From: Macrostomum lignano
Taxonomy: Eukaryota
Assembly: GCA_002269645.1 (NCBI GenBank)
Contig: NIVC01002362.1
Span: forward strand, 62,001-126,000
Length of the DNA: 64,000 bases
Reading direction: 5' to 3'
Shown: one piece after another, positions 1-64,000 of the stretch
Position numbering within the stretch: the stretch's first letter is position 1
Layout: each line of letters begins with the position of its first letter
Notes under the pieces: generated by a model
What the model was told of the DNA's origin: nothing
The model's input: the letters and a program-made list of their open reading frames with translations, nothing else
The model's database searches: none
Position numbers and translations under genes: made by a program

Positions 1-2487
1 ATGTAGAAATTGACCATAGATTTTCGGAGTCTATTCCTGGAGCCGAATGCAAGCGTCAAGAGCAATGAGCAACAGCAGGCACAATATGACTACGGAGGAG
101 GAGGAGATCGATCAGAATATGGAAGACCAAGTACCCGGAGAATACGGGATACGAGAAGAAGAAGAAGAAGAAGAAGGCCCGCGGAAGGTGGACGAGCATC
201 TCTAATGGTATTTAAAGTGTTCCTCGAGATTTCAAAGTCGGACTTCAATTTTTTATTGAAGTTCTTTATACTCCAGGTGCGGAATAAAGACGGTGAGAGA
301 TGTTGCGCGTCGACTCTTAAGGACTTCTTGTTTATGAAACAATTGCATATGCAAGCTGTATTATAGCGAAACTGGAGTCTTTGGAAGGATAAAGATACGT
401 TGTACCGTGTTCCTTCGCCATTTTTGGCCATTTATTTGGTCAGATAAATTCTGCAACGTTTTTAATTGGTTGACGAATTTATTTAGCCCAGCCAAAACAA
501 CTATAAATTGAATAATTGGATAAATTAACCAACAAGGGACCTTAAAGGGGTGAAGAATCAATAAATTAAGAATCAAAATGAGACGCAGTCTATCAATGCG
601 AGAACGAGTCCCTCAGCGTGTTTCATTCTCGTGCATCTGAACTTAAACTCTACTCTGATCATCCATTCTAGATTCTTACCATAGACTAAATTTGTTCCAT
701 CCCTATACTCGTACCCTGCATCTTCGAAAGAGGCAATTAGCTGATCAGATTTTAGAGCAGCAATGGATATCAAAGAAAGAGTAATAACAATTTAAATAAT
801 GATTTCTAAATGCTACTCTGCATCTTAGACAGAGAATAGGGTGTCGAAAGTAATTAAAATCTGATTCGGAAATATCAGATACTTTTACAGTCAATAAGTA
901 AATATCCTTTTTCTCATTCTATTTCCTATTTCTTTCCACTGTTTTAGAGCTTTCAAAGCACCCGTCAGTCAGTCGTATTTCACAAAGCGGGGCGACATGT
1001 TGGGTGTAATGACTAAAGTGAGAGGCCTGAGATGCTGAGATGAAAGCTTCACAGTGGGCTGATCGATAATTTATATACTTGTGAACGATGAATATAGTCA
1101 CATACGAGTACTGTAAGCAGGGTAAATGCACGCATATTGAGGCCAGGCTACTCTGGGGGACCCGGCCCCGCCCCCTACTACGAGACTACATGTACGACGC
1201 TGTTTTCAATTGACATCCATTTTATTTGCTCTCGACGATTTTCTCTCTCAAAGATTTTTGCAAAATATTAGAGTACGTGTTCCCATTAGTGGATAATTGC
1301 AGCACCGTTGCTTGCTCAGGAAGCGCAAAAAATCCGTGAGCACTAATGAGGATATTTTTTGACGAAAAATGGCAATGTTTTATATACAATTATCGCAATA
1401 AAACACGCTTCGCTTCATTGCAGATCGAGAAAAAACGTCACGCAAGGATGCAAATCCTTATTAGAAGAAATGCTATTCTTGAACCTAATCGTAAAATCCA
1501 GTAGAATTGTAAATAATCATTTACATTTATGGCTACATTACTGCAGCTAAATTTGCTTCCCATTAGGAAAGCTCGTCTTGTGATCGAATATCAGACAAAG
1601 TAGAACCGATTCTAGCTACTCCTCATTATACCGTTTCGACCAGGGTTTGTTTTTTGAGGTTGTCACAAACTTTGCGTCACACAACATGCGCATCTGATTT
1701 CCGCAGTCCGTGAAGTACCTCTAGTACACGACTCGATGAATGACGCACAGGTTCCGAGCTACTGCGATCAGCGTGAAGCTGAAGTTGGACACTCCATGGA
1801 AGTGTCGTCTGCAAGAGGCAGCAGAAGACGGCTGGCGCAGCGGTCTGAGGTCAAGATCACTGTCAATGCAGTTTCGTGCAGCCTAGTGCCCTACTAAAGA
1901 CCTTGCAATCCAGGCTAAAAGATGACATGTATATTGATCGTATCGCGACCTTCTTAGTCATTTCTTCAGTTCATCTGGGCTTGTGTCATGTTTACTCTGT
2001 TTTCTTTCCCTCTCTGTCCAGTTTAGTCTTGTTATTCTTATCTCTCTTCCTCTCTGCCTTCCTGATTGGCTCTTAAATCTCGTCTGCTTCCTCAGTCGCG
2101 CACTCCACCCCTCCTAATTGCCTTCCCCCAGACCCCAGACTTACTGTCTGTTTTGTTTTCAACTCCAATGAAATATTTTAGTTATTTTATTAACAACGTT
2201 GTAGTATCTAACTGAATGAGCTCTCTAAATTATCTGCCGGCTTTACTATGAGTAGCGTTTGTGATAAATAAGGCAATTAGATAATAGCATGCACGGTAAG
2301 CAATTATTTAGGCCCTAGACAAACCTACTTGGAGCGTTTGGAGATTTTAAAGCTATTAATCCTAATCGCCTATCGCCGGTCGGCGAGTCCTTCCTACCAG
2401 TCTTTCTCCAATAGCCGCAGGTACAGTACAAGAAAAGAAAGAACACGAAGGAACACAAACCAAAAGATTTAGAGAGTGATAATCCTA

Positions 2488-3465
2488 TGTGATACAACTG
2501 ATAATTGGCTAGACGATTTAATTTGATTATTCAAGTTACAGGATTCAAGCAATTCGCGACGCAGATAATTAGACTAATGATAACGAATAATAACGATTAA
2601 TAATAATGATTGTATTACGCACTGACAAGCGGATCTCAGCTTGAAGAAGAAGAAGGAGGCACCGAACACAGGACCACGGAGAAAGACTCCTAACCCCTGG
2701 CCTAAACCAGAACCTACTCTCAAACGAGAGCCCTGCCGAATCGACCGTTCAACGGAGTACCGACTAAATTCTATCGGCACTGCCCTTCAGTGTAACACTG
2801 AGGCCCTCGGGGTCGAGGCCGCGTACTTGATCAGATCCGACAGTCTCTATCTAACCGCGCTTGATAGCGACGACTTCAGACAGGAATTTGCCGTAGACGT
2901 TACGCCACAAGACTAAAGCGGTTGGGCGGGAACAAAGATATGGACCGGGGTGATGAATTCAGGCGCCTCAAAGCGCGAACCAACAAGAGAGGAGAAAAAT
3001 CGGGCCACCGGCCGGGAAGCTGGACAAGACAAAACCGGGGAAAGAGAGAGAGAAGTGAGATCCGATTGCCAAATACACCTTCATATATAGTCAGAGTCAA
3101 ACCCTCACACCCCCCCTCAAGCCGGGTGGTGGTCGTCTGGCCGGCCGCTTGCTTAAGCCGAATTGCACTGTGCCCGCGGCGCCGGGTAGAACTGAAACTT
3201 GCCGCGTGTCAGGGTCCAGGCCGGTTCTGATTGGCTGGCCGCGCAAAGCTGGGGTTCGCAGAAAACTCAACCCTCCGCTGAGTCACAAATGGCGTCTTAC
3301 TTCTAGCCTGTTTACGCAAAATAAGCTCTAACTAACAAGAAAAAAGTACACCAAAAACGTATGACTAAACTAAAGCAAAATAACAATTCAATAACAATAA
3401 TGCAAAACCTAACTAATAGAATACAAGGCTATCGCAAAAGATGCTCACACTACACGTTCCTGACA
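2488..3465 (-). mobile_element. Probable LTR (solo or 3' LTR) of an LTR retrotransposon
   Basis: TG...CA ends. On the - strand there is a CCAAT box (cagccaatcag), a TATA (ctatatatga), a pyrimidine-rich R-like tract and ATTAAA near the end. No matching TSD, PBS or second LTR was found. Confidence 0.45.
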
Positions 3466-4401
3466 CCACCGACTTCGAGATGCGAAATTGGCGCAAAGTC
3501 CTCTCGGCGAGGTTTAATGCCCAAAAGGACTCGTCACCCTGCTCAGAGTCTCCTGTCGAAGACTGCCCGGGGCTGAAGGCTGATCGCAGTTACTCCACAT
3601 GCTCTCTCATGCGGCAACAGAGATTGTCAGAAGTGAGTGCACACAAAGAGGCCAGCGGCTTGAACACTTTCCAAGATCAGCGCCCAGCTGACAGTTCTGG
3701 GTGGCCTTTCCTGACTTCCACATAATGGGCGGTGCTTCCGTCGGAGCAGGATGCTATACGGCTAGATGCCTGATCAGGCCCGGGAGCCAAAGGGGCAAAG
3801 AGGAACACGAAAAGCTAATTGCACTAAGGAGGTGATTGCATACTACACCTCGTACTAATTATTGCAGAATGTCATGAAGATGGCAGCGCAAGAGGAGCGC
3901 TTCTTTACTTTTTTTAGAAATTAATGTTTTTTATATAAAATGTTTGCAATCTTTAAATAACCTCATTCCACATGGCAGCTTTCAGAGACACCACAGAGCT
4001 GCCCATTATACAGCAGTCATTAATAGCTACAATTGGTTGGCAACAAACACTACATGTACAGTACTGTACACTGTCACAAAGCTGCCAGCCTGTTTATATA
4101 TATCGTTTCATACGTTGCTCGTTATCCATTGCCTTATAGGAATACATCATGATCAGCATCAGCAAAGATGCTTTGATATATATGTTACCATCTCATCCTA
4201 CAAGTACCGCATGTATCACACATATTAATTACTGTCGTCAGATCGTCAGACTAAGAGAATTTTACAACTGTCAGTACATATATGCCAGTACAGTATGTCT
4301 ATATACATGTACAATACAACATTCACTCTTATGTACACGTACATGTAATATTACAACCAACTAAAAATATTTCTTTTGCTGGTCTATGCAACACTTTTTA
4401 C

Positions 4402-4728
4402 AATATAATAATAATATAATTAATTGATTACAGCTGCCCTTACTGGGCCTGTTGTGCAACCCGACAGCTCAGCCGCAGCTATTGCGCGGCGCATCTGAGA
4501 AAGGCTGCTTACGGCTGTTCAGTCCAAGGAGAGTTGGGGGTCGCCACACGCACCCTCAATTACACCAGCTTAAATGCTGGCACCCACTTTAAAACTGGGT
4601 GAACTGAAGCAATTCAGAGTAAAGTGTCTTGCTCGAGGACACAAATTGTTTCCGGTGAGTTGAGAATCGAACCCCCGACCTTTCAGTCGTGAGTCCGACG
4701 CTCCAATAACCACTAAGCTACAGCCCCC
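4402..4728 (-). mobile_element. tRNA-derived SINE, family A (CORE-like central domain)
   Basis: The - strand reads gggggctgtagcttagtgg (A box) ... ggttcgattc (B box), then gtgtcctcgagcaagacacttt..cagttcacccagttttaaagtggg (CORE-like) and an (AT)-rich tail. Homologous to 36791-37100. Confidence 0.8.
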
Positions 4729-7325
4729 TCACAAGGCTACAACCCCCAACGATAAAACGATACAATCTAAAGTATATTAACCGTTTCATCATCAACTCAC
4801 TGCAGTAACGATGGGCTATACTAGGACTGAGCTTAATATATTCACATTAAAAGACGACGCAGGCCGTCGAACTGGATTTTATAGTGGGGACAAAGCCAAG
4901 ACGACTAAATTCCTACATTATTTTAGGTGTTGTTGCCACTTCATTTTGACGCCATAGGCACAGCCCATTTTGTCGCCGAGTGTTTGGTGCCCTGAAGCAA
5001 ATATTGATTATCATAAAGGGTCACAAGGCGGGGCGGTGAGGACTTACATGTACATGTAACATTTGCATGTCCCCACCATAGCAATTTTACTGGGGGGGGG
5101 GGACATGGCCCGGCCCTGTGTGCTCTCCGGAGGCGACGCCACCGGGAGAATCCGGAAAGACGTCCGGATTCTTGTACGCAGGGAGATTGACATTAAGCTA
5201 CTATGGTAAGCCATATAAATGTAGCACCAAAAAGCATATGCAACTATGATTCGGTGTCTCTATTGCATGACTTTTTGTTTGGATAAGAAAGGTAGATAGG
5301 AAAGCAAAAAATTAGCGTGGTAGTGTTAATTTCTGGATTTGGGTAAAAGGCCCGCTAACGCTTAGCTTTAAAGTCCTTAGATGTATAATTAATGCTGAAA
5401 GGTATACATACCCACTTAAAAATAACCTAGGGGCCCCTAGGGGCTACACTTAGTGGCTGGTTAGGGGCTATAGGGAGTTGTTCCATAGGGGACAACTATA
5501 GATCCACTAGATTCCATAGGGGAAATCTCTATAGCCCTCTGTTGCCCCTATAAAACCCGATTATCATATTTGTTTTGTTTTCTTTATGCTGCAACAATAA
5601 AATGACCATAAAAACTAGGGGTTTGATCATGAATGATAAAATAAGCGGCGGTTCATGCTCTTGTAGCTGTTGTAACGGTGTTATATGCCGTTGCATTCAA
5701 AAAATAACAAATAGTTATTTACAAATTAGATAAGGACGGTACTTAGCAAGTAGTGTTTACAACGCTCGCTGTAAAACAACACATTAAAGTCTTTGCAAGC
5801 AAAAATTTAGCCTTTATTATTATGTTAATAGCGACTTAAGAAAAAGCATGCTTTTAAAATAAATTTTCGTTTTTCGTTTTCAGACATCTTGCATTAAAAT
5901 TGAATATAGGACATGTTGAACAATCTTATCACAGTAACTATGTCATGTAATGCTGTATCACAATAAAACTTCTTGTCATGGATACGAAGACGCAATTGAA
6001 ATTGTTTCTTGGTACGTTATGTGACACTTAATTTGTTTACTTTAGCTCCCAATGAGAATAACTAATGTTTTGATATAATTATAAATGAATGTATTCTCAC
6101 AAATCAAATTAGCTTTTAAAATTAATGAGAATGATGTTATTGTTAGTTAGGCGCCTGATGCGTAGATGTTTTATATGCACAAACGTATTAAAATTTATGC
6201 TAATAGCATTGTAAAACACTATCTAAATTACCTTTGTCATGATTAAGTAAGAAGATAAAATACTAATAAGGTCTAAAAACCATATTATAAACTAGAATTT
6301 CAAATGCTGCATATGCGAATTATTAAATTATAATATATAAAGAGTTTAAAAAACCCTAGTTGTAAAGAATAGGTCATTTATTGAGACAATACTAAGGAAT
6401 AGTTTAAGATAAAGGTGAATAAGAAAATGATCAAATAAAATAGTCTTTTGAGTAGATGCCAGACAAAAAATTAAGGCATAATACAAAAATTTATATTCTA
6501 ATAGTAAATAATGCAAATAATATTAAATATTTGCATTAAAACTGTTATATCAACTTAACTTAATTATGGTATAATTATCTATTTTTTATTTTCAACACTG
6601 ACTGATGATTCTTTTTAACTTTTACCTTACAAAGTTACCTTTTGGCTCTAGTGTAAAGATAGATAAATAGCTAGAAATTTATTTGTAGCTAGCTTGCCAC
6701 TATATTGCCTTGTATATTGAAAAATACCAATGTATATGTTTATATTATACATTTATCTTTGTATATTATTAAGTTATTAAGTTGCATAATGCTAGTAAAT
6801 AAAATTATTATATAAGTGACATAAAATACAAGCCATGATATTCATAAGGCAATTATAGATTAATAGAGATATAATTAAAGTTGAGGGCTTAAACTATATA
6901 AAGAATCATTAAAATTTAATAACATAATTAAGTTTTGTAATTTAATTTATAATAGTGTAACCTGAGGTGGTTAATTAAAAACTCTAGTGTTGACTACTAA
7001 ATTCTACCACTAAGACACCAAATGTAATGGCCCTCTAAGTTGCTAACAAAATACTTCACGCTAATCTCTATGCCAGTTCTATAAAATGTAAAAGGTTGAT
7101 ATTTATTAAAGTTGATGGTCTGAATAATAAATTGATGCAAACCATGCTACTGCCAACAAGTAATATATCACGACTGTGAAACTTAGCACTAGACCAAGAT
7201 AGGCCTCTTGTCGTGCATGCCCTACAATTTCCTATGGGCCCTGTGGCTTGGGGAACTATAGTTTCTTTCTAGGTCTCTTGGTTCCTAGAGTATTTATTTG
7301 TCAACAGACTATGATTCACACACAC

Positions 7326-7597
7326 TTTAGCACTAGGATGATTCAGCGTCTGGCCTAGCTCAGACAGATCTCTTGTCCACAAACTCTTAGTGAGTAGAGT
7401 GACTAGTTTCTCTATTTCTGGGTGGACAGGAGTCCCAAATGACTTAAACTTTCGGTAGCTTTCCAAGAATTGGCCTAAGGCAAAACTGCTTATTTTGCAC
7501 CAGTCGAAAGGCGGTATCCTGAGATGGTCTAATAGAGCAATGCCAATAATTTCTTGATAAGTTAAGTTCCCCAATGTATCGATAACCAATTCCCAAA
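7326..7597 (-). CDS. Possible isolated internal coding exon of an unknown gene (WELVIDTLGNLTYQEIIGIALLDHLRIPPFDW...NHPSAK)
   Basis: Stop-free 272-nt stretch in very AT-rich DNA, bounded by an acceptor (catatttag|) and a donor (aaa|gtgtgt). No partner exons were found. Confidence 0.3.
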
Positions 7598-8824
7598 CTA
7601 AATATGTCACAAAAGGTAGTTTGCTGCTATCAATCGAAGCTATGATTAAATGACTGAGCCAAAATTGCTATCAAGGAAGATTTGAATAACTCAAATTAGA
7701 ATTTGAACTTAATTAGAATTAGATTGAACAATGACTTAATAAACTACCAATTGTAATTATTAGATGATAAATTAAACAAATAACTAACTAGTGCACCAGC
7801 AGAAATTAATAATTAACTTTAACAATAATTAGTCAATAAAACACAAAGATAAGCTTGGCCTCTTGTGTCCTTACCAACATAGTTTGTTAGAGCTAAGATT
7901 TAGGTTTGACTAAACTAACTCAGTACTTAAGAGCCACACTCAACTAAAACTCATTTAGTTACTAATAGCTAGTCATGAACTAATACATTGTCACTGCATA
8001 CATGCGCAATTGCTGGCCGACCTGGCCAATCTGGCCACTGTAAATTGTGGTGGACCAGGGGTAAGTCGCAAAAATGCCTAGCCTAAAAAATACAGACGAG
8101 GCATTTAGCCCTTTTAAGACAGTCATAGTTACTCTTGCCATTTACCCAAAATTGCGTTAGGGTTTCTTTTACAGGTAAGTTGCATTTTTGGTCAAAAAGT
8201 AAGTCGCATGGCTAGTGTAAATCAGGGGGGTTGTGCATGTATGATTGTCAGGCACATCAGGCCAATCTTACACAAGACAATACTAGACTGGGAGTACACA
8301 GTCCGGGCTAATAGGCATAGGCAACTCTGAGCCTACAAGAACAAGAGCGGAAATTCAAACAAAAAACTGAGGCAAAATTTAAATCAGTGCGCATGTTATT
8401 TATATACCCACAGAATCAGTGCAGTAAAACAACTGGTAGACCTTGTCACACATACGGTAACCTATTCGTTCTCTCATGTGCATGCATCTCCAGTAAATTG
8501 ATTTTGCACATTAGTATAAGTCATTAGTAATTAACAATAATTAGTGTAATTAATGATGAATTCTAGGAGCCCTACCACAATAGTAATCAACAAATAATCT
8601 TTATAAAAATCAAAACTAGTCAAAAACAAAAAAGTTGTCTAAAACAATTATCAAATTTAAAAATCTTCCTTAATCACTATAATTTATATTTGTTGTGTTA
8701 TATTGGCTAGGTTATTGGCTATTGTAATTGTTGTTTAAATACTAATCTGGTATATTCATTTAGTTTTATAAACCAGTTAAATAAAATAAAAATGTTGTTT
8801 TCATTATTTTGATCCATATTTTAG

Positions 8825-11800
8825 TGTTTCCTGACTGCCCAACAGCCAAAGCAGAATCATCTAGGCAGAAGATTGCTGACAATCAAGAGAAGTTGGCTAC
8901 TGTGTTTTCTGGCTTTATTAACAAATTTGCTATTGTTGAAGAATGCTCTATTGACCAAAAAAATATCAATGCTGATAAATTGCAGTTTGCTCTTTGCTTT
9001 GTTATTTCTTTCAAAGATGCTAATTTTGCTGCAGTCTTTTGCTCATTTGCAAAGACCCCAGAGTATCATGAAACTGTTTTGAAGTTCCAAGAGCGCATTA
9101 AGGTTGAGCTTCAAGGCACATCTCTTGCCAATGTACCAATTAATTTGTGTTTCAATGCAAATCAGCTTGAAATAGGGTAAGTACGTGTACGCTTTTCATA
9201 TATATATCACTTAAATTGTTAGTTTATTGGATGGAAGCTATGTTTGTTTAAAAGTGTATTAGTATTATATAGATACTATAGTTTTGATTTAAAGCTATGC
9301 TCATGTTCTCCTAATCTTCATTCTATCTAAACTTTAGTTCTCAGACAGTTGTTTCGAATCAGCCAGTCCAGACAGGGACTCCAAATCAGCCAGTCCAGAC
9401 AGGGACTCCAAATCAGCCAGTCCAGACAGGGACTCCAAATCAGCCAGTCAAGACAGGGACTCCAAATCAGCGAAATCAGCCTTTTTCACAGCAGACGTGT
9501 CGCAAAAAGGTAAGAACTTAGTTTTGTATAAAAGTGTTTTTGCTTTTAATTTTTCATATTTAAATTGCTTGGTTGCATATTTTTCAAAGGCAGGGGCGGA
9601 TTTACCAGTATAAAATGAGGGACGCAGATTTTAACCATGAGTGGGTGCGCAATAATATACACTAGAAAAGTGACAAAATACACTTGACGGGCGTCTTACT
9701 GAGCAAACTGAGGGCGCTACGGACCTTTTTAGGGGCAAAGGAAAAGGGGCGCCATCATCGCCAGCCACAAGGCCAACCACCTGTCTAAACCCAACCACCT
9801 TTAGGTCCTCTGGAGCGAAGAATATGAGCGATTGTCCGTTGAAGCCCGAGATGGTTATGTAAGTGTTATTCGGATGTTCTGTCATTGTGTTGATTTCTTT
9901 TCTTTCTGGAGTTCGGCTACTAAATAATTGTGTTAAATTTCTAGATGCTTTTGGGTTACATGGCAATTACGAATTTATTATCAAAAACTGTTCACTACAA
10001 TACTTCATATGAGCTTGTTTAGATATATGGTCAATTTGAACCTGTAGCCATGTCATAGAGTTTACAATCGGAATTTTTAATTAGGCATGCTACTCGAATT
10101 TCTACATCTGTTTTATTCGTTTCTTCATTTTTAGATAAAAAATGTTGTCAGCATTCAACTTGCCCAGTTTTTCAATCTTTCTCTCAAACAAAGTAAACCA
10201 TTGGATATGGAATATGCTCGGTTGCGGAGCCTAAATGGCCAGCTTTCAATCAGTGGATATCTTCTTACTGAATGCACCTTTCCTGTTACTATTGAAACTT
10301 TCATGCGCTCGGTCATGATTTGCTTCTACACGGACAGATCTGTCAAAAGCTTAGAGCTAACTATTCAACTTTGGCTGCCATACCATCAATCCATCATGCA
10401 ATCAAACTTTTTCGCTGTAGAAATGCAAAGTTGCATCAAAAATAAGTTTCTTTTTACTAGGGAACACATTGATTGTATGGAAATTCATGAGCAGCGGCGT
10501 ATCGTTTCAGTTGGGTCCGAACCGTCCTTGCAGTTCATCTGCTTTGGCTACTGTCACAAATTTTTACCGAACTCCTTCGTCTTCTGGAGTTTTTTTGCTA
10601 ACCATCTGACAGCATGCGCGCTAAACTTGAGCAACGATCCCGCACTTCACCTTGAGCTGGAGACATGCTTAATGTTCTTAGGAAAGCTGATTGATGAAAC
10701 TTCAAAAGACTTTTCGAGTAGAAAAAAAGTACACAGCATTGGCGCTTCAGCCGACCTGCTCACGCATTGCCTTAGTGAGCACATGAATGGCTTCCTAAGC
10801 GGCTATCTACCGATGCTCAGTGAGTCAGCTTGCGTGCTTTACATCTGCATGCTACTGAAAGCTAACGAAATTGCAAAAGAGCAGCTTAAGAATTATGGCC
10901 GAAAGGCACTGCCATTTACACCCGTCCTTCTTAAGGCCTTAAGTGTTGCTGATTCAAAACTGGTTAGCACTATGACGCAAGCTGTCAGCGAAAATCCGTC
11001 TGGTTTTGTTGCATTGCTCACCAACTTGAAGGATTTCTCCTTTCGTTCAAGCTACCAAGTGATCCACGATTTTTTGGACCGCTTTCCTGAAAAATCTGCA
11101 ATCTTCGATGCTATTTTTACCAACCAGAAAGCTATGGAGGCTATGGAACTGCCGTACAAAATCAGCATATATTTGAAGGCTGGCAAAGAGTTGGATTCCA
11201 GCAAGCTCTTACCGGAAATTAAGCGATTAAAGGATGTGGATGGTGTCCTTGCAGCAGTGTCTCAAATCCAAGAATTGCCAGTCAAATCGGAGCTCGAATC
11301 AAAGATTCGAGAGAAAGCACTAGCGTTGATTCTCGAAAAGGCGGGATGTGACAAACACTTGCGACTTGGTGTTCGTGATTGGCAGCAGCTTAGTGACTTG
11401 ATGGATGCGTGCGAAATGCCTGAAGAAATGAGAGCTAAGGCATTTGAGGCCGTCAAAAATGCTTGCATGAAAACTCTTACGGTTGATTCCCCAATGCAGG
11501 CTAATGAAGAGTTTCAAAATTCGGTAGAGAGATTTCTCAACGAATGCAGATTCATTTCGAGTCCAGACGAGGCTATTGCTGTTGTCAGCGGTGTGTTTGA
11601 CTTAAAGCAGTCTCCTAAACTAAAGACATTTTTAGCGGAGCGTCTGAATAAGCTAAAAGCGATTGAACTGGCTCTACAGTTGCCTCAGAATGAAGCTCTT
11701 GTCTCGGTGTTCTACGAAGCTTTGATGCTACTGGATCTAAAGCGACGACACAACAAGGATTCAGGCAGTAGTATTATTGCGACTTTGCAGCAGCAAGTGT

Positions 11801-14800
11801 CTGAAAGAAGCGCACTAAAGCAGCTGTGGCTAGAAGCATTTGGTCAGTATGCTCTCAATCAGGGCTCACTAACAAAGGAGTTTCTAGAACCAATTTGGAA
11901 TGATCTGCAGAATTTGTCGAAAGAATCCGATGTCTACGAACTGTGTGTTGCTCTCTACCGGAGCTGCTTGCATCACTTGCAACAGCAGCATTCGAATCCA
12001 AGTGGACAAGTAGACGATTTTCTACTGAGAGTTGACCTCATGCTGTGCGAAAGTCTGCGTTCTGACAGGTAAATTAATTTTGCGTTGCTAATTTGTCCTC
12101 TGTTTTTGCTTTAAAGCGCAACCCCATAAAATTATGCGTTTTAACTCTACTCTCATCTAAATATTTTAGGACTGCGAAAGACCTACAACAACAGCTGTTT
12201 CTCCACTTAGTTACCAAGCGTGCGCCTAAACAGTCGAATCAACCAGAGGACAGGATTTTGACAATTCTAAAGTTCCCTAAGGCATGGTGCTGGCTTGAAT
12301 CTGAAGACCAACTTACTGAAGAAATTCGTGGCGTCATTAGAAGCGATGCTATGCAGTCAATAACAGACTGGGTGAAGAAGTTGGAAGCCATGGAGCTCAC
12401 AGTATCTCAATTTGAAGTCCGAAAAAAATTTACTAGCGATGAGTATTGGAACCAAGTGGACCAGTTTCTTCGTGCTTGTCGACTTCCAACTAGTGAGCCA
12501 ACACGAAGCCTTGTTTCTAAAATGGAACAAACATTGACCACTTACAAAGGCGACGTTCAAATTGGCACAGAAATACTCGAGTGGCTTTCGACTCGAGGTT
12601 ATTTGAATGACATTTCAGATTACCAGGCAAGGTTTAAGAAAACGTCAGCGGAAGTTGAAGACAAAATTTCGCTGATGAAGTCAACGAACTTTCTAGAGAA
12701 AGTGTTTCAAGGGTACGCCAAAACTGCTCGTGATCTGAGCGGCCTTCTTGAATCCACCATATTCACTGAGATTTACTCACTGGACCAGGGGGCCTATACT
12801 GTTGCCGAAGTATTTGATGTTCTCAGGGATGTTATTGATCGCTACAAACAGTTTCTACAACGAAGTTTAAAGAATAAAAACGTTGCGGATGTCAAGAATA
12901 AGTTTTCTCCAAAGACAGACATTGAATTGGAGCAAGATTTGGCTCAGCAGTTTCTCGGTTGTGAGTCACCAGCTTTATCAGACAAGGAGCTGGTTGAAAA
13001 TTTGAAGTACCGAAAGACATGGAAGCACTACTGCCAGCTGCTCTTGCAGTCACCACTGCAACATTTGTTTGAGCCCTCCGTGCTAGCTGTTTGTGAGAAA
13101 TATTTTAGGAAATGTCGAGGCGGAAGCTTAGTAACAGATTTCAATGAGGCCGCAAAAGGTTTAGTAAAGCTGTGCAAGCCACTGTCACAAAATCACTGGA
13201 ACATTCTAACAAACCTTTGGGAGCGAACTAATGTATTCAAATTCTTGATAGCTCAGGTTAACTCAGACTTTCAGCAGTTGTTCGACGCCGCCAATGACGA
13301 AGATTCAGAAGAGGTGAGCTTTGCTCACATCAATGCCCTCATCAAGCTGCAGGAAATGCTCCGAATGCTAATTCACAAGATCAAATCAGGAGAAGGCATC
13401 TTGGGAATGAAGACAAGCATGGAAGAACTGGCAATGGCTCTTAATATTGGCCTCGAGGGCTCGGATCAGACTGTCTCCGACGCCCGAGCTAAGGATGCCG
13501 TGGAATGTATTGAGACTTGCTTTAGTCATCTTGTAGCTATTCAGAATCTGCACGACAGTTTGTCTTCTCGAGGCGACTCTTCTAGAAAACAAGCTCTAGC
13601 TTTGGTTGAGTGCATGGATGAAGATGATCTTATGTTTTCAATTGAAATTTGTGAGTCTGAATCTACTTGCGAGTTATTCGATGCTACATGTGACGAACAT
13701 TGGCCACTGTCAAAGCTGATTGACCATCGATGCCGCGTGTTAATGATCGTAGGCTCTTCGTACTCTCTCGTCACTGACGATGATCGGAGGAAGTTAAAAA
13801 TATTTGTCGACCTGATCGACTCTCTTGAAAGGGTAAGTTTCTATAATTTTAATTTACCAGGATTACCTATTTATGTAAAATTTAAGAGGAAAAACCTGCA
13901 CTTTTCTTCCCAGGTGTTCCAATTGCATACGAAACTGCAATCAGTCGGTCATCCACTTCACTTCGAAGCCGACAAAAAACGCTCGGCTAAAAAACTGGCA
14001 GATCGAGAGGCAAAGTTTCGCCGTAATTTAGAAATATGGGAATCTGTCCTAAGCGAGGCAAGACAGAAAAGGCCTCTATTAAACCACTTATTCGGCGCAA
14101 ACCTGCTCAGAATGCACCACTTTCTAACCGAAACCAATGTGTCAGATCAACATATACGGCCAATACTTTTATTTGTTAACAGAGATGCACAAAGGCTGCC
14201 GCAGTATGGCAATATGCCGCACCTCGAATTCAACGTCGACAAAGTCAGAAAATTAGGCCCAACAGGGCAGAAAGACATCCTACGAGAACATATCATAGCG
14301 CTCGCTGATTGGCTGTCTCAATTGCCTGCACTTCCCGACCGCCAACTCGATTGCGCTCACCAGCTCCCCGAATCTCCACTGTGTGTTCAACGAGGCCGCT
14401 TGATGGTTTTACGCGTTGATCCCAGTAAAGAGCCGCACTCTGTTAGAGCGTTCCTTACCGTGTGGCGGCAGTCTCAGGTGAGTTGGCAACTTTGCATTAA
14501 GACGTTAGCTCAAGCTCCCGTTTAAAAACTTATCGTGACAGGAATCGCTAGTCATTGCAAACAGCTCACTAGTGACTCTGGGCGAGTTTTGTGGCTTTTT
14601 AAAGACTCAAACGACCGTAATGCGAAGGAAAGTTGACTGTTGAGTTACGAGTCCATCACAAAGGATGTAAAGTCGTAAGAGTCATGAAAGTATCTCCAAA
14701 TGTGTTACAGCTCTCAAATTTCTACTGACTCAAGTAGCCTGAATAGTTATACTCGTAAAAACGAAATGCAACGTTAATGACGCAGATGCGCTTTAGACGC

Positions 14801-17800
14801 AATTCATTGATTCTAAAACGATTCTAGAATGCCTCAGATATGACTCTACTAGAAGCGCCCCATGATTACTTCCGTCGCCCCAGAATCGTTTCAGAGTCGC
14901 AAACAATAAAACGCCTCAAATTGACTCTTAGCTGAATCCTTGACAACCTTTTTGGCGACTTGTACTGTGATATCTTGTCATTTTAGGGTCTTCTAGAGTC
15001 ACTTCTTTTCTACTTTGCCTATTTTGCCTGCAACGACTCTGGGGTGACGCACGTGACTCTGGGACGCTTCTTGACTTAGGTACCGTTTTCGCCGGGGCTT
15101 TCCGAATTTTGAAAACCCAGTTATTCTTTTTTCGCCTTTACAGACTCATTCACCGTTACCGTCGGAGATTCTGTTTTGCTCTGCTGACACCGCCGAGGAG
15201 GAGATTTCACTGCTGCTTCAGCGAAGCGCTAGCAGCCCCAGCCGAGTGCACTACATTCTTTGCACCGAACTGCTCAGTCAGCGGCTGCTCAACCACCTGG
15301 CTGCTAGCATTCTAGGCCTCTGCGATGCAGGCAACCTAGGCCGTCTAGCAGTATTCTGCAGAGCTGCTAGCACACATCGTCTACTTGGAATCTTCAGAGA
15401 CCAATGCCAGCAACAGCAGCCCGTTTTTGACTCGGACTTGCAACTTTCCGCAGCCCTGGACGCGATCTGCGGCGACTCTGTGACACTTGTCCGGTCTGAG
15501 CGGGCTGGATGCGGCAAGACCGAGCTGGTGCGCAGGCTGGCCGCTGACACTGAGAGCCGCCTGCGCTGCGTTCACGTCAGCGGCAAGATCGGCAAGCTCG
15601 ATTTAGCGGAGAAATTAAGCGGCCTAGAGCAGCGTGACCTCCTACATCTGGATGTTGGTTGGATCGATGACGCAGGCGCTCTAGAAACCATGCTGTTTGA
15701 GGCGCTGCTCACCGGGATGCTGTGCCACTCCAGCTATCTGCTGGCGTTCAAACCTGGCCGAGTTGTCATTGAGCTGGCAAACAGTGCCAATGACGAGCTT
15801 GCGGAACAGTTCGTTTTGTTTAACCGCCTCTCTGAACAGAATGTGACGATACTTCAGTGGCGATGTCTTAACGACCTGATGGTATCACGCGAGCCAAAAA
15901 GTCCGGTGCAGATAGTTGCTAAGTATCAGCGAGCTTTGGATTTGCGAAATTTAGATTCGGTTGAAGTTTCGTTAGAAAGCGTACTGGAAGCTGACGAGTG
16001 TCGCTCTAGGCTGCAGAAAGCTCTGGCTCCGCTCGAAGGTCATTCCTACCTGACTGTTACGTCCACGATTCGTGTTCTAGCTGACCAATTGAAGAAGCTG
16101 TCTTCGAGCGCGTTTTTCAAAATCTCCGGCGTCAGAGAAGCGTTCGGTCGCGATGCTTCGCCAACAATTCGATCCGACTTAGTTCGGTTTCTGTTTAAGT
16201 CCATTTGTCAGCTCATGAGCCGATCTGTTGCTCTTTCCAAAGGCAAGCAATCAGAGTCGAAGCGCGGCGTGCACGCCAAGGTCACGGATGATTCCGTTGA
16301 ACGATTCGAGGGCTTCCTCAGCTGGGAATCGTTTAACCACCTGGCGCCCGTGTTTCAGAAGCAGGACATTGCCGCTGTCGAATTGGTCTACCGCAGTCTC
16401 CGCGATGTACCTGACGAAATCCGGCGACTATTCGAGCGAAACATGCACAGCGGCCGGCTGGTTGACTACACTGAGATGAAGCAGGCCAAGCTGCTGGAGA
16501 AGCTGGTACGCATCGCTGGCCGCGGAAACCCTGGCTACCGGCCGCCTGGAGTGCAATTTGATGAGGACGACGAGCCAAGCGGCGGCAGCGGAAGATACGC
16601 CATCACGGCTGACAACTTTCTCAAGATGGTGCTGATCAGCCTGCGAATCGACTGCGACGTGCCGGTGCTCATCATCGGAGAGACCGGATGCGGAAAGACT
16701 AGCCTGATCAGATTCTTGAGCAAAGTAAGCCAGTATGATTTATATGCAATGCTGTAACGCTTGCTAATCAGCTGTGGGATTTTATGGCGGTTACAGAATC
16801 TATATTTAGTCATAGTTGTCTGTTTTTTCATTTCTTCCTCAAGGGCCAGAAAAAAATCCAGCTCGTTGTTGCGGGAAAAATGAGAGTGGAAAGGAGAAGG
16901 AATAAATTTGAGAGAAGAGAGAAGAAGGGAGAGAGGAGAGAGGGAGAGGAGAGGGGAGAGGGAAGAGGAGAGAAGAGAGGAGAGAAGAGATGAGAGAAAG
17001 GAGAGAGGAGATGGAAGAGAGGAGAGAAGGGAGAGAAAGAAAGGAGAGAGGGAGAAAGGGAAAAGAGGAGAGAAGGGAGAGAAAGAAAGGAGAGAGGAGG
17101 AGAGAGAGGGAAGAGAGGAGAGAAGGGAGAAGAAAGGAGAAGAAAGGAGAGAGGAGAGGAGGGAGAGGGGAGCGATGAGAGTAGGGAGGAAAGAAAGGAG
17201 AGAGGATAGGTGATCCGAGAGAACTGACGTGACACACACTTTGAGCGGGCCTGATCGCTATTATAAGTTTCAAAGGACCCGAGGGCCGGATAGAGAGGCT
17301 TCGCGGGTCGCATGTGGCCCACGGGCCGGGGTTCGCCGACCCCTGCTTTACGCAAATATCTTTCTACTTAACTCAGGTACACGAGGCCAGCCTCCGCGTG
17401 CTGAACTTCCACGCGGGCACCACGCAGGAGCAAATTATCCATACTGCCCAGTCTGCCGCCGAGGAGGCCAGGGAACTGATTATTAAACGCAAAACAAGCG
17501 ATAAGATCCGCGACACAAAAACTGTTTGGCTGTTTCTCGACGAGATTAACACCTGCGATCACCTGGGCATGCTGAAGGAGCTCATATGTCACAGGCGACT
17601 ACTAGGTGCTCCGCTGCCGCCCAACCTGCGATTCTTGGCCGCTTCGAATCCCTACAGGCTGAGAGACCCGGATGCCGCTCTGACTGCCGGCTTCCGCTTA
17701 GCCGAACGCGAGCATGACCGCATGCGCCACCTGGTGTACCGGGTCAACCCGCTGCCCGAGTCCATTCTGGACCTGGTGTGGGACTTTGGCCGGCTGCGGG

Positions 17801-20800
17801 ACACCGATGAGGAGCAGTACATCAAGCGGATGCTGCGAGACCAGCTGCCGGAGATGGAGTCGGTTCTGCTGAACGCGCTAGCCGATGCGGTGTGGAAGTC
17901 CCAGAAATTCATTCGAAAGCTGGAGAAACTGAGTACGCAATCAGCTTGCGAGATGTTCGCCGATGCTGCGAGTTCATCGCCTTCTTCGATTGGTTCTACG
18001 AACTGAGGCATGAGAAAAGCGATGTATATCGAAGTTTATCGACTCTGCCTCTGGTCATGTCTTTGTACGTGTGCTACTATGTGCGCATCCGGTCTGCAGA
18101 CAAGCGAACCGAATACGCTTGCGAAATTTTGTCTCTCCTGTCTGACAATGCTGAGGTAAGCTTGATTATCAGCTTTTATACGTTTCTGACCCCATCTGGT
18201 ACAGTTAGCTTCTCCTAAATTTACATAACCATGTAAATGCCCTTTTTGGTACCCGAGTTGTCAGTGAGCACTGGTGCATGTAGATTTATGGCTAATTACA
18301 CGCGTACATGTACATAATCTGCTGTGTCAATACAGAAAACAATACGCGAGGAGCAGGAAGACATTCTCAATCGAATGGAGCTGCCGGAAAATGTGGCTCA
18401 AAACGCGGCCCTGCTAGAGAACGTGTTTATCCTGCTGTGCTGCGTTTACAACAAAGTTCCGGTGTTCCTAGTTGGCAAGCCTGGCTGCTCCAAGAGTCTG
18501 GCCGTCTCTCTGCTCAGAAGCAATTTGCGAGGTCGGGACTCACGCGATCCGTTCTTCAAAGCTCTGCCAGCCCTGAGGTTTTTCTGCTACCAGGGCTCCG
18601 AGGCGTCCACTTCGGAGGGCATCTTCAAAGTGTTCCGCAGAGCCACGAAGAAAGCTGATGAGGATGCGGAAAAGGATGAGTATCGGTAAATTCCCTTGAC
18701 ATACGTGTACTGCTTAGCTCTCTCTGTTCTTTGATGGGGCGTAGCTTAGCGGTCTAGCCACCGATGTATGCGCCATTCGTCCAGTCTCGATTATGCATTC
18801 AAAATGCAGACACATTAATTTGGGGCTAAATTGGAATCTCGGCTTGGGTCTGCTCGTGCAATAAACACCGCCGCTGTACACTCCTTTGTGACTGTGTGCC
18901 TGTGCGTATGTCTGCGTACGTATCCTTGCGCTTGTGTGCGCTGCTCAGGGGAGTCGGCGGAACGGGCAGTGATGCCTCTCGCCGGCTGTGTGACAATGTC
19001 GCTTGAAGTGCGCCAGGGTGCACACAGCCCCTACCTCTAACTAAAAAACCCGTTTGAAAACTTCCTTTCCTTTAAAAACTAACTTCATTAAAAACACAAT
19101 TTGAAGGATGAAGATGCCATTACATCTGGTAGGCACGATGGTCTAGTATCACGTCCGGAATGATAGATGATTGAGCATCACGTCCGGAATGGATGTTAAT
19201 GATGGCATAGTGTTATATCCAGGATTCTTAATCAGTGACGGCTTAGTATTGCATCCGGGATGCTTAATTTATGATTATTGGTGAATGGCATCAGTGATTG
19301 ATCAATGATCAGTGATGGCCATGGCCTAGTATTACATCCGGGATGCTTCAGTACTGAATCATGATGAATGGCATCAGTGTTTGATCAATGATCAGTGACG
19401 AATTAGTATTGAATCCGGGATGCTTAATCAATCATCAGTGATGGTCTAGTGGCATTACATACGAGGTTTATGATGAGTTGTGACCTAACAATACATCCGA
19501 GATGCATTCTTACACTGGTTCACCTCCCTCTCCTCGCAGCTATGTAGTCCTGCTAGACGAGATCGGTCTAGCGGAGAAGTCGCGTCACAACCCGCTCAAA
19601 GTTCTGCACAGCCTCCTAGAGCCTGAAGAGTCGGAATTCACCTGCAAAGCTCGTGTTGCCGTACTGGGCTTGTCCAACTGGGCCCTGGACCCGGCCAAGA
19701 TGAACCGAGCTGTGCACATCTCCAGGCCGGATATGACAACCGAGGAGCTGCTCATCACAGGCAGTGCCATTGTTCTGCAGCAGGACAAGCAAGACGGTCA
19801 GGGCGAGGTTGGCGGTCGAATCGACAAAGAAGATATGCAAAAAATTGCTCAAGCGTGTCACGAATACTTCGACAGCCAAGTAGAAGAGGATTTCCACGGG
19901 CTCAGAGACTACTATTACCTGGTGAAGTTTCTCGCTAAAGAAAATGTTCGAATGCAGTTGAACAAGTTGGCTATACTCAGTCGCGGCTTGGTGAGGAACT
20001 TCTCCGGTCTGGAGCAGCCGTACTTTCTCGAACATTTTGACTTCGCTTACGAGGGACTGGAAAATGCTTACAAGGAAACACTTCGTCAACAAGACAAGGT
20101 TTGCATTTGAATTCTCTTGTTTTCCCAAATCAATTATCACGGATTTTTGTATGGGTCTTGCACATCTTATTCTTGCGCCAAGCTCATTCATTTAGGGCTT
20201 GTGCACTTAAAGGGGATGTGAACTTAAGAGTCAAAATGGAGCCCGAAACATTCGGTCCCGGTTTCTCTACGCCAATCCCTTCATTTGAAGCGTCAAATGC
20301 TAACGGGACGTGATGACCACGAAAAACGCTCTTTTATATGTTTGGTTGAAGAATAGGAGCGATAGTAATGTTACTTTATGCCCCCATTATGTTATCTATT
20401 AATGATGATTATGTTACCCCCCACACCAGCTCTCATTATGTTACCCTGCCTTGATGGAGGACATAATGAGACTGTGAGACTCCCTCACAACCATTCCCTC
20501 CCCCCCCCCGGGTTTTCGGCATATCAGGCGCAATTTTGCTTCAAATAAAAGGGGTTGGCGTAGAGAAATCGGGACCGAACCTCCACGTGCTTGAGGTTAG
20601 CCTGACATGCCTGACGGTTAGTAGAAGGTCAAGGCTGCTGTGCGGAAGCTTAACGTGATCCATGATCTACGCTCGTAACTCGCTAACTAACCGTCCCCTA
20701 GGTATCGGTGCTCATGGAGAGCCTAGAGGACAAGAGCGCGCGGCACTTGATGCTGATCACGGACACTGACCGGGATCTTGACCTGCTGGCCCATGTGCTT

Positions 20801-23800
20801 CAGCGGAAGGAGCGCCCGTTCCGAGTGCTTCACGGCAGCGCATACGATAGGGACCAGCTCAGCGAGCAGTTCGCGCTGAGAAAACTGCATGAAGTGATGA
20901 TGTGCATGGAGAACGGCATTGTTGTGCTGTTCAAGGACTTTGAACTCGTCTACGGCAGTTTGTACGACATGCTCAACCAAAACTACTCCGAGTATAACCA
21001 GTGTCGCTACTGCCGCGTTGCTATGGGAACGCAAGCTAACAAGAATTGCTCCGTTGATGACAAGTTCCGCTGCGTAGTGCTCGTGAGGGCGGACACTCTG
21101 GAGCGCGTGGACAGAGCCTTTCTCAACCGTTTCGAGAAGCAAACGTTCGGATTTGGCGACGTTCTGTCCGCAGAGCAGCGTGGCGCGGTTGAACAGCTTC
21201 GGGACAGTTTTGTTGCTAAGGCGACCAGGTGATTAGCAAATAATTAAGTCAAATAAAGTTGTTACCATTTTAGACGTTTTATCTTAAAACTGCTCTTAGT
21301 CTTAGCAACTCGTAATAGGGTTAGAGAGTCTTTTTTGACCTAGAGACAGCATAGCAACAAAGATACCACAGTTTAAGTTAACTGGTTTTGGCCTAGCTTG
21401 CTGAGTAACCTTGAAGCAACCTTGAAGCAACCTTGAAGCAGCTGAAGCAACCTTGCTGAGTATACTTATGGGGGCTGAGACTGGGGAGAAATCTAAAATT
21501 AAGGGTAGTGCTGCCACCAGCGTGGGAACCGTAGGATCCGCAATGAAGGGGTCTGTTTGGGCTCCACGCAAATAAATAACGCTAGAACAACTAGTCTCAG
21601 ATATTTCAATGTCCAAGTGACAGGACTCAATGGTAGCAATGGCCTGAGCGGCGCAGTCCTGGCACTGACAAATGTCCGCGCTTGAGCGTGTCTGAGTTTA
21701 GCTCTCAGAGGACCCCTAACTCCTGTTAACCTAATAGCTACGTCTCGCGCAGATGGGCGGCCTGCTCAGGCCAAGACCTGCTCAGGAGCGTGCTTTCTGC
21801 TTGAGCGCTGCAATGCTCTACCAAGACCTGCTCAGGAGCTTTGCTTCGCTGTTAACCGGCGCTAGAGCGCTTTCTCGGAGATATACTCAGCAACAGCTAA
21901 ACCCCCCCCCCCCAACTCACGCTGTCACACGGCCCAAAAGTTTTGTATGCCATCGGTGACTCAGAAATGTGTGAAGGCTGCCGCCGCCAGACGCGAGCGC
22001 AAAGTGCGGCATGGGGGATTTGGGGAGGGGGTGGCGCAACTCAACCCACTTAAAGACATTGCTTAACTTTTGTGCCCCTGTGACAGCGTGAGTTGGGGGG
22101 GGGTTTAGCTGTTGCTGAGTATAGCTCTCAACGAGTCTGACCAGCGGTCAAAACGGTTCTGAGGAAAAATTCAGACAAGCGGGCCTGCATTCGTTAATAT
22201 AGAACGCGGAGGGTGGAGCGTTTGGGCATTCCGTGGCTTGACCATGGAACTGCAGCCCGAAAAGTGCGGATAATGATGCACAACAGATATTGATTAAACA
22301 TGGGGGAAAGAGTAGCTTGTACGAAGCGCCGACAGTCGCCTCAAGCCACTAGTGACAAGAGCATGCCAAATTTGGGCTTGTGCGCACAAGGCTGCACGTG
22401 AGGGAGGGTTCAGCTCGGGACACGGGGTCCGCGAAACCCTCAGTCTAAAAATAGAATCACGCATGGGGAGAGGCTCGGACGCAGGAGGAACGAGAGAGCA
22501 GAAGGGGGAAGGGTCCAGAGAGCGCACGGGGGAGGAGTGCTGCTAACTAGACTTGCGTACACTGAGCGATCGTACGCGGCAGGCCAGGCAACAATAGCAA
22601 AGGCAAGCGCCAAATTTGGCGGCTTCCACTAACTAACCCTAGGCTAGGCAAAACTTCCTAATTTCCTATGTTAAAGATTGCGCCATATTGTGCAACTTCT
22701 GAGCGCCAAGGAAGGCTGCTTAGAGTGCATGGAGGCAGCAGAAAATTCCTATTCCAGATACTAGCAGTGGACAGCAGTGCCTAAGATGTGACTGCGGCCC
22801 TATGCTTGCAGCAGAAGGCTGCGGCCACATCAATAGCAACAAGGATTCCACAGTTTATGGTAACTGGTTTTGGCCTAGAGACAGCATAGCAACAATGATT
22901 CCACAGTTTATGTTTACTGGTTTTGGCCTAGAGACAGCATAGCAACAAGAATACCACAGTTTATGGTAACTGGCTTTGGCCTAGAGACAGCATAGCAACA
23001 ATGATTCCACAGTTTATGTTAACTGGTTTTGGCCTAGAGACAGCGTAGCAACAATGATTCCACAGTTTATGTTTACTGGTTTTGGCCTAGAGACAGCATA
23101 GCAACAAGGATACCACAGTTTATGGTAACTGGCTTTGGCCCAGAGACAGCATAGCAACAATGATTCCACAGTTTATGTTAACTGGTTTTGGCCTAGAGAC
23201 AGCGTAGCAACAAAGATTCCACAGTTTATGTTTACTGGTTTTGGCATAGAGACAGCTTAGCAACAAGGATTCCACAGTTTTTGTTAGTTGGTTTTTGGCC
23301 CAGAGATCGGATAGCAACGAAAATACCATAGCAACTGATTTTTCCCATCATGCATCGAGTTAAAACACTCTTACATTCTACTTTCAGTAGAAAGCTAAGC
23401 CTTTTCATTTCCAAAACCACCTAAAACTGCCAATCCGCAGCATAAGCGGCCTGGCATGGCAGGAGGAGCACGAAAAGCTTGAATTTGCCGCCCAAGAGAC
23501 TTTCTGCGGCTATCATCCTGAGCTGGCCGCCTCGCACCTGCTGGTTGGCGCCGACGACTCTGTGGAGGAGACGGCAAAGCGGCTGCCGCAGCACCTGCTG
23601 ACTCAGGCCTTCCCGGACGCTGTGCTGCGCCTGTCGCACAGTGAACTGCCTTCGGAGAGCCGCGAGGCCCTGCAGAGGCAATACTTCCAGGAGCTGTCGG
23701 ACACTTCCCTGGCTCGGCACGTGGCTGAACAGCTTGGCAGAGGCGGCGTCCGGGGGACGGTGGTGTACACCAGGACCCGGATGGAGGACACGGCCTGGAA

Positions 23801-26800
23801 GCTTCAGCTAGGCGTCGAGTGCTCCATCATCCGGCTGATTGACTTTATGGGAGAGGACGAGCTGAGGTGAGAGAGAGGGAGAGTCTTATGACCATCCGGA
23901 AAAACGCCTTTTGAGCGCTATGACCTTCTGGAAAATCGCGAAAATCTAGAAAATCACCCTCTGACCATCTAGAAAATCGCCTTCTGACCATCTAGAAAAT
24001 CGCCCTCTGACCATCTAGAAAATCACCCTCTGACCATCTAGAAAATCGCCTTCTGACCATCTAGAAAATCGCCCTCTGACCATCTAGAAAATCACCCTCT
24101 GACCATCTAGAAAATCGCTCACTGACCATCTAGAAAATCGCCTTCTGACCATCTAGAAAATCGCCCTCTGACCATCTAGAAAATCACCCTCTGACCATCT
24201 CGAAAATCGCCCTCTGACGATCCGAAGAATCGCCCTCTGACCATCTGGAGAATCGCCCTCTGACGATCCAAAGAATCGCCCTCTGACCATCTGGAAAATC
24301 GCCCTCTGACGATCCAAAGAATCGCCCTCTGACCATCTGGAGAATCGCCCTCTGACGATCCAAAGAATCGCCCTCTGACCATCTGGAGAATCGCCCTCTG
24401 ACGATCCAAAGAATCGCCCTCTGACCATCTGGAAAATCGCCCTCTGACGATCCAAAGAATCGCCCTCTGACCATCTGGAAAATCGCCCTCTGACCATCTG
24501 GAAAATCGCCCTCTGACTGCACCATTTTCCTCACCCAACCAATCGCGCAGAGACGAGCTGTCAGCGGCAATTCGCAACTCAGTTGGCGGCGTCGTCGCCC
24601 TGAGCTGTCGGCCGTCGGTGGACGCGGACTCGGCGCCTCAGCTCCGCTGGCTGCTGGAGTCGCTGATGGAGACCGCCAGCGCGGGCCCGACGGCTCTGCT
24701 GTGGATTTTCCACCTGGGCGGCGGCGGCGGCGCTTCGAGGGGCCGCCAGACCTGGCAGTGGTCGCCGCTGCTGCGGGACTGGCGCCTGCTCTGTCTGGAG
24801 TCGCTGGGCGCGGCTGACGACGGCTGCTCGGCCGACACTCTGCGGGATCTGGTGGGCAGCAGCTCCGCGAGGCAGCTGCTCACCGACCGCTGCCCGGCCG
24901 CGGTTCGAACCCGGGCCACTGCCGGGCTGCAGGTTAGTTGAGCAGAGTTTTAAGCGCGCTCGTCACTTTCCTTGCAATCTGTGTCACTTTCCTTGCAATG
25001 TGTGTCACTTTCCTAGCAATGTGTGTCACTTTCTTTGCAATGTGTGTCACTTTACTAGCAATCTGCTTCACTTTCGCAGCAATTTTTTGTCACTTTCCTA
25101 ACAATCTGTCACTTTCCTAGCAATGTGTGTCACTTTCCTAACAATCTGTCACTTTCCTAGCAATGTGTGCCCCTTTCCAAGCAATGGTGTCACTTTCCTA
25201 GGAATGTGTGTCACTTTCCTAGCAATCTGTGTCACTTTCCTAGCAATGTGTGCCACTTTCCTAGCAATGTGTGTCACTTTCTTTGCAATGTGTGTCACTT
25301 TCCTAGCAATGTGTGTCACTTTCTTTGCAATGTGTGTCACTTTCCTTGCAATGTGTGTCACTTTCCTAGCAATGTGTGTCACTTTCTTTGCAATGTGTGT
25401 CACTTTACTAGCAATCTGCTTCACTTTCGCAGCAATTTTTTGTCACTTTCCTAACAATCTGTCACTTTCCTAGCAATGTGTGCCCCTTTCCTAGCAATGG
25501 TGTCACTTTCCTAGGAATGTGTGTCACTTTCCTAGCAATGGTGTCACTTTCCTAGGAATGTGTGTCACTTTCCTAGCAATCTGTGTCACTTTCCTAGCAA
25601 TGTGTGCCACTTTCCTAGCAATGTGTGTCACTTTCTTTGCAATGTGTGTCACTTTCCTAGCAATGTGTGTCACTTTCTTTGCAATGTGTGTCACTTTCCT
25701 AGCAATGTGTGTCACTTTCTTTGCAATGTGTGTCACTTTCCTAGCAATGTGTGTCACTTTCTTTGCAATGTGTGTCACTTTCCTAGCAATGTGTGTCACT
25801 TTCCTAGCAATGTGTGTCACTTTCTTTGCAATGTGTGTCACTTTCCTAGCAGTGTGTGTCACTTTCTTTGCAATGTGTGCCACTTTCCTAGCAATGTGTG
25901 TCACTTTCTTTGCAATGTGTGTCACTTTCCTAGCAGTGTGTGTCACTTTCCTAGCAGTGTGTGTCACTTTACTAGCAATCTGCTTCACTTTCCCAGCAAT
26001 TTTTGTCACTTTCCTAGCAATGTGTGTCACTTTCCTAACAATGGTGTCACTTTCCTAACAATGGTGTCACTTTCCTAGCAATGTGTGTCACTTTCCTAAC
26101 AATGGTGTCACTTTCCTAACAATGGTGTCACTTTTCTAGCAATGTGTGTCACTTTCCTAGCAATCTGTGTCACTTTCCTAGCAATGTGTGTCACTTTCCT
26201 AGCAATCTGTGTCACTTTCCTAGAAATGTGTGTCACTTTCCTAGCAATCTGTGTCACTTTCCTAGCAATGTGTGTCATTTTCCTAGCAATCTGTGTCACT
26301 TTCCTAGAAATGTGTGTCACTTTCCTAGCAATCTGTGTCACTTTCCTAGCAATCTGTGTCACTTTCCTAGCAATCTGTGTCATTTTCCTAGCAATCTGTG
26401 TCACTTTCCTAGCAATCTGTGTCACTTTCCTAGCAATCTGTGTCATTTTCCTAGCAATCTGTGTCACTTTCCTAGAAATGTGTGTCACTTTCCTAGCAAT
26501 CTGTGTCACTTTCCTAGCAATCTGTGTCACTTTCTTTGCAATGTGTGTCACTTTCCTAGCAATCTGTGTCACTTTCCTAGCAATGTGTGTCACTTTCCCA
26601 ACAAAACATCACAACACGCAACGAGTCCCTCGCTCCCGAAACTGCAGGACGCTCTGCTCGAGGCCCTGGAGCCGGGGCCCAGGTTCGAAGCCGCCACCCG
26701 ACTGCTCAGATCTCGGCGTGGACTTGTCGAAGCTCTGATTGATGCTGCCATCAAGCGGGCTGCCAGAGAGGACTTTTGCGGCGACGACGATCTCGACGGC

Positions 26801-29800
26801 GAAGCTGCGGAGTTCTCGCCGGGACACTGGATGGTCGGCCTGGCCAGGGAGGCCGCCCAGCTGGCCAGATTCGCCACCCTCGCCGATTTCGCCATCGACC
26901 ACCTGGCCAGGCGCGTCAAGTCCAGCCTGCTGGACCTGCTGCGGCTCCTTCGCGATGCCCGCGCCTTCGACTGCGACGCTTTGGAACCGCGCACGCTAGA
27001 CTGCCTGGTGCGCGGCCTCGGCCACCTGGTGCAGTCGCGGCGGCTCCGCGTCGACCTCGGCGACATCGGCGTCGGCGGCAGCGGCGGTCCGCTTCGGTTC
27101 CCGCTGTCCGGCTTCGTGTTCGCTGATCTGAAGGCCGCGGCTTCAGCAGCTGCCAGCCCTGCCGGAGCTGCGGCTGTCGCTGGCGACGATGACGAAGATG
27201 CCGAAGAGCCGCAGGAGGCCGCGGCTGAGGCGGCCTGCGCGGCGCTGAAGCCGTGGCTGTCGGTGCTCGGACTGGCCGACGAAGACCAGCCGCCGGAGTC
27301 TGAAGCTGCCGACTTGCTAGCTAGAGATCTCATCGCCATGGCAACGGAGTCCGCCTGCGGCACCGACCTGTCGGAGCAGTTCAACAGCATCTTGACGGCA
27401 ATGACGCCGCTTGCCGCAGTCGCCGATGCCGGCACCCGCTGGGCTCCCGTGGTGTCGGCAATCGCCCTGGCTGTTCCCATGGCAACCGCCCTGCGTCTCT
27501 GGGCGATTCTGACGTCGGTCTCGCCGAAACTTTGCCCAGCAGACCTGCTCGACGGTGACGATGAGGACGGGCCGACCGAGCGTGGCGAGCTGGCGGAACG
27601 TCTGACTGGCTGCCTGCTGCCGAGCAGCGAGAACCTGCAGAAACTCGGCCTGGCCGACTCGCTGGCCGACTGGGACCGTCTGGCCGCCAGGGCTCTGCTT
27701 GTGCTTGCGGACTCGGAGTGCGCCCAGCTGGTGAGTGGACTGGATATTGTGCTCCGGGTGTTAGCTCTCAGGTGGGGAGCCCACACTACATGTATGTGCC
27801 ATGGGGTAAAAGTGTTTTAAGCTTTGGTGCTGTCAGTCTCGACCCTAGATATCGATCCCGACCCTAGATATCGATCCCGACCCTAGATATCGATCCCGAC
27901 ACTAGATATCGATCCCGACCCTAGATAACGATTCCGACCGTGGATATCGATCCCGACCCTAGATATCGATCCCGACCCTAGATAACGATTCCGACCGTGG
28001 ATATCGATCCCGACCCTAGATATAGATCCCGACCCTAGATATCGATTCCGACCGTGGATATCGATCCCGACCCTAGATATAGATCCTGACCCTAGATATC
28101 GATCCCGACTCTGGATATCGATCCCGACCCTGGATATCGATCTCGACCCTGGATATCGATCCCGACCCTGCATATCGATCTCGACCCTGGATATTGTCTT
28201 AACCCTAGACACCGGAGATCTGTGTGAATCTGAATGTAAAAATTCAATTCTAAAGATCTGAGACCCAGTATTCTGACCCGATCTTACCTATCTGACCAGT
28301 TGTGGCCTGGGATTGGTTGTTCGAAAAGCAAAACTAGGGCTTATATAGCTTGTCTTCTCCCACCCCCTGCCGCCCTCAGCCAATCACAGAGCAGCTCAGC
28401 ATGTGCCGCCTGTTCGCTGCCACGGTGGCTCTCCCCTGCAGCTTGCCGGCTGTCTGTCTGCACCGGGTCCAGAGCTTTCTATCAGAGCACACGGGCAACA
28501 CCGACTCTTTGTTCAGCGAGTCCGGAGTAGCCAGAATTGAGCAGCTTCTAATGGAGTCTCTGCCTGATCTGCAGGGTCTCCCGGTGCCCGAAGACCAGCT
28601 GGAACAGCAGCTGCAGTCGCTGTGGAGCCTCTACCTGCAGCAGGCTATCGAACGTGGCGCACTGACAATCGAGCTGGCGAAAGCTTTCCTGTTGAAACTG
28701 ACCGAAAAGCAGCTGCCAATCGGCTGCTTCTCGTTGCTATGGCGAGCCGTCCATAGCAACAACGGTCGCGGCGACAATGCAGCCGACGAAGACGCGTCCT
28801 GCTCGGCCGTCACCGCCTGGGTTGACGAGCAGTTGCGAATGCCGGCTGGTCGGGACCTGGCCCAGCTGGTGGCCGCGCACATTCCCGAGACCCTGCTGGC
28901 TGGCCTGCCACCGCTAGCAGCGCTGAACAGCATCGCCTGCGCGCAGACCCCGAGCCTGACAGACCTGCTCCGTCTGCACCGCTTCAAACTGACCGCCTCT
29001 CGGTCATACGTTCTCACCGAGAATCGACTCGAACTCAACGATGAAGGACAGAGGCTGGCTGATCAGCTACGAAGCGACCTAGGCAGCGGTTTCCGACCGG
29101 GCCATCCTTTGGTTGTCGCCTTCGCTCAGGCCGGCCTACGGCTGGCACCGCTGATGGACGTCCTGAGGTGCCTGACCTCTGCCGGCCTGCCGCTGAAGGC
29201 CACCGACAGCTCCTGGCAGCCGCTGCCTTTCCTGCCGCTGCCTGACTCAGCCGACTCCTCAGAGACAGTCCACGCCGCCGTGTGCTCGGCTTTGAACGAC
29301 CTCCTTCAAGCTCCTGACAGTCCCGAAGCTTTGAAACGACTGCTCAACTGTTCGAGCTCGTCCGTCAATGCCATAATTGCCGCCTGGATTGAGCTGGTGT
29401 TCTTGAGAAAACTGGACCGACAGCCGGTTGCGTCAGAAGAGCAGCGAGTTGGCAGTCTGCTGTACAGTCGGCTTGTTGACTTGTTGATTGATGAAGAATC
29501 GAACCCAGCAGCCTCCGTGGAGTCCGATCGCATCATGCTGGACTGGCTGCTGCTGGGAAGTCGCCTGGTTGAAGATGAGCCCAGGCTAGAGGCGACACCG
29601 GACAACGGAGCCGACTGGCTCGGCCGCTCCATGGTTGCCGCGGTGTCGGCTGGAGCAGCTCAACTGCTGGGCTGCCAAAGACGCTTCGGCAGCGCCGCCA
29701 CCTTGGCCGCCGGCGGCAAAGTCGGCGAATTTGCTAAACAGTTGAAGCTGCTGCTGGACGCCAGGCTGCCGCTGACTTCGGGAGTTCATCCGCTCCGCTG

Positions 29801-32800
29801 CGCCCGCTGTCTGGCCGTCACGGTTGTCGCCGTCAAGAATGCCTCCTCGTTCTCTTCCTCCAGCAGCCGCTGCCCGCTCTGCGGCTCTTCCGGTCCGCTT
29901 GAAGTCGTCATGATGCCGTCGGATTTGGCGACCGACTGCCCGCGACTGCCGACTTCGCTACTCCGCTGGGCCGCGAGCGCCTCATCCGTGCTGCTCTGCC
30001 TGAGCTCCGGAAGCGTCTCGGCCGCCGTCGACCTGTGCGCCGAGCTCGGACACCCCGGCCGAGTCTCCGAGTTCATTGGCAAGGCCTTCTCGGAGATGCG
30101 CGCAGCGCTGGCCATGGACTGGGACGATCCGGCTTGGATCTGCCAGCAGCTGGTTGGCGACTTGGCGCACCAGTTCGCCTCGCAGCCGTGCCCCCAGTTT
30201 GTTGGCTCGCTGCTCCACTCGGCCGCTCTGCTGCTGCTCTGTCGTCGAGCGCGCGTCGCCAAGTTCAAAGCCGATCGGCTGGCTGAGCGAGGCTTGACGG
30301 CTGCTCAGGCCGGCGATCCTCGCGTTCTGGCCGCTCAACTCGACGCCGCCCTGCCGCCTGAGCAGCCGTCGGTGCCGGAGAAACTGCTGCGGCCTGCTGT
30401 TGAAGTGGACTGGTCGACCGCCTGTCACGTCCGCACCCTGTGGCTGGGCCGCCAGCTGAGCCCGGCAACCAGTTCCTCAGCGGCCGGCAGGCTGGATCTC
30501 ACACTAGCGGTGCTGGCGCATCAAGACGCGCTGATTAAAATGGCGCACCTCAGCAAAGTGCTGGATTGGCACAGGAGGTGCGTGTCAGTGCTTGACGGCC
30601 AGGTGAGCAGAGCCGGCTGGGAGCGGCTCACCGTTGCCGAGGTGATTAAGCAAGATGAAGCAGCGGCTGCGCTGTGGCCAGCTGCTCAAACTGGTCTGCG
30701 CCAACTCGGAATGCCTGACTGCGCATCAGCTGACAGCCACCTGCGTGAGACTGTGCTCACCGAGGGCTCAAAACTAGCTGACTTGGCTACTCAACTCTGC
30801 CCACTGGCGAACAGCTTCCTACTGGCTGCCTCTGCTGTGGCTCTGCAGGGCGGCGGACTCGGCCACCTGCTCACCGGCCAGTGCTCAGTCACCCTGCCTG
30901 CCCGGTCGGTCACCGCTGCCAGATGCGGCTTGGTCAGCCTCGAGCAGGCCGAGCTGGACCGGCTGGCTGCTCAGTTCTCCGGTCCGAGCGATCCGCGGCT
31001 GTCTGAGGCCAGCGAACACCTGGACTGGGCTCTGCTTGACGCGGCCCTGGGTCACCTGCTCACAGTCGGTCGCAGCTGGGCCCTGCCGCCAGCCAGCTGG
31101 AGGCCGCGGTTCAGCGACCACCAGCAGCGACAGCCGGTGGAGCTCATGACCCGATTCAGACATCGGGCTGGCGAGGGCATCGAAGTGCTGAGCACAGCTG
31201 AAGTGGCCAGGCTGAAAGAGCTGCACGAGCAGGATCACACCTATGCCAGGTGCGAATCCTGAGTTTTTGAATCTGACAATTCACATCCCTGATGCCGTAG
31301 TGATCCTGCCGTAGTCACCTGTGCCAGCGGCCCAGGCTCGATTCCAAGTGCAGTCGCATTCATTTGAGGCTAAACTGGAATCTCGGCTTGGCTCTGCAAC
31401 CCACAAGGCACAGTGAAGTGTACATGCCTAGGGATAAATAAAGTTAGGGCCGCTGCCTGTGCGTATGACTGCGTACGTATCCGCGCGCTTGTGTGCCTGC
31501 TCAGGGGAGTCGGTGGAATGGGCAGTAATGCCTCTCGCCGGTTGTGTGACAATGTCACTTAAAGTGCGCCAGGGTGCACAAAACCCCTGCCTCTTAAAAT
31601 AGGATTTTAAAGTGTCGTGGACCAATGCTAAGAAACCTAAAAATGGCCCTTTAGAAACCCAATTACGGGCCCTAGAAGGCATATAAGCTCCTAAAAGACC
31701 TACTTTGAATCACTTAAATAACCAGAGACCTAACCTCGAACCCCCACAACCACTCCAAGTGACCTATATAACTGTCTCAGACAGACCAAAAATTTGAATC
31801 CTCTTAAATGATGAAGCTTCAAGCCAGCTTCCCCAACCAACCGCCATCAATGCAGGAAGCTGACAGACTGCTCAATCAGCATCCTTCGCTACCTGAGCGA
31901 TCAGAATTGGCCAGAAGCTGTCCTTCAACGATCCATTCGTGAGTTCTCCAACGACTGTCAGAGTGGCAGCCCGTTGATGAGCTCCTCTGCGTCGTTGTCA
32001 TGGCAACTGCCCGAGGCTCTGCCGGAGCCGGACGCGGGCGGTCTCACTGTTGCCAAGCTGCTCAGCCTGACTCAGCAGGCCCTGTGTCTGCAGTTCCAGC
32101 AGGTCAGGCACGAGCTCGCCAGGAGGCCCTACAGAACCGCCATCAATGCTGACGTGCTGGACGGCCTGGTGCACCAATTCGGAGCTCCGCAGGCTCTGAG
32201 ACCTGCGCTGGCTGCCTGCCAGAGCGCCTGCGTGTTGCACCTGCTGGAGGAGCAGCACGATACCGGTCTGAGGCTGCGCGAACTGATGCAGCCTTCGGGA
32301 GTCTGGCCAGAGACTGGCCTGACTGTCCGGGCCCAGCTGCTTGAGTCTGTGCCCGATGAAGCCACCGTTATGTACCTGTTTCCCCTGTGCGAGCGGCTCC
32401 TTCAGCTGGTGAGTTGATCTTAGTGCGAATGTTTAATCCAGGCTGTTTGTGTTTATGACGATGAGAGAAGAGGTGAGAGGCGAGAGAGAAGATAAGAGGA
32501 TAGATCAGATTAGATATGAAAGGAGAGAGAGAAGAGAGCTAAGAAGAGACACAAACCTTGCGCTGGCCGAGTTGCTGTTGTGAAGTTTCGGAGGCCCCGA
32601 GGGTCGGAGAAACACAGTCATGCGCGCAGGCTCACACTCACACAGGAGTTTACAGCCGCCCTAACTTTATGTACACTTCATGTTGCATTGCACGAGCAGA
32701 GCCAAGCCGAGATTCCAATTTAGCCTCAGATCAATGTGACTGCACTTGGAATCGAGCCCGGGCCGCTGGCACATCAGAGCCTGCGCTTGACCCACTCATC

Positions 32801-32916
32801 TCATCACTCATCCCATCTTTTATCTTCATCTAAACTTTCAGGATGAAGAAAAGATTGATTCAGCAGAGAAGCTGCAGCGAATGTTGAAGGCCGACAGCAG
32901 CAGGTTGTCAGAGTGA
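8825..32916 (+). CDS. RNF213: RNF213 (mysterin)-like giant AAA+ ATPase / E3-like protein, 5'-incomplete, about 4,600 aa. Inferred exons: 8825-9176, 9338-9509, 10135-12068, 12170-13832, 13914-14477, 15144-16724, 17377-18155 (contains a frameshift), 18336-18685, 19540-20098, 20702-21228, 23441-23866, 24551-24932, 26648-27730, 28380-31249, 31856-32408, 32842-32916 (TGA)
   Basis: Collinear motifs match RNF213 as recalled: PLPSEILFCSADTAEEEISLLLQR, SERAGCGKT, YAITADNFLKMVLISLRIDCDVPVLIIGETGCGKT, FLDEINT, AASNPYR, LVYRVNPLPESILDLVWDFG, ISLRDVRRC, AALLENVF..VFLVGKPGCSKS, VLLDEIGLAEKSRHNPLKVLHSLLE, LYGSLYDMLNQNY, FLNRFEKQ, FCGYH..FPDAVLRL. All 15 inferred introns are GT-AG and phases join in frame. 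The first exon found starts in phase 1, so at least one upstream exon is missing. Confidence 0.92.
9357..9471 (+). repeat. Coding 27-bp tandem repeat (NQPVQTGTP x about 4) in exon 2 of the RNF213-like gene
   Basis: aatcagccagtccagacagggactcca repeated, in frame between the splice sites at 9337/9338 and 9509/9510. Confidence 0.8.
15144..23866 (+). CDS. RNF213: Multi-AAA+ motor region of the RNF213-like protein (exons 6-11)
   Basis: Walker A motifs RAGCGKT, GETGCGKT and GKPGCSKS; Walker B motifs WLFLDE and VVLLDE; same order as the RNF213 AAA ring. Confidence 0.93.
16905..17210 (+). repeat. (GA)-rich polypurine microsatellite-like tract in an intron
   Basis: About 300 nt of almost only G and A. 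Confidence 0.95.
17240..17345 (-). mobile_element. hAT-like non-autonomous DNA transposon terminus
   Basis: The reverse complement begins caggggtcggcgaaccccggcccgtgggccacatgcgacccgcg, typical of hAT MITE ends. The internal part (ttgagcgggcc..gctatt..tttcaaaggacc.gaggg) recurs at about 52210-52280. Confidence 0.5.
18736..19048 (+). mobile_element. tRNA-derived SINE, family B
   Basis: 5' ggggcgtagcttagcgg; body ggaatctcggcttgg...ctcaggggagtcggcggaa...aagtgcgccagggtgcacac; A-rich tail. Four copies in the window. Confidence 0.8.
19140..19445 (+). repeat. Degenerate tandem repeat (tagtatt.catccgggatgctt..tcagtga core) in an intron
   Basis: Several diverged recurrences of the catccgg(g)atg and atcagtgat motifs. 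Confidence 0.6.
20251..20579. mobile_element. MITE-like inverted repeat element in an intron
   Basis: 20251-20291 (ttcggtcccggtttctctacgccaatcccttcatttgaagc) is the near-perfect reverse complement of 20538-20579. Confidence 0.65.
21882..22123. mobile_element. MITE with about 55-bp terminal inverted repeats, flanked by TA
   Basis: TA|tactcagcaacagctaaacccc..aactcacgctgtcaca ... tgtgacagcgtgagttgggg..tttagctgttgctgagta|TA. Confidence 0.75.
22835..23310. repeat. Minisatellite, 53-bp unit, about 9 copies (a single related unit at about 21335-21395)
   Basis: cctagagacagcatagcaacaatgattccacagtttatgttaactggttttgg repeated. Confidence 0.95.
23945..24520. repeat. Minisatellite, 23-bp unit, about 25 copies
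   Basis: aaaatcgccctctgaccatctag repeated; fills intron 23867-24550. Confidence 0.95.
24960..26600. repeat. Minisatellite, 21-bp unit, about 78 copies
   Basis: gtcactttcctagcaatgtgt repeated; fills intron 24933-26647. Confidence 0.97.
27835..28195. repeat. Minisatellite, 19-bp unit
   Basis: gaccctagatatcgatccc repeated; intron 27731-28379. Confidence 0.95.
31308..31598 (+). mobile_element. SINE family B copy
   Basis: ccaggctcgattccaagtgcagtc...ggaatctcggcttggctctgc...aagtgcgccagggtgcaca; matches the other copies. Confidence 0.8.
32612..32792 (-). mobile_element. SINE family B partial copy (5' half)
   Basis: Reverse complement of the 5' part of the 31308 and 52530 copies. Confidence 0.75.
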
Positions 32917-33149
32917 CGGCTTTGTCAAATTTCACTACTAAGTTTGCTTAAACTCGTTGACCGTTTCCTCCACCTGCCGGAGCTATTAACTTTTTTCTTT
33001 GTCATTCGTGCGTCGATTTGCAAAAAAAAATTAACAATGAAAATTATATTCGCCATAAAAATTAAAAACATTTTTAACAATAGAAAATCTACATTGCTAA
33101 CGATCAACAAATTGTAACAAATTCTATTAGAAATTTTATACTGCAACCA

Positions 33150-34123
33150 AGTGTCTGTAATGACAGTCAGGTCCCCCACAACCAGTGTCTGTAATGACAG
33201 TCAGGTCCCACACAACCAGTGTCTGTAATGACAGTCAGGTCCCCCACAACCAGTGTCTCAGTGTCTGTAATGACAGTCAGGTCCCCCACAACCAGTGTCT
33301 GTAATGACAGTCAGGTCCCTCACAACCAGTGTCTGTAATGACAGTCAGGTCCCCCACAACCAGTGTCTGTAATGACAGTCAGGTCCCCCACAACCAGTGT
33401 CTGTAATGACAGTCAGGTCCCCCACAACCAGTGTCTGTAATGACAGTCAGGTCCCCCACAACCAGTGTTTGTAATGACAGTCAGGTCCCCCACAACCAGT
33501 GTTTGTAATGACAGTCAGGTCCCCCACAACCAGTGTCTGTAATGACAGTCAGGTCCCCCACAACCAGTGTCTGTAATGACAGTCAGGTCCCCCACAACCA
33601 GTGTTTGTAATGACAGTCAGGTCCCCCACAACCAGTGTTTGTAATGACAGTCAGGTCCCCCACAACCAGTGTCTGTAATGACAGTCAGGTCCCCCGCAAC
33701 CAGTGTCTGTAATGACAGTCAGGTCCCCCACAACCAGTGTCTGTAATGACAGTCAGGTCCCCCACAACCAGTGTCTGTAATGACAGTCAGGTCACCCACA
33801 ACCAGTGTCTGTAATGACAGTCAGGTCCCCCACAACCAGTGTCTGTAATGACAGTCAGGTCCCCCACAACCAGTGTCTGTAATGACAGTCAGGTCCCCCA
33901 CAACCAGTGTCTGTAATGACAGTCAGGTCCCCCACAACCAGTGTCTGTAATGACAGTCAGGTCCCCCACAACCAGTGTCTGTAATGACAGTCAGGTCACC
34001 CACAACCAGTGTCTGTAATGACAGTCAGGTCCCCCACAACCAGTGTCTGTAATGACAGTCAGGTCCCCCACAACCAGTGTCTGTAATGACAGTCAGGTCC
34101 CCCACAACCAGTGTTTGTAATGA
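33150..34123. repeat. Minisatellite, 34-bp unit, about 28 copies
   Basis: accagtgtctgtaatgacagtcaggtcccccaca repeated, with very high unit identity. Confidence 0.97.
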
Positions 34124-34360
34124 GTTCAAGTCACTGCTGTCTCAAAATCTGTCATAAAAATTAATTTTGCGCAATGTGTCACAATTTTTAATCCAAATGT
34201 TTATCCGAAAATTTTTTTCTTATATTTATACATTTCAAACTAAGCTTTCGTTCTTGCTGTCTAAAGATAAGATAAAACCTTAAGAGCTTCAGAATTTCAA
34301 TTTTTAATTACCTAGTTTAATGAAAGCTTTAAGCTTCATGCAGTTTCTTTTGGGTTCCAG

Positions 34361-34995
34361 GTAGCTCTGTGAGTTCCATGTAGCTCTGTGAGTTCCATGT
34401 AGCTCTGTGAGTTCCATGTAGCTCTGTGAGTTCCATGTAGCTCTGTGAGTTCCATGCAGCTCTGTGAGTTCCATGTAGCTCTGTGAGTTCCATGTAGCCC
34501 TGTGAGTTCCATGTAGCTCTGTGAGTTCCATGTAGCTCTGTGAGTTCCATGTAGCTCTGTGAGTTCCATGCAGCTCTGTGAGTTCCATGTAGCTCTGTGA
34601 GTTCCCCAATGTAGCTCTGTGAATTCCATGTAGCTCTGTGCGTTCCATATAGCTCTGTGATTTCCATGTAGCTCTGTGAGTTCCATGTAGCTCTGTGAGT
34701 TCCATGTAGCTCTGTGAGTTCCATGTAGCTCTGTGAGTTCCATGTAGCTCTGTGAGTTCCATGTAGCCCTGTGAGTTCCATGTAGCTCTGTGCGTTCCAT
34801 ATAGCTCTGTGATTTCCATGTAGCTCTGTGAGTTCCATGTAGCTCTGTGAGTTCCATGTAGCTCTGTGAGTTCCATGTAGCTCTGTGAGTTCCATGTAGC
34901 TCTGTGAGTTCCCCAATGTAGCTCTGTGAGTTCCATGTAGCTCTGTGATTTCCATGTAGCTCTGTGAGTTCCCCCATGTAGCTCTGTGAGTTCCA
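34361..34995. repeat. Minisatellite, 19-bp unit (partial duplicate at 39795-40316)
   Basis: tagctctgtgagttccatg repeated. Confidence 0.97.
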
Positions 34996-35229
34996 ATTCT
35001 CTTTTTTAGCTCCAAGTCTTTTTGAGTTTCATTAGCCTTGAGACTTAAGGTGACTACATGAGTTTGAGTTCATTCATGGTGGCTTTTTGAGATCCAGGTA
35101 GCTTTTGAGACCCAATTCTCGCGACTGATATCATACACTGTTAACTCATCCTGCTTAGGTTTTGAGCTGCGTTCAACGGGTGCATAACAAGCACATTAAT
35201 ACTCTCTGCCCAGTTACCTAATACGCCAT

Positions 35230-35600
35230 CCCAGCCAATCAGCGCCCGAGAATCTCCCATAGCCTGCTGCCGATCGCAAGTCATTGCTCTCCTGTTTTCT
35301 TGGCTTTACCCTTAGCAACAATGCTCATACAAGCCGCTCCGAGAGCCCAATTAGGAGGCACAGCAGCGCCCGTGGCTACCTACCTTTCTCCTGTCGCGCT
35401 CCCAGCTTTCCAAGGCTCGACTCTCCGCGGGAGGCTTGGGGCGACAACGCAGAGAAAGAGCGGACGAGAGAGAGAGAGAGAGTGAGAGGCAGGCAGACAG
35501 CAGTTCAACGCAAGGTGTTGTCTCGAGCTTAACAGGCACCGGAGCGAAGAACAGAGAAGGGGCTGTCCCAGCCCGTTAAAAAATTTCCGAATATATAGGA
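35230..35600 (+). promoter_or_regulatory. Possible GPCR promoter: CCAAT box (about 35235), (GA)n tract, TATA-like atatata at 35591
   Basis: Motifs lie 60-430 nt upstream of the ATG at 35659. Motif-only evidence. Confidence 0.3.
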
Positions 35601-35658
35601 GGGCCGGGAGTTCCGCCATTCGCTTCGCTCCCGTTTCTCGCCTGAGCCCTGCATCGCC

Positions 35659-38369
35659 ATGGAAACTGAGACGCTAGCCGCCACCACCCAGGCCGCCGCT
35701 GTTGATAACCTGAGCGCCGGCTTCTTCTACGCCCGGAGCGCTTCGATCTTCGTGTCCTTGCTGGGCCTGGGCATGAGCAGCTTCTCCCTGTCCGTGCTGC
35801 TCAGGAAGTACCTGGCCAGGCGGGACGTCTTCGATGTCGGCCTCATCATTCTGGAGGCCTGCCAGGTGGCCTACTGCCTATTGTGCTCGGCCACGTTCTG
35901 CCTGGACCTGACTGTCCAGCTGCAGGGCACCTACAACAAGGAGCCGTTCAAGACCATCTACGAGGTGAGGGGCAGCTTGCTGGTAGTTCAACAATTGAAT
36001 CGTAGCTCGTATGCTGAGGTAACTAAGCAATGTAGGGCGAATCAGTGGTGATCTACAGAGAAGGGGCAAACCCTAAGGCTCAAGTGTGTACATGACTAAC
36101 GATTAGAAAGTCAGGGCCGCCGTGCCACCCTGCGGGAGTATCTGATCGTACAATGCTCAAAAGGGGTCAGCGGCGACTGCTTACCTTGCCTTGATTGCAG
36201 CAAGCGCTTGAAGTCGGAGGTCTACTTTAGATCTCCAATAAGTTAACAGCTAAATTCACTTGAAGCAGATTGTCATGACAACATGAAGAAAGGCTTATAG
36301 CTATCGATTTCAATGTTCCTTATCTTTGCTCGGCATCCCTGCTCTAACCGTTGCGACGAATTTGAAAAGTTAAGCAAACTAGAAAGTTCTAAAGATACTT
36401 TGTTACAATGCGGAAGAAAAATCACCTGATTTATCAAAAAAACCATATTTTTGCATTCCCTCCAGTTTGTGCTGCCCGGGCTTTTTTGGCACAACAACTC
36501 CGCAGCTCACATGAAGCTCCAAGCACCTCCCATTTCTTGTACGAGCTCCACTTTTCGAGAGTTGGGTTTCGCAAAATACGTGTTTCCTGAACCTTGGATT
36601 CTGTGGGTCCCGGCTCTTCCCGCGCCCGACGCCCCCTTGGCCCCTGACGCACGGAAATGTTACAAATGTTTGGAAATCTGGAGGCGTTCTGTTTTCTGAG
36701 AAACGAGCTTCCATGAGTCACGGAGATGGGCGAGGCGCAACTAGGACATTTCATTCCGGTAGACCGCCATTCCATTCTTGTTTGTTTATAGCGGGTTCGT
36801 AGCCTAGCGGTTAAGTAGAGCGTCGGACTCACGACGGAAAGATCGGGGGTTCCATTTTCGAACCACTCCGAACTATTTGTCTCCTTAAGCAAGACACTCA
36901 ACTCTGCATTGCTTCAGCTCACCCAGCTGTAAAATGGGTGTCTGCATTAGCTGGGGTAATTGAGGGTGTTTGTGACGACCTTCCCCCCTTAGTCCATGGA
37001 CTGAACAGCCGTACGCAGCCTTCAGATGCGCTGCGCAATAGCTGCGGCTAAGCTGTCGGTTGCACATCTGCCCAATATTGGGTAGGTGTACAATATAATA
37101 CTTCGAAGCATAATGCTGGCAAGTTGTGGACGGCTGACCTACGGTTTCAAACCAGTTATCGACTCTAATGATTTTTAAGAACACAAGACTGCAGACAGAT
37201 GCTAACACTGCTCTCATCAGCTCAGATTTAGTCACACCAGTCAATTTAGAAAACACGTTCTCAACTGAATGGGCGTTCCTCCACTCCTGCAGGCTAACCT
37301 TAACAAGCCTCGATCCGTGCCCGGGCAATGAACCCAACTGTAACCCTGTCACAACCCCAACCAGGTGATGTTTGCCCTAGTTCTGGTCGCCCTGCTCAAC
37401 CGCAACCAGTGGACGATGTGCATGACCCTGTTCAGGACCGCCGCGACCACGAACCCCATCGCTTTCCGGCACTGCTTCACCAAGCGAATGCAGCTGATGG
37501 TGTTTGGCGTCGTGTTCGTCATTTCGCTGCTCATCGGCGGTCTCTACACGCCCGGCCTGATGGAGCTGCTGGACAGGCAGGCCCTGCTCATGACGAGCCG
37601 CGTGTTCCAGTCCTACATTCCCGTGCCAGTCATTCTCATCTGCTCCTTCATCATGGCCTACAAATTCTGCGGGGCCAAGGAGCAGCTGGCCAACAGCGAG
37701 TCAGTTGTTGCGAGTCGGGGCAGCAGCACGACCGGCGTCGGGGGCGGCAGCGCGGCTGCTGACGGCGGAGGCGGCAGCCTGATCGGCAGCAGCCGGGGCA
37801 ACAGCAGCGGCGTCACCAACCTTCGTCGCAACTCTCGAGTGGCCACAGCTATCGTGCTGTGCCTGTCCATCTCGTTCCACGTGTTGGAGACCCCGGGAGC
37901 CGTTCTGATCATGCTGAACCTGTCCCTGACCAGCTCCGTGGACTGGTTCTACGCCGTGAACGACATTTTGGTGTCGCTGGACAGCGCTGTGCACTTCCTC
38001 ATCTTCTTCTGTCTGAGCCGGAATTTCCGTCGCACAGCCGGGCAGGCCTGCGGAATGCAGCGCAGCCGACGGCGTCGACGTAGACAACGATGCAGAGGCA
38101 TCGAAGGCGGCAACGGCAGCGGCGACATCGCGGCGGCAGTTCTGGCCGCCGAGGCTGGCCAGTTCGGGCGCAGCAGCCGCCTGGCTGGCCGGGGCAACCG
38201 CGGCCCCCGCCGCAGCTGCATGAAGGGCGGCGGCGTCAACTACCAGAGCAGCCGCGGCGTCGCCACCTCCATCGCTGTGGTCAGCCATGCCGACGAGATT
38301 CTCGGCGCCGAGCCGCCAGCCGAAGGCACCCAGCCGATCGAAATGAAGTCGCTGCCTCGTCCCGGATAG
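35659..38369 (+). CDS. Class A (rhodopsin-like) 7TM orphan GPCR, peptide-receptor-like, join(35659..35964,37365..38369), 436 aa
   Basis: Seven hydrophobic segments. TM3 end MCMTLFRTAATTNP, TM6 AIVLCLSISFHVLETPG, TM7/H8 NDILVSLDSAVHFLIFFCLSRNFRR. Phase-0 intron gag|gtgagg ... ccaaccag|gtg. Confidence 0.8.
36791..37100 (+). mobile_element. SINE family A copy in the GPCR intron (duplicated at about 42111-42421)
   Basis: gcgggttcgtagcctagcggtt..gtcggactcacgac..ccttaagcaagacactcaactctgcattgcttcagctcacccagctgtaaaatggg; homologous to 4402-4728. Confidence 0.8.
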
Positions 38370-40979
38370 GCAGGATGGTAGGTTTGAATGAAGGAGAAAC
38401 GCACTGACACTAATTAATTGTGTTGTGTAAGACAACAATCGTCAGCTTTAGCAATCGCTTAATCTCTTGGTGTAATAATTGTCTCAATGTTTGGGTTAGA
38501 CCGTCACGATTGTGTACGTGTTGTTTGTTGGCATTAAACATTAAAATGATTTACGAGTAACTACAGGGGGAGCTCTTTGAGAAGTTCGCGCCTGCGCGTT
38601 GTTTACTGGCTTTTGACATGCCAGACAATGGGAAAGTCAGGGATGCTGTGTGTAGCAGTGTGCTTGTGGGGTGCTGAGAAGACAGCGAAATGGACAGCAT
38701 GACTTGACTCCTCGCTGCGGGTCGACTGAGTTGCGTCTCTTATGACGACAAAAAGTCATAGGGGTGCAACTTCAGTCTCGACCTACAATTCATGATTTTG
38801 TAGTTTTCATTTGACAGTCCTTGCAGTCTGAATTGTCTGAATGCTCAACCGTGAGTAGCTTCCGCTTCCAAACATTATTTTCTAGTAATTGCGTTCACAT
38901 TGTTGTGGATAGTCATTTCGTGGCGAATGATTGCCATATGACCAGTTATGAAAGGGTTAAGCTGGTGCCATTCAGACTTAGTCGTCGGGAATCTATAGCG
39001 TACTCGATCCCTGCCTAATCTCCACACATTGTCATTCCGATTGTTTTCACAATACAAGTTCTCTCACGTTGTTCACGTGTTGCCAGGGTGACTTCTGATA
39101 GCGGGCACTCTTGGTAGAAATCATTAACTTTACAATAGGAAGCATTTTGCAGATTTTCCACGAGATTTCCTGGACTATTAAAATTTATGCAAGCAAAGCG
39201 CATCAAACGCTAGTACTAAGTGACTTTACACAACGTTAGCCAAACTTCGGGACGATAAAAGCTTTTTGTAAGCCCTTTAATCTTCCAATATAAAGTCCTG
39301 CAAATGGTCAGTGGGAAGGCCAGACTTCGTGGCACAAGGCACACAAGCACCCGTCAATATTGGTTCAATCCGCGGGCAATCCGCCCCCCCGCTGCTTATC
39401 AATGAAAACTCTTTAATCAACTCGCGGGACCGCTGGTAGAATTACAATCAAATGATTCAGCATAATGGGTCACTTTACCATGCATTAGTAACCAAGATAC
39501 GGCCCACTATGAAGCTTTGGTTTACCTGCAACTCAGCTTTACAGGTGATATTCTGCTTCAACCCAGGGGGGAGGCTAAAGACCGCGGCAGAGATCAGAGC
39601 ACACATGATGGAGGCTTTTTTGTCCTTCTTCCGCCAAAAAACACTGACACGACTGTTGGGAGTGCGCTGCCTTGAGGGGATGTTTGCCCAGTGTTTTCTC
39701 CCCAAATCCACGCCGTGCAGCTGCCGGGTCAACATCGCGGTCGATTTTTGCAAGCGTTTGCTCCATTTGATCGTGCTAATCTGGAGTGACGTAATGTAGC
39801 TCTGTGAGTTCCATGTAGCCCTGTGAGTTCCATGTAGCTCTGTGAGTTCCATGTAGCTCTGTGAGTTCCATGTAGCTCTGTGAGTTCCATGCAGCTCTGT
39901 GAGTTCCATGTAGCTCTGTGAGTTCCCCAATGTAGCTCTGTGAATTCCATGTAGCTCTGTGCGTTCCATATAGCTCTGTGATTTCCATGTAGCTCTGTGA
40001 GTTCCATGTAGCTCTGTGAGTTCCATGTAGCTCTGTGAGTTCCATGTAGCTCTGTGAGTTCCATGTAGCTCTGTGAGTTCCATGTAGCCCTGTGAGTTCC
40101 ATGTAGCTCTGTGCGTTCCATATAGCTCTGTGATTTCCATGTAGCTCTGTGAGTTCCATGTAGCTCTGTGAGTTCCATGTAGCTCTGTGAGTTCCATGTA
40201 GCTCTGTGAGTTCCATGTAGCTCTGTGAGTTCCCCAATGTAGCTCTGTGAGTTCCATGTAGCTCTGTGATTTCCATGTAGCTCTGTGAGTTCCCCCATGT
40301 AGCTCTGTGAGTTCCAATTCTCTTTTTTAGCTCCAAGTCTTTTTGAGTTTCATTAGCCTTGAGACTTAAGGTGACTACATGAGTTTGAGTTCATTCATGG
40401 TGGCTTTTTGAGATCCAGGTAGCTTTTGAGACCCAATTCTCGCGACTGATATCATACACTGTTAACTCATCCTGCTTAGGTTTTGAGCTGCGTTCAACGG
40501 GTGCATAACAAGCACATTAATACTCTCTGCCCAGTTACCTAATACGCCATCCCAGCCAATCAGCGCCCGAGAATCTCCCATAGCCTGCTGCCGATCGCAA
40601 GTCATTGCTCTCCTGTTTTCTTGGCTTTACCCTTAGCAACAATGCTCATACAAGCCGCTCCGAGAGCCCAATTAGGAGGCACAGCAGCGCCCGTGGCTAC
40701 CTACCTTTCTCCTGTCGCGCTCCCAGCTTTCCAAGGCTCGACTCTCCGCGGGAGGCTTGGGGCGACAACGCAGAGAAAGAGCGGACGAGAGAGAGAGAGA
40801 GAGTGAGAGGCAGGCAGACAGCAGTTCAACGCAAGGTGTTGTCTCGAGCTTAACAGGCACCGGAGCGAAGAACAGAGAAGGGGCTGTCCCAGCCCGTTAA
40901 AAAATTTCCGAATATATAGGAGGGCCGGGAGTTCCGCCATTCGCTTCGCTCCCGTTTCTCGCCTGAGCCCTGCATCGCC

Positions 40980-43689
40980 ATGGAAACTGAGACGCTAGCC
41001 GCCACCACCCAGGCCGCCGCTGTTGATAACCTGAGCGCCGGCTTCTTCTACGCCCGGAGCGCTTCGATCTTCGTGTCCTTGCTGGGCCTGGGCATGAGCA
41101 GCTTCTCCCTGTCCGTGCTGCTCAGGAAGTACCTGGCCAGGCGGGACGTCTTCGATGTCGGCCTCATCATTCTGGAGGCCTGCCAGGTGGCCTACTGCCT
41201 ATTGTGCTCGGCCACGTTCTGCCTGGACCTGACTGTCCAGCTGCAGGGCACCTACAACAAGGAGCCGTTCAAGACCATCTACGAGGTGAGGGGCAGCTTG
41301 CTGGTAGTTCAACAATTGAATCGTAGCTCGTATGCTGAGGTAACTAAGCAATGTAGGGCGAATCAGTGGTGATCTACAGAGAAGGGGCAAACCCTAAGGC
41401 TCAAGTGTGTACATGACTAACGATTAGAAAGTCAGGGCCGCCGTGCCACCCTGCGGGAGTATCTGATCGTACAATGCTCAAAAGGGGTCAGCGGCGACTG
41501 CTTACCTTGCCTTGATTGCAGCAAGCGCTTGAAGTCGGAGGTCTACTTTAGATCTCCAATAAGTTAACAGCTAAATTCACTTGAAGCAGATTGTCATGAC
41601 AACATGAAGAAAGGCTTATAGCTATCGATTTCAATGTTCCTTATCTTTGCTCGGCATCCCTGCTCTAACCGTTGCGACGAATTTGAAAAGTTAAGCAAAC
41701 TAGAAAGTTCTAAAGATACTTTGTTACAATGCGGAAGAAAAATCACCTGATTTATCAAAAAAACCATATTTTTGCATTCCCTCCAGTTTGTGCTGCCCGG
41801 GCTTTTTTGGCACAACAACTCCGCAGCTCACATGAAGCTCCAAGCACCTCCCATTTCTTGTACGAGCTCCACTTTTCGAGAGTTGGGTTTCGCAAAATAC
41901 GTGTTTCCTGAACCTTGGATTCTGTGGGTCCCGGCTCTTCCCGCGCCCGACGCCCCCTTGGCCCCTGACGCACGGAAATGTTACAAATGTTTGGAAATCT
42001 GGAGGCGTTCTGTTTTCTGAGAAACGAGCTTCCATGAGTCACGGAGATGGGCGAGGCGCAACTAGGACATTTCATTCCGGTAGACCGCCATTCCATTCTT
42101 GTTTGTTTATAGCGGGTTCGTAGCCTAGCGGTTAAGTAGAGCGTCGGACTCACGACGGAAAGATCGGGGGTTCCATTTTCGAACCACTCCGAACTATTTG
42201 TCTCCTTAAGCAAGACACTCAACTCTGCATTGCTTCAGCTCACCCAGCTGTAAAATGGGTGTCTGCATTAGCTGGGGTAATTGAGGGTGTTTGTGACGAC
42301 CTTCCCCCCTTAGTCCATGGACTGAACAGCCGTACGCAGCCTTCAGATGCGCTGCGCAATAGCTGCGGCTAAGCTGTCGGTTGCACATCTGCCCAATATT
42401 GGGTAGGTGTACAATATAATACTTCGAAGCATAATGCTGGCAAGTTGTGGACGGCTGACCTACGGTTTCAAACCAGTTATCGACTCTAATGATTTTTAAG
42501 AACACAAGACTGCAGACAGATGCTAACACTGCTCTCATCAGCTCAGATTTAGTCACACCAGTCAATTTAGAAAACACGTTCTCAACTGAATGGGCGTTCC
42601 TCCACTCCTGCAGGCTAACCTTAACAAGCCTCGATCCGTGCCCGGGCAATGAACCCAACTGTAACCCTGTCACAACCCCAACCAGGTGATGTTTGCCCTA
42701 GTTCTGGTCGCCCTGCTCAACCGCAACCAGTGGACGATGTGCATGACCCTGTTCAGGACCGCCGCGACCACGAACCCCATCGCTTTCCGGCACTGCTTCA
42801 CCAAGCGAATGCAGCTGATGGTGTTTGGCGTCGTGTTCGTCATTTCGCTGCTCATCGGCGGTCTCTACACGCCCGGCCTGATGGAGCTGCTGGACAGGCA
42901 GGCCCTGCTCATGACGAGCCGCGTGTTCCAGTCCTACATTCCCGTGCCAGTCATTCTCATCTGCTCCTTCATCATGGCCTACAAATTCTGCGGGGCCAAG
43001 GAGCAGCTGGCCAACAGCGAGTCAGTTGTTGCGAGTCGGGGCAGCAGCACGACCGGCGTCGGGGCGGCAGCGCGGCTGCTGACGGCGGAGGCGGCAGCCT
43101 GATCGGCAGCAGCCGGGGCAACAGCAGCGGCGTCACCAACCTTCGTCGCAACTCTCGAGTGGCCACAGCTATCGTGCTGTGCCTGTCCATCTCGTTCCAC
43201 GTGTTGGAGACCCCGGGAGCCGTTCTGATCATGCTGAACCTGTCCCTGACCAGCTCCGTGGACTGGTTCTACGCCGTGAACGACATTTTGGTGTCGCTGG
43301 ACAGCGCTGTGCACTTCCTCATCTTCTTCTGTCTGAGCCGGAATTTCCGTCGCACAGCCGGGCAGGCCTGCGGAATGCAGCGCAGCCGACGGCGTCGACG
43401 TAGACAACGATGCAGAGGCATCGAAGGCGGCAACGGCAGCGGCGACATCGCGGCGGCAGTTCTGGCCGCCGAGGCTGGCCAGTTCGGGCGCAGCAGCCGC
43501 CTGGCTGGCCGGGGCAACCGCGGCCCCCGCCGCAGCTGCATGAAGGGCGGCGGCGTCAACTACCAGAGCAGCCGCGGCGTCGCCACCTCCATCGCTGTGG
43601 TCAGCCATGCCGACGAGATTCTCGGCGCCGAGCCGCCAGCCGAAGGCACCCAGCCGATCGAAATGAAGTCGCTGCCTCGTCCCGGATAG
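40980..43689 (+). pseudogene. Second copy of the GPCR, join(40980..41285,42686..43689), with a 1-nt deletion in a G run near 43060. As written it truncates after TM5 (stop at 43102).
   Basis: ggcgtcgggggcggc in copy 1 versus ggcgtcggggcggc in copy 2; otherwise identical by eye. Confidence 0.7.
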
Positions 43690-45354
43690 GCAGGATGGTA
43701 GGTTTGAATGAAGGAGAAACGCACTGACACTAATTAATTGTGTTGTGTAAGACAACAATCGTCAGCTTTAGCAATCGCTTAATCTCTTGGTGTAATAATT
43801 GTCTCAATGTTTGGGTTAGACCGTCACGATTGTGTACGTGTTGTTTGTTGGCATTAAACATTAAAATGATTTACGAGTAACTACAGGGGGAGCTCTTTGA
43901 GAAGTTCGCGCCTGCGCGTTGTTTACTGGCTTTTGACATGCCAGACAATGGGAAAGTCAGGGATGCTGTGTGTAGCAGTGTGCTTGTGGGGTGCTGAGAA
44001 GACAGCGAAATGGACAGCATGACTTGACTCCTCGCTGCGGGTCGACTGAGTTGCGTCTCTTATGACGACAAAAAGTCATAGGGGTGCAACTTCAGTCTCG
44101 ACCTACAATTCATGATTTTGTAGTTTTCATTTGACAGTCCTTGCAGTCTGAATTGTCTGAATGCTCAACCGTGAGTAGCTTCCGCTTCCAAACATTATTT
44201 TCTAGTAATTGCGTTCACATTGTTGTGGATAGTCATTTCGTGGCGAATGATTGCCATATGACCAGTTATGAAAGGGTTAAGCTGGTGCCATTCAGACTTA
44301 GTCGTCGGGAATCTATAGCGTACTCGATCCCTGCCTAATCTCCACACATTGTCATTCCGATTGTTTTCACAATACAAGTTCTCTCACGTTGTTCACGTGT
44401 TGCCAGGGTGACTTCTGATAGCGGGCACTCTTGGTAGAAATCATTAACTTTACAATAGGAAGCATTTTGCAGATTTTCCACGAGATTTCCTGGACTATTA
44501 AAATTTATGCAAGCAAAGCGCATCAAACGCTAGTACTAAGTGACTTTACACAACGTTAGCCAAACTTCGGGACGATAAAAGCTTTTTGTAAGCCCTTTAA
44601 TCTTCCAATATAAAGTCCTGCAAATGGTCAGTGGGAAGGCCAGACTTCGTGGCACAAGGCACACAAGCACCCGTCAATATTGGTTCAATCCGCGGGCAAT
44701 CCGCCCCCCCGCTGCTTATCAATGAAAACTCTTTAATCAACTCGCGGGACCGCTGGTAGAATTACAATCAAATGATTCAGCATAATGGGTCACTTTACCA
44801 TGCATTAGTAACCAAGATACGGCCCACTATGAAGCTTTGGTTTACCTGCAACTCAGCTTTACAGGTGATATTCTGCTTCAACCCAGGGGGGAGGCTAAAG
44901 ACCGCGGCAGAGATCAGAGCACACATGATGGAGGCTTTTTTGTCCTTCTTCCGCCAAAAAACACTGACACGACTGTTGGGAGTGCGCTGCCTTGAGGGGA
45001 TGTTTGCCCAGTGTTTTCTCCCCAAATCCACGCCGTGCAGCTGCCGGGTCAACATCGCGGTCGATTTTTGCAAGCGTTTGCTCCATTTGATCGTGCTAAT
45101 CTGGAGTGACGTAAAAGCCCCGTACACTCTCCGCTCTTATCCTGAGACTCCTCACATCGTGTGCAAATTATTAAATTGATTGAATTGATGCTCTATTGAA
45201 TTCGTTTTGCATTCGTTTTGCATACTAGAAAGTTTAACAGAAAATTTCTCTTGATACCATCAGTTTTGCAATCGTGTGTACCTTGTACGATCGTCTGTGT
45301 CAACTTTTGTTGTGTTTCTTCCCGGGATTTTGCAAGACTGTCTGATGCCTCTGT

Positions 45355-46940
45355 GAGACTTGGCATCTCAGCAACTCCCCCTGTGAGCCATGGCATCTCA
45401 GCAACTCCCCCTGTGAGCCATGGCATCTCAGCAACCGCCCCTGAGCAATGGCATCTCAGCAACTCCCCCTGTGAGCCATGGCATCTCAGCAACCGCCCCT
45501 GAGCAATGGCATCTCAGCAACTCCCCCATGAGCCATGGCATCTCAGCAACTCCCCCATGAGCCATGGCATCTCAGCAGCTCCCCCTGTGAGCCATGGCAT
45601 CTCAGCAGCTCCCCCTGTGAGCCATGGCATCTCAGCAGCTCCCCCTGTGAGCCGTGGCATCTCAGCAGCTCCCCCTGTGAGCCATGGCATCTCAGCAGCT
45701 CCCCCTGTGAGCCATGGCATCTCAGCAACCGCCCCTGAGCCATGGCATCTCAGCAGCTCCCCATGAGCCATGGCATCTCAGCAGCTCCCCCTGTGAGCCA
45801 TGGCATCTCAGCAGCTCCCCCTGTGAGCCATGGCATCTCAGCAGCTCCCCCTGTGAGCCATGGCATCTCAGCAACCGCCCCTGAGCCATGGCATCTCAGC
45901 AACTCCCCCATGAGCCATGGCATCTCAGCAACTCCCCCATGAGCCATAGCATCTCAGCAGCTCCCCTATGAGCCATAGCATCTCAGCAGCTCCCCCATGA
46001 GCCATAGCATCTCAGCAACTCCCCCATGAGCCATGGCATCTCAGCAACTCCCCCATGAGCCATGGCATCTCAGCAACTCCCCCATGAGCCATGGCATCTC
46101 AGCAGCTCCCCCTGTGAGCCATGGCATCTCAGCAGCTCCCCCTGTGAGCCATGGCATCTCAGCAGCTCCCCCTGTGAGCCATGGCATCTCAGCAACCGCC
46201 CCTGAGCCATGGCATCTCAGCAACTCCCCCATGAGCCATGGCATCTCAGCAACTCCCCCATGAGCCATAGCATCTCAGCAGCTCCCCTATGAGCCATAGC
46301 ATCTCAGCAGCTCCCCCATGAGCCATAGCATCTCAGCAACTCCCCCATGAGCCATGGAATCTCAGCAACTCCCCCATGAGCCATGGCATCTCAGCAACTC
46401 CCTCATGAGCCATGGCATCTCAGCAACTCCCCCATGAGCCATGGTATCTCAGCAACTCCCTCATGAGCCATGGCATCTCAGCAACTCCCCCATGAGCCAT
46501 GGCATCTCAGCAACTCCCCCATGAGCCATAGCATCTCAGCAGCTCCCCTATGAGCCATAGCATCTCAGCAGCTCCCCCATGAGCCATAGCATCTCAGCAA
46601 CTCCCCCATGAGCCATGGAATCTCAGCAACTCCCCCATGAGCCATGGCATCTCAGCAACTCCCTCATGAGCCATGGCATCTCAGCAACTCCCCCATGAGC
46701 CATGGTATCTCAGCAACTCCCTCATGAGCCATGGCATCTCAGCAACTCCCCCATGAGCCATGGCATCTCAGCAACTCCCCCTGTGAGCCATGGCATCTCA
46801 GCAACTCCCCCATGAGCCATGGCATCTTAGCAGCTCCCCCTGTGAGCCATGGAATCTCAGCAACCGCCCCTGAGCCCTGGCATCTCAGCAACTCCCCTAT
46901 GAGCCATGACATCTCAGCAACTCCCCGATGAGCCATGGCA
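45355..46940. repeat. Minisatellite, 28-30-bp unit, about 50 copies
   Basis: gagccatggcatctcagca(a/g)ctccccc(tgt/at) repeated. Confidence 0.97.
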
Positions 46941-47524
46941 ACTCCCGTAGCATTTTAGGATTGAACACATTTTGCTCTGTTTGTAAATTTTGGAAGTCCA
47001 GTACTTGCTTGCTTGAAACCGTCATGCTTTTCGTTGCCCAAATATTTGACTTTTTTGTATCGTCGATAAAGCTTTTTTCTGTACGAACGAGAGTTAGTTG
47101 TTGAATACTAATTATACAGGAAATTTTTGACACCTACAATTAACAGAAATCTGCGCTTGACTTTGAAGCCGCAATTTGATTTCAAAGTTTGTTACTTTAC
47201 AAAATTGAGATCGCTTAAGGTAAACAGTCTTCCAAGCATCTTAATACGCTCGTAAAAATACTTCAGTACTAGATACTTTTCATTTCATAACCTCAGAAAT
47301 CCTTTTCAATATTGACTACTTTCAGTAGCTTTGAACCTGAAACAGTTTTTTTCTTAGGTTTTTGCGAAAATCCCACAAATTCAGTTTAATTCTTAATCAG
47401 ACTTCGTAAGAAACTACTTAACCGCTGTTGTTCCACGGCTCACTTCCGGCTCTCATCTTCAGAAACTGTCTGCACTTATGAGACCTTCACAAGTTCACGA
47501 AAATATCTCACAAAACCCAAAAAT

Positions 47525-48510
47525 AGTCACACCTGTTAGAGACACTAGAGAGTCACCTGTTAGAGACACTAGTTAGTCACCTGTTAGAGACACTAGAGAG
47601 TCCCTGTTAGAGACACTAGAGAGTCACCTATTAGAGACAATAGAGAGTCACCTGTTAGAGACACTAGAGAGTCGCCTGTTAGAGACACTAGAGAGTCGCC
47701 TGTTAGAGACACTAGAGAGTCGCCTGTTAGAGACACTAGAGAGTCACCTGTTAGAGACACTAGAGAGTCACCTGTTAGAGACACTAGAGAGTCACCTGTT
47801 AGAGACACTAGAGAGTCACCTGTTAGAGACACTAGAGAGTCACCTGTTAGAGACACTAGAGAGTCACCTGTAAGAGACACTAGAGAGTCACCTGTTAGAG
47901 ACACTAGAGAGTCACCTGTTAGAGACACTAGAGAGTCACCTGTAAGAGACACTAGAGAGTCACCTGTTAGAGACACTAGAGAGTCACCTGTTAGAGACAC
48001 TAGAGAGTCACCTGTAAGAGACACTAGAGAGTCACCTGTTAGAGACACTAGAGAGTCACCTGTTAGAGACACTAGAGAGTCACCTGTTAGAGACACTAGA
48101 GAGTCACCTGTTAGAGACAGTAGAGAGTCCCCTGTTAGAGACACTAGAGAGTCACCTGTTAGAGACACTAGAGAGTCACCTGTTAGAGACACTAGAGAGT
48201 CACCTGTTAGAGACACTAGAGAGTCACCTGTTAGAGACACTAGAGAGTCGCCTGTTAGAGACACTAGAGAGTCACCTGTTAGAGACACTAGAGAGTCATC
48301 TGTAAGAGACACTAGAGAGTCACCTGTAAGAGACACTAGAGAGTCACCTGTAAGAGACACTAGAGAGTCACCTGTTAGAGACTCACAGAGTCACCTGTTA
48401 GACACTATAGAGACCGGTTAGACTCTACAGAGTCACCTGTTATACACTTTAGAGACCTGTTAGAGACACTAGAGAGTCACCTGTTAGAGACACTACAGAG
48501 TCAACCTGTT
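47525..48510. repeat. Minisatellite, 24-bp unit, about 40 copies
   Basis: acctgttagagacactagagagtc repeated. Confidence 0.97.
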
Positions 48511-48932
48511 AAAGGCGCTTTAAACAGTCACCTATTTTAGACCCAAATATTTACTTATTTGACAAGTTTAATTAAACTGACAGAAGGTATTAATTCGACA
48601 GATCAGTAGTATGAAAAAAGTTAACTGGTGCTAGTGTATTTTTGAATACTTTTTTACTCATAAACAAATGTGACCAATGTAATTACACTATGGAAAAAAA
48701 TCAGTTAAAACGTCAAATATGGTGCGAAATGTTGAAAAGGATGCTTATACTTATATCCTCAAGGGCCACTGAAAGTTGCTGTTGTATCAGGACGTATCAC
48801 TCGGGTTCTATGGACAGTTAATTTGAAGGTTTTGCGACTAGAAAAAACACGTTACAGAGATAGCGAGAGCGGTAAGTTTACTGCATTTTTACTGAACTTT
48901 GACCTTCAAGTGACTTCCAAGTGTCCCATTTT

Positions 48933-50670
48933 TTACATCAGCGCACATCGTCTACCGCGTTTCTTGCTTGCGACTGTCTTTGGCGGCTCCAACACTGCCA
49001 GTAAGGCCTCGTCAAACACCTGCTTGAGGTTGTCCTGAAATCAAAGATTAACGGTTTTAGTGTCTGTGTAAACACAAAGCGGTGTTGTGTCTGTGTAAAC
49101 ACAAAGCGGTGTTGTGTCTGTGTAAACACAAAGCGGTATTGTGTCTGTGTAAACACAAAGCGGTGTTGTGTCTGTGTAAACACAAAGCGGTGTTGTGTCT
49201 GTGTAAACACAAAGCGATGTTGTGTCTGTGTAAACAAAAAGCGGTGTTGTGTCTATGTAAACACAAAGCGGTGTTGTGTCTATGTAAACACAAAGCGGTG
49301 TTGTGTCTGTGTAAACACAAAGCTGTGTGATGTCTGTGTAAACACAAAGCTGTGTGATGTCTGTGTAACCACAAAGCTGTGTGATGTCTGTGTAACCACA
49401 AAGCTGTGTGATGTCTGTGTAACCACAAAGCTGTGTGATGTCTGTGTAAACACAAAGCTGTGTGATGTCTGTGTAAACTCAAAGCTGTGTGATGTCTGTG
49501 TAAACACAAAGCTGTGTGATGTCTGTGTAAATACAAAGCTGTGTGATGTGTCTGTGTAAACACAAAGCTGTGCGATGTCTGTGTAAACACAAAGCTGTGT
49601 GATGTCTGTGTAAACACAAAGCTGTGTTATGTCTGTGTAAACACCAAGCTCTATGATGGGGTGTTCATTGGCAGTCCATTGTGGAGCCCTCACCCGGACC
49701 TCACCATGGTCAGAGCGCTGCACTCCACGTAGGCTGCGGCTCCCATGCTGCGGGCCAGCCGCTGCCCGACCTCCGTCGGCACCGGCTTCTGTCGCGACCG
49801 AGCCAGCCAGTCCAAAGTTCGCCTGTCCGCTCGGAGGTCGCTCTGCGTGCCGACCAGTAGGAATGGCGCGTTGGGACAGGCCCGAGTCACCTCCGGGATC
49901 CACAGCTGGCGAGCGTTCTCCAGCGATGTCGGGTTCACTATGGAGAAGCAGACTAGGAACACATCTGTGCCAGGGTAGGACAGGTCCCGGAGCATCTCGT
50001 ATTCCTCCTGTGGTTGGAGTGGCAAGGGGTTGATAAGTTAGGGTATATGATGGGAAGCATCGTAGCTTACTCAACCCAAGGACTACTTATTAACAGCTGA
50101 CACTCATGTCTCACAGGTGACGCTATCCTGTCTAACAGGTGACACTATCTTGTCTAACAGGTGACGCTATCCTGTCTAACAGGTGACACACATGTCTAAC
50201 AGGTGACACTATCCTGTCTAACAGGTGACACTGCCCTGTCTAAACAGGTGACACTATCCTGTCTAACAGGTGACACTGCCCTGTCTAACAGGTGACACTG
50301 CCCTGTCTAACAGGTGACACTCTTGTCTAACAGGTGACACTGCCTTGTCTAACAGATGACACTGCCCTGTCTAACAGGTGACACTGCCCTGTCTAATAGG
50401 TGACACTCTTGTCTAACAGGTGACACTGCCCTGTTTAACAATAATACGTTATAGAGTTGCATTCTCAACAGCGCTCACCTGTCCAGCAGTGTCGAACAGG
50501 CCTAGCGTGTGCTGCGTGTCCCCGATCCGCACGCTGACCGCATAGGTATCAAATACGGTTGGCACGTAGCCAGGAGGGAACCGACCCTGCGCGTAGGAGA
50601 TTAACAGGCAGGTTTTTCCTACCGCGCCATCGCCAACAGCCACGCACTTGATGACCTCCTTCTGCGACAT
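48933..50670 (-). CDS. Divergent Cdc42-like Rho GTPase, complement join(50479..50670,49705..50007,48933..49034), 198 aa, C-terminus [10 protein letters not shown]
   Basis: [28 protein letters not shown]|[32 protein letters not shown] and a CAAX box. Both introns are GT-AG and phase 0. Confidence 0.92.
49061..49645. repeat. Minisatellite, 27-bp unit, in intron 2 of the Cdc42-like gene
   Basis: gtctgtgtaaacacaaagc(ggtgttgt/tgtgtgat) repeated. Confidence 0.95.
50110..50437. repeat. Minisatellite, about 22-bp unit, in intron 1 of the Cdc42-like gene
   Basis: ctaacaggtgacactgccctgt repeated. Confidence 0.93.
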
Positions 50671-50997
50671 GCTTTTTGTATTGCGTGGCATACAAGTGAG
50701 ATTAGGAGACAAGAAATACACTTCAGGTTAGGGACTAAGAATATTTATAGAGAGACAACAGAAGTTTCAATTTCTAAATATAATTTAAGCTATAATTAGT
50801 TGACGCTAAAATTATCACAAGCGTACTGAGATTCTCCATTTCTGCTGTACGTTGCACGAGTAAGAGCCTACGGTTACTTGTTGAGACTCGAGTGAGTAAT
50901 TTTTGTGCTATTTTTAGATACACGTACCGTGCTCAGTACAGCTGAAAACTGAAACTCAACCAATGAGTTAATCTAATGCATCAAAAAGGACTTGAGT

Positions 50998-51484
50998 TCA
51001 GTCAAAGGAAAAAAAGCACTGGCACAGGACTCGATCCGTGGCATAATGACTCAGAAAGTTCGGAGAGTCCGGCATTGCTATGCCTTGCGATAACGCCCTC
51101 GGTGCAGAGTACAGCTTGTACTTCACTCCGCACAGGTGCATGCCGTAGCCAGACGGACACAGGCGCCCGGCTCGAATCCCGGCCGCTGCTTGACAAACAC
51201 TCAGCCTCTCCTGGAGCAGCCGCAGCTCCTCACCGACTTGCTGCACTTGTCGAACACGAACAGCTGGCACGGACCGTCAGCCAAGCTGAACGCCTGACAA
51301 CGCTGCTTTCTAGAGCACAGAGCAGCACAGGCCATCCTTCTGACCACGAATCGATGAATTCGGCACTGATGCAGAGGCTGCCGTCAATGTGGTTGTACTG
51401 CTGCTGACTTGCGCTGGAGAGTTCGAGTTTGTGACTCACGACAAACATGAGCACAACAGTCAAAGCGGTTACCAGCTCGCTCAT
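50998..51484 (-). pseudogene. Frameshifted secreted PAN/apple-like protein with a possible C-type-lectin-like start
   Basis: Signal-peptide-like MSELVTALTVVLMFVV and ..VLLCALE in one frame; KQRCQAFSLADGPCQLFVF in a second frame; EELRLLQERL..LCPSGYGMHLCGVKYKLY in a third frame. Confidence 0.45.
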
Positions 51485-51533
51485 TTTCAATGTCTGCTTT
51501 GAAAGAGTTGAGAGTGTGGTTGCTGCTTTATTG

Positions 51534-51658
51534 AAAGGGCCAGTCAAGTTAAGCTCATAAAGTGGAGCCCGAGTAACCTATGCACACAAATGATGCGTCA
51601 TTCTGCTCACAGTGACACTAGGATTACCACTTTATGAGCTTAAGTTGACTGGCCCTTT
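51534..51658. mobile_element. MITE of about 125 bp with 32-bp TIRs, Kolobok-like (TTAA|AG...CT|TTAA) geometry
   Basis: aaagggccagtcaagttaagctcataaagtgg ... ccactttatgagcttaagttgactggcccttt (1 mismatch). The right flank is TTAA and the left flank is TGAA. Confidence 0.7.
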
Positions 51659-52529
51659 AAATATTTGTTAACTCCGGGACTGAAAAGTGTTGCTGACAGG
51701 CAGTTCTCAACAAGGCCAAATGGCATATGCTTTACTCTTACCCCATTCTGCAAATGTTTCATCCATTTTCAAGCGCCGGACACTAAGCTGCGTTAAAATT
51801 TGCTTTTATCTATAGAGGAAATCTGTTTCTCCAGGACAGCTTGTTATGATGAAATGACAGACACCATCAGCTAGCAGTGTCGTGTCAGCTCTTGCTGTGG
51901 CTGCAGTCCCTTAGACTGGATTCCTTCCCCCAGTTGGGGGATACCAAATAAAACAGCCGGAAGTAAAGCTCCGGACCAAACTGCATGACTCTGATCACTC
52001 TGGGACTTGCCATTCCAGGTACTTTGTTGGCTCCTAGGAGATTATACGTAATAGGATAAAATGTGGTTTTGAATTCAGCAAGGATCGCTCAGACTTTGTT
52101 ACCAGGCTGAGTAACAAACAGGCTGAGGATGCTATTGTTACTAATTGGTGTCGCAGCCACTTTATGACGTGTTTTGCTGCGAATTCCAGGACGGGGTAGT
52201 TTGAGGTTTCTTGTCAACTGGTCGGGCTTGTTGAGCGGGCCGGAATGCTATTGTGAAATTTCAAAGGACCGAGGGGGCCGCATGGGTGAGGTACCAGTAT
52301 GTGCCGTCTGCATGGCCAGAGACATGGCTTTTTCCAGAGACAAATGTCACTACAAAATGATTTCTCCCCGGTTGGCACCTTTTGTAGCTTAGAGGAGGAA
52401 GCAGCGGCGCCGGAACGAAGCGCAGAAACGCCAATTTGGGCACCTGCCGGGTGAAGATCGCAGATGCATCTCTAGCGAGCTCTTCTGCGTGTAATTGCGT
52501 TGCAGCTTTAAAATAGAAGATCCATTGGG

Positions 52530-52890
52530 CATTTTTTTATTAGAGGCAGGGGGGTTGTGTGCACCCTGGCGCACTTTAAGCGACATAGGCACACAACCGG
52601 CGAGAGGCATTGCTGCCCATTCCGCCGACTCCCCTGAGCAGGCAGACAAGCGCGCGGATACGTACGCAGGCACACACTCACACAGGAGTGTACAGCGGCC
52701 CTAACTTTATATTATCGTTAGGCATGTACACTTCACTGCGCCTTGGGGGGTTGGCTCTCAAGGCCGTTAATTGCACGAGCAGAGCCAAGCCGAGATTCCA
52801 ATTCAGCCCCAAATTAATGTGACTGCACTTGGAATCGAGCCTGGGTCGCTGACACACCAGAGCCTGCGCTACCGCTGGGCTACGGCCCCC
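52530..52890 (-). mobile_element. SINE family B, most complete copy
   Basis: The - strand reads ggggccgtagcccagcggt (A box) ... ggctcgattcc (B box), then the body and a poly-A tail. Confidence 0.85.
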
Positions 52891-52994
52891 TATCCATTGG
52901 GCATAGCAGCTCATGTAACTCATAATAACAATGACTAGCTGGAAAGTTATAAAAGGACTGGCCACTGGCCATTGAAGCTGGACTCCAGAAGCTG

Positions 52995-53560
52995 ACGCAC
53001 CTGTCTAACAGGTGACACTCCAATCTAAAAGCTGACACTCCTGAACTCCTAAATAACAGGTGACACTCCTATCTAACAGGTGACACTCCTGTCTAACAGG
53101 TGACACTCCTATCTAACAGGTGACACTCCTGTCTAACAGGTGACACTCCTATCTAACAGGTGACACTCCTGTCTAACAGTTGACACTCCTATCTAACAGG
53201 TGACACTCCTATCTAACAGGTGACACTCCTGTCTAACAGCTGACACTCCTGAATAACAGGTGACACTCCTATCTAACAGGTGACACTCCTATCTAACAGG
53301 TGACACTCCTATCTAACAGGTGACACTATCTTGTCTAACAGCTGACACTCCTGAATAACAGGTGACACTCCTATCTAACAGGTGACACTCCTATCTAACA
53401 GGTGACACTCCTATCTAACAGGTGACACTATCCTGTCTGACAGGTGACACTATCCTGTCTAACAGGTGACACTATCCTGTCTGACAGGTGACACTATCCT
53501 GTCTAACAGGTGACACTATCCTGTCTGACAGGTGACACTATCCTGTCTGACAGGTGGCAC
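52995..53560. repeat. Minisatellite, 20-22-bp unit
   Basis: ctaacaggtgacactcctat / ctaacaggtgacactatcctgt repeated. Confidence 0.93.
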
Positions 53561-53990
53561 TCTAATATGAAGCTTGACTACCACCCAATCGCTTCTCAAA
53601 AAGATGCAATCATTCGAATTCCAGGCTGCCTGTCAAATGTGAGTTCATTCACAGTTTATCGCACACAATATAGGGCGCCTCAGCTAATGCAGTAAGAAGA
53701 TATTGACAGGATTGACAAAATTAAGTTCAGCTAATGTGGTTGGCCACCCTTTCCTGTTATTGGCATGTTGCTTTTCCTGAAAGCGTAAAAGCTTTCTCTT
53801 AAATGTGTTAAATTGACGACCAACTAAGCAATCCTGATGCTCTCTACAGGAAGTTGAAACTGCCAGTCATTATAAACTTCAAAGAGACTTTTGGGGATTT
53901 AAAGCCATGCATAAAAAACCTTCAAGCTGAGATTTTGTCAACAAAGCAAATTCGCCAGTGAGTGATCGAGTACCCAGCTAAGCAACCGAA

Positions 53991-55949
53991 ATGCACCCGG
54001 CAACCATTGCTTTGTGGGTCCTGCTGACATCCGTGGCGGTGGCTGAGCAGCAGTACTTGTACACCTCGGTCCAGGCGGCCTGGGGCAGCAGTGACGGCAA
54101 GCCGACAATAGCGGAGCCGATCTTCACTGTAATTTCCGCCCGTTCCGAAATTGAGTGCGCAACCGAGTGCGAGCTGACGGCCGCCGACTGCTTCGCCGTC
54201 GCCTGGTGTCCCCCGAACCGGTGCCGGCTGCTGCGTGGTCACCATGGCGACGATGCTGACGATCACCACACCAACTCGGCCTTGACTGCGGCCGGCTGCA
54301 AGATGCTGGCGCTCACAAGTCGCCGCCGAAGTGAGCAGTTTGGTCTTGCACGTGTAGCTGTGTAGAATTGGACTCGCATTCATTCGAGGCTTGTGCACGA
54401 GAATTGACACAGGGGATTGTCGTACAATTCACATTGATGAGGGCCAACCCCCAAGGCACAGAGAGTGTGCATGTGCATGTGCTTGTAGGAGTCGTAGTAT
54501 TCGCAGTTTTCCACAGCGAAAAATTCCATGTTTAGTCTCCTTCGTGCTGATACTTGTGGCGTCAATTTGGGGGCCAACTCTGACTGATTTCTCTACCCTA
54601 AACTGAACACCATTCTCCCTGACAGCCAGCGGTGGCTGGTGCCCCTGGACTCTCTGGTCCGCCTGGTCGGCTGCCTGCCCGGCTGCTCACCGCAGGCGCA
54701 ATCGTCTCTGCCGATGCTCTCAACCGCAGTCACCTGCCGGCAGTTGCGAGGGCAGCTCGCCTGGTGCTGGCGGAGAGAACCAGCTGGATGAGCAGTTTCT
54801 GGGCTGGTGCGCATGGTCCGGCTGGAGCGGCTGGAGCTCGGGTGAGCAGACGCTAGATGAGTCAGTAAGATAAACCTGCGCTCCTAGAAGTTCAATGCGC
54901 TTAAACACGAATCCTTATCCGAGTTTCATTCCCACGGGGTGACGGATCCTGAGTTTTATTTCCTCAGGGTGACGGATCCTCGGAATTGCATTTCCCCAGA
55001 GTGACGGATCCTCGGAGTTGCATTTCCTCAGAGTGACGGATCCTCGGAGTTTTATTTCCTCAATGACGAATCCTCGGAGTTTCATTTCCTCAGAGTGACG
55101 AATCCTCGTAGTTTCATTTCCTCAGAGTGACGGATCCTCGGAGTTTCATTTCCTCAGAGTGACGGATCCCCGGAATTTAATTTCTACAGGGGTCTAAACC
55201 TCGGAGTTTCGTTTCCACGTGTTTAATGATGTCTAATACGCTAGGTTCAAACTGCCTCATAATCGCCCCTCAGACGACTTCACCATGCTCGTTCTGGTCC
55301 ACAAAATCGCGTCGCATGGTTCCTGTCCCTCTCCATATACTCGTACTTGTACCGCGCATCAGGTTCGCTTAAAAAACTACGAGGCCCAAACATCCCGCCA
55401 CTAGCATCACACAATAAACCCCAGCAAAATCGACTTCTGATCTTTAAAACTACATGTAGTCCCCAAGGCGGTTTTCATTTCAACTGCATCCACATGCAAG
55501 TTGATACGAAGTCCTAACTTTATATCCTCCCTATCCCTGGGCACTTCAAAAATGGACCAGTATGATACTTCTCTGCCTTTTTAGTAGATTCTTGCAACAA
55601 AAATTCAAGCGATAGCCCAAAAACCGCAAAGATTATATTATCATCTGAACTGCTTCAACAAGGCTGCAACGTGAACCAGGAGCGAAGCAGATCGAGAGCC
55701 TGCGGCTGCCTCGTAGCCTCGGTGCCCGCACCATCGACAGCATCCTGGCAGAAGCAGGCCCGCTTCATGGGCTGGTGTGGTTGGACGTTCTGGACCGGTT
55801 GGTCCAACGGTTACCAAGGCGACTGCTTCCACACTCACTATCAAAGAAAAAGGGAGCGAACCCGCGACTGCGCCTGCATTGTGGCCTACTCGGTGAACCC
55901 GTCCTCGAGTAGCAGGGAGATGCAGGAGACCGGCTGTATCTTCGGCTGA
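53991..55949 (+). CDS. Secreted protein: signal peptide + PAN/apple domain + three short TSP1-like repeats, join(53991..54330,54626..54841,55663..55949), about 280 aa
   Basis: MHPATIALWVLLTSVAVA; SEIECATECELTAADCFAVAWCPPNRCRLL (PAN Cys pattern); WCPWTLWSAWS..RRRNRLCRC, WCAWSGWSGWSS|GC..RSRSRACGC and WCGWTFWTGWS..RKRERTRDCAC. Two phase-1 introns restore the frame. Confidence 0.8.
54935..55205. repeat. Minisatellite, 32-bp unit, about 8 copies, in an intron
   Basis: gagtgacggatcctcggagtttcatttcctca repeated. Confidence 0.9.
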
Positions 55950-57551
55950 CTCTAGACTGAGTAAAGTGGGACTCTGCTATACTAGCTATTGTGAAGCCGG
56001 ACTGGAACGGAGCAACACAAGCACACGAAATCACTGTGACGATTTATCCGGCAGACTCAAAAATGACTAAAGAAGACAAACACGGCAGAGGCAAATTTTG
56101 TAGCGGTAGCACTTGATGATAGTAACGACTGAGATGCGGGCGATGGCCGCAGTCTTTATTTATTGTGACCGTATGAGAGGATAGTTAGGCTTGCTACTAT
56201 CAATTCCGTCTGGGTGGTCAACAGAGATAGGTCATAGTACTTGCTGAATCCGTAAGAAATGCACCGGGCGACTACGCAACAATAATATAGATGGTAGACG
56301 ATGGAGTGAGTCAATGAGCCTGAGGCAATGGTGACGATGTGATGGCGGTGAACGTGTGGTGGCGGTGCTCGTAGCGAGAGCTCGTACAGACAGTAGAGGT
56401 GGCGTGACTGAGACTTGGCAGAGGCGTGGTTTAGAACCGAGGCGGAGCGAGGCGGAGAGAGAAGGCAAGCAAACAAGGAGTGCCGGGGTGGCAAGGGTCT
56501 AAGGGGTCTAAGGGCGGGCTAACCCCGAGCGCCCCAGCCAGACAGGACTGATGAGCAGGCTGGGGTGGGTGCCCGCGGAGAACTTAATTTCGGGCTAACA
56601 ATTTATGCGCGGCTTTTCTATTGGCCGGCGAGAAAAACAGAAATTATCGATCGCCTTCTGTACTTAGGCTTTACAAACATAACGCAAGTTGTTTAAAATT
56701 CTTTGTGCACTACTTTAAGCAGACGTGAGAGTACGAGACCATTAAATTAACAATATTATAACGTTAGATTGGTTACCGTATGCTAAAACGGCCCTTGACG
56801 GGGCTAATTAAATTGGCGTCACAATCACCTGGTGTCACCCATTGAAGGAGCCGACAGCGTCCATGGATGACGATGGAATGCTTGAGAGACTAGCTAAGGA
56901 TATCTAGCAGTTGATGCTGGCCTAGCGTAATCTGCAATAAGAGTGTCCATAGTCCCCTGGTGCCACCTGTTGAATGTCCAAAAGCTCCGCCTAGGTGAAC
57001 GCCAGTGACCATTGAAGTCAGACCTGATGCAGACACATACGGTTGACGTGCTGATAAAATCTGGAGGCTTGGCAAAGCTGCACTGAGGCGCAGTGCTGAT
57101 TGGCGCACAGGGTCTGGCGAATTGAGTCTTGTTTGAGAAGGTGCGCAACAAAATTTAGCCAGTGTTCTTGAATTTCGTGTGCTTAAGTTGCTCTGTTCAG
57201 GCGCAGAAAAAATGTTAGGGGGGACTACTCCCTGGTACATTAGTTCTACATTTTATGCTAAGAGTCACAGAATCACACGACTGAACTTACCCAATTTACT
57301 TAATTATAGTATACTCGTAGATAGACATTTTGTGAACACTAAGCTTATTTATTCATCTTTTCTATGTATGGTAACAAATCGCCCAACCCAATCTCCCAGA
57401 AAAACAAATACCAGGTAAGAAGAGAACTCTTCAAAAATAAGTTTTGCATAACGTCTCATAACTGACGTCATCATATTTATAAAAGTTTACTGCAATTATA
57501 AGCCAGCTTTTTTATTTTGCAACTCAAAATCAATATAGCGTTTCCCCGAGC

Positions 57552-57626
57552 CTGGCTTTTTATTGTCTATGGCCCAAAGGACTGCAGCACAGACCTCCTT
57601 TCAGGCCATAGACAATAAAAAGCCAG
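57552..57626. other. Perfect 23-bp inverted repeat with a 29-nt loop (hairpin)
   Basis: ctggctttttattgtctatggcc ... ggccatagacaataaaaagccag. Confidence 0.85.
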
Positions 57627-58139
57627 CCTTCAATTGCTGGATTATCCCGCTGGGGAATTCAACTGATCGAATTCTGATGCTATTGAAACAGCTGAGTAAA
57701 TAAAATACTCGTAAGTATATAGACATTTGTGAGCATTCACTAAGCATTATTGAACGATAAAAAAACTATTTAATCAAAACAGTTAAAAAATTATTGAAAG
57801 CGGCTCTCCAGGAAGCGAGTGTTGGTTAAAAATGTAGCTCAACAGAGACACAGATATAACAAACGGAAGGCACTGGATGCGTGATGATCAGAGCTGATTA
57901 TTATAATGAGATTTAGTGCACCGTTACTGGAAGTTATAAAAACTGCGGCCAATTGACAGAAAGTGGGGTAGTAAATCACTGTTCTAGTAATGCTTAGTTT
58001 ACACTTGAAAATTTGTCTCCTTTGTCTAGTGCAGGTGAAATTCGTAAAAGTTCTCGCTTAAATTCAATCCATAAGACGGGTTAGCTGGTGAAGCTGTTTG
58101 AAGAAACAGATAGACAAAATAGGCACTTAGTAGTTTTCT

Positions 58140-58905
58140 CGTAGACAACTAGTAAATATCTGGTAGATAACCAGTGGCTATCTGGTAGACAACTGGTAAC
58201 AATCTGGTAGATAACAGGTAGCTGGTAGCTATCTGGTAGACAAACTGGTAGTTATCTGGTAGACAATGGGTAGCTATCTGGTAGACAAACTGGTAGCCAT
58301 CTGGTAGACAATTGGTAGCTAGCTGGTAGACAACTGGTAACAATCTGGTAGATAACAGGTAGTTGGTAGCTATCTGGTTGACAAACTAGTAGCCATCTGG
58401 TAGACAATGGGTAGCTATCTGGTAGACAAACTAGTAGCCATCTGGTAGACAATTGGTAGCTAGCTGGTAGACAAACTGATAGTTACCTGGTAGACAATTG
58501 GTAGCTATCTGGTAGACAATGGGTAGCTAGCTGGTAGACAAACTGGTAGCTATCTGGTAGACAATGGGTAGCTAGCTGGTAGACAAACTGGTAGCTATCT
58601 GGTAGACAATGGGTAGCTAGCTGGTAGACAAACTGGTAGCTATCTGGTAGACAATTGGTAGCTAGCTGGTAGACAAACTGGTAGTTATCTGGAAGACAAA
58701 CTGGTAGCTATCTGGTAGACAAACTGGTAGCTATCTGGTAGACAAACTGGTAGCTATCTGGTAGACAAACTGGTAGCTATCTGGTAGACAAACTGGTAGC
58801 TATCTGATAGACAAACTGGAAGACAAACTGGTAGCTATCTGGTAGACAAACTGGTAGACAAACTGGTAGCCATCTGGTAGACAAACTGGTAGCTATCTGG
58901 TAGTT
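58140..58905. repeat. Minisatellite, about 23-bp variable unit
   Basis: tctggtagacaaactggtagcta repeated. Confidence 0.93.
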
Positions 58906-59395
58906 AAACAAATCAAGCCTGTGTTTGGCTTTTATCACAATTTTATTGTCAATAATGTAAATAAATGTATTGATAAAAATAGATTAATTTAAATATTAAA
59001 TTTCGTGTTTCTTGATTAAGATTTCAACGTACAGGGCGACACAGGTAAGCAAATAAAGAGTTTAGCAATCACTAAAACGTTTACATAATGCTGAGAATGC
59101 AAATGACAAATGAATAGAGAGAAATAGCATTAATAAAACAAGCAACAAACTTAAAATCGGCTTGAACTCCAGAGACAAAAAAAACAATTTAACAGCTCTT
59201 GTCATTCTCATGGCATTATTATGTTGACCATTAAAATTTTCACTAAAGCAATGACGTCACAGAAAAATCGATATGAAATATTATACAGAACACTCGAACG
59301 CCCGTTTTCATAATGCTTATTATTTAAGTCTCGAATGATTTCAATCGCAAATTAGTCAGTCTTGAGCATGGTCTCAATAAGCAGGGCGAAGCTGC

Positions 59396-61843
<2,448 letters not shown>

Positions 61844-62239
61844 TTAATAACTTTCTTCAGATTTGAAATTGAGCTCAAGCTAGAAAATTAGACTGGCTTA
61901 TTTAGGCTCACAACTGAAGCTGCAATTGAGTTCACCCACTGTATTATATCAAAACTGTGCTTAAGATTTTAGTTTCATGTTCTAAAAATAGAACATCGTT
62001 GCGTAGCAGAGAGGCTTCGATTCAGTTACTAATTTTAGCAACAGTTTATATCAGGTGGGCTGCCTTTGAAGCGGAAAAAGATTGCAATTTCCTGTTAGAA
62101 CAGAAACGTAAAAGTAAGTAGATGAACAAGAATCTAGAGCTTTAATCTTGCTAGCAGCCACAAGCAAAAATATAAAACTGTTTTATTGTTTTATGAGCAT
62201 GACAATAGGTACCACTGGTACCAGTCAGAAAATTAACCT

Positions 62240-63810
62240 ACAGACAGGGCACCCATTCACTCTTGTCACTCAGACTAAGTATACTTTCACTCTTGTCACT
62301 CAGACTGGGCATCCTTTCACTCTTGTCACTCAGACTAGGCATCCATTCACTCTTGTCACTCAGACTAGGTACCAATACACTCTTGTCACTCAGACTGGGC
62401 ATCCATTCACTCTTGTCACTCAGACTGGGCACCCTTTTACTCTTGTCACTCAGACTGGGCATCCATTCACTCTTGTCACTCAGACTGGGCACCCTTTTAC
62501 TCTTGTCACTCAGACTGGGCACCCTTTCACTATTGTCACTCAGACTGGACACCCTTTCACTCTTGTCACTCAGACTGGGCATCCATTCACTCTTGTCACT
62601 CAGACTAAGTATACTTTTACTCTTGTCACTCAGACTGGGCATCCTTTCACTCTTGTCACTCAGACTGGGCATCCATTCACTCTTGTCACTCAGACTGGGC
62701 ACCCTTTTACTCTTGTCACTCAGACTGGGCATCCATTCACTCTTGTCACTCAGACTGGGCACCCTTTTACTCTTGTCACTCAGACTGGGCACCCTTTCAC
62801 TATTGTCACTCAGACTGGACACCCTTTCACTCTTGTCACTCAGACTGGGCATCCATTCACTCTTGTCACTCAGACTGGACATCCATTCACTCTTGTCACT
62901 CAGACTGGGCACCCTTTTACTCTTGTCACTCAGACTGGGCATCCATTCACTCTTGTCACTCAGACTGGGCATCCTTTCACTCTTGTCACTCAGACTGGAC
63001 ACCCTTTCACTCTTGTCACTCAGACTGGGCATCTATTCACTCTTGTCACTCAGACTGGGCACCCTTTTACTCTTGTCACTCAGACTGGGCACCCTTTCAC
63101 TATTGTCACTCAGACTGGACACCCTTTCACTCTTGTCACTCAGACTGGGCATCCATTCACTCTTGTCACTCAGACTAAGTATACTTTTACTCTTGTCACT
63201 CAGACTGGGCATCCTTTCACTCTTGTCACTCAGACTGGGCATCCATTCACTCTTGTCACTCAGACTGGGCACCCTTTTACTCTTGTCACTCAGACTGGGC
63301 ATCCATTCACTCTTGTCACTCAGACTGGGCACCCTTTTACTCTTGTCACTCAGACTGGGCATCCATTCACTCTTGTCACTCAGACTGGGCATCCATTCAC
63401 TCTTGTCACTCAGACTGGGCATCCATTCACTCTTGTCACTCAGACTGGGAATCCATTCACTCTTGTCACTCATACTAAGTATACTTTTACTCTTGTCACT
63501 CAGACTGGGCATCCATTCACTCTTGTCACTCAGACTAAGTATACTTTCAGTCTTGTCACTTAGACTGGGCATCCATTCACTCTTGTCACTCAGACTGGGC
63601 ATCCATTCACTCTTGTCACTCAGACTGGGAATCCATTCACTCTTGTCACTCATACTAAGTATACTTTTACTCTTGTCACTCAGACTGGGCATCCATTCAC
63701 TCTTGTCACTCAGACTAAGTATACTTTCAGTCTTGTCACTTAGACTGGGCATCCATTCACTCTTGTCACTCAGACTAGGCATCCATTCACTTTTGTCACT
63801 CAGACTAAGC
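62240..63810. repeat. Minisatellite, 30-bp unit, about 52 copies, with higher-order structure
   Basis: actcttgtcactcagactgggcatccattc and variants. Confidence 0.97.
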
Positions 63811-64000
63811 ATTATTTTAACCTAGTTTTTACATATCTTTCATTTTTAACCCGATTTCTATACTTATTGTATCATTTTTAGCTTGTTTATCCTTTATTAA
63901 TCAATAAAAAACCTTATATAATATTGGAAAAATATCCAAACCTTTAAGTCAATACCTAAAAGCTAGTATTACTTAAGCCTAAAATACATATGGGAATTAA

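Follow-up and report, generated by a model that had tools for sequence, protein, structure and literature searches.

Can a member of the RNF213 family keep its ATPase and dispense with ubiquitin transfer? RNF213 ubiquitylates bacterial lipopolysaccharide through its RZ finger without using its RING, and to our knowledge it is the sole ligase that modifies this substrate. The question is raised by a gene in a 64,000-nucleotide stretch of Macrostomum lignano DNA (the window). An earlier reading made from the letters alone (the sequence-only reading) had described the gene product as an RNF213-like protein with an intact AAA+ motor and both E3 modules apparently disabled, namely a pseudo-RING and an RZ-position finger devoid of the catalytic cysteine.

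Gene structure and AAA+ core

The window carries a Macrostomum lignano gene for a giant, dynein-like AAA+ protein of the RNF213 family. The product comprises roughly 4,400 residues, an overall size similar to that of vertebrate RNF213. The 5′ boundary possibly lies upstream of position 10201, and the stop codon is taken to be at 32415–32417 (Table 1). By tblastn, each exon is 95–100% identical to the Macrostomum lignano protein A0A1I8JA77 of UniProt (hereafter P0096), which is the sole relative of the ~960-residue exon carrying the finger among 1.84 billion representatives. The stop is located immediately 3′ of a consensus donor-like sequence, CTG/GTGAGT (32408/32409), and the UniProt model splices from the last exon into the next gene. 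No Pfam family is found in the Ala-rich exon that precedes the intron upstream of the finger exon.

Table 1. Features of the RNF213-like gene in the window (bars at splice junctions are written as slashes)
Feature	Position	Strand	Evidence
Giant RNF213-like gene with 12 or more exons	about 10201..32417	+	Long ORFs, tblastn, GT-AG junctions
AAA2 P-loop SERAGCGKTELV	15495..15530	+	Aligned with mouse RNF213 SERAGVGKSLYV
AAA3 Walker A GETGCGKTS	16677..16703	+	Aligned with GETGCGKT of RNF213 and midasin
AAA3 Walker B VWLFLDEINT	17524..17553	+	Aligned with mouse RNF213 ILFFDEAN
AAA4 Walker A VGKPGCSKSLA	18471..18503	+	Aligned with RNF213 VGKPGSSKSLA
AAA4 Walker B VVLLDEIGLAE	19544..19576	+	Aligned with RNF213 VVVLDEVGLAE
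GC-rich, Ala-rich exon, ending ...ADSECAQL at donor 27730/GTGAGT	26648..27730	+	Upstream of the finger exon
Intron with 19-bp minisatellite at 27840-28194	27731..28379	+	Without a Cys-rich exon
957-codon exon carrying both earlier motifs	28380..31249	+	Acceptor ccctcag/CCAATC, donor AG/GTGCGA
LSMCRLFAATVALPCSLPAVCLHRVQSF, ordinary exon-start sequence read earlier as a pseudo-RING; no RING remnant	28395..28478	+	Chance-level score, no Pfam match at E ≤ 10
Cys4 finger CARC-x20-CPLC with poly-Ser loop, CARCLAVTVVAVKNASSFSSSSSRCPLC	29799..29882	+	In frame; compared with the L010, L004, L003 and L009 fingers
Cys 19 residues past the finger (SDLATDCPRL)	29937..29939	+	Conservation by eye
Conserved C-terminal blocks HLSKVLDWHRRCV, LTVAEVI, QLCPLANSFL	30546..30821	+	Common to relatives; profile match and alignment
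Last exon	31856..32417	+	tblastn mapping to A0A1I8JA77, junction check

The AAA ring is RNF213-like by alignment, with Walker A and Walker B intact in AAA3 and AAA4, the two modules with catalytic activity in RNF213. In a phmmer search of the PDB, RNF213 structures match residues 1044–1892 of P0096 (E = 4e-109), and the AAA+ core is alignable over ~850 residues with vertebrate RNF213 (mysterin; PDB 6TAX, 7OIK and 8S24), with which the AAA3 and AAA4 Walker motifs are shared. The exon containing the AAA3 Walker A motif ends at a donor site (16724/GTAAGC) and rejoins in frame at 17377, and the exon containing the AAA4 Walker B motif matches RNF213 by itself (E = 4.5e-19). The description of the protein as RNF213-like with an intact AAA+ motor is thereby borne out.

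The RNF213-type AAA region has 95 relatives at E ≤ 1e-10, with identities of 30–60%. The RING-less relatives compared here come from metagenome assemblies (L003, L004, L009 and L010), Mytilus (L002), Pinctada (L005) and Rhizophagus (L001; Glomeromycota). They are 43–60% identical to the window protein in the AAA region and have a homologous C-terminal domain. The ~1650 residues that follow the AAA region, including the part expected to hold an E3 shell and the C-terminal domain, exhibit no sequence or profile match to vertebrate RNF213.

A four-cysteine finger at the RZ position

The finger consists of two CxxC knuckles, out of three CxxC motifs in the whole window protein, and contains exactly four cysteines with no spare Cys or His. 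Zero Cys or His residues are found between the two pairs, no His lies within 20 residues downstream, and position +9 past the last finger Cys is occupied by Val, in agreement with the earlier claim of a finger without intervening Cys or downstream His. Both strings quoted in the sequence-only reading are in frame in a real exon. Its measurements required small corrections: the first string ends at 28478 rather than 28480, the two motifs are separated by 465 residues rather than ~455, and the finger lies 670 residues rather than ~690 before the stop.

The finger of vertebrate RNF213 has the form C-x3-H...CxxC and carries C4516 and H4537, the predicted nucleophile and the predicted general base, respectively; the C4516S and H4509A mutants show no ubiquitylation (PMC11549300). 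The window finger, in contrast, has the form CxxC...CxxC with neither equivalent. It resembles the RZ finger (Pfam PF20173; RNF213 and ZNFX1) in its position in the protein, its two knuckles and its ~20-residue loop, but it has no nucleophile Cys, no GxCG motif and no His downstream.

The C-terminal domain of the window protein is collinear with those of relatives that have a Cys-rich finger ~670–860 residues from the C-terminus. The distance from finger to C-terminus is 670 residues in the window protein, 692 in L004, 702 in human RNF213, 748 in L009, ~768 in L003 and 863 in L010. The L010 finger is a recognisable RZ finger that, as judged by profile and alignment, retains the GxCG nucleophile motif: PF20173 is its sole Pfam match (E = 4.8e-5), and BLASTP aligns it with the human RZ finger with 13/28 identities (E = 1e-6), in an alignment that places GKCG opposite GECG and takes in CxxCH. 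The L003 finger likewise matches PF20173 (E = 6.8e-4). The fingers of the relatives have spare Cys residues and a CG motif (GKCG in L010), whereas the window finger has its four Cys only; loop alignment among the relatives' fingers is ambiguous. The Rhizophagus protein has no finger, and just half of one is present in the Mytilus copy.

The homology of the window finger is based on position, collinearity and Cys pattern, and its sequence is not itself recognisable as RZ. An HMM built from four relatives' fingers gives the window finger a score inside the shuffle range. Comparison with the relatives nevertheless indicates a stripped-down RZ-type finger lacking a candidate nucleophile. Past the finger, the window protein and its relatives share a homologous domain: a profile of five relatives, built with the window excluded, scores 8.4 bits against the window protein, compared with a maximum of 3.1 in shuffles (n = 1000). 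Two structure predictions (pLDDT 40.7 and 39.1) are too poor for fold comparison.

Alternative interpretations of the finger

It is improbable that the protein is still an active ligase, with a nucleophile outside the finger, such as the Cys at 29937–29939, or with one of the four finger Cys serving in catalysis instead of as a zinc ligand. By eye, L004 (SDENRPCRKL) and L009 have a Cys at a comparable distance past the finger, but L010 and Pinctada do not. The His located nine residues past the last Cys in human RNF213 occurs in no non-vertebrate relative, so the family may use a different catalytic geometry. ZNFX1 is a case of an RZ-family protein whose second ligase domain is unrelated to the first (bioRxiv 10.1101/2025.10.14.682297), but Pfam detects no RING, U-box, HECT, RBR or Miz domain anywhere in the window protein. 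As an alternative nucleophile, the Cys at 29937–29939 is a weak candidate only, and some other Cys elsewhere in the protein could also act.

A similarly small likelihood is assigned to a redundant copy from the recent M. lignano genome duplication, whose C-terminal half is drifting toward loss of function under relaxed selection. Several features are consistent with such drift. A poly-Ser run makes up the finger loop, GC as well as Gly, Ala, Pro and Arg are strongly enriched in the 3′ exons relative to the 5′ exons, and HMMER finds no homologue. Moreover, the finger exon is 94.9% identical to P0096, compared with 98.6–100% for most others, and the comparison includes a patch readable in other frames. 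The differences from P0096, however, may be assembly errors, and the finger and the reading frame are kept in both copies. The 957 codons of the finger exon contain zero stop codons at 64% GC, for which the chance is estimated at ~1e-11 at this base composition. Splice sites are canonical wherever checked, and the conserved blocks of the C-terminal domain are still present.

A coincidental origin of the CxxC-x20-CxxC motif, or its identity as a zinc ribbon unrelated to the RZ finger, is quite improbable. Paired CxxC motifs arise in 140/5000 shuffles of the whole protein (about 3%) and in 70/5000 shuffles of the C-terminal 1143 residues, a moderately low chance frequency. In addition, PF20173 has no match in 29700–30029 at E ≤ 10 (human RZ control, E = 8e-18), and the finger's only Pfam match is zf-Sec23_Sec24, a generic Cys4 finger (E = 0.099). 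The finger, however, occupies the same place as those of the relatives. A BLASTP alignment with L004 (E = 3e-4) starts with CPLC opposite an identical CPLC and continues 96 residues downstream, and a further segment is collinear between the two proteins (E = 1e-4). The first knuckle, CARC, also resembles CLRC of L003 and CMTC of L004.

Absence of a RING domain

The human RING and RZ sequences given in the sequence-only reading are correct, but the pseudo-RING that it aligned with the former is not distinguishable from chance. The ungapped BLOSUM62 score of the segment against the human RING 28-mer is 1, which ranks 26th among 4311 positions in the window protein. Cys or His occupies two of the six ligand positions covered by the 28-mer, and the same is true at 132 protein positions. 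Across the gene, no RING and no canonical RZ finger is detected by Pfam at E ≤ 10, with positive controls that work (human half-RING, 5e-7; human RZ as above). A six-frame pattern scan of the window reveals no hidden RING or RZ exon, except for an artefact in a 21-bp minisatellite.

The sampled relatives are also devoid of a RING. No RING pattern is found on the gene strand of L001–L010, and Pfam detects no RING in the full post-AAA region of L003, L004, L009 and L010. For Rhizophagus, the pattern scan and the precomputed record agree on its absence. The lack of a RING in L001, L003, L004, L009 and L010 therefore leaves no evidence for in-place disabling, and the missing RING, a C3HC4 domain in the E3 module of vertebrate RNF213, is best read as absent throughout this family branch rather than decayed in place. 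A lineage that once had both RING and RZ and disabled both in place is disfavoured and the least probable of the alternatives: the supposed remnant precedes the finger by a distance near the human RING–RZ separation of 508 residues and is the most Cys/His-rich 60-residue stretch of its region (six Cys/His), but RING-less relatives reach 5–8 Cys/His in some 60-residue stretch of the corresponding region. Of the two disabled E3 modules proposed earlier, only the RZ-position finger without a candidate nucleophile stands.

Proposed function and relationship to known systems

Modest confidence is placed in the reading that the window gene encodes a RING-less RNF213-family AAA+ protein with a minimal Cys4 finger at the RZ position, which is most likely not a transthiolating E3. 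The four finger Cys may continue to coordinate zinc and maintain a small structural knuckle, and the counterparts of human C4516, the Cys that accepts ubiquitin, and of H4537, the general-base His, would be gone. Without them, the RZ site would be unable to accept ubiquitin from an E2; the most likely role of the protein would therefore be that of an ATP-driven sensor or scaffold, or of a non-catalytic partner for other ligases. We infer that ligase activity has been lost; within an immune E3 family, the protein probably represents a member without ligase function. Whether it is a pseudo-ligase, a decoy or a carrier of new chemistry, and whether it has an immune role, is conjecture.

Among invertebrates, there is a precedent in ZNFX-1 of C. 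elegans, which belongs to an RZ-bearing family but lacks the RZ domain; RZ catalysis has been lost and the ATPase kept (bioRxiv 10.1101/2025.10.14.682297). ZNFX-1 is an SF1 helicase and belongs to a different ATPase family from the window protein. It is also thought to be active through a Miz domain, whereas a second ligase domain is not detectable in the window protein.

A wider reading, doubtful as a whole, is that an old RING-less RNF213 branch (flatworms, bivalves, Glomeromycota and other eukaryotes) carries a CxxC-type RZ finger. The Macrostomum protein would then be an ATPase-retaining pseudo-ligase that regulates or scaffolds active paralogues, or would transfer ubiquitin via a nucleophile outside the finger.

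The practical value of these observations is for now limited. Ordered from canonical to minimal, the fingers appear to form a series that runs from L010 through L004, L003 and L009 to the window protein and may guide mutagenesis. RING-less members, one of which also lacks nucleophile candidates at the RZ position with its ATPase intact, offer a handle on the AAA+ machine alone, and the same natural variants provide a comparative handle on the structural versus catalytic parts of the RZ finger.

Gene structure and AAA+ core

The RNF213-like gene lies on the + strand of this eukaryotic DNA and is very large, extending at least from 10201 to 32417 through long open exons. P0096 (UniProt A0A1I8JA77), a protein model of the same gene from the flatworm Macrostomum lignano, maps onto the window exon by exon with 95–100% identity, which makes the window M. 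lignano DNA or a near-identical copy of it. The UniProt model omits stretches of real exons and splices from 32408 into the adjacent 7TM receptor gene; the donor-like site used for this fusion (32408/GTGAGT) immediately precedes the stop codon. The receptor gene has two exons and is present as a tandem duplicate just downstream, at 35659–38366 and 40980–43686 (Pfam 7TM_GPCR_Srw, E ~1e-7). P0096 is named "CARD domain-containing protein" in UniProt; by Pfam at E<=10, neither P0096 nor the window's large 5' exons contain a CARD or any death-fold family. Over ~30 codons at 30090–30200, the window reads QFVGSLLHSAALLLLCRRARVAKFKAD and P0096 reads RRLAAPLGRSAAALSVERASP, following the window's two alternative reading frames before returning in frame. 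This switch points to either several indels between copies or assembly or gene-model errors. A literature search found no paper connecting Macrostomum with RNF213.

P0096 residues 1044–1892, plus the AAA2 region, match the mouse and human RNF213 structures (E=4e-109), and exon 19502–20107 by itself matches RNF213 with an E value of 4.5e-19. The in-frame AAA3 exon junction (16724/GTAAGC...cag/17377) yields FLSK followed by VHEASLRVLNFHAGTT, matching the mouse sequence. The intact AAA+ motor proposed in the sequence-only reading is thus borne out at the sequence level by the alignment of the AAA3 and AAA4 Walker A and B motifs to RNF213. The similarity to RNF213 stops near P0096 residue 1912 (roughly human residue 3316), and the ~1650 residues beyond it have no sequence alignability to RNF213.

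The AAA region has many relatives with 30–60% identity, from Mytilus, Pinctada, Glomeromycota, protists and metagenomes, and ten of their loci were examined. The informative relatives are four loci from metagenome assemblies (L003, L004, L009 and L010), whose long, near-unbroken reading frames span the full post-AAA region.

Positions of the gene's sequence features and of the minisatellites in the window
Feature	Position	Strand	Remarks
AAA3 Walker A GETGCGKT	16677–16703	+	aligns to RNF213 motif
AAA3 Walker B VWLFLDEINT	17524–17553	+	aligns to RNF213 motif
AAA4 Walker A VGKPGCSKS	18471–18503	+	aligns to RNF213 motif
AAA4 Walker B VVLLDEIGLAE	19544–19576	+	aligns to RNF213 motif
Motif-bearing exon	28380–31249	+	acceptor ccctcag/CCAATC, donor AG/GTGCGA, both canonical
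LSMCRLFAATVALPCSLPAVCLHRVQSF ("pseudo-RING" string)	28395–28478	+	begins five codons into exon 28380–31249
CARC-x20-CPLC finger	29799–29882	+	same exon as LSMCRLFAATVALPCSLPAVCLHRVQSF
Minisatellite, 53 bp period	22833–23318
Minisatellite, 23 bp period	23944–24517
Minisatellite, 21 bp period	24962–26598
Minisatellite, 19 bp period	27840–28194
Minisatellite, 34 bp period	33144–33997

Composition and repeats along the gene

Exon GC climbs along the gene (10201–32414) from 0.44 (10201–14480) to 0.72 (24549–24932) and is 0.64 in exon 28380–31249. Exon GC3 and GC2 rise from 0.45 to 0.86 and from 0.34 to 0.61, respectively, and the share of Gly/Ala/Pro/Arg increases from 17% to 39%; intron GC is steady at 0.42–0.50. 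The climb in exon composition is probably why the C-terminal half is unrecognisable in sequence searches. The five minisatellites occupy introns of the gene and sequence following them. Elsewhere in the window, the - strand carries an ORF at 47593–48357 whose product has a SAM_3 domain (E=1.7e-12); it is unrelated to the RNF213-like gene finding.

The gene lacks a RING

Both strings on which the sequence-only reading built its RING and RZ assignments are present in one exon of the window. The 960-aa product of this exon contains no Pfam family, has no match in a PDB sequence search at E<=1 and has no relative in a word-indexed protein collection. When 1.84 billion representatives were searched exhaustively with HMMER, P0096 was the sole relative of this product.

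The human RING string given in that reading is exact, and the alignment of LSMCRLFAATVALPCSLPAVCLHRVQSF to it is not meaningful. An ungapped BLOSUM62 comparison gives a score of 1, which places LSMCRLFAATVALPCSLPAVCLHRVQSF 26th among the 4311 positions of its own protein. Cys or His residues occupy two of the six ligand positions, as they do equally at 132 positions in the protein. Pfam recognises the human half-RING used as a positive control (zf-C3HC4, E=5e-7), finds nothing in window 28380–28619 at E<=10, and finds no RING family in the whole of P0096. The four metagenomic relatives are also RING-less by pattern and by Pfam. An unannotated exon supplying a RING or RZ finger was likewise not found: in a six-frame scan of the whole window, RING-like and RZ-like patterns occurred solely inside the 21-bp minisatellite, and the upstream intron (27731–28379) contains the 19-bp minisatellite and no Cys-rich exon. 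The pattern matches, at 24973–25922, were rejected as translated intronic repeat; the 78 copies of the 21-bp unit translate as CHFPSNV repeats and generate false RING and RZ matches. The gene is therefore without a RING.

A finger without a nucleophile at the RZ position

In human RNF213, the RZ finger (WYTCPNGHPCSVGECGRPMEQSICIDCHAPIGGIDH, residues 4502–4537) binds metal through C4505, H4509, C4525 and C4528, with C4516 as the predicted nucleophile and H4537 as the predicted general base; both the H4509A and the C4516S mutant lack activity (PMC11549300). The window finger lies 465 aa beyond LSMCRLFAATVALPCSLPAVCLHRVQSF and consists of two CxxC knuckles, with nothing further that could be catalytic. 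It is 670 aa from the stop codon (32415–32417), compared with 702 aa in human RNF213, and Cys-rich fingers are located at comparable C-terminal distances in L010 (YTCSSCGFVCMMGKCGSTMQVSKCPSCH, 863 aa), L004 (CMTCKCGYRLITCNKYRDDMCCPLC, 692 aa), L003 (CLRCGCGFVFIIDNNRQSTMRRSCSRC, about 768 aa) and L009 (CSCGLLVWISGNCATCSCTCG, 748 aa).

The possibility that the window finger is coincidental and unrelated to RZ is a rival explanation. CxxC-x(8-30)-CxxC arises by chance in 2.8% of whole-protein shuffles, and the whole protein has just three CxxC motifs. The RZ profile PF20173 does not detect the window finger (human RZ control, E=8e-18), whose sole Pfam match is a generic Cys4 finger (E=0.099). An HMM of four relatives' fingers finds its best match in the window protein at the finger, with a score inside the shuffle range. 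The window finger is too degenerate for profile recognition, and its homology to RZ is therefore positional. AlphaFold2 single-sequence models had pLDDT values too low for use (40.7 for the C-terminal 1143 aa and 39.1 for 120 aa around the finger).

The positional assignment is carried by the relatives. The L010 finger is recognisable from its sequence as an RZ finger: BLASTP aligns it to human RZ with 13/28 identities (E=1e-6), GKCG facing GECG and CPSCH facing CIDCH, and its only Pfam match is PF20173 (E=4.8e-5; 23.3 bits, under the curated 27-bit cut-off). The L003 finger also matches PF20173 (E=6.8e-4). The C-terminal domain of L010 resembles those of L004 and L003, and these in turn resemble the window. 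BLASTP aligns L004 with the window near the finger (E=3e-4) from CPLC facing CPLC, through 96 residues, to LAMNCRD facing LAMDWDD. A second collinear segment pairs window finger +249 to +437 with L004 +253 to +461 (E=1e-4). Moreover, a profile of five relatives, with the window left out, matches the HLSKVLDWH...LTVAEVI and QLCPLANSFL blocks of the window at 8.4 bits; the highest score among 1000 shuffles was 3.1. Through this chain, the window finger is placed in the same slot as the human RZ finger. Neither the L004 C-terminal product nor a 9-sequence family profile connected by sequence to the C-terminal domain of vertebrate RNF213, and PDB searches with these and the window exon gave no RNF213 match.

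The first knuckle of the window finger, CARC, is similar to CLRC in L003 and CMTC in L004; the first knuckle is C-x3-H in human RNF213, whereas it is CxxC in L003, L004 and L010. In no alignment does the window finger have a spare Cys or His; every relative carries one or more additional Cys. Automatic finger alignments conflict over which Cys of the relatives corresponds to C4516, the loop alignment being ambiguous, and a claim of nucleophile retention is therefore confined to L010.

Among the other loci, L001 (Rhizophagus) has the C-terminal domain and lacks the finger, L002 (Mytilus) has its first half only, and the L005 (Pinctada) finger, CGYRFISFDRKCAKCG, spans a frameshift. The bivalve loci (L002, Mytilus edulis, 10001–16681; L005, Pinctada imbricata, 10001–17173) consist of chained overlapping ORFs with shifting frames and could reflect pseudogenes, short introns or assembly indels. 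L010 (9504–13754; ENA ERZ24794615 k141_134132) encodes two further elements between the AAA region and the finger, namely a ubiquitin-like domain (PF00240, E=1.3e-8) and a short ORF whose precomputed match is to a protein kinase, an architecture not seen in the other loci. Searches for further family members gave only two tiny fragments with the human RZ finger, and scanning metagenomes with the C-terminal regions of L004 and L003 gave no relatives.

Functional implications

The gene combines intact ATPase motifs with an RZ-position finger that lacks a nucleophile, and it has no RING. The earlier observation is partly confirmed: the nucleophile-free finger at the RZ position stands, the disabled RING does not, and the interpretation is partly supported. 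Judged from the sequence, the four Cys residues would form a structural knuckle around a zinc ion, and the site would not accept ubiquitin. The product would most likely be a scaffold or sensor powered by ATP, or else a partner to other ligases. A rival reading is that the gene is a duplicate decaying since a recent genome duplication. Another rival is an alternative nucleophile, for which a Cys 19 residues past the finger is a weak candidate. An immune role for the flatworm protein would be only an analogy with RNF213; the one piece of context identified is a reported expansion of RNF213-like genes in symbiotic bivalves (PMC9993606). The RNF213-like gene of M. lignano represents a new variant inside a known family.
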